A DNA stretch of 63,202 nt, the filler included, from Folioceros fuciformis (taxonomy: Eukaryota): NCBI GenBank assembly GCA_049999805.1. It is 9 parts of 9 records of this genome, joined end to end, with 100 filler letters (N's around TTAATTAATTAA, not from the genome) between each part and the next. Parts side by side here need not be neighbours in the genome. Positions count along the whole stretch, not along the records: positions 18,312 to 26,235 come from JBNGIO010005709.1; 8 more parts are not named here. One strand, 5' to 3'. Position 1 is the first letter of the stretch. Each line of letters starts with the position of its first letter. The notes under the pieces were generated by a model. The model had not been told where the DNA came from, made no database searches, and was given only the letters and a program-made list of their open reading frames with translations. The translations under genes were made by a program, and so were the position numbers. Positions 1 to 63,202 of the stretch are shown here, piece after piece.

Positions 1-650
1 CTGCATGTTGGGCTTAGACTTGTGAAGGCTCCTCCGGCATTCTCCAACAATCAAAGCTCCAAATACCTTCTCCAACGTTACATTGGCACCAGGTCCAGCG
101 AGTTGAAGAGTAGCATTATGAGAACTGATAAACTGAGAATAAATGTCAAGCAGCGATGCTAAAAAGCTAATAGCAGCTTGAAATTCAGTGAAGGTAGTCC
201 CTGAATATGCAAGGGTCGTACGAGCTGTGCAAAATTTATTGATGTAAGACTCCTCAACAATCTCATTATCCTTCATACGAATATTGAAAAAATCCCCATG
301 CACTATCACAAGGGAAACATAACTCTTATCTCTATAAATGTGTTTAAAGTTGTTCCAAACTGCTGCTGAAGTATCAATGTCCATGGTATGCGGCATCATG
401 TTCCTGTCAAGGGATGCCAAAAGGATTGACCGAGCTCTCCTGTCCTTCCTTTGCCATGCAAGTATATCAACAACATTTGCATTGTTGGGCTGTGCTACTG
501 GTTTTGGTTCTGCCCTGTCCACGATGGACATGAGCTCATGCTTCTCCAAAATCTGGGTCAGCCACATCGCCCAGATGTGGTAATCATTACCATTAAAGCG
601 ATCCTTGTCCTTGAAATCAATCTTCAAGGAACTTGGAGTGATCGCCATAG
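1..650 (-). mobile_element. gag: Ty1/Copia gag N-terminal fragment, running off the window start
   Basis: Manual minus-strand translation (KIDFKDKDRFNGNDYHIWAMW...KDRRARSILLASLDRNMMPH) matches the Copia gag at 5664-6539 (KMDFKDRDCFTGSDYDIWQIR...SDKRARNIIISAIDKNILQH). It is absent from the ORF track. Confidence 0.8.
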
Positions 651-2364
651 CAAGGGTGTTGACAGGAGGCACGGGTTGTTGAGATGTGCTGGTTCATGAA
701 TTTGCAGTTTGTCCAGTAGAATGTCCAACTCCAGGAGCAGGGTAGCCTACCGTGGGTGCTTGCGAAACCAGCAGGGTTGCCTGTTGTAGGAGAAGGAACA
801 CCATATGGGCTTAAATTACTCTCAGTGCCTGGCCTGGGTTGAGGGACGTTGCCCCAAAAAACTTCTCAAAAATTCAAAAGAAGGAGATGCTGCTTGTTGT
901 TCATCGATGCCAGTTGTCGAATCGACAACAGGTGAAGCGGCTTCCTCCTGCAAATCCAACCTGCCAAGGTCCAAATCTTCACTTCATTTGATTCGCCGGA
1001 CCTTAATGAGGGCGAAACTAGCTGCATGTCCAAACTTCAAATGTTAAGGACGGGGTACGCATGAGCATCCCAATGAAAGTAGCTTAGCTAGATGCTTGCG
1101 CTTCTCCTCTTCAAATGGGATAGCCAACAAAAGCAACTGCTGAACTCTTGAAATGAGATCAGACAAAACGTCTTGGAGTCCTTGAATTTGGATAGTGGCT
1201 TCCCTTAAATTATCCTCAATTTTTCATCGTCGCAAGCCACGAAAAATTGAAAAAGGTTGAGGTTGCACAAAGAGCAGGCTCACAGGATGTCGAATAGGGC
1301 TATGTGAAGCAATGCGGCTCAAAATCTCGCACAGGGCTCCGGGATGCAGCACAATGAAAGGATTGTTGGACCGGGCTTCGGGATGCAACGCGGTGCACAT
1401 CATGAAATGAAAAGTTGCTGAAGGATCTATGTGCGCAGGGTTCCTTCAACTTGCAATCTGAGAAACAAAAAACCCTGGTAGATCTACATGACGGGGAGGA
1501 CTCAAAACGAACACTCCTCCGCTGCGCGCGAGAGATCCTGCGTCTCGGCACCCTCACCAGCATCGAGACTGCACATCCGCCACACAAAACCCCATTTCAG
1601 CAATCTCATGTGTGTCCCTTGACGTCAGTGATGGCTCCAAAGGAAAAAAAACGGGTAGGGGCCCGCAGGAACACGCCGAAGCCACGACAACCTNNNNNNN
1701 NNNNNNNNNNNNNNNNNNNNNNNNNNNNNNNNNNNNNNNNNNNNNNNNNNNNNNNNNNNNNNNNNNNNNNNNNNNNNNNNNNNNNNNNNNNNNGATCTGA
1801 TCAGGCACGAGAAATCCAAGTCACTGGGCCGAGAGCGCATCCTGCCCTCGCGTCACACCGGCCTCGAGCCACTTGCATCCATCTCGCCTGTCTGGCTTCA
1901 ATTTAGCTTGTGAAACCCCTTTGGTGGTGCGCCCTGACGGACATCACATGAGCCTGCAGGCGTTTCCGACCGTATGTAGATGCATGCTAATCCCTGTCAT
2001 GGCTGGAATCCTAGCCCTTTCTCATCGCACCATGGCGCGCCGCGCCCTGATTCCCATCAGCCGCACTTGCCCTTGATTTTGGGCCAGATTTGCTCAGCAT
2101 CCTCTTCCACTGGCCGTTGTGGCAGATTCCTAGCAACTGATTGTTGTGGGCAGATGCTGGATCCCCGCCGCGGCTGTGATGCCAACGCCCTGACTCGGAT
2201 CATACTCCACACCCAAGATCACATGGACGGAGGTGCCTCGCTCCATTTTTGCATCCCTCATGCTGCCGCCAGATTCTGCCTTAGCGGCCTAAGCCAATCG
2301 AAATCGCCTGGAGGCTTCCATCCAAAATACCGGACCGTGCTAGACGGGGAGATCAATTTTCATA

Positions 2365-2376
2365 GCTCTGATACCA
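2365..2376 (-). promoter_or_regulatory. Primer-binding site complementary to initiator tRNA-Met
   Basis: GCTCTGATACCA on plus = TGGTATCAGAGC on minus, the canonical iMet PBS. It may belong to the Copia gag at 1-650, but an N gap lies between them. Confidence 0.75.
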
Positions 2377-2392
2377 ATTCGAGTTATGGATT

Positions 2393-2497
2393 GAGTGAGT
2401 ATGGCAGTGCATGGGCACGAGAGCATGAGGGAGTATGGCAGTGCATGGGCACGAGAGCATGAGTGAGTATGGCAGTGCATGGGCACGAGAGCATGAG
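2393..2497. repeat. 34-bp tandem repeat x3 inside a probable LTR remnant
   Basis: GAGTATGGCAGTGCATGGGCACGAGAGCATGAG(T/G); the ATGGCAG core recurs at 2401, 2435 and 2469. Confidence 0.9.
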
Positions 2498-2571
2498 AGC
2501 ACAAGAGCACAATCGGTGCACAAAGAAAAACAGTTATCGTTATGTTCAAAAGAAAGAAAAAGTGTATATAA

Positions 2572-4940
2572 GTAACACCCCTTCAACGGGGTGGGGCAGA
2601 ACCACGCAGTTAGAATCCAAAGCAAGGGTCAGTTTACAAGTAACACCAGACACAACATTAGGCCTCCAAGTAGCCCGCCCTTCTCTTCTAGGAGGACTCG
2701 TAGCCAGCACCCTTGCTGCTGCTCTTTATTCAAATCACGAGTCAACAAGAACATACAGAGCTGGAGGGCTAGAGAGAACTCCTCATCTTTGCCTAAGCTA
2801 GGAGTTTAGCTCTCCCTTCTCTTGACCTCCTCCCACAGCTCCTTCACAACACCTTTCATGTGCTCTCACAGCCCAAGCAACACATGCTCTCAAGGCATAG
2901 CCCAAGCACCCAGTGCTCTCAAGGCTTTGAAGAGATACTGATCTCAACTCCACTGTACTGAACTTGCCTTAGCCCTTGGCTAGGTCCCCTTTTATACACA
3001 AGCTCTAGTCACTAACTTAGCAACTACTTACTTAAGCACTTACTTAAGCCTTAAGTTATTATTCACTACCACACACTTTTCCTAGGGCTGCATGCTTCTC
3101 ATGCTTTTAGTAACCTGCTCTGCTAAACATGCCTCTGCATGGAGCTTACTTGCTTGGCACTCAAACCAGCATTATTACTTCTTCCCCCACTAGGAAAGAA
3201 TCAGTGCCCTCAGTGATAACCAGTGTAACGAGCAATCATCCAGGAACCTCTCTGGATATCCTCTAATGTTACCCAAACTGGTATTGAGATCCCACGTAAC
3301 TTTACCATATACTGTGGTAGAGTTCCACGTCTCGTAGCCATGCTACCCTCTGCAAGGAATTCCTCAATCTCCTGCAGTCCTTGGTCATGCTACACTAGGA
3401 TACTATACTTCTTCCTGTCCATATCCTCTTTCTCTTTGCCTAGCACAAATGGTTTCAACATAGATACATGAAACACATTGTGTGCAAAAATCCAGCCAGG
3501 CAAGTCCAATTGTAAGCCACTTCTCCAATGCGCTTCAAGACAACATATGGACCTCCATACTTTGGTCTCAACTTTAAAGACAATCCTTGGGGTAGTGTCA
3601 AAAACTTCAGCATTTAGCATGGATACCACATCCAAAGCTAAATTTCCACTCATCTCAAAGGGACTACATCCCACGGAGCTATGTATTGTGTTATTGTAAC
3701 AAAACTCCGCGTCATCAAGATGATCAGCCCAATCTCTCTGATCAATCTGCACATAGTGTCTCAAATATTCTTCTTGGATTCGCTTGACTCGCTCAGTTAG
3801 TTCATCAGTATCTGGATGGTATGCAGTACTCATGCATAACTGCATATTCAAACTCTTCATCAAGTGCTCCCAGAACTCTCCTGTGAATCTTGGATCTTTA
3901 TCGCTCACAATCTGCACGGGCAAACCATGATACTTGTACACATACTTTTTGAACAAGTTTGCTGCCTCAGAAGCGGTCACTCGCTTCTTGGTGGGGATGA
4001 AGTGTGCTTGTCTGGTGAATCTATCCACCACTGTCATGATAGCTGTAAATCCATTACTGGGAGACAAGGGCATGATGAAGTCCATAGAAATACTTTTCCA
4101 TGGGCCTCTTGGGATAGGTAGGGGCTATAATAAACCTCTCGGCTTAGCCTGCTCAACCTTGTCCTGCTAACAAACAGCACATGCTTTGACATAGTCCAAT
4201 GTATCTTGATACATTCCTTGCCAGTAGAACAATTTCCTCAACTTCTCATAAGTTGAATCACCTCCACGGTGACCAGCACTTGGCACATCATGACACTCAG
4301 CAAGCAATTTCCTCTTCAAGCCTACAGAGTTAGGGATCACAACTCTCTTCTGTTTGTATATCAACAAACCATCTCTGAGTTTGAACTTGCTTCCTTTCTC
4401 TGCCACCCCATTCATCCAATCCTGCACTTCAGGATCTTGCAGATAAGCTTCTTTTATCTCTTTGTGAGCATCCAAAGGTTCAATCACAGTTGCCATTGCT
4501 TTCACGTCTTGACTCTGCTTACGACTCAGCGCATCTGCAACCTTATTCTCTTTTCCAGGTTTATATCTTAGAGTCACGTCATACATAGCTAGGAAATCTT
4601 GCCATCTAGCTTGCCTCGCATTCAACTTCAACTAGTTTGAGAAGTACGTTGTGCTGATATTATTAGTATACAACACAAAAGACCTGCCCAAGAGATAGTG
4701 TCTCCAAGCCTTCAGACAGTGGATGACAACAGTCATTTCCTTCTCATAGGTGGGATACTTCCTCTCATAAGGATGCAACTTCCTTCACTCAAAAGCTAAC
4801 AGCTTTTGGTTCTGCATCAAAACTCCACCTATAGCCACATCTGAGGCATCACAAAACACTTCCACATCTTTCCTGGGGTCATACATTCCCAACACCGGAG
4901 TCGTGCTCAACTTCTTCTTCAAGCATTCAAAGGCTGCTTG
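2572..4940 (-). mobile_element. Ty3/Gypsy (chromovirus-like) 3' half: RNase H, integrase, degenerate chromodomain, PPT, 3' LTR
   Basis: ORFs 4167-4631 (LNARQARW...KPGKENKVADALSR, integrase HHCC) and 3390-4085 (MDFI...VVDRF...IVSDKDPRF...HNVFHVSMLKPF). Chromodomain-like tail EIEEFL...QYMVKLRG...WVT at ~3220-3375. PPT GTGGGGGAAG at 3181-3190. LTR ~2572-3175. Confidence 0.85.
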
Positions 4941-7010
4941 TGTTGGTACATAAACGTGTTCTCACATACACCAGTGGACTTAAGTTCTAGGGCACGTTTC
5001 ATTAGGGTTATAATACATAAACAGTTTAATCAGTTTTAGTAGTTTTATAAAACAGTTAAAATCAAGCAGCAATTACGAACCGTTTTATGTAAGCCTATTT
5101 AACGGCAGATTGTATCTTAAAATAACAGCTTCTTCTTTATCATCTCCATCTCTAAATGGTATCACAGCTTGGTTGGCTTGCCGCCACTCGACTTCGCCTC
5201 CGCGCCGTGTTCTTCCCCTCAATCCCACAGCATGAAGCTCCGCGCATCGGCTAACATTTTAATTTAAAATTCTGGCTTCAACATGCCTCGGCGCCACCAT
5301 CCAGAGAGTTTTGCGCCACAAGGCAGAACCATACCACAAGCAACTAGACCCTGCAAAATTATTCGAGTCGCATCACCGCGCTCAGGAGGCCGCTCCATCA
5401 CTTACAGCAGCAACCTGCTTCATCACCACCACGCGCACCTGAAACAAGCCGCTCTTCAACATAGTTCTCAAAACATCCTAACATCACCATGGTTGTGCCT
5501 ACACTTCATCTTTTCCTGCAGCAGTCATTGCAAGTCTAGAGTATTTAAAGATTTAACCAAATTGCATAGAGTCGCAATTAGAAGCACTGCATCTAGAATT
5601 GCACAATCTCAGTAATTGTAGGTAGATTACCTAGATCGCTAAAATTGTCGATCTCTGCAGTACATGTTTGCATTTGATCCATTAGCAACAGCAACAACTA
5701 GCACTAGGCGTCACAGCCACGTAATGGCGTCGCATCAACAACCTACCAATACAACATTAACTTACAACACCACGAAAATGGATTTCAAAGACCGCGATTG
5801 CTTCACGGGAAGCGACTACGACATATGGCAAATCAGGATCCAAGCCCTGCTCGATGAGCACGATCTTCTGGGCATCGTCGACGGCACACACCCCAAGCCA
5901 TCCACAACATCAAACCCATCAGCAACTCCAGATCAAATTGCAGCATGGGAGACGAGCGACAAACGAGCTCGCAATATTATCATTTCAGCAATTGATAAGA
6001 ACATACTGCAACACACACATGGCTAGGCAACTTCTAACAGCATCTGGAACACCTTCAACGAGATGTTCCAGGCCCAAAGTTCAATGTCGCTTGTAAATGC
6101 AACACTTCAATTCTTTTCATTGAGAATGAAAGAATCTGATAGTGTTGAGCAACATATACATAAATTCATATCTGTAAGGGCTAAGTTAGCCGCAAGTGGC
6201 ATTGCCCTTACAGAACTGCAAGCAGCAGTTGCCCTTCTAACCTCATTGCCTGGCTCATACAGAACGTTCGTCAGCTCACAGAACACATCGCTTAGACAAG
6301 CAGCACAAGCAGGAGCTTCCGCACCTTATACACTCTTAGAAGTTGTTGCAGCCCTTCTCGAAGAAGAATCTAGCCGTATAAGCACTTCACGCTCCAACAC
6401 TGGAGCCAATCATGTGCTCTTTGCATCACGAGGCCGTGGTGCAAGGCGGGTGGTTTCAGATCAGGCAGCTTTTCTTCACGGAAGCCTGTCGGTCAATCTC
6501 AAAGACCTTCTCTCACTACAAGTCCCAGACAACCACTAAGCAAAATTCAAAAGGGAGCATGCAACTGGTGTAAGATCATCGGACACTACGAACATGAGTG
6601 CCAAAAAAAGATGGCGGGTGAACCTCATCGAGACAATCCCAGAAACGAATCACATTTCACTACAATCAACAAGCAGCCCACAGCAAGTTTGATATTGGCA
6701 GTATGCCTTACACTCACTAGGATAGACCCTCACCGATGGTTTCTCGATTCAGGGGCCACTACACACATTTGTAGCAGCATCGACATGTTTGACTCATATC
6801 ATCAAGTGCTATCTGACCAACATGTCTTACTTGGAGATGACAGTGCATTACCCATCAGTGGGTCAGGAGACATCAAGCTACGGCTTGCAAATGGAGAAAC
6901 ACTTCTCATCAATGGAGTTCTGCATGTCCCAACAATGACAAAGAATTTGTTATCAGTCCGCAAGTTAGCAACTGAGCATGACCTGGTAATCACATTTGTC
7001 GGTAACCACT
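4941..7010 (+). mobile_element. Ty1/Copia 5' part (LTR, PBS, gag, zinc knuckle, protease) nested in the Gypsy pol
   Basis: TGTTGG start at 4941 interrupts the Gypsy pol. PBS TGGTATCACAGC at 5157. gag ORFs 5664-6026 and 6063-6539 are separated by an in-frame TAG. CNWCKIIGHYEHEC knuckle at ~6560-6600. Protease motif WFLDSGATTH in 6611-7010. Confidence 0.9.
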
Positions 7011-7110
7011 NNNNNNNNNNNNNNNNNNNNNNNNNNNNNNNNNNNNNNNNNNNNTTAATTAATTAANNNNNNNNNNNNNNNNNNNNNNNNNNNNNNNNNN
7101 NNNNNNNNNN
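7011..7110. other. Artificial contig spacer, 44N-TTAATTAATTAA-44N (also at ~18212, 26236, 28365, 37421, 42619, 50931, 52125)
   Basis: The same six-frame-stop 12-mer, centred in an N run, occurs 8 times. Confidence 0.98.
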
Positions 7111-7273
7111 ATATTTAGGGAGGTCACATATTTAGGGAGGTCACATATTTAGGGAGGTCACATATTTAGGGAGGTCACATATTTAGGGAGGTCACATNNN
7201 NNNNNNNAGGGAGGTCACATATTTAGGGAGGTCACATATTTAGGGAGGTCACATTTACTGAGGGTGGACTGTA
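7111..7273 (-). mobile_element. End of a pogo-like Tc1/mariner element or MITE with a 17-bp subterminal tandem array
   Basis: Minus strand reads TA|CAGTCCACCCTCAGTAAATGTGACC, followed by (GTGACCTCCCTAAATAT)n. TA TSD plus CAGT..CCTC..TAAAT resembles pogo/Emigrant TIRs. The other end is not present. Confidence 0.6.
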
Positions 7274-8223
7274 GTTCCGTAGTTCCGGGTTCCAAACGTA
7301 CGGCAGGGGCGGCGTTTCCTTACGCCAAATTATCACTACATTTTCCATCATGCTTCCCCGAGGACTCCAACTCTTACCTTACTAACACCCGCAGGTTTCG
7401 AACTCGAGAACTTTCGAGTCTCCAGTCCCAGTCCGACGCTCAAACCACCTGATGAAGAACAGCATCCCTCCGTAAACAATCCAGGCAAAATCGCTACAAA
7501 TCCGATCTTCTCTACACACCAATCCAAACTCGCATTTGCCGGTTGGGTATTATCCAGGTCGCGGATGCGTGCCAGTGGGACGCGAGGACTTGCGGAGATG
7601 GAAGGCCACGCAGGTGGGCATACGCACACAGAGGCGCAAACGCGGGCCAATCGAAGAATCCAGCTGCTCGATTTCCATAGCTACAGCATCTCGGTTCATT
7701 CGCTGCGCAAATCCAAGGCTTGACAAGCATGCAGTCCCGACGATGTGCCTGCTAACCGAAAACTTTCAAAGCGAGTGGAGGCGCACAAACTCGCCCAAAG
7801 TGAGCTAGCGCTGCCCAGAGGAAGCAGCTTCAAAAGTCGAATCGCGCCAGTCCTTTGTGAAAAGCAATGTACGCCTAGCTATGCCTTTGGAGAGGACCAA
7901 GGACCTTCAAGGGCGGGGGAGGGAGCGAGTCAAAAGTAGCCATAGGAAACACTATCATCATCATTCTAAACATATTTATGACATCGTGAGTCTTTTTAAA
8001 ATATTATTCACAATATACAATATGGATTTGACATTAGTATATGCACTATCTTTTGCTCACGGAATTTTTGGTTTTATATATTCTAATTCTTTTCGTATGC
8101 TCATTAAATAATAATTTTCTGAGTAAAAACTACTCCCAATGCAATTCTTTTGTATGCCATCTAAGGACTTTGTAACCATTCATATGATCAAAACGCAATC
8201 TTTTCCTAAACTTTCATTCAAAC

Positions 8224-8623
8224 ATGGCTTTACTTGATTTCTTCTTCATTTACATTTTGATATTTGATGTCAAGCCTTTTGTGCAAGCGAGTCTTGATTC
8301 TGTAAAATATGAGTGCAATCATACTCCTTATGGTGATGCATCATCGTTTCGCAAGCGCTGTGGAAAACATTTTGCAAGATCTAACCAACAATGCGTATGA
8401 GCCTGCTTCAAATTTGCCTAGTTATAAAAACTATCAGCTTATCGAAAGCAATTCATGTGTTTATGAGAACGCTTATTGTGAAGATATAGTTTACCATGCT
8501 TGTAAACAATGTGTGATGGATGCAATCCAAGTTTTGAGGGCTATGTGTGGGAATGTGGCGGGAGCTAAAATTCAGACAAGTGGTCTCTCATGTTTTGTAA
8601 GATATGAGGAATACATTTTTTAG
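8224..8623 (+). pseudogene. Secreted Gnk2/DUF26 (stress-antifungal) single-domain protein with a +1 frameshift at 8347-8349 (pseudogene or sequencing error)
   Basis: ATG 8224 gives signal-peptide-like MALLDFFFIYILIFDVKPFVQA-SLDSVKYECNHTPYGDASSF. Removing one T joins it to ASAVENILQDL...AYCEDIVYHACKQC...MCGNVAGAKIQ...CFVRYEEYIF*, a ginkbilobin-2-like cysteine pattern. Confidence 0.85.
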
Positions 8624-8811
8624 TTAGTCATTATATTATTATATGAGTTTCGAGGAAAAATATACATAGATGACCAAGAAATAAGAAATTCTTTCGGTAC
8701 TACATTCTTTGAGTCTCATCAACTCTTTTGTTGAGGTTAAGTCATGTTTGTAGCACTATTTGTGTTTGTGTTTGTGTTTGTCTTTGTGTCTCAAGAATAA
8801 AGATAGATAGA

Positions 8812-8998
8812 GAGTACAAGGGAATTTGAGAGCTTGCCCAACTTGCTCTATTCTATGTCAGCAAACTTAAAGGCAGTACAAAGAAATTTGAGAGCTTGCC
8901 CAACTTGCTCTATTCTATGTCAGCAAATTTGAAGACAGTGCAGAGGAATTTGAGAGCTTGCCCAACTTGCTCTATTTTATGTCAGCAAATTTGAAGAC
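8812..8998. repeat. 62-bp tandem repeat x3
   Basis: AATTTGAGAGCTTGCCCAACTTGCTCTATT at 8823, 8885 and 8947. Confidence 0.92.
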
Positions 8999-9031
8999 TT
9001 TTGGTAGATGTGAAGTTGCCATTTTTCGCCT

Positions 9032-9156
9032 CTAGGATTTTGAGATGGAGTTGACCCCATATCGATGACATTTCTGTTAGCCATATGGATTATTAGGATT
9101 TTGAGATGGAATGACCCATATCGATCACAATTGTGTTATCCATATGGATTATCAGA
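9032..9156. repeat. ~60-bp degenerate direct repeat x2
   Basis: TAGGATTTTGAGATGGA..TGACCC(C)ATATCGAT..CCATATGGATTAT occurs twice. Confidence 0.75.
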
Positions 9157-10363
9157 ATCTGTGCTATATGTACAAGGGGTGTAATAAAGGGCAAGCCCCT
9201 TCTGTGTCCTCGATTCGAAGGAATCTTCCTCGAATCTTACGTTGCATGCCAAAATTGGATATAGAGCTTTACAGTACACATGTATTTGATTTGTTGCCTT
9301 TTAAAAGTCCTTCATGGTCATGCCTTCCTCAGGAGAAACCTGACGCCGTGGTCGAGCAGGACAGAAGGAAGCTTAGTAAGCGACAAGAATATGGGCCACG
9401 CCATGTTCAGATGCTAGAAGGGGATGAGTGTTGGGGGGTGGGGCCGGCATGCTTCCAGCGTAGAGTTCGATGTATGTGGATTGCTTGTGTGGCTAGCCAA
9501 TGGCATGCGGTCGGAAAGGATGTATGGAAAAGCCCGTCTTGGAGGGCTTTTGCCTCCGTTGACTGGTAGCACGTGGTTTCAGTCAATGAGCCCTCCAGAG
9601 GTTTCAAGCGTGAAGGCCGTTGCTGGCTCCTCCAGTTGTGAAGAACAGGAACATTGGTTGCTGACTCCTCCAGTTGTGAAGAACATTGGTGATCGGCCTC
9701 CACGGAGAGCGGCCGATGTGCTTACCCTGCTTTGAATCCGATCCTTGGACGACGACGTGGAGTCGAGCCAGTGCAGTAAAGATGCAAGCCTAGCCTGTAA
9801 TCATAACGAGATGTTGTCGTAGAAATGACAGAACGTCATTCATCTGATGGCTTCTTTCATGACGCGACGAGACGAGGTGCTGATGCGTGGACAACATTCA
9901 TGATCACGCTCACAGATCTACCCACTTCTTAAAAATGCAGCATTCCGTGGCGTGCACACGGAGCACTGGCTCCTTCAGAATTCTCAAAATCGAATGGATT
10001 GGGCCCAGATATGTGCGTAATCTGCTCTGCGTTGTTAGTGATAGGAATCGGAGTGAGGCCGGGACATCGGAGTGAATCCCACCCCACAATTGGACGGGAT
10101 TTCGGACTTGCAGGGACTGCGTGCCAGGAAACTGCACGCTTTGCTGCGGTAGCTCATAATCAGCGAGGACATTTATTTCTCTGGAGCGCAATCTGTGCGC
10201 GTGCTTTGTACTTCGGACAGTGACTGTCCGTTTGTAACATGGCAAGACTACTACATATTGGCTTGCATCGCACACAACACAAGCCTACGATTGGCGTGCA
10301 TCGCACACAACACCACACAACACCACATCACACCACGCAGGACGCAAAGAAGGGATGTAACAC

Positions 10364-11182
10364 TCAGAAGAATGTACTGAAGGACCACGAGTAGACGAAA
10401 TTGTTTTCCGTGGCGAACCCAGTGGCAGAGGTAAATCCCACATACGAGCTCGGGTTGACGATGCTTGCCAAATCGAAAGACTTGTAGGAGATGAGACGCG
10501 TTGCTTGAGATTTCTTGGCGGGCGCCTTAGCCGCAGACACAGTCAAGACGTGCTTCTTGGCGTTGTAATCCACCCACACGGTCACCTTCTGCGGATCGTC
10601 ACTCTCGACGACGAGACTGTCGCCGGTGGCCGTGGCAACGGACACGATGCTGTTGACATCCAAGCCGAAGTGGGGAACTGAGGGGTCGTCGAAATCCGTG
10701 TTCTGGAAGGTGTCGATCTCCACCGCAACCGTCTTGATAGCGGGGTCCCCGTTGGAGTAAACGTTGGGGTCGAAGATCCCCAAGTACTCCCCTAGATCGG
10801 ACACGGCGGCAGCGGGCGTGGGCTTGATCACAAACGCCAGCCCGTCGCCGATCGTATTTCCATTGTCCGGGGTGATGGCGAACGTGAAGCTGGTGCTGAA
10901 GGAGGCGGCCTTCTTGGTGTGGGGGTCGACGAAGGAGACGGGCTTGGTTCGGAACACACCTCCCGCGCTGTTCTGGCTGGGGGTCGGGCCCAACAGCGTC
11001 ACGTAGGAGCCGTTGCCCGCGAAGGCCGCACTCGCGCTCAGTGTGATGCCCGACTTGGCGTTCCACTTGGTGACCCTGAATTTCACAGTTGGAGGCCCAG
11101 AGTTCAGAGCCTCACTGGACACGACGCAAAGGAGCAGAGCCACAAGCACACACTGGACCGAGGAGGCCAAGGAGGAAGCCAT
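10364..11182 (-). CDS. Secreted legume-type (L-type) lectin, intronless, no kinase domain
   Basis: ATG 11182 starts MASSLASSVQCVLVALLLCVVSS (signal peptide). Motifs ASFSTSFTFAI, GDGLAF, GEYLG, VAVEIDTFQN..DDP..PHFGLDVNS, VWVDY, YVGFTSATG and VYSWSF are present. Frame is open and GC3-rich. Confidence 0.95.
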   Translation of the reverse strand: MASSLASSVQCVLVALLLCVVSSEALNSGPPTVKFRVTKWNAKSGITLSASAAFAGNGSYVTLLGPTPSQNSAGGVFRTKPVSFVDPHTKKAASFSTSFTFAITPDNGNTIGDGLAFVIKPTPAAAVSDLGEYLGIFDPNVYSNGDPAIKTVAVEIDTFQNTDFDDPSVPHFGLDVNSIVSVATATGDSLVVESDDPQKVTVWVDYNAKKHVLTVSAAKAPAKKSQATRLISYKSFDLASIVNPSSYVGFTSATGFATENNFVYSWSFSTFF

Positions 11183-12127
11183 CACGTCTGCTCTAAACGT
11201 TGGTGCTGCTGGGCTCTGGGCACCGGTGTGGCTCCTGCATTCCATGCCCCGTCCCTAAATATGCACCAGGGAAAGCTGATGGTCTGGGCATGCACGGCGG
11301 AACTGGCGCTACCGGGTCAACTTCGTCAATGGCAAGTATTTTACACCCAGCTGGTGTGCAGCCTTATACTATTGTATCGTTCTCCACGGTTCCAGACTTC
11401 CGCCCATAAGAAGAACACTGCATCAGGTACGGCCTGGCGCTCTCTTCATGCGGCGCCGAACATGGCAACCTTACGCTTCCGGTCCCCAGGTCATGTCTGA
11501 ACGCACCGTAGCGGCCCAAGAGATCGAGACACGCAAGGAACCTGGTTGCTAAGGGACAACGAGGAGGGTTACACAGCATTCACGTGGGGGCGGGATATCC
11601 TGAAGCACGCATCAGATAGCATAAGGCACCAGGCCGGGCGGTCTTGCTTCATGTCAAGACCAGGGTCAGGAGCTCCATCAAGGCATGGCACCTTTTGGCC
11701 ACCGTCATCCAGCTGTGCAGGAAATCTGCAACTTGTTCTAGGGAAAGCTTGACTTGACCACGGACTACGGCGACAACCCTCCAGTTGTCCAGCCACTGCG
11801 TTGCTGGATCACTCCCGGAATGCCCCTGCTCCAACTTTGAATCCGACTCAGCGTGTTCCAAGTTCTGGCCAATAAGAAGCAGCATCTTCTACACTGCAAA
11901 ACGCGACAAGTCCATGATTGTGTAAGTCTGCTGGGATTGGAGACGTGGGTCAATGTAACTTAGCCATGTCCAGATCACTCTCCGTGTGGACAAGACACTC
12001 CACTACATACATACCAGGGCAGCTGGCAACAAGATCTACGTCACCTTTCTCTCCTGTTAGAAAACTGATGTACGTTCGACCTTGGAATATACATACCTTC
12101 GAAAACTGATACACCTTCGACCAGCGA

Positions 12128-12350
12128 TATACATTCTCTCGTCTACCAAGGCCAAGAGTCTAAATAAATAAAAGGTCCAGGAGTGTAAATAAAATACAAG
12201 AAATACATTCTCTCGTCTACCAAGACCAAGAGTCTAAATAAATAACAAGTCCAGGAGTGCAAATAAAATACAAGAAATACATTCTCTCGTCTACCAAGGC
12301 CAAGAGTCTAAATAAATAAAAAGTCCACGAGTGCAAATAAAATACAAGAA
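12128..12350. repeat. 74-bp tandem repeat x3
   Basis: ACATTCTCTCGTCTACCAAG at 12131, 12205 and 12279. Confidence 0.93.
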
Positions 12351-12769
12351 CGACCAGCACGTAAGTACATAGAGGTTGGACGAATTATAGGATTTAAGGT
12401 TGAGAATTATATAAGGGTTATCCACCTCCATATAAGGTGTGGTTTGTGGTTTGTCACTATCCACTTGCACACAAGATGTAGTTTGTCATTGTCCCTTTCT
12501 ATACAAGGTGTGGTTTGTCATTGCCCACCTCCATACTTGGTGCAGTTTATCATTGCATACTTGTCAACTAGTGTGTAATATGCTTATTACATATATCCCA
12601 TATTCTTTTGTGTATAAGTATAGTATTATACAAAGAGATGGAAACCATCTCACCTTAAAAGAAAGAGAAATAAACCGATGAAGGGCACCACATGCACAAC
12701 CAGGTGCACTAGCCCATGTAGTCACACCTCTTATTATTACCTTCCACAAGGACCACCACGTGCTCATGG

Positions 12770-14825
12770 ATGTGAAAGGGCCTACCTACCATCGCCGAAA
12801 GTCTAAGCTTTAAGGTGTGTATGCAAGGGCCTACCCTACATACCACCGAAGCTCCTAGGTGTGTATGCAAGGGCCGACCCTACATACCACCGAAGCTCCT
12901 AGGTGTGTATGCAAGGGCCTACCAGGGCCTACCCTACGTACCACCGAAGCTCCTAGGTGTGTATGCAAGGGCCTACCAGGGCCTACCCTATGTACCACCG
13001 AAGCTCCTAGGTGTGTATGCAAGGGCCTACCAGGGCCTACCCCACGTACCACCGAAGCTCCTAGGTGTGTATGCAAGGGCCTACCCTAAGTACCACCGAA
13101 GCTCCTAGGTGTGTATGCAAGGGCCTACCCTACGTACCACCGAAGCTCCTAAGTGTGTATGAAAGGGCCTTATGTACTATGAAAGGGTATGAAAAGGCTT
13201 CCTAGGTGTATATGAAAGGGCCTACATACCATGGAAGGGTATGAAAAGGCCTCCTAGGTGTGTATGAAAGGGCCTACATACCACGAAAGAGCCGGACTCG
13301 AAGAAGATGCTTTTCCTAGGTGTGTATGAAAGGGCATACATACCACAAAAGAGCTGGAATCGAAGAAGATGCTTCTCCTAGGTGTGTATAAAAGGGCCTA
13401 CATACCACGAAAGAGCCGGACTCGAAGAAGATGCTTTTCCTAGGTGTGTATGAAAGGGCTTACATACCACGAAAGAGCCGGACTCAAAGAAGATGCTTTT
13501 CGTAGGTGTGTATGATATTTCCTAGGTGTGTGTAATAGGTAGGTGCTTCGCCTACCTACCACCGAAGGTCGAAGCTTCAAGATGTGTATGAAAGGGCCTA
13601 CAGACCACCAGAGCTGAAGAAGCTACTTTTTCCTAGGTGTATATAATAGCTAGGCACTTCTTCTAAGTGTTCATTAAAGGGCTTAGCTATCACCGGAGTT
13701 AAAGAAGCTCCTTCTCCCAAGTGTGTATAAAAGCGCCTACCTACCACTAGAGTCAAAGAAGCTGCTTCTCCTAGGTGTGTATGATAGGTACGCACTTTTC
13801 CTAGCCTACCATCAAAGTCGAAGAAGCTGTTCTCCTAGGTGTGTATAATAGGTGGGTGCTTCTGCTAGGTGTGTGTGAAAGGCCTATCTATCACCATAGT
13901 TGAAGAAGCTGCTTCTCCTAGATGTGTGTAAAAGGCCTATCTATCATGGGAGTTTAAAAAGCTGCTTCTCCTAGGTGTGTATTAAAGGGCCTACCTACCA
14001 TTGGAGTCAAAGAAGAACCTTCTCTTAGATGTGTATGATAGGTAGGCACTCATATTAAGTGTGTGTAATAGGTAGGCACTTCTCCTAGGTGTGTGTGAAA
14101 GGTCTACCTATCACCACAGTCGAAGAAGCGACTTCTCTTAGGTTTTTATGATAAGTAGTCACTTCTCTTAGGTGTGTGTAATAGGTAGGCACTTCTCCTA
14201 GATGTGTGTAATAGGTAGGCGCTTCTCCTAGATGTCTGTAATAGGTAAGCGCTTCTCCTAAATGTGTGTAATAGGTAGGTAGTTCTCCTAGGTCTATGTG
14301 AAAGAGCCTCCCTATCGCCGGAGTCGAAGAAGTTACTTCTCGTAGGTGTGTGTGAAAGGGGCTACCACTGGAGTCAAAGAAGCCAGTTCTCGTAGGTGTG
14401 TGTGAAAGAGGCTATCTACCACCAGAGTCAAAGAAGCCACTTCTCGTAGGTGTGTGTGAAAGGAGCTACCTACCACTGGAGTCAAAGAGGCCACTTCTCC
14501 TATGTGTGTGTAGGGGCTACCTACCACTAGAGTCAAAGACCTATTATCATTGGAGTTGAAGAAGCTACTTCTTTTAGGTGTGAAAGAGTGTCCTTATCAT
14601 AGGAGTCGGAGAAATTGCTTCTTTTGGGTGTGAAAGGGGCTACCTACCACGGGAGTCGAAGAAGTTGTTCTTCTTGGGTGTGAAAGGGGCTACCTACCAT
14701 AAGAGTTGAGGAAGCTATACGTTTAGTGTGTAAAAAGGCCCACCTACCACCGAAGTCGAAGAAATTGCTTCTTTTGGGTGTGACAAGGCCTACCTACCAT
14801 GTGAGTTTAAGAAACTGCTTGTCTT
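12770..14825. repeat. ~2 kb minisatellite (units ~30-60 bp, core CTCCTAGGTGTGTATG..AAGGGCCTAC..TACCAC) with a divergence gradient
   Basis: Near-identical 44/55-bp units at 12815-13150 grade into GAGTCGAAGAAGCTGCTTCT-type units. The array is cut at 14826 by a Copia LTR. Confidence 0.9.
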
Positions 14826-17800
14826 TGAAGGATCGCTAGAGGAGCATGGTGAAGGAGAGGAGAGGAGGAGGCAGGGAGGAGAGGAGAAAGAGAGGTCACA
14901 CTCTCTCAATAGAGTCTCAATATGCAAGGGAGCTCAAGGGGGTATTTATACCCTCTAGAAGAGCTCCCTAGGAAACTTCACAAGAAGCGCATAGGAAGCT
15001 GCGCAAGAAGCTTCTTAGAGATTAGCTTAAGCTAATCTAAACTAATGATACTTAACTAAACACTAATCTTAGACTAAACACATTAGTCTAAGCACATTGG
15101 GCTTTAATAACCCTACAAACTCCCCCTTAAAGGCCAATTTACCTTCATAGGAGAGTGGTCTACCTCATGCCCATGAGTGTCCGAGCTTGTGCGAATTGCT
15201 CCGAAGAGAGCCCCTTGGTAAGAAGATCTGCAGGGTTCTGACTGGTGTGAACTTTGACAAGTTGTACCCTCTTGTCTTCCAACACCTCTCGAATAAAGTG
15301 ATACTTGACTTCCACATGTTTGGGCTTCGCATGAAACACTGGATTCTTTGCCAATTGAATAGCACTCTAGCTATCACAATGCAACATTGGAAGCTCAACC
15401 TTGATCCCCAAATCTCTCACTAAACGAGCAAGCCACATGGCTTCCTTGCACGCCTCAGTTGCTGCAACATACTCGGCCTCTATGGTAGATAGCGTTATGC
15501 ACGATTGCAAACGAGATCGCCATGAGACTGCCCCTTCTGTGCACATGAAGACATAACCTGATGTGGACCTCCTTTTGTCCATATCCCCTGCATAATTAGC
15601 ATCCGTATATCCCACAACAGATGCATCTTCACTACCAAAACATAAGCACAAAGCTTTTGTACCATTCAAGTACCTCATAACTCCTTTCACTACCTCCCAA
15701 TGCTTCCTGCCAGGGTTTGACATAAACCTGCTAACCACTCCCACTACAAAGGCAATGTCAGGACGTGTAGCAATCATTGCGTACATCAAACTCCCTACAG
15801 CTGATGAGTATGGAACCTTCTCCTTTTCAGCTTTGTCCTCCGTAGAGCTTGGGCAATCCTTGCTCGAAAGTTCCACATATGGAGGCAATGGAGTACTTAA
15901 TACCTTCCCCTTCTCCATATTGAAACGTTGAAGCACCTTGTTAATGTATTCAGTCTAAGACAAATACAGCAAACGCTTATGTCTATCTCAACGAATACGC
16001 ATGCTAAGAATATGGCTTGCCTCTCCCAAGTCTGTCATGTCAAAGCGACCATTCAACTTTGACTGCAACGCTAAAATCTCATCACTATTAGTCCCAGCAA
16101 TTATCATATCATCCACATAAAGGACCAGAATGAGCAAGCTTCCATCCTTAGCTTCCTTCGTATAGAGGCAATGATCCTCATCGCTACGTTTGTAGCCTTG
16201 AGAAAGCATAAATGAGTGGAATTTGAAATACCACTCCTTGGATGCCTGCTTTAAACCATAAAGGCTCTTCTTTAACCTGCACACAAGACTCTCTTTGCCC
16301 TTCTCAATGAAACCCTCTGGTTGCTGCATGTATACCTCTTCCTGGATATCACCATGCAGAAATGCCGACTTCACATCCGTCTAGATAAGTTCCATGTCGT
16401 GCCTCGCAACCAGACAAAGGACACATCGCAAGGTGGTCATTTTGACAACTGGTGAGAAAATCTCATCAAAGTTAATACCTTGCTGTTGCTTAAAACCCTT
16501 AGCAACCAATCGTGCCTTGTACTTGGGTTTGCCATAATAGCGTATGTCCTTCATCTTATACACCCATTTGCATGGCAACGCCTTCTTGCCCTTAAGCAAC
16601 CGAACCAACTCCCAAGTTTGGTTCTTGTGAAGCGAATCCATCTGCAACTGCATCGCCTTCTCCCACTTGTCCTTGTCAGTCATTGACATGGCCTCTTGGT
16701 AACAAGAGGGCTCCCCACAATCCATTAGCATGACATAATCAAGAGATGCAACATACCTGTCAGGAGGACGTGAGATCCTTCCTGACCTACGAAGCACTGG
16801 CACCTCGACCGGAGCTGGTTGCACTCTCTCCTCTTGTACAAGTGGAGGGACTTGTTCCTGCACATCACGACGTTCAACTTGCGTGGGACGGTCAAATCCA
16901 TCTTCTTGAAAGACCACCCGTCGCACCTCCACAGTTGGAGTAGGCTTCTTGTGCATCTTGGTCTCATTGAAGAACATGTCATTGCTGCGAACCATCCTCT
17001 TGGCCTCTAGATCCCAAAGACGGTATCCCATCTCACCAGATTCACCATATCCAAGAAAAATACATTTTCTTGACTTGGGAGCCAACTTGTCCCGAAACTC
17101 CTTCGGAACGTGGTAGTATGCCTCGCAGCCAAACACTCGTAGATGCTTGTATGATGGCTTCTTTCCATACCACATCTCCTCTGGAACCTGTTCATCCACA
17201 GCCCTATTGGGAGATCTGTTAATAAGATGCACCGCAGTAGCCACTGCTTCTGCCCAAAATCCGTTAGGCAATCCAGAGGTTGACAACAAACTACGCATCC
17301 TCTCCTGGATGGTCCTGTTCATCCGTTCGGCCACAGCATTCTGGGGGGGGGGGGAGTATACGGTGCAGTCAATTCTCTCTTGATTCCCTTGGAATCACAG
17401 AATGACTGGAAAGCCTTCGAGACATACTCTCCCCCATTGTCTGTCTTCAGACACTTCAACCGGAGGCCAGACTGATTCTCCACAAGGGTGACGAATTTCT
17501 GAAACACACTTCTGAACAATTTCTCATACAAATAGTGCTCATACACGGAGAAATCAAAGAAGTAAAAAACACGGTTGTAACCAAAACGAGATAAGATCTT
17601 CATTCCTTTTTGAGACATATGTCCTAACCGACTATGCCACAAGGAAACACTTGGCTGTTCCATTACACAAATCACATGATCCTTGACAGTGGTTACCTGA
17701 AGTGAGTACAAAGTGCCACACTTCGATCCACGAGCTAACACAAGAGAACCTTTGGAGATCTTCCAAGAACGATCTCCAAACCAACAATGGTAGCCAGTGT

Positions 17801-18040
17801 CATCCAACTGCCCTGCACTAATCATGCTTTTGGCCAACTTCGGAACATGCCTAACATCCTTCAGCATGAATGAAGATCCATGGTCGAACTTCAGCTGCAC
17901 ATCACCAACGCCTGCAATCTCGCATGCGTAGTTATTTCCAAGCCGTACACATCCTTTCCTAGTAGCATCATACGTGCTCAACCACTCCCTTTGCGGAGTA
18001 ACATGGAAAGATGCTCCAGAGTCAATTATCCAATTATCCA
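14826..18040 (-). mobile_element. Ty1/Copia element (protease, partly deleted integrase, RT, RNase H, PPT, 3' LTR), degenerate
   Basis: Motifs [78 protein letters not shown] at ~15120-15129. LTR 14826-15117 is TG..CA with TATAAATA. Several stops and frameshifts. Confidence 0.95.
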
Positions 18041-18311
18041 AGACGCGGCGCCTGTGCCCTGGGCGTCCACGGCCCGTGCTCTGGGTGTCTGGGCCTGGCG
18101 CGGCCGGGCGTCCCTACCTCTGGCGCTGCCCGCCGCGCCTAGCGGCACCCACCCCCACCTAGGGGCCTGGCGCCCGCATTAGCCGGCTCAGGCGGGCTGC
18201 TTCAGCTGGGGNNNNNNNNNNNNNNNNNNNNNNNNNNNNNNNNNNNNNNNNNNNNTTAATTAATTAANNNNNNNNNNNNNNNNNNNNNNNNNNNNNNNNN
18301 NNNNNNNNNNN

Positions 18312-18722
18312 AACCCTAAACCCTAAACCCTAAACCCTAAACCCTAAACCCTAAACCCTAAACCCTAAACCCTAAACCCTAAAACCCTAAACCCTACACC
18401 CTAAACCCTAAACCCTAAACCCTAAACCCTTAAGCGTAAACCCTGAACCCTCAACCCTGAACCCTCAACCCTACACCCTAAACCCACAACCCTCAACCCT
18501 CAACCCTCAACCCTCAATCCTTCACTCTTAACCCTTAACCCTTAAACCCTTAAACCCTTAAACCCTTAAACCCTTAAACCCTTNNNNNNNNNNAACCCTT
18601 AAACCCTTAAACCCTTAAACCCTTAAACCCTTAAACCCTTTACCCTTGACCCTTTACCGAAAACCCAAAAACCCAAAAACCCAAAAACCCAAAAACCCAA
18701 AAACCCAAAAACCCTAAACCCG
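18312..18722 (-). repeat. Arabidopsis-type telomeric repeat (TTTAGGG)n at the contig start, grading into variant repeats
   Basis: CCCTAAA units at 18312-18430, then blocks of CCCTCAA, CCCTTAAA and CCCAAAAA. Confidence 0.95.
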
Positions 18723-21446
18723 TAAACCAAAAAAAGCAAACTCTGCCAGTTCCCGGGGCCTCTGCTCATGATGTGGACTCCACATACTCCCCTTCTCACT
18801 TGTTTGCGTCCTTGTCAACTGCTGATAATATTTTTTCACCCACCAGCCATTAACCCTGGTTGGCAAGTTAGGGCCGTTGAGGTGCTGTAGTTGGATGGAT
18901 CCATTCTCGTACACTTCTAGCACCCTGTAAAGGCCCCATCCACCTGAATTGCAGCTTGCCTAGAAAGTGTATGTACCTATTGTCATATAATAAGGCCAAA
19001 TCTCCAGGCATGACATGCTCTTGTTTACGCAACTTCTAGTCATGCCATTTCTTTCTCCTCTCATGGACATCAAGGAAAACAGCCAAGGCCTGTTCTCTAT
19101 CCTTATCATGGTGCACAAAATTGGTTAGCCTCTCCAGTTGGCTCTCCTCCATTGGCAATCGATTGCTCTCCTACATTCTCAAGGTGGATACCTCAAATTC
19201 GATGGGCATGACCGGTGAGTGTCCATAGGTGAGGTAATAAGGGGTCTGCTGGGTAGTAACCTTCTCCGTGAGTCCATTGGCCTTAGGGTTGTAGGGAGTG
19301 GTCTTCCTATGACTGATATTGAAATATTCGGTCATGTGCTTGACCACTTCATTGATGAAGTGAGTCCCCCTATCACTCGCCAGCTCCAATGAGCACCCAT
19401 ACCTCATGATGATTTGCTCAAACAAAAATCTAGCCACCACATTTGCTGTGTCCACGGGCAAAGCTTGAGCCTCCACCATGCGTGTGCAGTAGTCGGTTAC
19501 CACCAAGATGTATTGGTTCTGCCTTCCCTTAGACTTGGGCTGAATTGGTCCTACAAAATCAATCCCGCACTTCTCAAATGGTGCTAGGGCTAGGATGGGG
19601 ACCAATGGCCATTGTGTGGTCCTAGTAGGCTTCCCCACCCTTTAGCATGCATCACACCTCTTGATGAATCCTCCAGCATCAGCATGCATTGTTGGCCATC
19701 AATACCCTGCTGCCAGAATTTTTCTATAGGTCACATGGGCTGCATAATGCCCCCCAGCCTCTCCCTCATGTAAGGAGCTGATAACTTGCTCCACTTGGTC
19801 AGGCTTGACCCACAAACGCTCCACGCCATCAGCCCTTTGCGATACAGCCTGCCCTTGCACTTAACGACTAGTCTTGTGAAGTACAAGAACAGCCGCTGCT
19901 GCTGCCATGAGAGATCAGCTGGAAACTCCCCCATGCCTAAAAAATCAGACACCTCTTGGTAGGAAGGCTTACGGAACCCCTTCTCCCCTTCTCATTTGGT
20001 GCTGCACCTTCACCTCTTGGCAGCCTAGCATTTGGTTGGGCCCTCTCCCTCTCCACTAGGTCTGCTGAAAATGCCTCATCCGGAAAATCATCTTCTTGGT
20101 CTTGAACCACCTTCTTTGTCTTCAGCCTTGACAAAAAATCAGCATTCACATGCCTGCGCCCTTCCCTTGTTTCCACGGTGAACGTGAACTCTTGCAAGAG
20201 AAAGATCCAGCGGGCTATGCGGCCCGATAGGTCTGCCTTGTTGACCAGGTGCTTGAGAGCAAAATGATCAACGTGGAAGACAAACTCATAAGAGAGAAGG
20301 TAGTGGCAAAATTTACGACATGAATAGACCATGCCAAGTGCCTCCTTCTCGGTTGTGGTGTACTTGCGCTCAGCCTCCGTGAGTTGGCGTCCAGCATAGT
20401 AGATTGAGTAGTCCCTCCCCTTCTCATCCTGCTGGCTAAGGACTGTCCCAATGGCAATGGCTAAAACATCCACGTACACATGGAATTTCCTATCCCAATT
20501 AGGTCCCTTGAGGGTTGGTGCTGTCACAAGGGTGGTCCTCAAGTCATGAAATGGAGCCTCCCTCTCCTCTGTCCATTCCCAAGATTGCTCCTTCCTCAAC
20601 AGGTTGTCAAAGGAGCAGCCGTCTAGCAAAATTGGGCACAAAACGGCGATAGCACCCCACCATTCCAAGGAATCCACGCAGCTCCTTAAGTGTGGTTGGG
20701 GCCCTCAAGGCAGCAACCACCTTCACCTTGTCTAGGGTTTAGGGTTTAGGGATGCTATCCAACTTAAATGCCCCTTGCTGAAATTCTGTGACCTAGCAAG
20801 ATCCCTTCAGCCATGCCAAAATAGCATTTCTCCGGGTGCAAACAAAGCTGCATCTCACGGCACTTGGCCAAGCATAGCCTTAGGTGCTCCAGATGCTGCT
20901 CCACCCCTCTAGACACACAAAAATCATCTATGAACACCTCCAAGAACTTGTGAAGGAAATCCTTGAAGATCTTGTACATGCTGCGCATAAAGGACCCTAG
21001 TGCTCTTATTAGCCCAAAAGCACTCCTCTTGTAGGCAAATGTCCCCCAATCAGTTGTGAAGGCTGTCAATGGCCAGTTACTCTCCCTTAGAGACAGCTGA
21101 TAGTATCCAGAATAGCCATCCAAAAAGGAGTAAATCATGCGGCCTGCCACCAAATCCAGAATGTTATCAATGAATGGCAAGGGGATATGATCCTTCTTGG
21201 TAGCTTTGTTCAGCCTTCTCCAGTCCTAGCACACCCACATCTTCCCCGGCTGTTTCTTGGGCACCACCACGATTGGGGCCACCCAATCTAAATTCACAAT
21301 TGGAAAAATCACGTCTGCCCTCAAGTACTGCTCCAACTGCTCCTTTACCTTCATGGAGAACTTGGGATTCAGCTTGTATTGTGGAATTCGGACGGGAACA
21401 GCTCCTGGCTCCAAGTAAATCTTGTGCTCCCCCCACTCCTTGGGAA
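18723..21446 (-). mobile_element. Ty3/Gypsy non-chromovirus (Athila/Tat-like) RT-RNase H-integrase with PPT and start of 3' LTR, degenerate
   Basis: Motifs WVAPIVVVPKK, YSFLDGYSGYYQ, VFIDDF, YTTTEKEALGMV, GIDFVGP, SDRGTHF, and GPY..YENGSIQL..TRVNG. PPT GAGAAGGGGAG at 18787-18797. LTR starts TGTGGAGTCCACA at 18784. Confidence 0.9.
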
Positions 21447-24382
21447 TGATGAAAATCTAGCCTTGCTCTTAGATGCAAATCCCAGAATGTAATTGAATTA
21501 TAATGAAGTAAAGTACAAGCCTTTATATAGGCTAGGTGGTTGAGGTGGTTGAGGTGGTTGGGCGGTTACAACTATAAGTAGTTGTAACCAAAAGTGGTTG
21601 TAACCATTAGTTGTAACCATAAGTGGTTGCAACTACTAACTACCTAGAATAACTACTAGGTAACTACATTATATGGTAGCATCTACAATCGCCCTAATGA
21701 ATATTGCCCTATACTACCTATATTTTATCACTCCCACTCACTATGAATGTAGGGGTGAAAAATAGCTTCAAAATGAGTCTACTTAGGCTAATAGACTCCT
21801 ACTAGATCGAAAGATATTAGCTTAAAACTTGAGCTAGTTGAAAAATAACTTAACTCCAAGGAACCTGGAAAGAAATATATTCAAAGCCTTGCAAACAAAT
21901 TGGTGTGGTATACTGAGACGGGGCTGCTGTGCAGAGCTCCATCAAAACTTTGCCATTAAGAACTCCACCCTTGGATGAGTACCGGGATGGGGGGCCTGAT
22001 GCAAAGCTCTCCTCTTTTGAAATCAATGATTTAAAGTGGATGGTTAAGCTGCCTGCTCTTGGATCAGCACCGGGATGGGGGGCCTGTGAATGGACCCCCC
22101 CCATTAAAAATAAATAAGGTGTGGCCCGAAAAGTCCAATGGGATAAGCCCAAAGCGGGCTGATCCACGGGATGTGTCGGCTGGGGCCGCCTGATTGGCGG
22201 CCATAGGGGGCCGGTATGGCCATTGGCCGGCCGCACCATGCTGCCGCGCATGAGCCACGGCCTACGGGGAGAAGCCATCATTTACGACGCTCTCTCCGCA
22301 TCTCGATGCTCATCTCTTGCTCCCTTCGGTGCGCCCCGTGGTGCTCCTGTTTTCCACTGCGCCGCATCTTCCGCTGCACCTTGCTTCAACCATTGCGCCG
22401 CGCTCCTGGGGAATAGCCGCGCAATCTGATTTGTTGCGCTCACCGACAGAGACCCTTGCCGCGACGCCTGACGGCAGCCGTCGGGCTGCCAGCGGGGATG
22501 AGGTCGCAATTTGTTGAGGACCACAATTGCCCGCCTCAGAATACTAATTAATGTCTCTGTTGTAATATGTGCAAAATTGCCATCCTGCCAAGTTGTGCGC
22601 CGGCGCGGTTGTGGTTTCATAAAATCTTGGTGTATTTTTGTAGATTGGAGGCACATTTGTGCACAATGGCACGTCTAAAGGGTGAGTGGCCGCCTTTCCT
22701 TTTCTTTGTTTTTTTTTCAGTTTTCTTTAAAACTTTATTGTGGCAAGTCCCCGTTGTGTGGAGGAAGGTCCCCATGCCCCCCCCCGGTGCTCCAAATGAC
22801 GGGAACATAAGAAAATTGGCACGCACCCTGCGCATGTCCTATAGGAAAAAGAGAGTAGCAAGAAAATGCCGAGATGCCCGATTGCGTGGTGAGAAAATCC
22901 CAAAAAAGGGTCTAGGTCATAGTATAGAAGACCCAAATTTTAATGTGGAGTTCCTCCAAATGTGTGCAAATGCTGCAAAGATGGTTGAAAATGTGGCAAA
23001 GGAGGAAGAAGAGGACTTGATAGTAGTCCAAACTCATATCCAAAATGCCGAAGTCGTTGTCGAGGAAGTAAAAAATACGGGTAAGTAAACCAAAAAACTT
23101 TGTTAAAAATAAAAGCATAGTATTTGTTGTTGTAAATACTAATAATTGTTGATGTAGATATTCCAAGGCAAATAATATCTCCCACTGTCTCCAAAAGTGG
23201 GAAACCATCAAACGAAGACTTAGAAGCCATATCTTCGGAGGAATCCCATGTGAAAATAGTCCCCTTGAAGATGTGGAGGCTATAAAGACAGAACCAATGG
23301 TAGCAAATTGGAGTAAAAGTAAGTAGGAAATGATAAAAGTAAGTAGGAAAATAGGTAGGGGTACCTATGTAGGCTAAAAGCTAACATTCTTCCTAATGAA
23401 AACTACTTCTTTTGCAGGTGTAGATAAATGTGTAGGCACTGACCATGTAAGGATGGCTATACCACTAAAAGTAACCCAAGGAAAAACAAATGGAAAAAGG
23501 AAAGTACTGAGTTCCTATTTGCCACCTAGGAGTCTTTCAAGAGCTACTTACATAATATTTCCTGAGGAACCAGATGACCATGAAGCTCCCAAAGAATATG
23601 TATGTGACAAAAAGGGAATAAAAATGATGTGGTTAGGTGCATCCCCATGCGAAGAATATGAAGGATATACGAAACACTTATATAGTAGGTTTTCTAACCA
23701 CTTAACTATATTATTCCTAATCATTTTTATCACTTAACCAATTGACTTTGTTGTAGGATCTTTTTGGGCATTAGAGAGAGAAGACAAGGAGTACAGTGAA
23801 GACTACTTAGAATTAGAAGCTGAACTTGAAATGCTAGATGACCTGTGTGGTTTATAGTTAGGTTCTCTTGACTAGTAGGTCAGTCTTAACTTTACGTATT
23901 CCTAAAGTTTTCATATGTTTAAGATGTAAATCTCTGCCTAATGACTTGGTTAATGAATCAGCTGGATTTTCCTGGGTTTGTATATAATTTATATCTATTG
24001 TTTTATTTTCTGACATCTCACGTATGTAATGATATTCAACAGCTATATGCTTTGTCATGGAGTGGAAGACAGGGTTTCTAGCTAAGGCTATGGCTCCCTG
24101 ACTATCACTGAAAAGAGGTGTGGGCTCATTTTGAGAATAACACAACTCACTCAATGCAAACCTGCTCTAGACTATATCTTTTGAGACTGAGGTTGGAATT
24201 CTATACTCTGATTCAGTACTTGACAAAGCAATAGTAGGTTGTTTCTTACTTGACCATGAGATGGGAGCACCTCCAAGTAGTAGAATGTAACCTGATACAG
24301 ATTTTCGACTTTTAGGGTGTCTAGCATAGTCGGCATCGGCATATGCAGTTAATTGTAACTTGGATAGGCCAGGTGTATGACT
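21447..24382 (-). mobile_element. Ty1/Copia 3' end (RNase H, ~2.1 kb post-pol region, PPT, 284-bp 3' LTR) inserted in the Gypsy RT region
   Basis: RNase H ORFs 24167-24424 (YADADYA..KKQPTIALSSTESEY) and 23858-24154 (KHIAVEYHYIRE). PPT TGAGTGGGAG at 21731-21740. LTR 21447-21730 has TGATA..CATCA termini. Confidence 0.88.
22774..23857 (+). CDS. Predicted 4-exon antisense accessory gene inside a Copia element (~278 aa; one 1-nt deletion in exon 2)
   Basis: Exons 22774-23080, 23158-23318, 23418-23684, 23757-23857. Introns GTAAGT..TAG (77 nt), GTAAGT..CAG (99 nt), GTAGGT..TAG (72 nt), all phase 1 with CTAAT/CTAAC branch-like motifs. Stop TAG 23855-23857 abuts the pol stop at 23858-23860. Confidence 0.7.
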
Positions 24383-26235
24383 TAGCGTAAATAGGATCGA
24401 CAGGCTAGCATAGGAAAGAAACATAAATGAGTGAGAATTAATTAATATGTGTGAGTGTTTAGGGTTTTATGGCCGTGTCCCGTGAACCTGTACGACAGTT
24501 GACGGGTAACGATTCGTTAGGGCACGTTTCATGCCCGTTCCTATAACGTGTGTATGCTTAACCTAAATCTACGCTTAACGCCGAGAAGCGGGCTATCCTA
24601 GGGCAACCATCTCTCGTTACCCCCACTTAGACCGCATTCCCGCCGTTGTGAACTCACTTGCGCCGTAATCTCCGGCTGTCCTCACCTTTTGCACACACTC
24701 CGTCTGCAGAACGGATTGCAGCTATGCTGAGTGTTGGCGGCCTTTCTCACTTGGATGGAAGCTTCGTCCTTTTGCTCTTGCTTGCGCTGCTGGTTGGCGT
24801 CGCTCTCTAGGAACATAAACGATTTGCCGAGAGGTGTCCAGTGCCCCAGAGGACTCGCAGGTCTTCAATGTAAGACAGGAAGGAGCGGCTTCTTCAAAGG
24901 ATGAGATCACTGCATGGAGAGTTGCGGCAGCTCGGGGGGTTGCCTTCTTGTTTTGATGCAGAAGACTTCCACAAGTTGTCGCCGTGTCCGGGTCTCGCAA
25001 TGATTCTTGAGTCCGCTCAGAGTGATGCAGAGGGTAACCTGGTCTTCAGGTTCGCTCCCTTTTGGAGGTGCCCTGAAGCAGCGGCAGAGATGGCAGGCTT
25101 GTAGTTGATTTACCTGTACACGCACAAGAGTGAAGCAAGGTAGCAATTCCCTTGTGTGCCCATCTGCCCCCACTGTTTGTGACAAGGCTAACCCCACTGC
25201 GGGTGCGTGCTCGTGCTGTGCAGCTGTGCAAGTGTCAAAAGCTTGCTTAAGTGCCGAGCCCCAAACCCTTGCAGTGAGCGGTGTGACGGTCCTTTGGAAG
25301 TGGCTTCGTGAGTAAATCTGCTAAATTATGCTCTGTGGGTACGAAGACTAGATCGATTTCCCTAGAGGCTACAGTCTGCCTAATGTAGTGCTGCTTGACA
25401 GCTATGTGTCGGGTTCGTGAATGATGCACTGGATTTTTGGACAAGGCTATGGCTGACTGGTTGTCGCAGTATACAGTAGTAGCTCCGAGTTGAGGAAAAC
25501 CCACAGATGCCATGAACAGGCGGTTGTAAACAGTTTCTTGAGTAGCTGCAGTTGCAGCTGTATATTCCGCCTCTGTACTGGACAGGGCTACAACTGTCTG
25601 CTTCTTCGATGTCCAGTTGACCACACCTCCACTTAGCATGGTACAGTTGGCAGTGATGGATTGTCTGGAATCCTCATCTCCTGCCCAGTCTGAATCCGAG
25701 TAGCAGATAAGTAACGTCTAAAGTAAATTTCTGAGTAAAGGTCATAAGTAATCATGAACTTTTCTAGCATTTGCCTTACATAATGTGCTTGATGGCAGAA
25801 TATGCTTCCCTTATCAGGACTAATGCAAATTTGTATGCCTAGGAAGAAGGTGAGCTGTCCAAGATCTGTCATGGAGAACTCGGCCATGAGAATTGACCTA
25901 ACCTTCTTCATAATTCCTGGGGAGTTAGCAAAGATCAGCGCGTCATCAACGTACAAAGCTAAGATTGCAAAGTCCTGCCCATTTCTGTAGATGTACACAT
26001 TTGTGTTAGCATCACTTTGGACGAACCGTGGCTTGAGTAGATAGTCATGGATTTTCTGGTACCATACTCTCGGTGCCTGCTTCAAGCCATACAGGCTTTT
26101 CTTAAGTCTGCAAACCTTATGTGGTTCAGTTTTGCTGACGTAGCCCTTAGGTTGCGTGATATACATCTCCTCCTCGATTGTGCCATGCAGGAAGGCAGTT
26201 TTAACATCCATGTGCTGGATGTCCAGCTTGTGTTC
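24383..26235 (-). mobile_element. Ty1/Copia element (RT with internal deletion, RNase H, PPT, 237-bp 3' LTR with TA..TA ends) nested in the previous Copia
   Basis: ORFs 25633-26211 (MDVKTAFLHG, LYVDD) and 25247-25639 (KKQTVVALSSTEAEY). PPT AAGTGGGGG at 24620-24628. LTR 24383-24619 reads TAACG..CGCTA on minus. Confidence 0.88.
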
Positions 26236-26335
26236 NNNNNNNNNNNNNNNNNNNNNNNNNNNNNNNNNNNNNNNNNNNNTTAATTAATTAANNNNNNNNN
26301 NNNNNNNNNNNNNNNNNNNNNNNNNNNNNNNNNNN

Positions 26336-28364
26336 ATTTTTGTAGGTTATGACTTGGAGAGAAAAGCTTTTCGATTGTATGACAAGGGAGCGAAGCGTGT
26401 CATAATTAGTAGGGATGTGATTTTTGAGGAAAATGGAGTTGCTATCACTAAGATTCCAAATGTGTCTATTGTGAATGATGATGATGACTTTACAGTGGCC
26501 CTAGAAGAAACAACAAGGGATGATGCTTGTATTGAAGAGAACAAGGGGATTTCTGATGAAGGAGAAGTAGAGGAGCAAGCACAAAGGCAAGAAATGCCTC
26601 CACCAAAGAGGTATCCGACAAGGGAGCGACGGCCACCTAAGGATTGGAGAGAAGGACCAGAGTTTGCTTCCATTGCTATGACACACGGAAGGGAACCATT
26701 GACTGTGGCTGAAGCTCTACAAGGGAAGGATTGCGAGCACTGGAAAGAAGCCATGGATGAGGAGATGAGGTCCCTTGAAGGTAATGATACATGGATGTTG
26801 ACAACATTGCCCGCAGGAAGGAATGCCAATTGGGTGTAAGTGGGTGTTTAGAATCAAGAGAAATGCAAGTGGGAAAATTGATAGATTCAAGGCTAGGTTG
26901 GTGGTGAAGGGATACTCCCAAGAGGAGGGCATTGACTACAATGAGACATTTGCACCAGTTGCCAAGTTTGCATCCATCAGAACCTTACTTGCAGTGGGAG
27001 CAATGTATGATTTGGAGATTCATCAAATGGATGTGAAAACAGCATTTCTAAATGGGGACTTGGAGGAAGACATTTACATGGAGCAACCCCAAGGCTATGT
27101 AGTTATGGGCAAGGAGAACATGGTTTGCAAATTGAAGAAAGCTCTTTATGGATTGAAGCAGGCTCCAAGAGCTTGGTATCAAAAGATTAACTCATATCTT
27201 TTGGAGCAGGGTTTTCGGCAATGCACATCAGATGAGAGCATCTACATTTTTGAGGTCTCCCAAAGTAAGGTAATCTTAGCCATATATGTGGATGATCTTA
27301 TCTTGTTGAGTCCATCTTTAAGCAGTATTGATAAAGTGAAGGAGATGTTGTCAAAGAAGTTTGAAATGAAGGACTTAGGGAACATCAACTATTGTCTTGG
27401 AATTGAAGTGCGGAGAGATAGGGCAGCACGTATCATCAGGCTTGGTCAGCAAGGGTATGTTGAGGGATTATTGGAGCGATTTGGAATGATGGATTGCAAG
27501 CCTATTGGGACCCCTCAAGACTTAGGTGTGAAGTTGTGTAAGGTTGACTACTCATCAAATGATGGGGAGGAGCATGAGATGAGTAACATCCCATATAGGG
27601 CAGTAGTTGGAAGTTTGATGTATGCCATGGTAGGAACACGTCCAGACATTGCAAAGGCAGTGGGAGTAGTGAGCCAATTTATGCAAAGCCCTGGAAAGCA
27701 ACATTGGATTGCGGTGAAAAGGATCATGCGATACTTGAGAGGTACAAGTGATATGTGGTTGGAATTCTCGGGTGGAATCAAATGCCATAATATTATTGGG
27801 TATTGTGACTCCGATTGGGGAAGTGATCTTGATGATAGAAGATCAACTACAGGATATACTTTTATTTTAGGAGGAGGTGCCATTACCTGGAATAGTAAGA
27901 AGCAACCCACGGTGGCCATATCGACAGTTGAAGCTGAGTACATGGCATCCACACAAGCCACCAAGGAGGCCGTATGGTTGAGAAAGCTCATGGAGGAGAT
28001 TGGTTATGAACAATTGCATCCGACCACTCTTAGGAGCGATAGTCAAGGAAGTATGGCCTTGATCAAGAATCCAGTGCATCATGCAAGGACAAAGCATATT
28101 GACATTCAACATCACTTTGTACGTGAGAAGGTGAAGTTATTGGAGGTTACCTTTGAATATTGCAACAGTGAGGAAATGGCTGCAGATTTCTTAACCAAGG
28201 CAGTGAGTAAGTTCAAGTTTGAGAAATGCAGGGGACTACTTGGACTGAAGCAAACTCAAGTGCGCTGAGTGGGAGTGTTAAGCATGATTAATGTTGATAT
28301 TAATTAGTGCTAATCCAGCTTATTGAGTTTGTACTAATTAGTGGTAAGAGTGATTAAGGTTATG
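26336..28364 (+). mobile_element. pol: Ty1/Copia integrase C-terminus, RT, RNase H, PPT and start of 3' LTR
   Basis: ORFs 26354-26839 and 26823-28268 (KARLVVKGYSQ, YVDDL, YCDSDWG, KHIDIQHHFVRE) are separated by a 1-nt frameshift at ~26828. PPT TGAGTGGGAG at 28266-28275. LTR starts TGTTAAGC at 28276. Confidence 0.96.
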
Positions 28365-28464
28365 NNNNNNNNNNNNNNNNNNNNNNNNNNNNNNNNNNNN
28401 NNNNNNNNTTAATTAATTAANNNNNNNNNNNNNNNNNNNNNNNNNNNNNNNNNNNNNNNNNNNN

Positions 28465-31400
28465 AAAACATTCTTGCTGACGTTGCTCTCTTGCTCGTTG
28501 AACCCCTCGCCTCCTTCAGGTACCTAGTCGCTTCCTTGTTAGTGCGCATCAATTTGATCACCGCATTCTCTTCTTCCTCTGCCACTCCCTGCCAGATGTT
28601 TTTGATATCTTCAAAGACACCTTTCTCCTTTAGTAAGGAGGTGTTCATTCGAAAATGTTGCATGAGTCTCCTTGGGTGCTCCGACCCAGGAGCGAGCCTC
28701 AAATGCAAACTAATAGGGTGGTGGTCAGAAAGTATCGTACCAGCAAGGATACTGTACGACTCAACGAAAGCCAACCAACCTGCCGGTAAATAAAACTTGT
28801 CCAACCTGCGTGCTCCCAGATTCTGGTGTTGTTGGTTGGACCAGCTGAACATCAAGGANNNNNNNNNNNNNNNNNNNNNNNNNNNNNNNNNNNNNNNNNN
28901 NNNNNNNNNNNNNNNNNNNNNNNNNNNNNNNNNNNNNNNNNNNNNNNNNNNNNNNNNNTCCGACCCAGGAGCGAGCCTCAAATGCAAACTAATAGGGTGG
29001 TGGTCAGAAAGTATCTTACCAGCGAGGATACTGTACGACTCAACGAAAGCCAACCAACCTGCCGATAAATAAAACCTGTCCAACCTGCGCACTCCCAGAT
29101 TTTGGTGTTGTTGGTTGGACTAGCTGAACATCAAGGACTGTGGTTGGCGATGCGCAGGAAGGGCCACCCAAGGATCCTGCACCGCTAAGACTGTATCTCT
29201 CAGCTCCTGCCAAGACATAGGCACAGCCCGAACATCAACCGGACTATCGCCACAAATGTCCTCACGGCGTTCAACAAAGTTGAAGTCACTAGCCAACAAC
29301 CATAGAATCTGCACATCAAGCTGCTCACCAAGCTTGCACCAGAGAGTATTCCTGTCGATAGCAGCATTAGGCACGTAAATATTGCAAATTCCAACCGGAC
29401 CTTGAGAAGTTTGTAACACCAGCCACACAAACCTCCCATCCTCATCCTGCCCCGATTCCAGGATGTTATGAATTTGCTCAGGGTGAACTGTAATGGACAC
29501 TCCGCCACGGGTCATTGAAACTCGTTGAGAGGGGATTTGACCCCCGCTTGTCTCTCCTACTCTAGCAGCTGCCCAAACCGTTCTCCCATGAAGAAAGATT
29601 TTCTTCACTTTCTGAATATGCTCCAGTGATAGTTTATGCTCTTGCAAGCAAACCACATCTTACATGACTTCCTCTTCAAGCAAATTCTTTAGTCTTCTAC
29701 ACTTTGACGCCGTCTTCGACCACCCCCCCAGTTCCCTAACATTCTAGGAAATGATCCTCAAATGGGACCCCCTCTCATAATTTTTCAAGGTGTCAATACC
29801 CATTTAACGGGATTTGCTTGAAAGATTCCGGACAGTAGACGGCTTGGGCATCCTAGCCCCGGAGACGGGCTTAGGCCGAGTTGAATGGCTCTTGGTTTGG
29901 AGCTCAAGGGACAATCTTTGAAGCCTTTCCGATTTGCGTACAGCAGGAGCAGTCCTCCATTCTTGGCCGTCTAAGGGCCCCTCCCTCCCACCTAGTGCCG
30001 TGAATGGCTCCCAAGACCTGTCCTTCACCCAAGGTGGCTCCAGGGCCCATCTCCACTCTGGAGTAAGTGGAATATTTGGACCTCGGACTTGTTTTAACCG
30101 GATATCAGCAAAGAATTGACCTTCCTTTTAATAAATCCCACTGAAAGATGCCATAGCCTTACTATCCTTGCCTAAAGAAACCACTCCAGCAGACAAGAAG
30201 CCAAAAATCTTCTCCTGCCCTGCGTGTAGATGGTGCAGTGTGATTCTAAGGGGTAGTTCTTCTCCCCTATCTCCTATCACCACTAGAAAAGAATAAAGGT
30301 CCTGGACCTGTCTCATAACCGTTAGGTTGACCGTAAAGGTTCTGTCTTTCCTCCTTGTTGTTCCACCCACCTTTCTGAGCGCCTGACTAGTTGGTGAACC
30401 TGATACCTCCTGTCCTGAGGGAGAGTACCCATCCTGCGCCATCTCAGCCCGTACCAAGTCCTTTTCCAGGGATTTTAATGGGGAGGTGCATCCTTCATCC
30501 CCGGAGAAGACGGCCTGCACCTCATGCCAGACAGTGTCAACGTCCTCGTCGTCTTCAGCATAAGGGGTGGAGAATAAGTCATCCTCGGATGAGTATACCG
30601 CATTATCTCTTAAGGTGGGGTTAGTAAGTTTCATGGGGCTGGAGCAAACCACCTTAGGTTTTCTGAAACACACATTACCACTCCCACCCATTCCAGACTT
30701 CCATCCTATTCCAAGCCTGTGCAGCCCATGTACTGCCAATGGGGCGTTCCCCATCCCAGCAGATGCTTTCTAGAAGGATCTATTGCCACCCTGATCCCTT
30801 CCTGCACCTTACTCTTTTTCTCTTCCGGGGAGGTGATATCCAAGGCTAGGCGTTGAACAACCTTGTTCAATGCCTTCCTTGCCTTGACCACAGCTATCTA
30901 GTCTTGACATTGATTACCTAATACCAAAACGTCCGAGACACGAGACCTCTTCCCCACACCCATCTCCATGCTCCACCGTGCTCCTGTAGCAAATACAAAT
31001 GTTGAAACCATTGTCCAGGCAACGGGCCTGGAAGCCGTTTCTGTGCCTGGCCCTGTGATTCCAACCGGGCCGGGGTAACCCCCAAGCCCGAGAGATTGAG
31101 TACCCGGAACCGGTACGTTGTGGAATGCCAGGTTCCCCCTTGTAGAAGGGAGCAATGGAGGCCCATGAGGCTCCTAGAGAAAATCCTTTCCCATTTCCTC
31201 CCCAACAACTTGAGCGGAAAAAACAGGGCCAATCCCCTTGATCAGGCTTGCTGGAGCCGTCCTATCGCCCACCACCTAAGCAATCGATAATTGCTTATTG
31301 ACAAAGTCTTCCTCCAGACGATCTCTTTTAGCTGCCCCACGCCCGGAAGGAGAATGTTCCTTCTTAGCAGCTACAGGCGTGGAAGCAGCCATATTTGGCT

Positions 31401-32877
31401 TCCCATCCTGTGTTCGCCCTGCCTGGAGGACTCCAACATTAGGGGCCACCTGCACTCCCAGCTCCTCCTGCCCAACCCAGCCACAATTCGAGTCGCACTC
31501 CACCCCCCTCTCGCCATCCTCCCTAGCAGCAGTGACTGATTCAAAACATGCCAGAGCGTTCACGTGATGAGAGTTGCCGGGCAGTGAGCACTCCGCCTCC
31601 CGAGACCGATCTACGTCAAGGGGAGTGGGAAAATCGTCCTGCTTGTTCGTCTGTAAAGAATTCACATCCGCCTCCTAGCCTTGAGGTCCGTCTGCCCGAT
31701 GGATCCCCACCGCAATGACTTTGCTCTCCACAGGCCTCTCCGTCTTCCCCTTCATCGCAGTGAACGGTTTACGCATCACCTCTCCACACCTCGAAGTATC
31801 GGTCACCGGGGAAGTCCTACAGTCGTGAAGTCGCATGTTGGATCTGTCCGATGACCTGGGGGAAAGGGGTTCTTGCCACACACCTAAAACACTCGCCAAT
31901 CTGTGCCTCCCAACCTCAATGCCAGGATCCCTGACATAAAGCACCACCGGCTCTTCCTCAACCTCCCCACCAGGCTGCAGGATTGGGAGAACAAAGCCCG
32001 TTTCCAGGAGACCATGGTGGTGAGGATTCGTGGCCAGGGTCTATGCCAAGGACTCCTCATAAGATGAGAGCTCCGCCCCGTTCCCCACATCCTGTGTCAC
32101 CCTATAACGACTTGCTTGAGCCAATCTTCCCTTTGCAACTGGATCACCTTGATCACCTGTATCCTGCTTGTCCGTCTCCTCTGAACCCCCCCTTAACAGA
32201 TCTGTCAGGATTGCCATTTGACAATCCATAGTCGCCTCTCGGAGACTATCTCCACAGGGACCTTCTGGTAAGAAACGAGTCCCCGAGTGGCCGAGGTTGC
32301 TACAAGACTTTAGGACGTCCTCCACCCATTCCCATCCTGCACCCGTGGCCAAGTCGGCACCGTTCGTTTGAGCCATGATGGAAAGCATAGACGGGTCTGC
32401 TTGCGTCGGCACCAGGCTCCCCCCGACAGCCAGGATCTAGTCTAGGGAATTTTCCTGAGACAGACTTCCCAACCTGTTCCCCAATCCCAATGACACCCTA
32501 CTGCCTCGTGTTTGCACCTCCCGACCCTTTGCAACTGGATCAATCCGAACAGCGACTTCTTCTTGCCTACCCGTCTCCTCCGGATCCACCTTTAACAAGT
32601 CCGCCGGCTTCTCCACTCCACTAGTTTGATCCGAAATCACCTCCCCAGGGCCTGGGCCGGGAACTGTCTTCCGACAGGCAGCAGACGCTCCAGAAACCGG
32701 ACTCTCCTCTCCATCCTGAACACATTCAGCTTGAGAGTTTCCGTCGCGGATGGCAGACCACACTCTCGTCTTAATCCGATATGGCTGTCGACTGTCTAGC
32801 TCCTCACCCGGGTGTCTCACCAAGGCAACCCGATCCTCGGCAACAGCCCCTAAGAGCTCGTGCTCACCCAGCATATG
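28465..32877 (-). mobile_element. L1-clade LINE: ORF1 C-terminal region plus ORF2 APE endonuclease, degenerate
   Basis: Motifs VCLQEHKL, ICNIYVPN, LASDFN, RRLDRFY, SDHHPI, FRMN. The ORF1 tail is homologous to 39900-42540. TAA-ATG junction at 29801-29806. Confidence 0.9.
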
Positions 32878-35800
32878 TGTGGACTCCACATGCTGAATAG
32901 ACCCCTGGGAAAGGATAGGTTTTCTTTTTTTTGGATTTGTGAGGGAGTGTTGTAGAGGAAAGGTGGGGAGATTAGGTTAGAATAGTAGCTAAATTGATGG
33001 TGAGTCGATAGGGTAGGTAGGTTGTGTGGTGAATAGGACGTGGGCTCTGGTTCCTGGGGTAAGGTGATGGAGGAATAGTAAACCCTAGGACGTCATGGAA
33101 GGCGAGCGGGGCTCTCTCTGGTCGATGCTGGTGGAAGCGGAAGACGGGGATAGCGGTGCCTGGGACCGAGGGCCCGAGAGCAGGCGGTCATGCAAGGAGG
33201 GCCTAAGGTTGTGGGAGCATCAGGTTCGGGGAAAGTTAGCCAGCCAGATGGCCGGGTAGGGGGAGTGTTGCCTCAGGGTCAGTAGGTTGGAGGGTAGCCG
33301 GGTGAGTAATGGACCGGCTGTTCGCCTAGCCACACGAGTCGGCTAACTTGGCCTGGGCGAGGCCAGGCAGCCGGCTGGCCGAGGGAGGAGTAGGCAGCAG
33401 CCATGTAGGTGACCTGGCTGCTGGCAGGCCGCATGGCCAGACCCAGGCCGGGGTCCGGGCCGGAGCTGCGAGGCAATCAGCCGAGTAGGCCGCCGGAGCG
33501 CTAGAGGGGGCAAGGTAGGCAGCTAGGCGGGGTTGTTGGAACCCAACCAGCTAGAGGAGGGCCGGGCCAGCAGCGGCCCGGCTACGGAGAGGAGGGGTTG
33601 CAGAGGAGCGCTTGCAAGGGCTGGGCCAGCAGCACGGACATCCGGCTACGGGGAGGTAGCCTAGCATGGCTGCAGGCAGGCAACCCGGTAGCAGGCGGGT
33701 GGGTGACCTAGCAAGCACGGCGTCGGGATCCAGGCGGCCATGGCTGGCTGGCCAGGATCACGAGGGGGCTGGCTAGGGGCTACAGCAAGCGGCCTCGTGG
33801 GCGGGATGCCTGGCCAGATCTAGAGAGCAAGCAGGCGCCCCAGCGGCGCGGACAGCCTGTGGCCGGACCCAGGCAAATACTCGCCGGATCGCCAGACAGC
33901 CCAGCCCGGCCAACAGCAGGAGCAGGCTGGCTGGCTGAGGGGAATCCTGGCCGGGGAGGATCTGCAGGCTGATAGAAGGAACCGGCAGGCCGGACAGGGC
34001 CAGATCCCGAAGCTAGGCAGGCTGGCCGGACTGGCTAGGGCTAGTCCAGCCCAACACAGGCAGGCCGAGCAGGTGGGCGGCCTGAGCAAATTGGCCAGGA
34101 GGACGGTGTGTGGCCTGGCTGGTAGGCAGATCCAGTCGGGCAGCCAGGTAGCCGCCTGGCCGGGGAAGGCAGCCAAGCCTTAGTAGGCCTGGTGGGTTTG
34201 GTTTTAGCCAGACAAGGGCCGGCCTGGCTACAACTAGACTGGCAAGGCTAGACAGCCTGAGACAGTTCTGGATCGAAGCCATACGAGCCTTGGGCTAATC
34301 TAGGCCGTGCTGGCCAGCAAGGGAGGCTCAGGCTGGCCGCAGGCTAGTAGGAAAGCTGGCTGTCGGGGCGGCTGACCGCAGCTGCTGGCTGGTGGCGGGC
34401 TGGATGCGACCTTACAGGCCGAATCCAGCAAGCCGACTCGCTAGGTGGATCCAGGGAGGCAACCTACTGACTGGTGTACGGGCTGAGGCAAATCCAGGCA
34501 ACGGCTTGGCCAGCTCTCAGGCAGCAGCAGGCATTGGCAGCTGGGGTCGGGTCCTGAAGCTAGTCAAGTAGCTGAGATCTCGTGAAGTGATCAGTCGGGT
34601 TGGTTGTAGCAGCTCGGAGTCGGAACTAGGCCAAGTGGGCATCGGATCTAGCCAAGAGCGAGCCAGGGAAGTTGGTGGCTGGTGAAACGACTAGCCACGG
34701 CTGGAGCCAGGCAGCGTTCTGGCTGATCGGCTAGCTGGGGCCACTACAAGGGGTGCGGCCGAGCTGCAGGCGATCCGGGTTTGGTAGACGGGCTAGCCGG
34801 GGGGGCTGGTGGATCGGTGTCGCCAACAGACAGGTAGCCTGGTAGGGATGGAAATCAGAATGGGTAGGCGGGCCTCGGGCTGTTACACGCCGTGCTGCTG
34901 GCAGGTAAGGTTGGCAGGTGGAGCGCTGGCCAGGCAGTCGCCTGCCGACTAAAGGGGCAGATCGGGACGCAGCGAGTTGGCTGCCCGATTCGGTAGCCAG
35001 GCTGGCGGCCCGACTAGTCGGCTAGCCGTGTTGGCAGTGGCTGGAGGCAGGCGATGGCATCGGATCCAGGCCATGCAAGCGGCGTTGGATCCGCAGGTGT
35101 AGCAGGCCAAGGTAGGATCCAACCTCGGGTCCTAGTTGGGCCTAGCAGGCCGGCTGGCTGTAGGGAAAAGGCTGGCAGGCCGATCCCGCCAGGCAGCAAG
35201 CGGGCAGGCAGCCTGGCCCATCAGCATGGCAAGTGGGCGCCTAATTGGATTGGCAAGACGAGTAGCAGGGGGGCCGGCTTAGCAGCGACCAGCTGCTGAG
35301 CAACAGCTAGGCGGTCAGGGGCCGATCGGGGTGCGGATCCACTGGCTGGGGCGACCTGGTAGCTAGGGGCCTCTGGCCAGCTGGTTGGGCAAGCGAGACA
35401 AGTGGATCTGAGGGGGGTTGGGCTAGTGGCATGGCTAGCTGTCTTAGCCAGGCGAATGGCCGGCCACGAGCAACCGAGATGAGCCGTGATGGCTGGCCGA
35501 ACAAGGGGGTTGCTGGCTGGAGATGGTGGTGAGGAGTCTTGTTAACAACCCAGCCCGCTCCAATTGCAAGCGGGCAGTAGGCGGCCTACGGGCTGGCCGC
35601 CTAGCCAGATCCAGGCAAAGGCAGGCTAGCCAGTCGAGTCTGGTCGGCTGGCCAGCTAGCTGAATCAGGAAAATAGCAGGTGACTCGGTAACCAAGCGAG
35701 CTGACTAGATCTAGTCCTGATCAGCCAGAGACCGAGCAGTTGGGATAGTCGCAGTTTGGCTGGAAGCAGAGCTAGGAGAGTCACGGCGTGCTAGCCGAAT

Positions 35801-37420
35801 CCAAGCAGTGGCTGAGGACAAGCGGTTGAATCCGAGAGCACCCAGACACGGACGGACTTGCACTTAGTGCACTGCAAACCAAGGAGAGCGGTTTGTTCCA
35901 AATCCCGGTCAAACCAGGTGCAATGCAAATCAACTGACCCCATCGGCGGTTCTGTATGGTCGTCCCTTCGGGCTGGACAAAATGGTCTCGACCGGATCTA
36001 GTAGCCGAAGACTGGCCAGATGGCTGCTTGGGCAGCCAGTAGGCCTAACAGCCGAGTAGGCGACTTCCCCCTGTAACAGCCGAGTAGGCGTCTTCCCCCT
36101 GTAACAGCCGAGTAGGCGGCTGCCCAGGGGGAAGACAGGGGAGTGTCCCGGGGGACACTCTAAGGATGACAGCCTGACACTAAAACACTAGTGGTAGGCT
36201 ACTGCCAGGCTATCTTAGGGCGTGGGGATGGCGTTGGGGGGGGTGTGGACCGCCCCACTCGAGCATCGAAGGCAAGGGTAGTTCATCCCCTGTACCATGG
36301 CAGCCAGTGACCGTAATTAGCATACGGCTTGCCATCCGCGGTTAGTGGGTTGGAACTGACTCGCTACAACAGGCGGATGGCCGGATGCTAATTGCGGCGA
36401 TGGGCGATGATGGATGGTGTGTGCCATGCTAGGACGCAACGCCCTGGGGTTATCCGCTCAAGGGCATCAGTCCAGCAGACCAGTCAAGCAGCTTGGAGGG
36501 TGGTCCGCTAAGGACATAAGTGACACTTGGCTTTCCATCCATGAGTAGCAACCCTAGTTGCTTGTAGGCCGAAGGCCTAGCCTAGGTGTGCTACTCGTGG
36601 TGGGAAGCGCAGCGGTGGTTATGTTGGTAGGATGGCGGATTCCTTATTCAGGAGCGCTTGGTGGGCAGGTTGCAGGGCCAGGAGTCTTGGTCGGCCGTGG
36701 CCAGCAGGATGGAGGGAAGGACCTAAAGATGGGAGACTTTGGAGAAGAAGGCAGGATAATCAGAGGGAGATGATTTGACCCGGGACGGGAGAGGGATGTT
36801 GAGAGGCACCCCTGATCTTTGCTAGATGTGACGGGCTGATAATTGTGGGCAGCTAACAGTGTCAAGGGGCAATGGGCAATTAGAAGTAGGTGTAGATTAG
36901 AGTTAGGATTCTAGGTTAGGTTAGGTTTAGGTCAGACCTAGGTCAGGTTAGGCTTAGATCAGACCTAGGTCAGGATAGGTTAGGTCGAGGTTAGGTTAGG
37001 CTTAGGTCAGACCTAGGTCATGATAGGTTAGGTTTAGGTCAGACCTAGGTTAGGTTAGGTCTGGGTTAGACTTAGGCTAGGTCTAGGTTAGGTTTGGGTT
37101 AGGTTTGGGTTAGGTTTGGGTTAGGTTTGGGTTAGGTTTAGGTCAGAACTTGGTTAGGTCAGAGAGAGGAGGTAGGGTAATTGATTTAGGTTAACCCTAG
37201 TAGACAGAGATAGGGGGTAGGCGGATAAGAGGGGAGACCTGCCATTGAGAGGGGGTGGTCTATGGTGTGAGGTCCCCGGATTTTGTGGGTAGAACTCCTA
37301 GCTTAGGGTGCTAAGCCGGTTGAGGTCGACCCAAAGTCCTGATTCCCCTTGCCACTAGGGGAACGTGGGGATCCTGGGGCTGTCAAGATCCGTGTGGCCG
37401 GATCCGCAAGGGCTACATGA
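32878..37420 (+). mobile_element. Giant GC-rich Gypsy-type LTR (5' ~4.5 kb), truncated by the contig end
   Basis: Starts TGTGGACTCCACATGCTGA, homologous to the PPT-adjacent LTR start at 18784 and to 57620. 35370-37420 is an inverted homolog of 48585-50860. Confidence 0.75.
36895..37160 (+). repeat. Telomere-like (TTAGG / TTTGGG / GTCAGACCTAG) array inside the giant LTR
   Basis: GGTTAGGTTAGGTTTAGGTCAGACCTAGG units. An inverted, longer copy lies at 48850-49215. Confidence 0.9.
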
Positions 37421-37520
37421 NNNNNNNNNNNNNNNNNNNNNNNNNNNNNNNNNNNNNNNNNNNNTTAATTAATTAANNNNNNNNNNNNNNNNNNNNNNNN
37501 NNNNNNNNNNNNNNNNNNNN

Positions 37521-40500
37521 AAGGCCGAGACAGAGAAAGAATTGCAGGTACGGCCTCCTGAGGTGGACTGTGCGCAGGCTCAGGTACAGCCGGGCCCCTC
37601 CCAAGCATATGTCTCGCGAGGACTTCACAAAAGCGAGTACAGGGTTAAAGTTGGGTCCGCTAGCGGATGTGATCATGGAGGCAAGTTTTTTTCAAAGAGA
37701 GGAGGACAAACTCTCTGCCAGCTTGATTGTGGGGCGCCATATGTCTGGAGGTCCTCCTACCGTGGAGGAACTAGAGGAGTGGGTGGCTCGGGTAACGGGA
37801 TGCCCTCTAGTGTATGTTTTCTTGAAAGCAGATGGTTCTTTCCAGATTAAGTGTGACGAGGCCATTGGGGCGCAGGCTCTTCTACAAACAACACTGTTCG
37901 TCTGAGATTCAGTACCGGTGGTGGTAGAGGCCTGGTCTCCCGGGAACTCCATCATGCAATCTAAAATCAAGCGGCATTTCCTGTGGGTGCATTTCAGCTC
38001 GTCCCACTGGTTCACACAATTTTGGGGACCATTGGTAGGGTGGTGGAGGTCCCTAAGGTGGACTCCAAATTCTTTGATAGCACCAAACCACCCCGTTTCA
38101 GGGTGAGGGTCGACAGCCTCCAAGATCTGCCTGACGGCGTAGTTGTTCGTGATCCGGAGGACCCATCTAAGAGTTTTACACAACTTTTCGATTACCCGAA
38201 TCTTCCCATCCGGTGCGGAGTGTGTGGCTTGCATAATCATCTAAAGCAGGCTTGTCCTTTACGGGCTAGATCGGGAGGTCGGGGCGAGACTTCGGAGAAG
38301 GCACATTCTGGCCCCCTGCCTGGCTTCAAAGGTGCCCCTACGAAGTTTTGGAGGACTAACCCGGGAACGCAGTTGTGGGCAAAACGAGTTCAGGAAGTGT
38401 TCTTCTCGGGGAGTGGGGGCGTACACAATGCACAGGCTCAGCTGTGTGTTCTCCTGAGGAAGAAAATGGATAACACTTACTTTTATTGGATGCCGAAGGG
38501 AGGAGACCTCAGAGCCTTACCTACACGCTCATTCCAGACCGGCGGGTCGATTGGGGGTCAGCCTCTTGGGCTCTGGTCTACCGCTAGACTAAAAGTCAAG
38601 GGCATGTTGCAGGCGGGTTTGGGGTTTGATGAGCAAGCTATTAACATGATCTTGCAAGAGGCACGACATAGTTTGGTGTGTCACAGAGTGGAGGATAGCT
38701 CCTCTATCATATTCGTGAATACCTTGATTGAATTGAAGGACGAATGTCGAATCCAAGACTTCAAGGTTTCGCAGTGGATGGGGGAGCCCCAGTTGTTGGC
38801 TTACATCAAGGATGCAAAATTTGGCAAAGGTAGGGTGACTCTAGCCTCTAGAAAAGTGTTCAAGGCACATCTTGGCTTTCTTGGGGTTATCCATGCCTCG
38901 ATATCGATTAAACTCCCCGGCAGTTGCAGTTGGGAGCTAAGATGGGCAGAGGATATGACAGCTGAGGCTACGATGCCTATGGAAGAGGACTCCAACAGTG
39001 GGGACGTAGGTAGTGCGGCACCAGCAAAAGGTTTTAAAGGTCCTGCAACTGAAGACAAGGGTTACATCGGGGGGGCCCATCAAAGGGGAAATGCTCATCA
39101 GCTCAACAACCCCGCACCACAGCAGGCATCTTTTACTCCCAGGCAGGAAGCAAGCATTGCAGGGATCGGACTCCGAGTTACACTATCAGGAGGAAAACTG
39201 CAGGGTGGGGTAAGTAAGGCAGCTGGTAGGACGGGCTTGCAGGGGGAGTTGGGTCAACCTCATACACTGGGGAATCAAAGACAAAGGTAGACATCTTGGT
39301 CAGCCTCTCATGGGGAGCGGCAGAGGGATCTTCAGAATCTAAAGGCAGGGAAGCTCCATAGCTTCCCGGATAAGTTTGAGAAGCGCAACCTAGTGCCTCA
39401 TTTGGCAGTCTCACTGACAAACTCAAGAAGGAATCCATGGAAGCAGTAGAGTGTGATGCCTTGGTGGGAGAGCAGGCTGTGAGCTCTGCTGAAGTGCAAA
39501 AGGCATGGCCTGAGGCGCAAGACGAAATGCTTGCAGGTGGTTCGGTGATAGACGGGTGTAAAAGATCCCTGGCTTTCAGCATGGAGAAGGAGATGTGGGA
39601 TTGCTCGGGCGGCGCCCCTGGCTCGCTTTATTTTTCTGGAGCCACACAAGAGCTTCCCTCTAGCGGTGTTGGCTCAAATGGCGCAGAGGTTGTGTCTCCG
39701 TCGTCATCGCGTTGGGATTCAAAGCAAGAAGAACCGGGCACGGAGGGTGGCAAAGCCTTGGGGAGGAAATGTGTGGACGGGCTGGATAGTCGGCCTAGCC
39801 AGCTAATTCAACAAGACCCTCTCAGGGATCTGGAAGATAGGCTTTTGAGGGAGCGATCTAGTGAGGTTTCTCCAGGAACTGGGCTTGGGGGATGTGGGTA
39901 AGCGGTGCAAGTACCTCCCGTCGAGACAGCTTGGGAGGACGAGGGCATGGTTGCAAGAACGGCTGTCGAGGCAGTGGTCCAGCCTGACGGAGGGGCCTTG
40001 GCGTCGGTGCAAACAAAACTATCACTCCCTTCTATTAAGGCTCAGAAGAACTGCTCCAACTTGGCCACAGGTGCAGGCTGGGTTGGGGTGGAGGGTGTCC
40101 CGAGGGCTGGCCAAAGCCCGTCGACGGGTGAGCACGAGAATTTTGGGGTCGTGGCCGACGATAGAGCTGACTTTGTGAGGCGTCCGAATGGTGTGGCCGG
40201 ATGTCGACAAGGTGACCTAGGTGAGGCAAGGGCGTTGTCGGCTCTCGGTGCCGGAATTCTCCAAATAGTGGCTGTCCAAGAGGGAGAAGTGAGTCCGGCT
40301 CCTGGGCCGCCTGCTACTTGCCAGAAGGCACCCTGTGGGTTTGACCCTGGGAAGGAAGCCGTGGATCGGCAGGTGGAATTTCCGGTTGATGGGCTAATGA
40401 TGAGACATGTGGTGATGGGCAGGCATGACGTAGGTGTTTGGGGTCACTCAGTCGCAAAGGGATGGGCTACTCAGGCAAAAGGCAGCAGGATGTCACCGGC

Positions 40501-42618
40501 GGGGGGGAACGGATCCGGTCCCCTGATTCCAGAGAATCGCCCAACCAAGGCCCAGGTCGTAAAGACTCAGCATCCTGGTCTCCTGGATGGGGTTTTCGAG
40601 CTCCCGTCCCGGCAGCTAGGCGGGGAGGAGGGGGAAGTTCCGGTGGTGCCGCCTGTTTGCGATACTAGCTCTGAGGACGGGTGGTGCAGCCTGGTGAGCG
40701 CTCCAGGTGTATGGCAGCAGCTGTTTTCCTCTGAGGCATTTGACAGCTACCAACCTCTAGCTTGCGACAGTAAGAACTCTCTAGAGAAGGAATATTTGAG
40801 GTGTGGGGAGGTGTAGCACCAACCTCACTCGGCGCTGAAATGGAGGGAAGAGGTACATGAGGAGAGCGAGGCAACTGGACTAGGGATCCAACATGCCGAC
40901 CGGTCCCAAAGCCAGGAGGCGGCTTCGGATCCCTCAATAGCGAAGATGCAGGACGGGAAGGCGAACTTGGGTGATTTACCTCCTCCGCTAGGACCGAGGG
41001 CATGCCAATTACAGTTTCGAGTACTAATACAGGCCCCAGCACAACCCCAGATGTGCTAACAAGAAGGCCTTCTCAGACGTTCTGTGATAGGTTGGCCTCT
41101 GCGAGCTCGAGCCAGGGGTTAGGATCTGTCGTTTCCGCTCAAGCTGCTGGGGAGGAAGAGGGAAGGGAATCTTCCCAGATTCTTTATGGGCCCCAATCTC
41201 TTGATTCAACGCCGGGCTGCCCAGTAATTCGCGACGTGTCAGCACCTGGTCATTAGTCTCCCGGGCTTGAGATGGCCCCCGGTCCTAATGGATCCATAAA
41301 GCCAGGAGCAGAACCGGCTTTCAAGTCCACTGCCTGGAAAGCGGTAGCAACATCTGTCTCGTCCACAAGTGAGCAGAGGACCATGGAGATGGTAGCGGGG
41401 AAGAGGACTCGTGCCCCGGAAGATTTGTCTCCAGGCCATAAACGTCAGAATCAGATTGCCTTGGCCAAGGCAAGGAAGGCGTTGAACAAAGCTGTGCAAC
41501 ACATGGCTTTGGACATCACCTTCCCGGAAGGGAAAAAGCTTAAGGTGCTAGAAGGAATAAGGGGTGGTCACAAGTTTCTCAGGAAGATTTCTGTTGGCGG
41601 GGGGAACGCCCCTTTGGTAATCCGCAGTCACCACAATTATGGAGCAGGACGAGGATCTGGAATGGATGGAAATGACTCTGCATGTCTCAGTAAACTCGCC
41701 GTGGTAGGTAACAGCCCCACAAAATGTGCCACTCCCATCATGAGAGACAACGCGATGTTCGCCTCCAAGGAAGATCTTTTCTCCACTCCTTGTGCTGAGG
41801 TAGATGAGGATGCTGATACAATCTGGCATGAAGTGCAGGCTGTTTTCTCCGGGGATGAAGGCAGCACTTCTCCGTCTAACTCCTTGGACAAGGACTTGGT
41901 GCAGGCTAAGAGGGTGCAGGATGGGTACCCTCCTATAGGGCAGGAGGTGTATCACTTGTTAAGAGTTCAGGAACTTAGGAAGGCGGAAGGCACATCAAGG
42001 AGAAAAGGCCGACATTTTGTGATCAACCTAATGGTTATGAGAAAGGTTCATCTTTCCGTTCTGGTCATGATAGGAGGTGAGGGGGAACAACTCCCTCTTG
42101 TCGTTACACTACATCAGTTGCATGCAGGCCAAGACAAGATTCTTGACTTGTATACCGGAGGGGTCCCTGTAGGCAAGGAGGGTAAGGAGGTGGAATTTTT
42201 CAGTGGTATCTACCAGAAGGAGGGTCGTCTCTTTGCTGATATCTGGCTAAAGCAAGACATTGGTCCCAATTTACCACTTAACCCAAAGTGGAGGTGGTCC
42301 TTGGATGCGCCTTGGGCAAAAGACAGGTTTGGGGGTCCACACTCGGCAGCGAGTGATGCTGAGGGGCCCTTAGCTGGTCAAGATTGGAGGCCTGCCCCTG
42401 CGACTCGCAAGTCGGAAAGGCTTCAAAGATGGTCCCTTGAGCTAAAAGTTAAGGACCATCTGGCGTGGCATAAGTCAGTGATTGGGGCTAGGATGCCCAA
42501 GCCGTCTGCGATACGAAATCTCTCAAGCAAGTCCCGTTAAATGAGTTTCGACACTTTGAAGAACTACGAAAGGGGGCCTCATTTGCGGATCATTTCCTGG
42601 AATGTCAGGGGTCTGGGG
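37521..42618 (+). mobile_element. L1-clade LINE: very long ORF1 (DUF4283-like plus CCHC knuckle) and start of ORF2
   Basis: VVVEAWSP..LWVH..LGTIGRVV..FRVRVD..YPNLPIRCGVCGLHNHLKQAC, in ORF pieces up to 42540. ORF2 starts at 42541 with MSFDTLKNYERGPHLRIISWNVRGLG. Confidence 0.9.
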
Positions 42619-43689
42619 NNNNNNNNNNNNNNNNNNNNNNNNNNNNNNNNNNNNNNNNNNNNTTAATTAATTAANNNNNNNNNNNNNNNNNNNNNNNNNN
42701 NNNNNNNNNNNNNNNNNNGGATGGGGGCGGCCGCAACCCCTGCCTCTAGCTCTAGCTAGGGCATGGCCTCCATGGCCGTTCATGCCAGCCAAGCAATCAG
42801 CCAGCCTATCATCAGACCCTGACCCCTGACACTGACATACCCAGATACCCGTTCCTATGTTCAAACCATTATTTTATTATTTCTATTATTTAATATTATT
42901 ATATTATTATTTAATCATTTAATAATTATATATCTTCTCACTCACCTCAGAAACAAGCGCACGCACACATGAATAGCAATAATCTGTTAGACGCCTTCCA
43001 CCCGCGTGATCTCCCACCTTAGATACGCCCTGGCGATCTCCATTCAGTTTTTTCACAGTCTCTCCAGTCTCATCGCGACCAGTCACTCATACACACCACG
43101 TCTCGTGCACCCCACACACATTACACACCTCACCTCCGGGGTCTCCCCAGGTTTGTTCTCTCTTACCCCCCTACTCGGCCACTCGCTCCCCCTCCCTCTC
43201 ACACACGTGCACGCCCGCGCCCTCCTTTCTCTGGTTCTTCAGTCTTCTTTCTCAGCGATGCTCCCTCATGGGCTCTAATTAACGTTGAGGAATGGTGAGG
43301 TACCGGAGCTAAGGGAAGAGGAGTCCCTTCCACTCCGCACTAGCGGATTCGGCTCCGACACCCACACCACCCCACGTGACCACCTCGAGGATACCTGGGG
43401 AGCTTCTCTCCCACTCGGCGAGGCTCCTCCTCCCGATTTGTCCCCGGACCTGATCATGGAGCGCCCACCACCTACACCCGCACCCCTGGTTGCTACGTGC
43501 GCTCGCTTGCCTGGACCTCCTATCCAGCAACGGCCATCGCTAGGTCCCTGCGAGGTCGACTGTTCGGCTGGTGCTTGCTGATTCCTTAGGCCTCCAAACT
43601 GGCCTCTTGTACACGGTGATGGCGGTTTTTCTGCCATAAAGTCTGTCAGGCAGGGGAGCTGCGCGCTCTTAAATCCTAAGCGACTTAGG

Positions 43690-45094
43690 TCCAAATAAAG
43701 CACGCTAAAAAAAATCCTATTCTAGCCTACATTTACTGTCCCCGTTTTCCACGCCGCTGGCGGCTTCCTCCTGGCCTTCGCGTGTCACCCCTTGCTGTTC
43801 CTCCTCTCGCTCTTCTGCCCCTCCGTTGGTTCGGCAGATCCTCCCAGAGGATCTCCACATCATTGCTGCTGCTGCTAGACCTAGCTGGCGGCGCAGGTGG
43901 GTCCCGCGGTTGTGGTCCACCACCCCTCCTCCTTCTCTGGTTGCTGAGAATAGCCACAGGCCCCCGTTCTACCCAGTGCTGGGCCTCCTCTTTCGTCAGT
44001 TCCTCCAGAACTGCCTCCGCATAGCAGTGGGGCAGTCCTTTCACCCACCATCTATAGTGGTAGAGTCCCAGGCGCGTCCTCAGCTGTAGGACGTAGCCCC
44101 GCATCCCTCCTGTGCCCATACGTACATACAGAAACAGCTTCAGAACTCTGGCCCCTTCTACATACAGGCCTGGCACATAGGAGGCCCCCTCCTCATACTG
44201 CAGCACAATCTGACCTTCTGTCATAACAGAGGTGCTTACCCCGTCCTCCCTTGGGCTACCTCGGGTTGCTCCCCCTCTTGCTGGGGTACCTGAAGGTTCT
44301 CTGCCTGCCTAGCTATTGCCTCCTCCGGCTCTATCCTCCTGGTACGGGTCACCCTCTTGGAGCGCCTAGGGGCAGGCGCCCCTACTGCTTCCTCCTTCGT
44401 TTCTAGGGTCACAGTTGCTCTTCCTCTACCAATTCTATGATCACCTCTTCCACTAGACATCTACAAGACCACTTAGACTCTCCATCTGAACAACAAAAGA
44501 AACTCCCAAGTTGCTCCCTAGCAATGGCGCGAAAATGTAGTGGCAAAACCCCGGGCGCTCATTGCCAACGGGTTCAACCTTTAGAAGCCATACTTATCCC
44601 ATTATCGTTGAGACATTGGGTTTCGTTCCCACGAAGGAGCGATGGGGTTCCTCGCTGCTATGGATGAAGGGTTGGACTCAATCAACTCGATGATGGATTT
44701 GAGGGCTGCCCTCCAGCTCCGATCAGGCGTGGGACAATCCTCGTTGTCCAATGATCGACTACACCTCTCTCGGTGCCCACAAATTCACTCTAGTCACTAC
44801 AACGACACTAACCTCTCAAATCTGCGACTTGCCTCACTCACTCACTCCAGCACCAGCAACTAGTAACAACACTACTACCTTCTACGCTTCCCTATTGACT
44901 CCCCCACTCGGCAAGAGTCATTAGACTAACACCAAAGAAGAGCATGTTGCCACCCACGATCCTACCAGACACCATGCAAGCATGGTAGGCACTCACTCCA
45001 GCCCTGTGAGGAAACAAGAATGACAGATCATAGGGCACGACACGAAGAGCACAATCAAGAATTAAAAAGACCCAGCCCTAAATTCTGGCCAACA
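43690..45094 (-). mobile_element. Athila-like element: 5' LTR, degenerate PBS, gag start fused to a non-gag ORF
   Basis: 44400-45000 is homologous to 62360-63000 (LTR end at 44536, MSSGRGDHRIGRGRA start at 44460). 43690-44400 is homologous to 55780-56560. The right boundary is approximate. Confidence 0.75.
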
Positions 45095-45099
45095 CTCCT

Positions 45100-45750
45100 T
45101 GATGCTGAAGTGCTTGATAATGCCATGTACATGGCCCATGGATGGCTTGCACATAACATGTATGCCTAGTTGTGTACCATGTGTGCATGTGAAGATGAAG
45201 GATGACATGTGGATGCATGTGACATGTCTAGAGAGAGGATGTATGTGTCATAGTGGATGTGAACCATGTCTGTTGGATGCATGTGAGGAGCAGCACCATT
45301 GCACATATGAACCGTTGTAGAGATATTCCAAAACAAATATAAAAATGATAAAATAAGAAAAGGACGAAGTAGGCTGTTTAGTTGGTTATTATTTGGTAAT
45401 AGACCAAAGGCCAAGGAGAAGTAGGATTATAAAGTGCCTACCATTGGTGCAAGGAGGCACTTCATCGAGAGTTCTTGGGGATTTTGTCTATATATGTAGG
45501 CTACCCAGCCATGGATTCTCGGATTGTTGATGTTTGTCTTATTCTAATGGATTGCCATACTTCATCCCTGCTATGTCTTTGTCTCCTAGAGGTTCTTGTA
45601 GTATGTTGCATTGTCAGGTTGGGAGAATTTTCCATCTTGATTTTACTTGTTTGCGGCCCTGGGCATGCCTCTCTTAGGCAGACCCAGCCCTTCTTGTAGC
45701 CTTGCTCTTAGTCATAGGCCAAGAAAAATTTGTGGCTAGGTAGGCATCCA
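45100..45750 (+). mobile_element. Possible LTR remnant
   Basis: Starts TGATGC and ends near GCATCC. TATA-like ATTATAAAG at ~45427. No TSD found. Confidence 0.35.
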
Positions 45751-45975
45751 GCTATGGGGCTGCTACGCAACACACTCCTACTCCACGACCTCTACCCCGC
45801 TCGCCCTTCGCACCACACCCCACCTTTGTCAACTGCGGCCCACCTTACGGGGTGGTACGCCCGTAGGACTCCTTCAGGACCCTGCGAGTCCGCTTTGTGC
45901 TTCAGCGTACCCGTATGTTTGAATTTCCAGGCAATCTGCCAACGAATCAAACCTATGTCGCCGGTGCCTCTAGGG

Positions 45976-47990
45976 TAGCGATACTTGGCCATATTGCTTT
46001 TCTAGGAGGGAGGTTTGTAACAAATTTAGGTAATTATAGATCAATTAAACATATGAAATTAATCACATTGTGTCAAGAATGCAATAATAATGTATAAGTC
46101 ATAAGAATAACTTAAGTCACCTGTGAAACGTTGTGACCTAATCAAACGACGTAACCCTAATGAAAAGGTATGTCTTTTAAAGCTCTTAACTTAACTAGAC
46201 TACTGAACCCTAATCATCTATCCAACACATGTATTCCTTTACTCCCACTTGTTGGTAATGATTTCTTGTCCAGTCTTCAATCTGCTAGTGGCTACTCGTG
46301 AGAGACTGTGGTTCAGCTGCACCTTCAATTTTGAGCTTTATGGCTATCATCTCCTGTACTTGGTTACACTCTCGCACTCCTGTCAATTCGGATCAAGATG
46401 CTACGCTCTAGTGTGAAGTCGACAGAGATGAGGTGCGCGTCCCTTATAACGCCGACCTTTTCATTTCATTTCTCCCATACTCTGAGCTGCCGCAACTCAA
46501 AATTGTTCTTCTCGTCACCATGTCTTCCTCATATTGCGATTACGAGCCCAATCCTAAGCGCCATCAGCCATGGGATTCCAAGGGACGGTTTGCCACTAAG
46601 ACAACTACCACTCTTGGAGCTTCGACACCAACTACTGCGAGAGATGTGAAGCGGGGAGTGGGAAGACCCAAGGGAATTACAAAGGAGTTCCTGGAGCGGC
46701 GCAAGACTACTGAGGCTATTGCGTTTAAAGCCGGCTACGACATGGGTTGCCCTTCTGCCCCACTTGCGCCTAAGGCAAAGGCGGCGGCTAAACGTCTTCC
46801 GAAGCCAAAGCAACCTGATTTTACCTATTCTAATGATGAGTCTCGTTCTGCTTTACCTGTTGTGTTCCCTAAACCTACTGACACAGATTGTGAAACAAGA
46901 ATTGTCAGTTGTGGGAATATAAAGCATCCTCGCTCAACTGTATGGTAAAAGGTGTGGCTAGGTTGTAATGAGATCACCATGAAAAGGGTTCACGTGCATG
47001 GCTGCAGAACCTATCCAAGTCATGTTGTTAGCATATACAGTGAGCATCTATGAACCTTTCTTGTTCTGGTTGCTCCTATTATTCTGTCTTGTGATGATAT
47101 CTTACGTTTGCTCCCACTTCTTCTATACAGGGTCTAACATAAGACTTGAAGAAGAAGCTGATCTTGAGTCTGAAGAACGGATTTCTTATGAAGAAAGTTG
47201 TCGCCGCAACTCTCCTAGATCAGATGAGAAAATTTTCTTCCCCTTCCAATAGTTATGGCCATGACTCCTACGAGGAAGAGAAGGAGTCCAAACCCGAGTC
47301 TACGCGTTCTAGACAGTTAGTGGACTTTGGCTACCCTTCTGACCATGGTAGCGTCAACTTGCGTTTCTAGGCCTTAGAGAATTATATTGAACTACTGCTG
47401 CTGTCGGATAAGAGAGCTTCTGACTCTCCCATCCCTAAGCATTGAATGTGTCTTTGGTGAGCATCTCTACTAAGTGCCTTTGTGAGAATGTCTGCTGGGT
47501 TGCTTTGTGTCGATACATACTCAAGTGCTATGGTTCCTGCTCCCACCAGTTCTCTTATATAATGATATTTGACTTCTACGTGCTTTGTTTGTGAATGAAA
47601 CACAAGGCTCTTGGCTAATGCCATTGAGCCTTGATTGTCGGTGTAGATAGTCGTGCATGTGGGGAGTGGAATCCGTACTTTTGAAAAGAGTAACCTGCAC
47701 CACACAATTTCCTTTACAGCTGCAGTTAACACCCTATATTCTGCTTCAGTACTAGATAGAGCAACTGTCAGTTGTTTCTTGCTAGACCAACAGATTGGTC
47801 TGCCAGCAAAACATAGCACATATGCAGAGACATACTCCGACTAAGCTTAAGTCCTGTGGGCAGAGGGGTAGAAGCGGACTTTGCATCCTTAAGGCCTAAC
47901 TGTTCAACGCTATCTATAAGGTAACGGGGCTGAGATATTGTCATTACACGAGCCTGCCTATTCCTTTGAATATGAATACATAGGCAACTC
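45976..47990 (-). mobile_element. Ty1/Copia 3' end (RT/RNase H with internal deletion, ~1.1 kb post-pol region, PPT, TA..TA LTR)
   Basis: RNase H at 47382-47819 (KKQLTVALSSTEAEY, KHVEVKYHYIRE). PPT CAAGTGGGAG at 46242-46251. LTR ~45976-46241 reads TAAAG..CGCTA on minus. Confidence 0.85.
46520..47370 (+). CDS. Predicted 2-exon antisense accessory gene inside a Copia element (AT-hook-like motif; premature TAA at 46946; possible frameshift at ~47230)
   Basis: Exon 1 46520-47039 (KRGVGRPKG; SRSALPVVFP; KVWLG). Intron 47040-47130, GTGAGC..TACAG, phase 1. Exon 2 RSNIRLEEEADLESEE stops at 47252, or at 47370 after removing one A. The pol stop is at 47382-47384. Confidence 0.65.
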
Positions 47991-50860
47991 TGTAAAGGGC
48001 CTAGGCATGTGTGGAGTGATTTCTTGCACCCAAGAACCACCAAAGGGCCACACATCCCCTTATTGTCATTGCAGTCTTATGAATCGCTCCCAAGGGAGTG
48101 AACTAGTGCCAAGGAACACTACCTATCACACTTCTACCTATCAGCTGGTCTATAGACTGCCCACACGCACACAACAAGGAGGCTAGTAGCCTAGCCTATC
48201 TTCAAATCAACTCGCACTCCAGATCTTCAATCCTCCAACTCTTCATGAGTCCCACTTCAGTCCTCCCTTTCTTCACTTCAGCTCACATAACTCACACTCC
48301 AGTTTCTCCAGTCCTTCAGCTTCTCATGCTTCCCACTCTAGTCTTTCCTTCCTCACTTCAGTACTTCACCCTTCACTTCAGCACACACTACTGCACCTCA
48401 GCAGCTCACCCTTCACTTCTATGCACTCCACTCCAACTCTTCCTCTCTTTGCTTCAGCTATTCCCTGGAAATTGGGACACGATGACTTCACTCCTTGCAG
48501 CCTTCAAGTGTAGTGTGGATACTAGGACTGGATAGCCCTCCTGGCTCACGGTCCTGTCCCTTCACTTCAGCCAGCCTGCGAATCATTCAGCCCTTGCGGA
48601 TCCGGCCACACGGATCTTGGTAGTCTTGGGATCCTCTACGTTCCCCTAGTGGCAAGGGAAATCAGGGCCTTGGTTTAGTCTCAATCGGCTCAACGCCCTA
48701 AGCCAGGAGTTCTGCACACAAGGTCCAGAGGAATCGCACCGTAGACAGCCCCCTCTCAATGGCAGGTCTCCCCTCTTATACTGCCTACCCTCTACCTCTG
48801 TCTACTAGGGTTAACCTGAATTAATTACCCTACCTCCTCTCTTTGACGTAACCAAGTTCTGACCTAAACCTGACCTAGGTATGACCTAACCTAACCTAAC
48901 CTAATCTATGTCTGACCTAACCTGGATCTGACCTAACCTAACCTAGGTATGACCTAACCTAACCTAATCTAGGTCAGACCTAACCTAACCTAGGTCTAGC
49001 CTAGACCTAACCTATCCTGACCTAGGTCTGACCTAAGCCTAACCTGACCTAGGTCTGACCCAAACCTAACCTAGACCTAACCTAACCTAGGTCTAGCCTA
49101 GACCTAACCTAAACCTAACCTAGGTCTAACCTAGGTCTGACCCAAACCTAACCTAGACCTAACCTAGGTCTGACCCAAACCTAACCTAGGTCTAACCTAG
49201 ACCTAACCTCAACCTACCCTTGCTTCTAATTGCCCATTGCCCCTTGACACCGTTAGCTACCCACAATTATCAGCCCCTCACAACTAAGCAAAGATCATGG
49301 GTGCCTCTCAACATCCCTCTCCCCTCCCGGGTCAGATCATCTTCCTCTGATTATCCTGCCTTCTTTCCCAGAGTCTCCCATCTTCAGGTCCTTCCCTCCA
49401 TCCTGCTGGCCGTGGCTGGCCAAGACTCTTGGTCCTTCCCTCCATCCTGCTGGCCACGGCTGGCCAAGACTCTTGGTCCTTCCCTCCATCCTGCTGGCCA
49501 CAGCTGGCCAAGACTCTTGGTCCTTCCCTCCATCCTGCTGGCCACGGCTGGCCAAGACTCCTGGCCCTGCAACCTACCCACCAAGCGCTCCTGAATAAGA
49601 AATTTGCCATCCTATCAACATAACCACCGCTGGGCTTCCCACCACGAGTAGCACACCTAGGCTAGGCCTTTGGCCTACAAGCAACCAGGGTTGCTACTCA
49701 TGGATGGAAAGCCGAATGTCACTTATGTCCTTAGCGGACCACCCTCCAAGCTGCTGGACTGGTCCCTCCAAGCTGCTGGATTGGTCTGCTGGACTGATGC
49801 CCTTGAGCGGATAACCCCAGGGCATTGCGTCCTGGCATGGCACACACCATCCATCATCGCCGCAATTAGCATCCAGCCCTTTGCCTATGGTAGCAAGTCA
49901 GTTCCAACCCACTAACCGCGGATGGCAAGCCGTATGCTAATTACGGCCACTGGCTGCCATGGTANNNNNNNNNNNNNNNNNNNNNNNNNNNNNNNNNNNN
50001 NNNNNNNNNNNNNNNNNNNNNNNNNNNNNNNNNNNNNNNNNNNNNNNNNNNNNNNNNNNNNNNNCCACGCCCCCCCCCCCAACGCCATCCCCACGCCCTA
50101 AGATAGCCTGGCAGTAGCCTACCACTAGTGTTTCAGTGTCAGGCTGTCATCCTTGGAGTGTCCCTCGGGCCACTCCCGTCTTCCCCCGGGCAACCGCTTA
50201 CTTGGCTGTTAGACCTACTGGCTGCCCAACCAGCCATCTAGCTCGTTTTCAGTTGCTAGATCCGGTCGAGACCATTCTGTCAAGCCTGAAGGAACAACCA
50301 TACAGAACTACCGATGGGGTCAGTTGATATGCACTGCACCTGGTTTGACCGGGATTTGGAACAAGCTGCTCTCCTTGGTTTGCAGTGCACTAAGTGCAAG
50401 TCCGTCCGTGCCTGGATGCTCTCGGATTCAACCGCTTATCCTCAGCCGCCGCCTGGATTCGGCTAGCACGCCGTGACTCCCCTAGCTCTGCTTCCAGCCA
50501 AACTGCGACCATCCCAGCTGCTCGGTCTCTGGTTGATCGGGACTGAATCCAATCAGCTCGCCTGGTGCCGAGTCGCTTGCCGTTTTCCTAATTCAGCTAC
50601 CTAGCTAGCCGACCAGACTCGACTGGCCAGCCTGCCTTTGCCTAGATCTGGCCAGGTGGCCCGCCCGTAGGCCGCCTACTGCCCGCTTGCAATTGGCGCG
50701 GGCTGGGTTGTTGACCAGACTCCTCATCGCCATCTCCAGCCAGCATCCCCCTTGTTCGGCCAGCCGTCACGGCTCATCTCGGTTGCTCGCGGTCGGCCAT
50801 TCGCCTGGCTAAGACAGCTAGCCAGGCCACTAGCCCAACCCCCCTCAGATCCACTTTGTC
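47991..50860 (-). mobile_element. 3' part of the giant LTR family, inserted in the Copia RT
   Basis: Ends ..CCCTTTACA at 47991. TATAAGAG at ~48773-48781 (minus). Colinear inverted homology with 35370-37420. A 44-bp unit occurs x4 at 49387-49562. Confidence 0.8.
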
Positions 50861-51071
50861 CCTAAAGAAAGTACTTGAAATTTGTATAGTCTAGCAGTAG
50901 CATATCGAAATAGTTAAATAGAATAAGCTANNNNNNNNNNNNNNNNNNNNNNNNNNNNNNNNNNNNNNNNNNNNTTAATTAATTAANNNNNNNNNNNNNN
51001 NNNNNNNNNNNNNNNNNNNNNNNNNNNNNNTTTTTCAACCAAAACAAACTACTACCCCAAACTTTGGAGGT

Positions 51072-51755
51072 TCACACTATTGCTTGCGAGCTGTGTGCCT
51101 GCAAGTACTCTTGGCACGCTCGTTGCAAGCCTTGGAATTGCCCATGGGTTTTCTCTGTCCATACTATTTGACTTGTCCTAAGCAAGTTAATCACAGCGTA
51201 AAGTTGACAGGGCCAACCCAGCACATACCTGCCTGCACAATATGCATGGAATTGTGAGAACCAATGCTTAAGGTTGCTCATATTCCTGGGGAATTCTGCA
51301 AGGCCATACGCCACAAACGCATCTAAGGGCATGTGGTGAAATACTTGATGAAAGAACAAGTGATTTTCAATCGTCTAGTAAGCACCCTCACAATATGTGG
51401 CTCACACTCAAGGCAGATCCTTGAACCCTCTCCGCTGAAGCTCGAGCAGATCATGATGATCAGTGGGGTAGTACTCAATGGGGCATGTCAAGTGATGCCC
51501 CTCTGCGAACGACAAGAAATTACTGAGCTCCTCATAGGAGTTTGGCACCATTGGTTTCTCAGGCTAGTACTTCCTGGCGAACATCTGTCTCCACTTTTTA
51601 GTTGCTTCGTTGTCCACAAAATGTGGCCTTCGAACATAGGGCTTGTGTGGCGGATTGACCTGCCCACAATTCAGACACAAGCCACGGTGAGCGTTGTTGT
51701 GCTGCAACACCTCCAGTTCTTTCCATCTCACAGGCTGGGGCCTTGCCTTCCCTGT
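51072..51755 (-). pseudogene. Degenerate ORF of unknown function, probably TE-associated
   Basis: One frame with several stops: ..RGLCLNCGQVNPPHKP.. through ..HHMPLDAFVAYGLAEFP..QAIV*. Not recognised. Confidence 0.35.
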
Positions 51756-51963
51756 TGTGGAGGCAAAACCCTGGGCACTGATTGCCAACGGGTTCCACCT
51801 TTAGTGGCCACACTTATCCCACTGTCGTTGAGACATTGGGTTTCGTTCCCACGAAGGAGCGATGGGGTTCCTTGCTGCTGTGGATGGAGGGTCGGACTTG
51901 ATCGACTCGATGATGGATTCGAAGGCTCCCCTCCAGCTCCAATCAGGCGTAGAACAGGCCTCG
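51756..51963 (-). mobile_element. Athila-like LTR 3' end, no adjacent PBS (3' or solo LTR)
   Basis: Near-identical to 62493-62700. Confidence 0.9.
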
Positions 51964-52124
51964 TAGCGTAAATAGGATCGATAGCGTAGGAAAGAATTGA
52001 GAATCGAATTATGGTGAGTGTGTGAGGGGCCTTTATGGCCGTGTCCCGTGAACGTGTACGACGGTTGACGGGTGATTGTTATTTAGGGCACGGTTCGTGC
52101 CTGTTTATATTCTCTATGCATAAG
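51964..52124 (-). mobile_element. Copia LTR with TA terminus (same family as 24383-24619), nested in the Athila-like LTR
   Basis: TAGCGTAAATAGGATCGA..TTTATGGCCGTGTCCCGTGAAC..GTTGACGGGT is shared with 24383-24530. Confidence 0.88.
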
Positions 52125-52224
52125 NNNNNNNNNNNNNNNNNNNNNNNNNNNNNNNNNNNNNNNNNNNNTTAATTAATTAANNNNNNNNNNNNNNNNNNNN
52201 NNNNNNNNNNNNNNNNNNNNNNNN

Positions 52225-53758
52225 GCCCAGGTCTCGACCAGCTTGGATCCGCCCAGGTCTCGACCAGCTAGGATCCGCCCGTCGGCTGGCCGCTCCCTGC
52301 GCTCCAGGCTGCCTGGCACCAATCATGGGCGGCCACAGCTAGCCCGGACCCCAAGATGGCCGCTTACCAGCTTGGATCCGCCCAGGTCTCGACCAGCTAG
52401 GATCCGCCCGTCCGCTGGTTGCTCCCTGCGCTCCAGGCTGCCTGGCACCAATCATGGGCGGCCACAGCTAGCCCGGACCCCAAGATGGCCGCTTACCCTT
52501 CAGCTGGCCTGCCACCGACATGCTCGGCCTCCTGCCCTCCTGAACCTGGCCAGAAACTAGGCCAACAGACCGGCCCGCAGCCTGCCTGTAGCTAGGCCAG
52601 GCTGGGCTGCGGCCAGGCCCCTCAGTAGCCAGCTGACCAACTCGGCTGCCCAGCTCAGCTCCAGCCCGCCTAGCCCACACGACTGCCTGCTAGGCAACCT
52701 GTCCGATCCGGCCCAGCCCCCGACCTGNNNNNNNNNNNNNNNNNNNNNNNNNNNNNNNNNNNNNNNNNNNNNNNNNNNNNNNNNNNNNNNNNNNNNNNNN
52801 NNNNNNNNNNNNNNNNNNNNNNNNNNNGCTCCCTGCGCTCCAGGCTGCCTGGCACCAATCATGGGCGGCCACAGCTAGCCCGGACCCCAAGATGGCCGCT
52901 TACCCTTCAGCTGGCCTGCCACCAACATGCTCGGCCTCCTGCCCTCCTGAACCTGGCCGGAAACTAGGCCAACAGACCGGCCCGCAGCCTGCCTGTAGCT
53001 AGGCCAGGCTGGGCTGCGGCCAGGCCCCTCAGTAGCCAGCCGACCAACTCGGTTGCCCAGCTCAGCTCCAGCCCGCCTAGCCCACATGACTGCCTGCTAG
53101 GCAACCTGTCCGATCCGGCCCAGCCCCCGACCTGGGTCCGCCATGCGGCCTGCCACACTGCGATGATTGCCAGCCTGCCTGGATCTGCTTCTAGCAATGC
53201 CTACCTGCAGCTCGGCTTGCCAATCATCCAGGCTTCCCGGATCCGCCAGCAACCAGCCTGCTCATTGACAAGCCAGGCTGCCTACCATGCAAGCCTGTCG
53301 GACTGCCCACCTGCAGCCCGATCGGCTGGCTGGCCGCTGATGGCCGGCTTAGCCTCTGCTGCCTGCCTCGGGTCCACCCCGGCCAGCTCCTGCAAGTCGG
53401 GCAGCCCACCTGCTCGCAGCCCGACATGACCAGCCATCATGTTTGATCCGCTCCGGCCTGCCACAACCCGCTGGAGCGGCCTGCCCCCAACTGGGGCCTC
53501 CCCTGCTGGCCAGGCCCTCGCTTGGCTCTAGGATCAGCCAGCCATCACGGCCGGATCCAGCGCCGCTCCTGCTGACCCCTTAGGACTGTCTATCGATCTG
53601 GCCTCCTCGCCGGCTAGATCTGCCAACCCACCCTCCTGCCACTTGCCCAGAGGCCGCAACCTGGGGCCGCAACCTGGCTCCTGCCTTCTGAATCCGGCCA
53701 GATCTAGGCCGCCGCCCTATCCCGCCGGTCTGCTAACTTGGCCGCCTGTGCTCTAGTG
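52225..53758 (-). mobile_element. GC-rich internal part of the giant LTR family, with local duplications
   Basis: 53110-53160 matches the reverse complement of 33420-33465. Same GC/CTAG-rich composition. Confidence 0.6.
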
Positions 53759-56596
53759 TGTCAATAGGATCGACTCCAGTCTACGTGCAAGTGTAGGAGA
53801 GGAGAGGAGAGAAGAGAGGGTGGTATTGGTGATCACAACCATGAAGACAATACACATCACCACTGTCTTACTATGGAGGTCCGAGGTCTCCATTTAAGTA
53901 GTACATTTAGGGCTACACAACTTCCAGGTTCAATATGGGATAATCTACACTATCCTAAGTTCACTAATAACTAGAACTAGTCTAGTATGAACCCAACTGG
54001 GATAACTAACACCACATGAGTTTAGCTCATATAGAGCTCGATAACTCAACAACCACTACCTCTCAGATGGCCTAGCTACGACAACTCGACTTTGCGACTC
54101 CAGGCCTCATTCCGCCACTGAGGTAGGGGTCTCTAGAACTACTAGCTTCTCAACTCCAGTAGGGGTCTCTAGAACTACTAGCTTCTCAACTCCGGTAGGG
54201 GTCTCCACAAGCGATAGCGGATTCCACTACCCCTTAGTTAGTCGAGCCATCGCGGGCCCCACTCTACGACTCTAGTCCCTACTCCACAACTGCGGTCGCA
54301 AGTTCCGTGCGCGTGTATGGGCGCAACCAGGAGGAGGAAGGCGGACTCGTGCTCAAGTCCATGAAGAAGCGCAGCACCGCAGCAGCCGCCGCGGCGCTGT
54401 TCAAGGCTGGCACCGGGAGAGAAGCCAACGGGTGGCTGATTCAGGACATGGCAACCGCCCAGCTAATGGGCATGGCGAGGTGGTTTTGATGTGTCCTGCA
54501 GATTCGGAAGCAGGATTACCTTTCTGACAAGATGCTCCTGTTTGTGCATGAGGTCGTTAAGGGCAATAAGGTGGACTGGGGGAGGATCCTGTATGACAGG
54601 ATGAACGAGGAGAGGCAAAACTTGGCCTCAGCCTCCCCTCGACCTTCAATGATTTCTCCCTTTTCAGTGCATACTTGCTGTTATGCTAACCTTCTACCTG
54701 AAGTTGAGGTGATTGCCTCTTTACATAGCTGGAAGCCACTTAGGGAGGTGAAGTGGAAGCTTGTGGAGCCAAGGGAAGCCGACTCCAGCAGCTGGGAGTC
54801 AGGAGGCACGGACAATTTAGAGGAGGAAGCCCCCACCAAGCAAAAGAGGAAGGTGGGGACAGGGAAAAGGACTCCTGCTAAGAGGAGGAGGATTGGTGGG
54901 CAGGTCACCAGAAGGGGGAGCGGGATAGCGCAACAGGAAACCGCCCTAGAGCAGGCTGAGCAGGGCCAGGAAGTTGTCCAGGAGCCAACGGAGAGGGAAC
55001 GGGCTGAGAAGGAGCCAGAGGCACCCCAGGAACCAGTGCCAGAGATGGAAACGGCCCCGCCTGAGGTGATGGCCAAATTAGGGTACGTTCCAAAACAGGA
55101 ACCCTTTCCAGGATGAGAAGAAATTTTTAGAAGAATCCCTCTAGTGGACAGGTTGCAGGCAGAGGACCTGGGTAGGTTGAAAGTGCTGCTGGGAAGGCAG
55201 ATCATGGACAAGGGGATGGCTCCAGTGGGGGAGTCGCAGGAAGTTGACTTGCCTAGCTTGACTTCAACGATGGTGCAGGCCTAGGCGAATATGCTGGACC
55301 AGGCTGCTAGGGCACTGACTTGGCTGAGCATGCAGGCGAAGAGGGAAGCTGAGGCCCGGAGCAAGGAGGCGGAAGCCTGGGAGAAGGAGGCTGAAGCCTA
55401 GAGGAAGCTAGCGGAGTTCGAGGCAGAACGGTGGCACCTGGAAGAATGGTGACAGGCGCTGAGCGCGGCTAAGGCACAAGTGGAGGAAGAGGCCCGCCAG
55501 GCAAGGGAAGAGGTGTAGGCGCTGAAGGAGCAGCAAGAGTCACTCCTAGCTTAGGTGAGGGAAGCCCATGGAACTAACTTGGAGATGCAACAGGAGGTAG
55601 CTAGGGCTCAGGAGCAAGAAGCAGCTGCAGTGGACCAAGCCTAGAAGCTAGCCCACAGGTATAAGCGGGAGTGGGATGAGGCCAGGGAGCAGAATGAGGC
55701 CAGGGAGCGAGTGAAGGGGAAGGGCAAAACCAGGCGAGGTAGTCGAGCGAAAACGGAGGTAGCCGAAGAGGCTACCGGTAGAAGAGAGACAACACTGGAA
55801 GTGGAAGCCCCGACCCCGGTAGCTGAAGGAGTAAGTGTGGAGGCGCCTGCAACCCGAAGATCTAGAAGAGCAACCTGCACTAGGAGGACTGAGCAAGGAG
55901 GAGCAACAGCTGGGGGGATGGAAGATCCTCCAATACCCTTGGAGAGCAGAGGGCAGGCAGCCTGGAGTAGCCCACGGGAGGAGGGAGTAAGCGCTTCCTT
56001 TGCAACAGAGGGTCGGATTGTGTTGCAGCATGAGGAGGAGGCCGCTTATGTGCCTGGCCTTTATGTGGAAGGAGCTCAAGTTTCTGAAGCTATTTTTATA
56101 TGTGTGTGTGGGCTTAGGAGGGACGCGGGGCTACGGCCTACAGCTGAGGACCCGCAAGGGATCCTACTACTACCGCTGACAGGTGTGCGGACTACCTCAT
56201 TGCTATTCAGAGGCAGTCCTTGAGGAACTGATAGATGAGGAGGCACAACAGTGGGTTGAGCGGGAACCCATCCTCATCCTTAGCAATCGGCAACGAGGGG
56301 AGGAGAGGAGTCCCCTACGACAGGACCCACCTACACCGCCGCCAGCGAGGTTCAGCAGCAGTAAGAGTGAGGTGGAGATCCTCTGGGAGGATCTGCCCAA
56401 CCAACGGTGGGGCAGGAGAGCCAGAGGTGGGCCAGCGAGAGGAGGAGCGCGATGGCCAGGAGGGAGGCAAATGTGGCGAGGAGAGAGGCGACAGTAAATG
56501 CACCTTAGAATAGATTATTTTAGGTTGCTTTTGCTTGGACCTATGCTCCTCACAATTAAGAGCGCGACTAACCCCCCTGACCAGACTTAATGGCTC
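53759..56596 (-). mobile_element. LTR element 3' end (293-bp LTR, PPT-like tract) carrying a long degenerate antisense ORF
   Basis: LTR 53759-54051 reads TGTTG..TGACA on minus with a CT-rich U5. GAGAGGTAGTGGT lies next to it. Plus-strand frame 54307-56500 (VDWGRILYDRM; E/A/Q/K-rich coiled coil) has many TAG stops. Confidence 0.6.
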
Positions 56597-57620
56597 CTAC
56601 TCGAGATCCTGCAGCCAGGTCACTGCCTGGCTTTCGAGTCTTGCCACATTCATCCGGAGCCCTACCCCAATCACCTTATTGCCTAATTGGTTTTGAACCG
56701 CTTGGATCTGGTCGCCACCCGCCTAGCTTGGATCCGGCCGCTGCTGAGCTAGCCCAACCATGTCCACTCCTAACAGCCGCCATGCGCTCCACCAGTCTTC
56801 CCAGCCCAGGTCCACTCCTGGCCTAGGTTCGGGCCTGATTTGCTCCCACCGGCCCAGCTAGCCGATCAGCCCTCCTGCCCGCTGAACCCGGCCACCTTTT
56901 CTCTCGTGACCCTTGCCTAGCCGGTGCACCAAGAGCAAGGGCCCGATGTCCCCGTCTTTTTGTTAAGCATGATTAATGTTGAGATTATTAGTGCTAATCC
57001 AGCTTATTGAGTTTGTACTAATTAGTGGTAAGAGTGATTAAGGTTATGATTAATATATATAAATATATATAGCTTATTAGACTTTGCTATGTTGGGCAAA
57101 AGAAGTATTGTAGGGTTTGGTTGGGGTCATTTATCCCATATTGGGCACAAAATGAGAGTGCCACCCATAGGTCCATAAAAGAAGGGATGAACCCACTTAG
57201 TATAGGCAGTCTAACTCCCTCTTCACTTGTATTGTGTTGTTTTTGTAATTCTCCTTTTTTATTTGAGTTTAAGAGCCTTGTTATAGTGCTCTTAGTTTTG
57301 GGATTCTGCATCTTGCTTCAACTAACTTGTTTTAACCTCCTTTGAGCATGGCGGGGGTGACATCTCAACACTTTTCCCCTAGGAACCCCAACTCGCCCTT
57401 CCCACGCATAGTCCTAAGCTTCCACACACATCCAGACACCCTAGCCAAGGGGACCTAGACCCGTGGCCTACCGACCACACATCCCACCAAACCCCTATCG
57501 ACTCACCGTTAATCTAACCTAATCTTCTAACCACTCCTCTTCGAATTTCAATCAGAAAACCAACCAAAAAAAAAAACTCTGCCATTTCCTAGGGGATTTG
57601 CTCATCATGTGGACTCCACA
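56597..57620 (-). mobile_element. 5' start of the giant LTR family, interrupted by a solo LTR and abutting a Gypsy protease
   Basis: Minus strand from 57620 reads TGTGGAGTCCACATGATGAGCAAATCCCCTAGGAAATGGCAGAG-polyT, matching 32878 and 18784. Confidence 0.75.
56961..57370 (+). mobile_element. Copia solo LTR (410 bp) with 5-bp TSD CTTTT
   Basis: TG..CA termini. CTTTT at 56956-56960 and 57371-57375. The first ~90 bp are near-identical to the LTR at 28276. Confidence 0.95.
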
Positions 57621-60184
57621 GTCAGCACTCCAGTTATCTCCCCTACAGGTGCCATCCTAGACATATCTGCGAGTCGCAACACCTTAGCCGTGTGTTGTAT
57701 CTCCAGCCCCAGCTTCCAGGCTATATCCTCCGTCATGATGTTGACTCCAGAACCGGTATCCAAAGGTATCTTCTTGATTATACACCCCGAGATCTCTATC
57801 TGCAACTCCGTAGGACCTTGATCAGCCATGGCCACCAGGTTCACAGCAAGTGGCTTCTTCCTTAGCTTGGGGAGACTCCACTTCTTCTTGGGTAGGGCTG
57901 CCTTCAATGCTCTCCAAATTTGCTGGCGGTATCGCGGGTTGTCTTGGAGAAACTGTCCCAATGTTACCATGAACTTGTGGTCCATGATAGCCTTTTCCAA
58001 ATTGAAGGCCTCGTTTGCCGTGCTCTCCCCTTCTCAGCGCTTGCACTAACCCGCGCTTTAGCAACTGTGGTAGCTCCTTCAGGTACAGTGGTTGTGGAAT
58101 CATGTACAGCGGCTGTGGAAGTACAGCGGTTGTGGAATCAGGACGACCAGAAATTGGTACAGATGGAACAGTCGGGGTCTGCTCCAATTCCTCTCGGATC
58201 ATCTCCATCACCTCCTTTTTGACATATAGCGGAAATACTAACTTATCCATATTTTTATCTCAAGGATTTTTTGCCAGACTCCATGACTCTGTTTCTGAAC
58301 TCTCTAGTTCCTGCACCTTGCCACTAGCATTTGCTGCAACGCCCATGCTTCGCTCCTCATTTCCCAGACCCGTACGATTGCCCATTGGTCCGCTCGGCTG
58401 GGTCGCTGCGCCACTCCTTGGTTGTTCCGTCTCATGTCCTTCATTGCCTGATGAAGTCTAGGCGTCCTCATCTTTAGACGTGTCCAGAATTACCATTCTG
58501 ACCTTCTTTCCTTTCTTCCCCCGCTCTCCTCTCCTGGAAGCATCCACCTTTTGGTTGGCATCCCGTATCTTCCTCCGCATTCGGACAGCCATAGCAGGTG
58601 TCTCCTCATAGTACCCACTGTCCAGGTCTTCGAAGCCCTCCAGACTCCTCAACATGTTGGCTTCAGCATCCTCCCACACCGCCATGAGTGCATCTTAGAC
58701 ATGCATCGCTGGTACTGAATTTTGCCCATAGGATGGTTGGGTTAATGTGACTAGAGGTTGAGCAATTCTTATGTGCTTCTTCAGTGGCTGGCAAAGAACA
58801 CTGCCTGCCACATGCCCTGGTTGCTTGCAGTCCATACACAGCCTCTCAAAATCGCCGTTCCCTTGACGAGTCGCTGAAGGACAACTACTTGCAAGATTCC
58901 CAAATCCTCAGTAGTTGTAAACTGAATAGCATTCAGCTGTCCATCTATTCTCACCACCTGATTTTGCATTCCCATGCCAATAGGATTCCGCAGATTTGTG
59001 GGGTATGGAGTCTTCAAATACCTAGAAATTGGGGTGGCCTCTTAAACCTGGTATGTGTTTGCCAAGTACATTTCTTCCTCCCCTTCCTCATAGTCCAGTA
59101 GTTGGACCGTCATATGCGGGCAGCTAGCTCTAGAGTGCCCTTCCTGCCCACAAGTTGAACAGAAAAGATTTGCTTGAGCACCTGCAATAACTCTCCGCCT
59201 CTCGTGGTCCTCCACCACATTAATGTGCAGCTTCTTCAGTTCAACCATCATCTCTTCCATCTTGTTCCCTTGGTGTTCCACTTTCTTGGCCGCCTTCTCC
59301 ACTTCCTTCCTCGCTTGTTCAGCGTCCTTCCTTGCGCTTGCGACCTCCTATTTTGCCTTCACGAGCTCCTTCCCTCGGGTGTGGCGCTTCCATTCCACTT
59401 TGATTTTTTATTTCTTCTTTTTCTTTCTCCGGTTGCGCTCATCACCCGAAAAATCTTCCTCAAAGCTGTTGCTAATTTCTTCCTTCGTGGAGCTGTCCGA
59501 GGAGTCCTTGGAAGAGCGTCCTTCCTCCGTCGAATTGTCATAAGAGGACGAGGAGTACTTCTTCTTTTTCTTCTTGGATTTCTTCTTGTCTCCCTGGACC
59601 TTCCTCTCGTCCTTCCTTGATTTCTTCCTCTCCTCTGTATTGGACTCTTTGTAGTTTAGGGCAGCCCTGATCGCTTGGTCCAAATCCTTCTCAGCTTGGA
59701 GTCGTACGTGCTTCCCCATCGTTGTGCCTAGGCCCCTAGCAAACCAGCGTGATGCCATGAGCTCTGAATGGGGGCTTGAACGGTCTCGCAGGCTATAGAA
59801 TCTTTCCACATAGCCTACAACGTCTCCCTTTGATTTCTTCGCAACCTCTCGAGCTTGGACATGACGTATCCCTCAACATCCACTCCTTAAAACCTCTCAC
59901 AAAAAGTTCTCTTCAATGCTCCAAGGTGGTTGGAGGTGTGGACGACTTGAGGTACTCCCGCTTGCAACACTTGGTTGCAGCTTCACGCAAGACTCTGTAG
60001 AACAGCTGAACACATTGCGCATCCCCTACCTCCTGGTTGGCAATGGTTAGCTGCTCAAAATGCTCAACAAAGTCATCAGGATCCTCGTAACCCTTCCTTT
60101 CCCCATATAGTGGGTAAGGTTGCTTAGTGGTTGCAACTACTGGAGTAGTAGTTGTGACTAAAATGGAGAGTGCGCATAGATTCA
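57621..60184 (-). mobile_element. gag: Gypsy gag-protease, degenerate
   Basis: EDPDDFVEHFE capsid motif, CSTCGQEGHSRASC knuckle, and protease IPLDTGSGVNIM. Confidence 0.85.
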
Positions 60185-60348
60185 TAGCGTAGAGCTTAGT
60201 ACATTGCAAGATAGCAGCGGCATACAAAATCTAAGGTGCTAGATAAGCACCGGTCTAATGGCGTGTAACCGCCACAACCGTTCCTAACCTAACACCTAAC
60301 TTGCGGTCTAACTAAAGTTCGAAGTCGTAAAATAATCTAACCTATTTA
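60185..60348 (-). mobile_element. Short LTR (164 bp) with TA..TA termini and adjacent PPT
   Basis: Reads TAAATAGG..ACGCTA on minus. CAAAGGGG lies immediately upstream (60349-60356). Confidence 0.6.
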
Positions 60349-60478
60349 CCCCTTTGTGGGGTATTAGGGTTTGCCCAACACCCCCACTCGACAAGAACTT
60401 AACCAAAAAAAATGCAGCCCTAACTCCTCCTCTTCCATTTATTCCTCGCCGCCGCTTGTCGAGATGTTGTCCGCCAGG

Positions 60479-62416
60479 TTATTGCTGCTGCTCATTCTGA
60501 TCTCCAACCTCGTCCGATTTGCCCTTGTGTCTGGAGCAGAGAAAGCGCAGGCCTAGGGATGCCCGAACACCTTGGATCCCCCCAGCCCTGTGCCCTGGAT
60601 CCTTACACACCTGACAAAACGGCACAAATCCAAGTTGCGTACGTGGCTCTGTGCACTCGTTAGCATAGTGTCCTGGCAAGCCACAATTGAAACAACAACC
60701 TGCTGCCACCACTTGTGGACGCTGGGACGGATCTGGCCTCCAATGGCCTGGAGATACTGGACGAGGACCATACCTCATTCCAGGAGGTCCTGGTGGTTGG
60801 AAAGATGGCCGAATGGACTGTGGTGGTCGAGGAGCAGTCACAGCCTGTACCTGATAGGAGTCATCCACGTACCAATAGTCTCCTGGTAGGTAGGTGTCCA
60901 CTTGGTTGACAGCGTGGCGGGGAGCCCTAGTGCACTCTTGGTGGGTGTGTCCTGATTGGTGACAAATAGAACAGTACACCAGCTGCCGACCCAGTGAAGG
61001 TGACCTCCTTGGTGCTTGGTTGCGTACAGCCTTCACCTCCAGCTCGGCCAGCCTCCTCGTCAATGCCTCAACTTGACTGGTCAGTCCTCCACCACTTGAG
61101 GACGGTTCGCCTCTCTCCATCCTATAGGATCCTTTGCCTCTCTTGTCCTTCTCAGCTCGACGATCCTCATCCTCCTCACGCCTCTTGCGTGCTTTCTCCA
61201 GATCCTTCCTCATCCTCTTCTCATAAGCCTTATCGGACTCCTCATCGGTGTAAGGATCCGACACAAGGCTGTCATAATCCGGATCTGAGTGAGACGGTGA
61301 CCTCGACCTTGAAGAGGAAGATGGGTTGTGGTGCCTCGACCTCCTATGATGCCCATACTTCCGGTTCTGCTTCCTCTTCTCTCTGCTCAACTCCGAAAGC
61401 TCAAAATCTTCAGCAGCCTTCAAAGCCTCCTGCAAAGTGGTCACACCTCTTGTGCAGTAGGTTGCCATCCTATCGGGTAGTCCTCCAGCAAACCAATCCA
61501 AAGCTTGAGCATCCGTGTACCTTGGAGTACTCGGACCTCCCGGAACAACTGGCCTGCCACGTGGGATCCTGTCCACATAGCTGTAGAACCTCTCAATGTA
61601 GTCATAGAGATCCTCCTTCCTTCCTCGCTTCAAAGTCCTCAACCTCGCGTAGGTGTGATGGCCATGGCTGAGACCTCGGAACCTGGTCAAGAAATCGTCC
61701 TTCAGGCTGTCCCAATCCACTGGTGGTGTCACTCCATACGTCCGGCTGTACCACTGCTGAGCTTGTCCTCTTAGCAAACCTGGAAAGATCCTCAAACGAT
61801 CAGCTGTAGTGTCCTCCATGTTGGCACGAGACACATGCTCGAACGTCCTTAGGAAGGATTCAGCATCCTCCCCTCTTCTCTTGTCTCCAAACTTCACGTA
61901 TTGCTGACGAGTGTGAATAGGAGCAGCCATCCTTGCAACAACTCCTCCACCCACTTGGCTGATACTTGACGTAGGAAGTACAGCCCCTACTGAAACCACT
62001 ACGGGGGCTGACAATGGAACAATGGTCGGCAAGGGGAGTAACTGACCACCAACAAGTGACTGCAAGCTATCCAGCAATGATACCACAACTGAAGTATCAC
62101 CTAGAGTTGACTGCACAACACTCGACTGTAACACGGACTCCCTCTCAACACGACCCACTTGTTGGCTGTAAGACTCCTTCCTGCAACCAGATGTAATACC
62201 AACCTCCTGGATGTCACACTCTCTGGCAATCAACCCTTCAGATTCGTGCTCTCCACTTGACCAAGGCAGCTCCTCCTGCACAAGGGTGCTAGCCTTAGGG
62301 GTCAAGCTACTCTCTCCTCTCAGCAAATTCCTCCTTGTTGCACGCAGATCCCTTGGTGAAGGGGTTACAACTGCTCTTCCTCTACCAGTTCTGCGATCAC
62401 CTCTTCCACCAGACAT
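60479..62416 (-). CDS. gag: Athila-like Gypsy gag (open 645 codons; the last ~35 aa are probably read-through into unrelated DNA)
   Basis: EDAESFLRTFE..LRIFPGLLRGQAQQWY..WDSLKDDFLTRF capsid, plus CSICHQSGHTHQEC and CFNCGLPGHYANEC knuckles and a truncated CQVCKDPGH. Confidence 0.92.
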   Translation of the reverse strand: MSGGRGDRRTGRGRAVVTPSPRDLRATRRNLLRGESSLTPKASTLVQEELPWSSGEHESEGLIARECDIQEVGITSGCRKESYSQQVGRVERESVLQSSVVQSTLGDTSVVVSLLDSLQSLVGGQLLPLPTIVPLSAPVVVSVGAVLPTSSISQVGGGVVARMAAPIHTRQQYVKFGDKRRGEDAESFLRTFEHVSRANMEDTTADRLRIFPGLLRGQAQQWYSRTYGVTPPVDWDSLKDDFLTRFRGLSHGHHTYARLRTLKRGRKEDLYDYIERFYSYVDRIPRGRPVVPGGPSTPRYTDAQALDWFAGGLPDRMATYCTRGVTTLQEALKAAEDFELSELSREKRKQNRKYGHHRRSRHHNPSSSSRSRSPSHSDPDYDSLVSDPYTDEESDKAYEKRMRKDLEKARKRREEDEDRRAEKDKRGKGSYRMERGEPSSSGGGLTSQVEALTRRLAELEVKAVRNQAPRRSPSLGRQLVYCSICHQSGHTHQECTRAPRHAVNQVDTYLPGDYWYVDDSYQVQAVTAPRPPQSIRPSFQPPGPPGMRYGPRPVSPGHWRPDPSQRPQVVAAGCCFNCGLPGHYANECTEPRTQLGFVPFCQVCKDPGHRAGGIQGVRASLGLRFLCSRHKGKSDEVGDQNEQQQ

Positions 62417-62470
62417 CTACAGGACAACTTAGACTCTCCATCCGATCAGCAAAAGAAACTCCCAAGCCGC

Positions 62471-62488
62471 TCCCCGGCAACGGCGCCA
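62471..62488 (-). promoter_or_regulatory. Athila-type PBS (tRNA-Asp)
   Basis: TGGCGCCGTTGCCGGGGA on minus, four T after the LTR end ..CCACA. Confidence 0.9.
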
Positions 62489-62492
62489 AAAA

Positions 62493-63202
62493 TGTGGAGG
62501 CAAAACCCCGGGCACTGATTGCCGACGGGTTCCACCTTTAGTGGCCACACTTATCCCACTGTCGTTGAGACATTGGGTTTCGTTCCCACGAAGGAGCGAT
62601 GGGGTTCCTTGCTGCTGTGGATGGAGGGTCGGACTTGATCAACTCGATGATGGATTCGAGGGCTCCCCTCCAGCTCCGATCGGGCGTAGGACAGGCCTCG
62701 CTGTCCGGCGGTCAGCTGCACCTATCTCGGTGCCCACAAACTCACTCCAGTCACTACAACGACTCTAACCTCTCAGATCTGCGTCTTCCCTCACACACCT
62801 CACTCACTCTCTCACTCCAGCACCAACACCAGCAACTACCAGCAACCAGCAACGACACCACTACCTTCTACACTTCCCTACTGACTCCTCCTACCCGGCA
62901 AGAGTCACTAGACTAACTCCAAACAAAAGGACGAAGGGAACACACTTCCCTCTTGGGTATCTCTTCCCCACAACCTTACCAGACGCCATGAGACATGGCC
63001 GGCCTACAGCACTTGACCAAGCAAGGAACAAGAGTGGACAGGTCGAGAGGAAGACACACCCTTTACAATCAAGAGCTAGGGGCAAGCCCCTTCACCCTGG
63101 TCATTACACCTTGTGATCCTACCAGACACTATACAACGGGCAACACGCTGCCCGCGATCCTACCAGACACTGTACAGCTGGCAACACGCTGCCTGCGATC
63201 CT
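62493..63202 (-). mobile_element. Athila-like 5' LTR (incomplete) with ~42-bp internal tandem repeats at 63113-63202
   Basis: Ends CA next to the PBS. Homologous to 44536+ and 51756+. Confidence 0.9.

Follow-up and report, generated by a model that had tools for sequence, protein, structure and literature searches.

Does the plus strand directly behind a Copia pol gene of Folioceros fuciformis carry a spliced antisense gene, and does such a gene belong to the element? The question concerns one locus in the window, i.e. the whole 63,202-nt stretch of DNA analyzed here. The initial annotation had read this locus as a four-exon gene lying between pol and the PPT of a single Copia element. Our tentative answer, to which we assign a probability of about 0.45, is that the Copia copy called B below carries an antisense accessory ORF, which is secure only for exons 3 and 4.

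Elements around the locus

The "Copia element" turns out to be a composite, in which two different Copia pol ends (A and B) stand in tandem, and the idea of a single element is given up here. Copia B is represented by the RNase H end of its pol (23858-24385, minus strand), comprising the last ~176 codons, truncated at the 5' side, with its stop at 23858-23860 and an in-frame stop at 24167-24169. In tblastx it aligns to the C-terminal 170 aa of an intact Copia pol at 27759-28259, and its nearest database polyproteins, which are 45-62% identical, carry RVT_2/rve (PF07727/PF00665). The RT of Copia B itself is absent from the contig. Copia A (25247-26235, minus strand) retains RT and RNase H, has its pol stop at 25247-25249 and is interrupted at 26236 by the scaffold gap. 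It gives an RVT_2 match with an E value of 3.3e-46, and tblastx likewise indicates Copia. The RVT_2-type RT of Copia A and the Copia-type pol C-terminus of Copia B agree with the Ty1/Copia assignment.

The stretch between the two pol ends (24386-25246, minus strand; GC 0.52, CpG o/e 0.79, depth 100-545) yields no Pfam match and may be the post-pol region or an LTR of Copia A. The left flank of the locus is a Ty3/Gypsy pol fragment with RT, RNase H and integrase (19171-21225, minus strand; RVT_1, RT_RNaseH, rve), and the high-copy signal stops near 21870. A single contig of a presumed RNA run (X4) matches, in the Gypsy part only, and is uninformative on expression. An Rfam search of 18594-26235 returned one sub-threshold miRNA match only, with 28.7 bits vs 90.

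Exon-intron structure of the putative gene

The putative gene is read from the plus strand, opposite to pol B on the minus strand, so that the ORF is antisense to gag-pol. Exon 1 (22774-23084) starts with an ATG at 22774 and is held in a stop-to-stop ORF of 178 codons (22552-23088). Its strong donor, G/GTAAGT, lies at 23081 in phase 1; nested at the end of the exon is a weaker one, GTAAAC at 23085, in phase 2. Intron 1 (23081-23157, GT-AG, 77 nt, GC 0.22) is followed by a doubtful "exon 2" (23158-23318, 161 nt) and by intron 2 (23319-23417, GT-AG as GTAAGT...TTTTGCAG, 99 nt, GC 0.34), the donor of which is duplicated in a perfect 17-nt repeat 20 nt downstream. Exon 3, the "core" (23418-23684, 89 codons), and exon 4, the acidic tail (23757-23857) with its terminal TAG at 23855-23857, enclose intron 3 (23685-23756, GT-AG, 72 nt, GC 0.28), which keeps the frame but contains one in-frame stop, and is rich in T and poor in G. 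All of these features are on the plus strand, and the peptides quoted in the initial annotation are present.

Several features of the joints were counted in favor of an antisense gene. The AT content is 66-78% in the introns vs 55-62% in the exons (exon GC 0.38-0.45), the acceptors TTTTGCAG/G and TTGTTGTAG/G are found, and the frame stops of exon 1 and exon 2 fall inside the donors GTAAGTAA and GTAAGTAG. GTAAGT occurs 17 times on both strands of the window, three of these sites being at 23081, 23319 and 23339.

The four-exon model with three phase-1 introns survives only in part. The ATG and the three AT-rich GT-AG introns stand, but the exons as first proposed total 836 nt, which is no multiple of 3, and the reading frame across the 23080/23158 join hits a stop at 23283-23285. 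Since "exon 2" is 161 nt long, phase-1 introns on both of its sides are impossible, and it is open only in a frame other than that of the 23080 junction. Only two joins give an open frame: that from the nested donor at 23085 (279 aa), and the direct join from 23080 to 23418, which skips exon 2, yields 224 aa with the terminal stop only and leaves both introns in phase 1. In full, the gene is most economically modeled with three exons, at 22774-23080, 23418-23684 and 23757-23857 (224 aa), and "exon 2" may simply be part of a single 337-nt intron (23081-23417).

Two observations on contigs were set aside. A DNA contig joint from 23679 to 23753, skipping 73 nt, was rejected as a case of intron 3 loss because its ends do not match 23685-23756, and loose contig ends at 23594 come from a run (X3) that looks bisulfite-converted.

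Coding signal and chance expectation

The periodicity of G across codon positions distinguishes three of the proposed exons. In exon 1, G at positions 1/2/3 is 0.39/0.17/0.21, a contrast reached by 0 of 2518 null ORFs, and the stretch upstream (22552-22773) shows no periodicity of this type. The corresponding values are 0.32/0.18/0.14 in exon 3 (null fraction at that level 0.002) and 0.47/0.16/0.19 in exon 4, a level again reached by 0/2518 null ORFs, although exon 4 has only 32 codons and the null ORFs at least 80. The window holds 216 natural ORFs of 80 codons or more, and each of the three exons lies above their 90th percentile (0.115). "Exon 2" has no such periodicity in either frame (0.057 and 0.061, matched by 21% and 19% of null ORFs), and with no coding signal in either of them it is a doubtful coding exon. 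The claim of an antisense gene behind pol is thus supported in part, by the coding-type periodicity of exons 1, 3 and 4 on the plus strand, but not in exon 2. Part of the G periodicity could stem from GAR-rich low complexity. Codon-usage log-odds also favor the open frames, but this measure was set aside because absent stops bias it.

It is possible that there is no gene here, the plus strand being purine-rich over the untranslated tail and the flank of a decayed Copia and yielding ORFs as a by-product, with the GT-AG "introns" as chance matches from a 63-kb TE-rich window. We consider this unlikely. The length of the ORF alone is unexceptional, since 18 of 188 natural 1.3-kb window/strand values of this TE-rich window reach at least 338 aa, and the reverse strand also gives a spliced ORF of 288 aa; nevertheless, the best spliced ORF (354 aa) was reached by none of 100 dinucleotide shuffles, whose maximum was 276. 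The first model was out of frame, and no homologue, domain or confident fold (exon 3 pLDDT 48) accompanies the ORFs, but three separate exons show the periodicity, each precisely in its open frame, and it is absent from the introns and from the upstream stretch. In addition, GTAAGTAR holds the ORF ends twice, and the 3' part occurs at pol-like depth.

As the initial annotation had noted, the TAG at 23855-23857 directly touches TTA at 23858-23860, the TAA of the minus-strand pol ORF. Such abutting stops are commonplace and within chance expectation: at 4 of the 4 minus-strand pol ends examined, one frame or more has an antisense stop that lies 0-11 nt away or overlaps. The minus-strand translation of the stretch behind pol resembles a shadow frame, with no credible sense ORF there.

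Copy number and element boundaries

To estimate copy number we used the summed depth of DNA contigs from the source organism, which are collapsed short contigs, with a single copy at ~10. The summed depth of 23436-23857 (200-540, the range of exon 3) is comparable to that of pol B (224-673). Two contigs, ~11% different, bridge the pol stop without gaps, at 23609-24034 (depth 115) and 23609-24085 (depth 81), demonstrating that the 3' 250-420 nt, i.e. exon 4, intron 3 and much of exon 3, travels with the pol end in multi-copy contigs. Therefore, 23436-23857 appears to be kept about as well as pol across the family, and at least the 3' 250-420 nt belongs to the Copia family and not to a neighboring host gene. 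The GC3 values point in the same direction, those of exon 3 (0.26) and exon 4 (0.34) matching Copia-B pol (0.28) and not the other TE genes (0.46-0.56) or the lectin gene (0.78).

The 5' part of the model behaves differently, and several of its features were counted against an accessory gene. Exon 1 has a depth of 9-11, equivalent to a single copy, vs tens of copies for exons 3-4; the proposed linkage to Copia pol holds for the 3' part, and exon 1 and the GC-rich tract are only possible members of the element. Between them, 23088-23435 has a depth of 15-67, with steps at ~23435 and ~23088. The CpG o/e falls from 0.72-0.95 left of ~23085, including 0.72 in exon 1, to 0.17 on the right. Upstream of the ORF, the tract 22140-22520 is GC-rich, as annotated (GC 0.64), and CpG-rich (CpG o/e 0.95). 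It has a summed depth of 25-40, corresponding to 2-4 copies, and lies between the inverted repeat arms 22066-22080 and 22777-22791. This tract may act as a promoter, belong to a 3' LTR, or form part of an unrelated low-copy unit.

The proposed location of the putative gene between pol and the PPT is seen at one end, where the pol stop adjoins. At the other end, the annotated PPT (22777-22785, minus strand; G9, then CA, then TGGGGACC) is one of four purine-run candidates on that strand, and no LTR pair was found, the repeat search having paired nothing with 21000-24000; the failure to find a 3' LTR was likewise counted against the accessory gene. A search for PBS motifs gave no site near the putative antisense gene. 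The depth drops from ~22 to ~9 at ~22740, near this candidate. An alternative PPT at 23387-23394 (minus strand), AGGAAGAA directly followed by TGTTAGC, is the only one of the four purine runs abutting TG, and would place a short LTR at ~23101-23386. It sits in "intron 2", where the internal region of the element would then end, which was also counted against the accessory gene.

These observations form the basis of the main rival explanation, a chimera in which Copia B ends at ~23100 with a short 3' LTR (23101-23386) behind the PPT at 23387-23394. Exon 1 and the CpG-rich tract would then form a low-copy sequence of their own, representing another low-copy repeat or else the opening exon of an orphan host gene with a TE-hit intron, and the element-borne antisense ORF would be limited to ~129 codons (from an ATG at 23396 to 23684, plus 23757-23857). 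The joint shift of depth and CpG o/e near 23085-23100, the sole purine run abutting TG and the difference in GC3 between exon 1 (0.42) and exons 3-4 all agree with such a junction, as does the GC-rich unit with inverted repeat arms of its own. However, a near-consensus donor ends exon 1 on the same strand and in a phase fitting exon 3. The TGTTA...TAACA ends are legible at 23101 and 23386, but a terminal match of 5 nt is weak, and a true LTR is expected to match or exceed pol in abundance, whereas the depth over 23088-23435 is only 15-67. Exon 1 is also without a homologue among known proteins. We regard the chimera as rather unlikely.

Homology and origin of the ORF

Searches for related proteins were largely blank. 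Queried with exon 3 against 1.84 billion representatives, phmmer returned two matches, both tandem-repeat artefacts, and the ESM Atlas gave no usable match. For exon 1, word-index protein searches at near and longer lengths found none, and Pfam had nothing significant for the five exon translations and the 178-codon ORF. Since the nearest pol relatives are only 45-62% identical and the database is without close relatives, the blank homologue search is weak evidence. For exon 3, no related locus was found in viral_contigs or metagenome_contigs. Relatives of pol B were not found in viral_contigs; in the metagenomes there are twelve distant Copia loci (42-58% identity), none with an exon match at E < 0.1. 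Collecting further copies, as the initial annotation had suggested, gave none within the window by tblastn or blastn, and nothing was learned from structure prediction, the single-sequence AlphaFold2 model of exon 3 having an uninformative mean pLDDT of 48.4.

The retained introns, as expected of a genomic fragment, and the apparently single-copy full-length form would also fit a host-gene fragment transduced a single time, in antisense orientation, into the Copia-B lineage, as passive cargo with no role in the element. According to passages of PMC7264820, capture is a recognized origin of extra ORFs in one or few copies. Nevertheless, no exon matches any cellular gene family by phmmer, word-index or Pfam searches, in a database without close relatives of this genome; the GC3 of exons 3-4 is element-like, unlike that of the one host-type gene of the window; and the 3' part is multi-copy. 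We consider a single capture quite improbable.

Comparison with known antisense and extra ORFs

ORFs that run antisense between pol and the 3' LTR have been described as a class, documented for Gypsy elements of the Tat/Retand type in sections of PMC7264820 and PMC11963269. Plant Ty3/Gypsy examples treated in parts of these papers and of PMC4093653 are maize Grande gene23, rice RIRE2, Silene Retand and bean PvRetro13. As portrayed there, the Gypsy ORFs resemble the present one in lying directly behind pol in antisense orientation without similarity to known proteins, and in having basic regions compatible with nuclear localization, the protein of Grande being nuclear (PMC7264820, PMC11963269, PMC4093653). 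The differences are also clear. Those elements are Tat/Retand and the element here is Ty1/Copia; the region from pol to the LTR spans 2.9-6.6 kb in the Gypsy elements vs at most ~1.1 kb here; and the present introns are predicted ones. The Retand ORFs mostly carry Transposase_28 (PF04195), which is absent at E <= 1 from our five exon translations, where only DUF6717 appears (E 0.17, 12.8 bits, cut-off 27). In the pertinent table of the bean survey, 15 of 15 antisense-ORF2 families are Gypsy, and two Copia families belong to the env-like/ORF2 list. Our literature search turned up no publication on a spliced antisense ORF of a Copia element, and the main text of PMC6317226 contains no occurrence of antisense or extra-ORF words. 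Within the window, Copia A and another copy, Copia D, have no comparable antisense ORF, which was counted against the accessory gene.

Sense env-like ORFs occur in Copia elements, namely in Sireviruses. These likewise have an extra ORF behind pol, but in sense orientation and with transmembrane features, whereas the sense strand here holds no credible ORF. The env-like class is described in part of PMC7264820. The antisense, spliced HBZ gene of HTLV-1, transcribed from the 3' LTR and mentioned in passages of PMC7264820 and PMC11963269, offers an analogy in layout only, i.e. an antisense gene at the 3' end with a promoter on the 3' LTR side. Unlike HBZ, no bZIP or other domain was found here, the promoter is putative, and the host and element class are unrelated.

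Proposed reading and implications

We tentatively conclude that the Copia-B family carries an accessory ORF on the opposite strand, directly behind the pol stop and broken by spliceosomal-type introns; its membership in the element is secure only from exon 3 to exon 4, intron 3 included. An antisense transcript would presumably start in or near the 3' LTR side and be spliced by the host, and the introns would survive into new copies because they are antisense in the genomic RNA. The predicted protein is an orphan of ~130-280 aa, rich in Lys and Glu and acidic in its C-terminal tail; a basic N-terminal cluster would be added only if exon 1 belongs. The protein, or the antisense RNA itself, might modulate the element, as proposed for Gypsy antisense ORFs. 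The suggested role as a nuclear regulator, with anti-silencing or transactivator function, is drawn only from the basic cluster and the acidic tail, which are also what purine-rich DNA translates to. The wider claim, a Ty1/Copia lineage with an intron-bearing antisense gene filling the space from pol stop to PPT, a CpG-rich 3' LTR promoter and an orphan basic/acidic nuclear protein, seems unlikely.

The copy lies within a dead, truncated and nested element and can thus be no more than a relic of such a gene, a single decayed copy in a heap of nested TEs whose statistics look coding-like. A second set of antisense ORFs, not homologous to the first, lies at 46520-47370 behind another Copia pol and, if the wider claim is true, would suggest that such genes arise repeatedly in the Copias of this genome. 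If real, the ORF described here would show that antisense accessory genes, described from Gypsy Tat/Retand elements, also exist in a Copia lineage, and would provide a compact (~1 kb), intron-marked case for testing antisense splicing and the role of the protein.

The gene model and its coding signal

The initial annotation had proposed a plus-strand antisense gene at 22774-23857, inside a Copia element whose pol end is called Copia B here, with exons at 22774-23080, 23158-23318, 23418-23684 and 23757-23857. Its ATG (22774), its three GT-AG intervals and the quoted peptides are all recovered, and the TAG at 23855-57 directly adjoins TTA at 23858-60, the stop of the minus-strand pol ORF. The proposed plus-strand introns, 23081-23157 (77 nt, GC 0.22), 23319-23417 (99 nt, GC 0.34) and 23685-23756 (72 nt, GC 0.28), separate exons with a GC of 0.38-0.45. 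The four-exon join as written fails: the exons sum to 836 nt, exon 2 measures 161 nt, and reading from the 23080/23158 junction meets a stop at 23283-85. An open frame of 279 aa results if the donor is shifted four bases downstream, to the nested GTAAAC at 23085, and the other proposed junctions are kept. When the strongest donor, G/GTAAGT (23081), is joined straight to the strongest acceptor, TTTTGCAG/G (23417), exon 2 is skipped and 224 aa result, with both introns in phase 1. The frames of exons 1 and 2 end at stops within GTAAGTAA and GTAAGTAG. Three of the 17 GTAAGT sites in the window lie at 23081, 23319 and 23339; a perfect 17-nt direct repeat at 23314-23350 (TAAAAGTAAGTAGGAAA, 20 nt apart) doubles the donor site of intron 2.

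Within 22540-23860, the longest ORF obtainable by splicing is 354 aa for the plus strand and 288 aa for the reverse strand, and 100 dinucleotide shuffles of this region gave at most 276 aa. When the whole window is searched, 18 of the 188 window/strand tests contain spliced ORFs of at least 338 aa, most of them covering TE genes, so that ORF length alone is not special here. We regard the reading that no gene is present as unlikely. Codon-position periodicity is more telling than ORF length. For exon 1, the frequencies of G at codon positions 1/2/3 are 0.39/0.17/0.21; for exon 3 they are 0.32/0.18/0.14, and for exon 4, 0.47/0.16/0.19. Of the 2518 null ORFs, none attains this contrast for exon 1 or exon 4, a loose comparison for exon 4 because it is short, and 0.2% do so for exon 3; in all three exons it also lies above the 90th percentile of 216 natural ORFs that are 80 codons or longer. 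Exon 2 lacks such periodicity in both frames, as do the introns and the upstream portion of the exon 1 ORF, and the minus-strand translations resemble shadow frames. We take these patterns as genuine evidence for present or former coding in exons 1, 3 and 4; "exon 2" is probably not an exon.

Pfam gave no significant match for five exon translations, and a homologue search with exon 1 returned none. Exon 3 has no true match among 1.84 billion representatives and none in the ESM Atlas, viral contigs or metagenome contigs; its single-sequence structure model has a pLDDT of 48. These blanks are weak evidence, since the closest database relatives of Copia B pol are themselves only 45-62% identical. 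The suggested role as a nuclear regulator draws on a cluster of basic residues and an acidic tail, both of which purine-rich DNA readily gives; the role is putative and remains an analogy with Grande gene23 and HBZ (excerpts of PMC7264820, PMC11963269).

The Copia element and its copies

The locus lies on a gap-free contig (18594-26235). The window, which contains 22 N runs, has the look of plant genomic DNA and also carries several Copia and Gypsy fragments, including a Gypsy pol fragment (19171-21225) to the left of the locus. A plant-type telomere-like (CCCTAAA)n array at 18312-18580 decays to CCCTCAA-type units and has scaffold gaps on its flanks. Long ORFs of 441, 173, 304 and 427 codons, without Pfam matches, follow in series at 37965-42540 (+).

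By tblastx, the minus strand carries two tandem pol C-terminal (RNase H) segments. Each aligns with the last ~170 residues of an intact Copia pol at 27759-28259, and their mutual identity is only 42%. Copia A (pol stop 25247-49) retains RT (RVT_2, E 3.3e-46) and RNase H; Copia B covers 23858-24385 only, with an in-frame stop at 24167-69. Therefore, the pol touching the TAG comes from a second element and is a decayed piece truncated at its 5' end. Between the two ends (24386-25246) lies an 860-nt GC-rich, CpG-rich, high-copy stretch, and the arrangement at 23858-26235 suggests that one element inserted into another or that the region was rearranged. No LTR pair including the region was found within the window.

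Evidence from other copies comes from DNA contigs of one sample of the source organism (three runs), placed at a likeness of at least 80%. A single presumed RNA run contributed nothing at this locus, a blank that says nothing about expression. Summed depth is 20-40 at 21870-22739, 9-11 (single copy) over exon 1 (22740-23087), 15-67 at 23088-23435, 144-202 at 23436-23609, 371-537 at 23610-23783 and 164-673 over Copia B pol. Contigs at depth 81-115 span 23609 to 24034/24085 across the pol stop with ~11% differences and no gaps. It follows that the pol-stop/TAG junction, together with at least exon 4, intron 3 and a large part of exon 3, belongs to Copia B at the family level, retained about like pol. 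GC3 agrees, being 0.26 in exon 3, 0.34 in exon 4 and 0.28 in Copia B pol, against 0.46-0.56 in other TE genes and 0.78 in a lectin ORF. The latter (10367-11254, minus strand, 296 codons, legume-lectin domain, E 1.5e-52) is the one coding sequence clearly of host type that was noticed in the window. Given this retention and composition, we consider a captured, passively carried fragment improbable. Our leading reading, at a probability of about 0.45, is that Copia B bears an antisense accessory ORF, secure for exons 3 and 4 only.

Exon 1 is unlike exons 3 and 4, with a single copy, a GC3 of 0.42 and a CpG o/e of 0.72; from 23085 onward CpG o/e is down to 0.17. An unrelated 5' exon, making the full model a chimera, would account for this break; we find this reading somewhat unlikely. 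The GC-rich tract at 22140-22520, suggested earlier as a promoter, indeed has a GC of 0.64 and a CpG o/e of 0.95. One DNA run, X3, looks bisulfite-converted, C>T/G>A making up 70% of its differences over 21000-26200 versus 32% in the other runs. Its contig over the tract (22211-22595) mismatches at only 41 of 385 places, which would imply methylation of most of the cytosines in this tract for that sample.

Two element layouts fit both sequence and depth. In layout (a), the whole ORF would be internal to a rare Copia B subfamily, with the minus-strand G9 run at 22777-85 as polypurine tract (PPT) and the GC-rich stretch leftward (2-4 copies) as LTR; a GC/CpG-rich stretch also lies behind Copia A. 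In layout (b), the internal region would close at the PPT-like AGGAAGAA/TGTTAGC (23387-94), which alone among four PPT-like candidates has its purine run directly against TG. On this layout a short LTR would reach ~23101, exon 1 would come from an unrelated sequence of low copy number, and the ORF carried by the element would have ~129 codons. Neither accounts for an inverted repeat (22066-22080/22777-22791) overlapping the G9 run and a 29-nt direct repeat. A ~25-29-nt motif (…ACCGGGATGGGGGGCCTG) recurs at 21970-21998 and 22058-22086 (direct, 88 nt apart) and, inverted, at 22768-22793, overlapping the G9 run and the start codon; the inverted pair flanks a ~700-nt GC-rich unit.

Relation to known antisense ORFs

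In the Gypsy families Grande, RIRE2, Retand and PvRetro13, antisense ORFs have been described in the interval from pol to the 3' LTR; most Retand ORFs carry Transposase_28, and all 15 of 15 antisense-ORF2 families in a bean survey are Gypsy (excerpts of PMC7264820, PMC11963269, PMC4093653). The present ORF resembles this class in position and orientation, but differs in its Copia context, its size, the absence of Transposase_28 and the proposed introns. Our literature search yielded no account of a Copia element with a spliced antisense ORF, which does not disprove that one exists.

Within 46520-47384, plus-strand ORFs also lie behind another minus-strand Copia pol end, which has its stop at 47382-84 and whose RNase H shares 51% identity with Copia B over 134 aa. 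A 142-aa ORF from ATG 46520 has an AT-hook-like GRP motif and basic clusters, and its stop falls inside a donor-like site, GGTAAAAG; acidic segments after it end at TAG 47368-70, which leaves 11 nt to the pol stop. Splicing could give an ORF of 238 aa. The periodicity of this ORF set is modest, and the set has no Pfam match and no detectable similarity to the present ORF. Just downstream of a further minus-strand Copia pol end (stop 15160-62), several tandem repeat families with periods of 30-62 nt occupy 12761-14825; tandem arrays in the pol-to-LTR region are reported in the Retand paper.

The evidence for the antisense gene is solely statistical, and the copy described here is a relic. If true, the accessory ORF of Copia B would be a Copia variant, with proposed introns, of an antisense ORF class already known from Gypsy families.

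Follow-up and report, generated by a model that had tools for sequence, protein, structure and literature searches.

Additional open reading frames (ORFs) that lie antisense between pol and the 3' LTR, termed aORF-3R, are a known class in plant Ty3/gypsy retrotransposons (PMC7264820; PMC11963269; PMC4093653). The examples named in these sources include gene23 of maize Grande and the ORFs of rice RIRE2, Silene Retand and bean PvRetro13, as well as fungal Boty (PMC7264820; PMC4093653). In Retand, an antisense ORF with a TRP28 domain was reported for 97% of clusters (PMC11963269). In common bean, an opposite-strand ORF2 was described in 15 families, all of them Ty3/gypsy, and two Copia families were described to carry sense, env-like ORFs (PMC4093653). 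HBZ and other retroviral antisense genes have been named alongside antisense ORFs (PMC7264820; PMC11963269), and a 2020 review urges attention to antisense and spliced transcripts (PMC7264820). In some plant Ty3/gypsy lineages, such additional ORFs are recognised yet functionally unexplained. For plant Ty1/copia, no case of an antisense ORF was found in the main texts of the open-access literature, in which the cases were of Ty3/gypsy only; a term search of the available text of Neumann et al. 2019 (PMC6317226) for an antisense Copia ORF was likewise without match.

The window analyzed here is a stretch of 63,202 nucleotides from the Folioceros fuciformis assembly GCA_049999805.1, and is made up of a string of short contigs with pairs of 44-N runs between them. 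The locus of interest is an antisense gene at 46520-47370, on the contig 42719-50930 (hereafter the 46520 gene), and its putative partner lies at 22774-23857, on the separate contig 18312-26235 (the 22774 gene). The stretch 46520-47370 is probably a decayed copy of an antisense, intron-bearing additional gene of a plant Ty1/copia family. By place and orientation, the 46520 gene fits the definition of aORF-3R, being antisense to pol and located between the pol stop at 47382-84 and the polypurine tract (PPT) and 3' LTR. It resembles the Grande, RIRE2, Retand and PvRetro13 ORFs in its place between pol stop and PPT, its antisense orientation, its membership of a multi-copy family, its lack of similarity to known proteins and its suspected nuclear or regulatory role. 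The Grande-type ORFs, as described in the sources, belong to the Tat/Retand type of Ty3/gypsy, encode 200-900 aa and lie in spacers of 3-6.5 kb, whereas the 46520 and 22774 genes, compared with them by description only, lie in Ty1/copia elements, encode about 210-280 aa and contain introns. In SIRE-type Ty1/copia elements, too, an additional ORF separates pol from the 3' LTR, but the env-like ORFs described for them are in sense orientation and longer, at 380-790 aa (PMC4093653). The initial annotation had spoken of an undescribed system, which is too strong a wording, since antisense additional ORFs are described in plant Ty3/gypsy (PMC7264820; PMC11963269). A Copia lineage with a small, intron-bearing gene of this sort would mean that antisense accessory genes had arisen in both superfamilies.

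The locus may also be set beside two more distant systems. HTLV-1 is likewise a reverse-transcribing element with an antisense gene, HBZ, at its 3' end, and that gene contains an antisense-strand intron. Its product is a nuclear factor, as that of the 46520 gene might be by analogy. HBZ differs in belonging to a vertebrate retrovirus and in encoding a bZIP protein, and there is no sequence relation between the two, so that the likeness is one of analogy only. VANC proteins are anti-silencing proteins of Mutator-like elements, which are DNA transposons; here the parallel, a pure analogy, would be that of a transposon-borne accessory protein possibly acting on the chromatin of its own element. 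The features of both loci are listed in Table 1.

Table 1. Features of the two antisense genes and of the Copia element around the 46520 gene (positions along the whole window)
Feature	Position	Strand	Basis or remark
22774 gene, 4-exon model	22774-23084, 23158-23318, 23418-23684, 23757-23857	+	enumeration of GT..AG combinations
22774 gene, counterparts of SRSALPVVFPKPTD, KVWLG and SNIRLEEEADLESEE	23537-23578, 23624-23638, 23759-23785	+	direct reading
3' LTR start, partial	46000-46230	-	purine run followed by TGTGTTGG, and depth step; limits inferred
Polypurine-tract-like run (AAGTGGGAGTAAAGGAA on the minus strand)	46234-46250	-	direct reading; function inferred
TATAA, candidate antisense promoter element	46445-46449	+	by eye; 71-75 bp upstream of the ATG
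46520 gene, exon 1	46520-47039	+	translation; 173 codons; in-frame TAA at 46946-46948
KRGVGRPKG, AT-hook-like basic motif	46649-46675	+	direct reading
46520 gene, motif SRSALPVVFPKPTD	46841-46882	+	direct reading
46520 gene, motif KVWLG	46949-46963	+	direct reading
46520 gene, candidate phase-1 intron, 91 nt (GTGAGC...TATACAG)	47040-47130	+	direct reading
46520 gene, exon 2 in the intron-set frame, acidic	47131-47252	+	stop at 47250-52
46520 gene, motif SNIRLEEEADLESEE	47133-47177	+	direct reading
Long acidic frame	47143-47370	+	11 bp separate its end from the pol stop; different frame from exon 2 in this copy
Copia pol, C-terminal RNase H part and stop codon	47382-47840	-	ORF listing, protein similarity
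Copia pol, upstream continuation in another frame (102 aa)	47771-48009	-	cut at about 48010

The coordinates, motifs, ATG, KRGVGRPKG and splice sites given for the 46520 gene in the initial annotation agree with a direct reading of the DNA. The ATG at 46520 lies inside a stop-free run of 178 codons (46412-46945). KRGVGRPKG, which we take to resemble the GRP core of an AT-hook flanked by basic residues, left the Pfam scan silent, though motifs so short seldom score. The in-frame TAA is located between 'STVW' and KVWLG, and past it the frame continues via KVWLG to a Tyr at 47036-38. A 17-nt mini-intron around this TAA was considered and rejected by eye, being below plausible plant intron length. 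The donor, of consensus type, reads TAC A/GTGAGC after 47039 (the slash marks the splice point), and the acceptor reads CAG/GG at 47130/47131, the 3' end of the intron being TTCTTCTATACAG/GG. The T content of this candidate intron is 44%, compared with 25-28% in the flanking exons. The intron joins frame 0 to frame +1, and the predicted splice gives Arg-Ser-Asn-Ile-Arg-Leu-Glu-Glu-Glu... up to the stop at 47250-52. A longer reading of the tail had also been proposed; it does end 11 bp from the pol stop, but in another frame than exon 2, and the register break between the two coincides with the homopolymer stretch 47229-47237. By that reading, the gene and the minus-strand Copia pol converge tail to tail, with a gap of 11 bp. 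The sense strand opposite the gene contains just one frame of 107 codons, a mirror of exon 1. The spacer measures about 1.1 kb and the gene itself only about 0.9 kb, which would make it a compact case for experiments.

The host element of the 46520 gene is assigned to Ty1/copia by its RNase H match to an RVT_2-bearing ORF. The product of 47385-47840 shares 39% identity (E 6e-31) with the RVT_2-bearing ORF at 26802-28265, also of a Copia, and 51% with the RNase H beside the 22774 gene (23897-24298). In all, it matches that ORF and three other Copia RNase H parts of the window, the one beside the 22774 gene among them. Among the five, the RNase H parts of the 46520 Copia and the 22774 Copia form the closest pair (51-53% identity versus 37-47% for the others). 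The two lie on different contigs, as the initial annotation had stated. Both are fragments with nested insertions; neither has both LTRs on its contig, a single LTR edge being present for the 46520 Copia, and the pol remnant on each amounts to about 600 bp. In the 46520 Copia, the RT is cut off by a nested insertion at about 48010, of a very high-copy element beginning with TG, and contig depth leaps to about 6,000-10,600 from the bin starting at 47988, with many loose ends at 48010-48023. At the other side, the PPT-like run (46250-46234) sits about 1.13 kb downstream of the pol stop. Depth is 111-291 in the bins 46000-46283 versus 38-66 in the bins 46284-46496, and this step, of the kind expected at the start of an LTR, probably marks the LTR start, TGTGTTGG following the purine run on the minus strand. 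The gap from pol stop to PPT is about 35 bp and about 85 bp in two other Copias of the window (at 15166 and 25250, respectively), and the fifth runs off its contig. These gaps are short, and thus the long spacer with an antisense gene is a trait of two of the five window Copias.

Copy number was assessed with contigs of four public runs from the same organism, aligned to 46000-48100 at 80% likeness. Related contigs numbered 335 in DNA run X1 and 290 in DNA run X2, each covering all 30 of the 30 bins, with identities ranging from under 90% to over 99%. Run X3 gave 7 related contigs, and run X5, guessed to be RNA, gave 13, confined to 48010-48100. Depth was observed to be about 28-133 over the 46520 gene, and about 74-140 over the RNase H part up to 47703, rising to about 200-280 in 47704-47845. 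The gene region is therefore multi-copy at a depth akin to that of the RNase H part, indicating that the gene belongs to the repeated element. The claim of an antisense, intron-bearing gene between Copia pol stop and PPT is supported.

The 22774 gene has, in its 4-exon model, an intact reading of 279 aa, compared with the 2 exons of the 46520 gene. Its stop at 23855-57 touches the pol stop of the related Copia at 23858-60, leaving a gap of 0 bp. The last intron, of 72 nt and 44% T, has the donor TAT A/GTAGGT after 23684 and the acceptor TAG/GA at 23756/23757, after which the gene reads Arg-Ser-Phe-Trp-Ala-Leu-Glu-Arg-Glu-Asp. Direct reading confirmed the point made at the outset that both genes have a phase-1 intron splitting an Arg codon after Tyr, in the same Tyr/Arg-Ser context. 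In both, the introns are 44% T versus 23-28% in the exons.

A homologous core shared by the two genes, proposed from a by-eye alignment, is upheld in part. The Smith-Waterman score of the spliced products was 47, over an alignment running from M/VWLG via Y/RS into the acidic tail, and acidic low-complexity sequence supplies part of that score. It was equalled by 7/2000 and 17/2000 shuffles, by 22/3000 block shuffles keeping local composition, and by 0/401 (22774 gene) and 2/401 (46520 gene) other ORF segments of the window. Taken by itself, the core before the intron falls short of significance under standard penalties, 1406/5000 shuffles equalling its score; with laxer settings, 111/5000 and 32/5000 did so. 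The N-terminal halves of the two proteins are unrelated, their score of 21 being equalled by 2883/3000 shuffles. No link between the two genes was found by tblastn at E ≤ 10. At the DNA level, only the RNase H parts of the two regions align, and the antisense gene yields a single collinear match, of 25 bp (E 0.12). The two antisense genes have far less in common with each other than the RNase H parts do. The case for homology is built on a stretch of about 50 marginally similar residues, together with the common place and intron. It is nevertheless somewhat favored, because the pair was the sole one picked in advance, by position, and because the introns of both coincide in alignment column and in phase. 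The two genes are most likely distant homologues that would have diverged far faster than pol.

Several features of the two genes speak against chance. The 178-codon run of the 46520 gene was matched in length by only 5/2000 dinucleotide shuffles of the spacer, and 162 codons of the 22774 gene by 28/2000. A set of 2930 codons, taken from transposon and lectin ORFs in the window, served to train a codon log-odds table; by this score, which favors open frames by construction, the proposed frame ranked first among the six in 7 of the 8 segments tested. Only over the initial 99 nt of exon 2 of the 46520 gene does another frame, that of the long tail, score higher. In both genes, T content jumps exactly between good splice sites that join open frames, a combination that accident would hardly produce.

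The window copy of the 46520 gene is a pseudogene, having an in-frame stop and a frame break. The stop, the frame break and the unrelated N-terminal halves are all absent from the initial annotation. One near-identical contig spans the TAA at 46946-48, with 3 differences over 46859-47153. Related contigs with one-base length differences at 47232 or 47237 make up roughly half of the depth there in X1 (15.9+35.5 of 99.1) and three quarters in X2 (31.8+24.6 of 75.9). These variants lie at exactly the register break, so that the long 47143-47370 reading is probably the older state. Among the differences listed (40 of 504), those in the 46520 gene fall on codon positions 7/6/5, without third-position excess; for RNase H, the distribution is 7/5/0 (Fisher p=0.066 versus the antisense gene). 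Exon 1 has 0 of the indels listed (12 of 71), and seven of the rows belong to the 520 bp upstream. These variant and indel hints on selection are weak and point in different ways. The long vertical retention under selection that had been suggested is not borne out, given a copy with a stop and a frame break and listed variants among copies that are spread 7/6/5.

Searches for relatives of either gene were blank within their respective scopes. Word-based protein searches with the 46520 exon and with the 22774 exon, and a search of the 22774 exon against longer proteins, gave no homologue. The 173-residue reading of the 46520 gene, with X at the stop, had no credible homologue among 1.84 billion representatives by phmmer; the lone match (E 1.4e-5), a tandem-repeat protein aligned in 6 stretches, was judged spurious. 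Two metagenome scans gave 338 and 593 pattern matches, of which 0 were confirmed, and the ESM Atlas gave no usable match for the antisense gene products. Intermediate homologues were likewise absent from the protein, metagenome and ESM Atlas searches. A Pfam scan of the exons of both genes returned 0 families at E ≤ 1, by which membership of TRP28 (PF04195, Transposase_28) was rejected, and Rfam gave 0 matches over the whole contig 42719-50930. AlphaFold2 single-sequence models of the antisense products, with pLDDT of 41.7 and 48.4, were too poor for fold comparison. Protein libraries are probably poor in plant transposon ORFs, and these blanks are accordingly no proof that the gene stands alone.

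How else might the locus be explained? A fragment of a host gene, taken up in antisense orientation with its introns once or twice and carried as a functionless passenger, would account for genomic introns of canonical plant-like composition in both genes, for N-terminal halves that are unrelated and for exon numbers of 2 and 4, and transduction is one named origin of additional ORFs (PMC7264820). We consider such a capture unlikely, given that no cellular homologue turned up in any protein search, that a transduced gene, according to the same source, usually stays at one or a few copies (PMC7264820) whereas the 46520 stretch is multi-copy, and that the same place, orientation and intron point recur in Copias with 51% RNase H identity, which points to an old, retained feature. 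That the gene is an ordinary host gene merely adjoining a truncated Copia, outside the element, is highly improbable: each contig does hold only about 600 bp of pol and no second LTR that would delimit the element, but the gene region lies under hundreds of related contigs of 80-99% identity at RNase H-like depth, has a PPT-like run and an LTR-type depth step on its far side, and belongs to an arrangement found twice.

A non-coding spacer, whose open frames and GT..AG pairs would have arisen by accident and whose likeness to the 22774 gene would be an artefact of alignment by eye, is suggested by the frequency with which shuffles equal the similarity of the core at standard settings and by the blank tblastn, by the stop codon and frame break of the 46520 copy, by the lack of homologues, by the pLDDT of 42 and 48, and by listed variants without codon-position signal. 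Yet an ORF length equalled so rarely by shuffles, a steep increase in T that coincides exactly with the interval between consensus splice sites linking two open frames, a 22774 gene open across 279 codons in 4 exons, and a score of 47 that hardly any real segment equals in the sole pair preselected by position are hard to reconcile with chance, which we regard as quite unlikely. A decayed copy of an antisense, intron-bearing Copia gene is the reading that these observations favor.

On that reading, transcription of the 46520 gene would be antisense, presumably from its own promoter near the PPT or in the 3' LTR. The antisense intron would persist through retrotransposition, because the sense genomic RNA carries its splice signals just as the reverse complement. 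Survival of an intron in this way is the principle of antisense-intron reporter cassettes, on which this step is modelled. Such an intron would also be a natural marker separating element-borne from processed copies. The stops of gene and pol are 0-11 bp apart, and the antisense transcript would therefore have to extend into the 3' end of pol. It could serve both as an mRNA and as a dsRNA partner of the genomic RNA, the latter an idea already raised for the antisense-ORF class (PMC7264820). In the product, a basic N-terminal half bearing the AT-hook-like GRP motif would be followed by a middle part that contains Cys and Trp, and then by the acidic tail; this composition suggests a small nuclear factor binding nucleic acid or chromatin. 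Judged by the analogous antisense ORFs in Grande, RIRE2 and Retand, the gene is likely to regulate its element's own expression or silencing; it might act via the protein, via the antisense RNA overlapping the 3' end of pol, or via both.

A more far-reaching proposal is that a plant Ty1/copia lineage has a conserved, spliced antisense accessory gene, akin in function to HBZ or to gene23 of Grande, whose small nuclear protein, basic and AT-hook-like in one part and acidic in its tail, would modulate transcription or silencing of the element, and which would evolve so fast that family members have just some 50 residues and a single intron position in common. No earlier antisense accessory gene of plant Copia would then have been described, and this one would have introns. 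This proposal is tentative and, on present evidence, rather doubtful. One broken copy and one intact, distant partner are what the window offers, and the value of the locus is thus that of a lead.

Two further observations in the window led to the genome being judged that of a plant. A gene with an L-type lectin domain lies at 10364-11251 (Lectin_legB, E 1.5e-52), and plant-type telomere-like repeats are present.

The partner gene, a probable distant relative of the antisense gene, lies on another contig beside the pol stop of a related Copia. A Ty3/gypsy pol/gag stretch is situated directly upstream of its 5' end, and therefore the 3' LTR of the Copia carrying the partner gene may be displaced or interrupted. 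The pol of the same Copia contains an in-frame stop at 24167–24169, and appears to host, at 24467–26235, a nested insertion of a second, different Copia. Although this adjoining pol is interrupted by a stop, the partner gene was found to be open across 279 codons. The coordinates of these and other features are collected in the table.

Features in the surroundings of the two genes and elsewhere in the window
Feature	Position	Strand	Remark
Open frame with legume-type lectin domain	10364–11251	minus	Lectin_legB, E 1.5e-52
Telomere-like arrays	18312–18740		7–8-nt units (AACCCTTA, AACCCAAA, CCCTAAA variants); contig start
Ty3/gypsy pol/gag	19174–22281	minus	
PPT-like run of second Copia	near 25170		LTR beyond
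RT/RNase H of second Copia	25250–26235	minus	
Satellite-like array	48867–49240		11-nt period; CCTAACC/CCTAGG words
44-bp tandem repeat	49387–49606		4 copies, 95–97% alike; follows the 11-nt-period array

The Copia pol that accompanies the antisense gene is broken at approximately 48010 by a very high-copy element, which starts with TG. Across 47988–48100 and onward, the word depth of this element was approximately 6,000–10,600 in the public DNA runs of the same organism, and the element was also found, at a depth of approximately 520–680, in a run that is presumably RNA. Within exon 1 of the antisense gene, 147 bases at 46669–46817 are skipped by one contig from X2, one of the DNA runs. This length is a multiple of three; the contig may come from a family variant with an in-frame deletion.

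At least nine short contigs make up the window (1–63202). Their joints consist of paired runs of 44 N with 12 bases in between, and gaps of 100 N and 10 N also occur; positions give distance and order for features on the same contig only. The lectin-domain frame, which probably belongs to an L-type lectin receptor gene, was the only host gene clearly recognised across the whole stretch.
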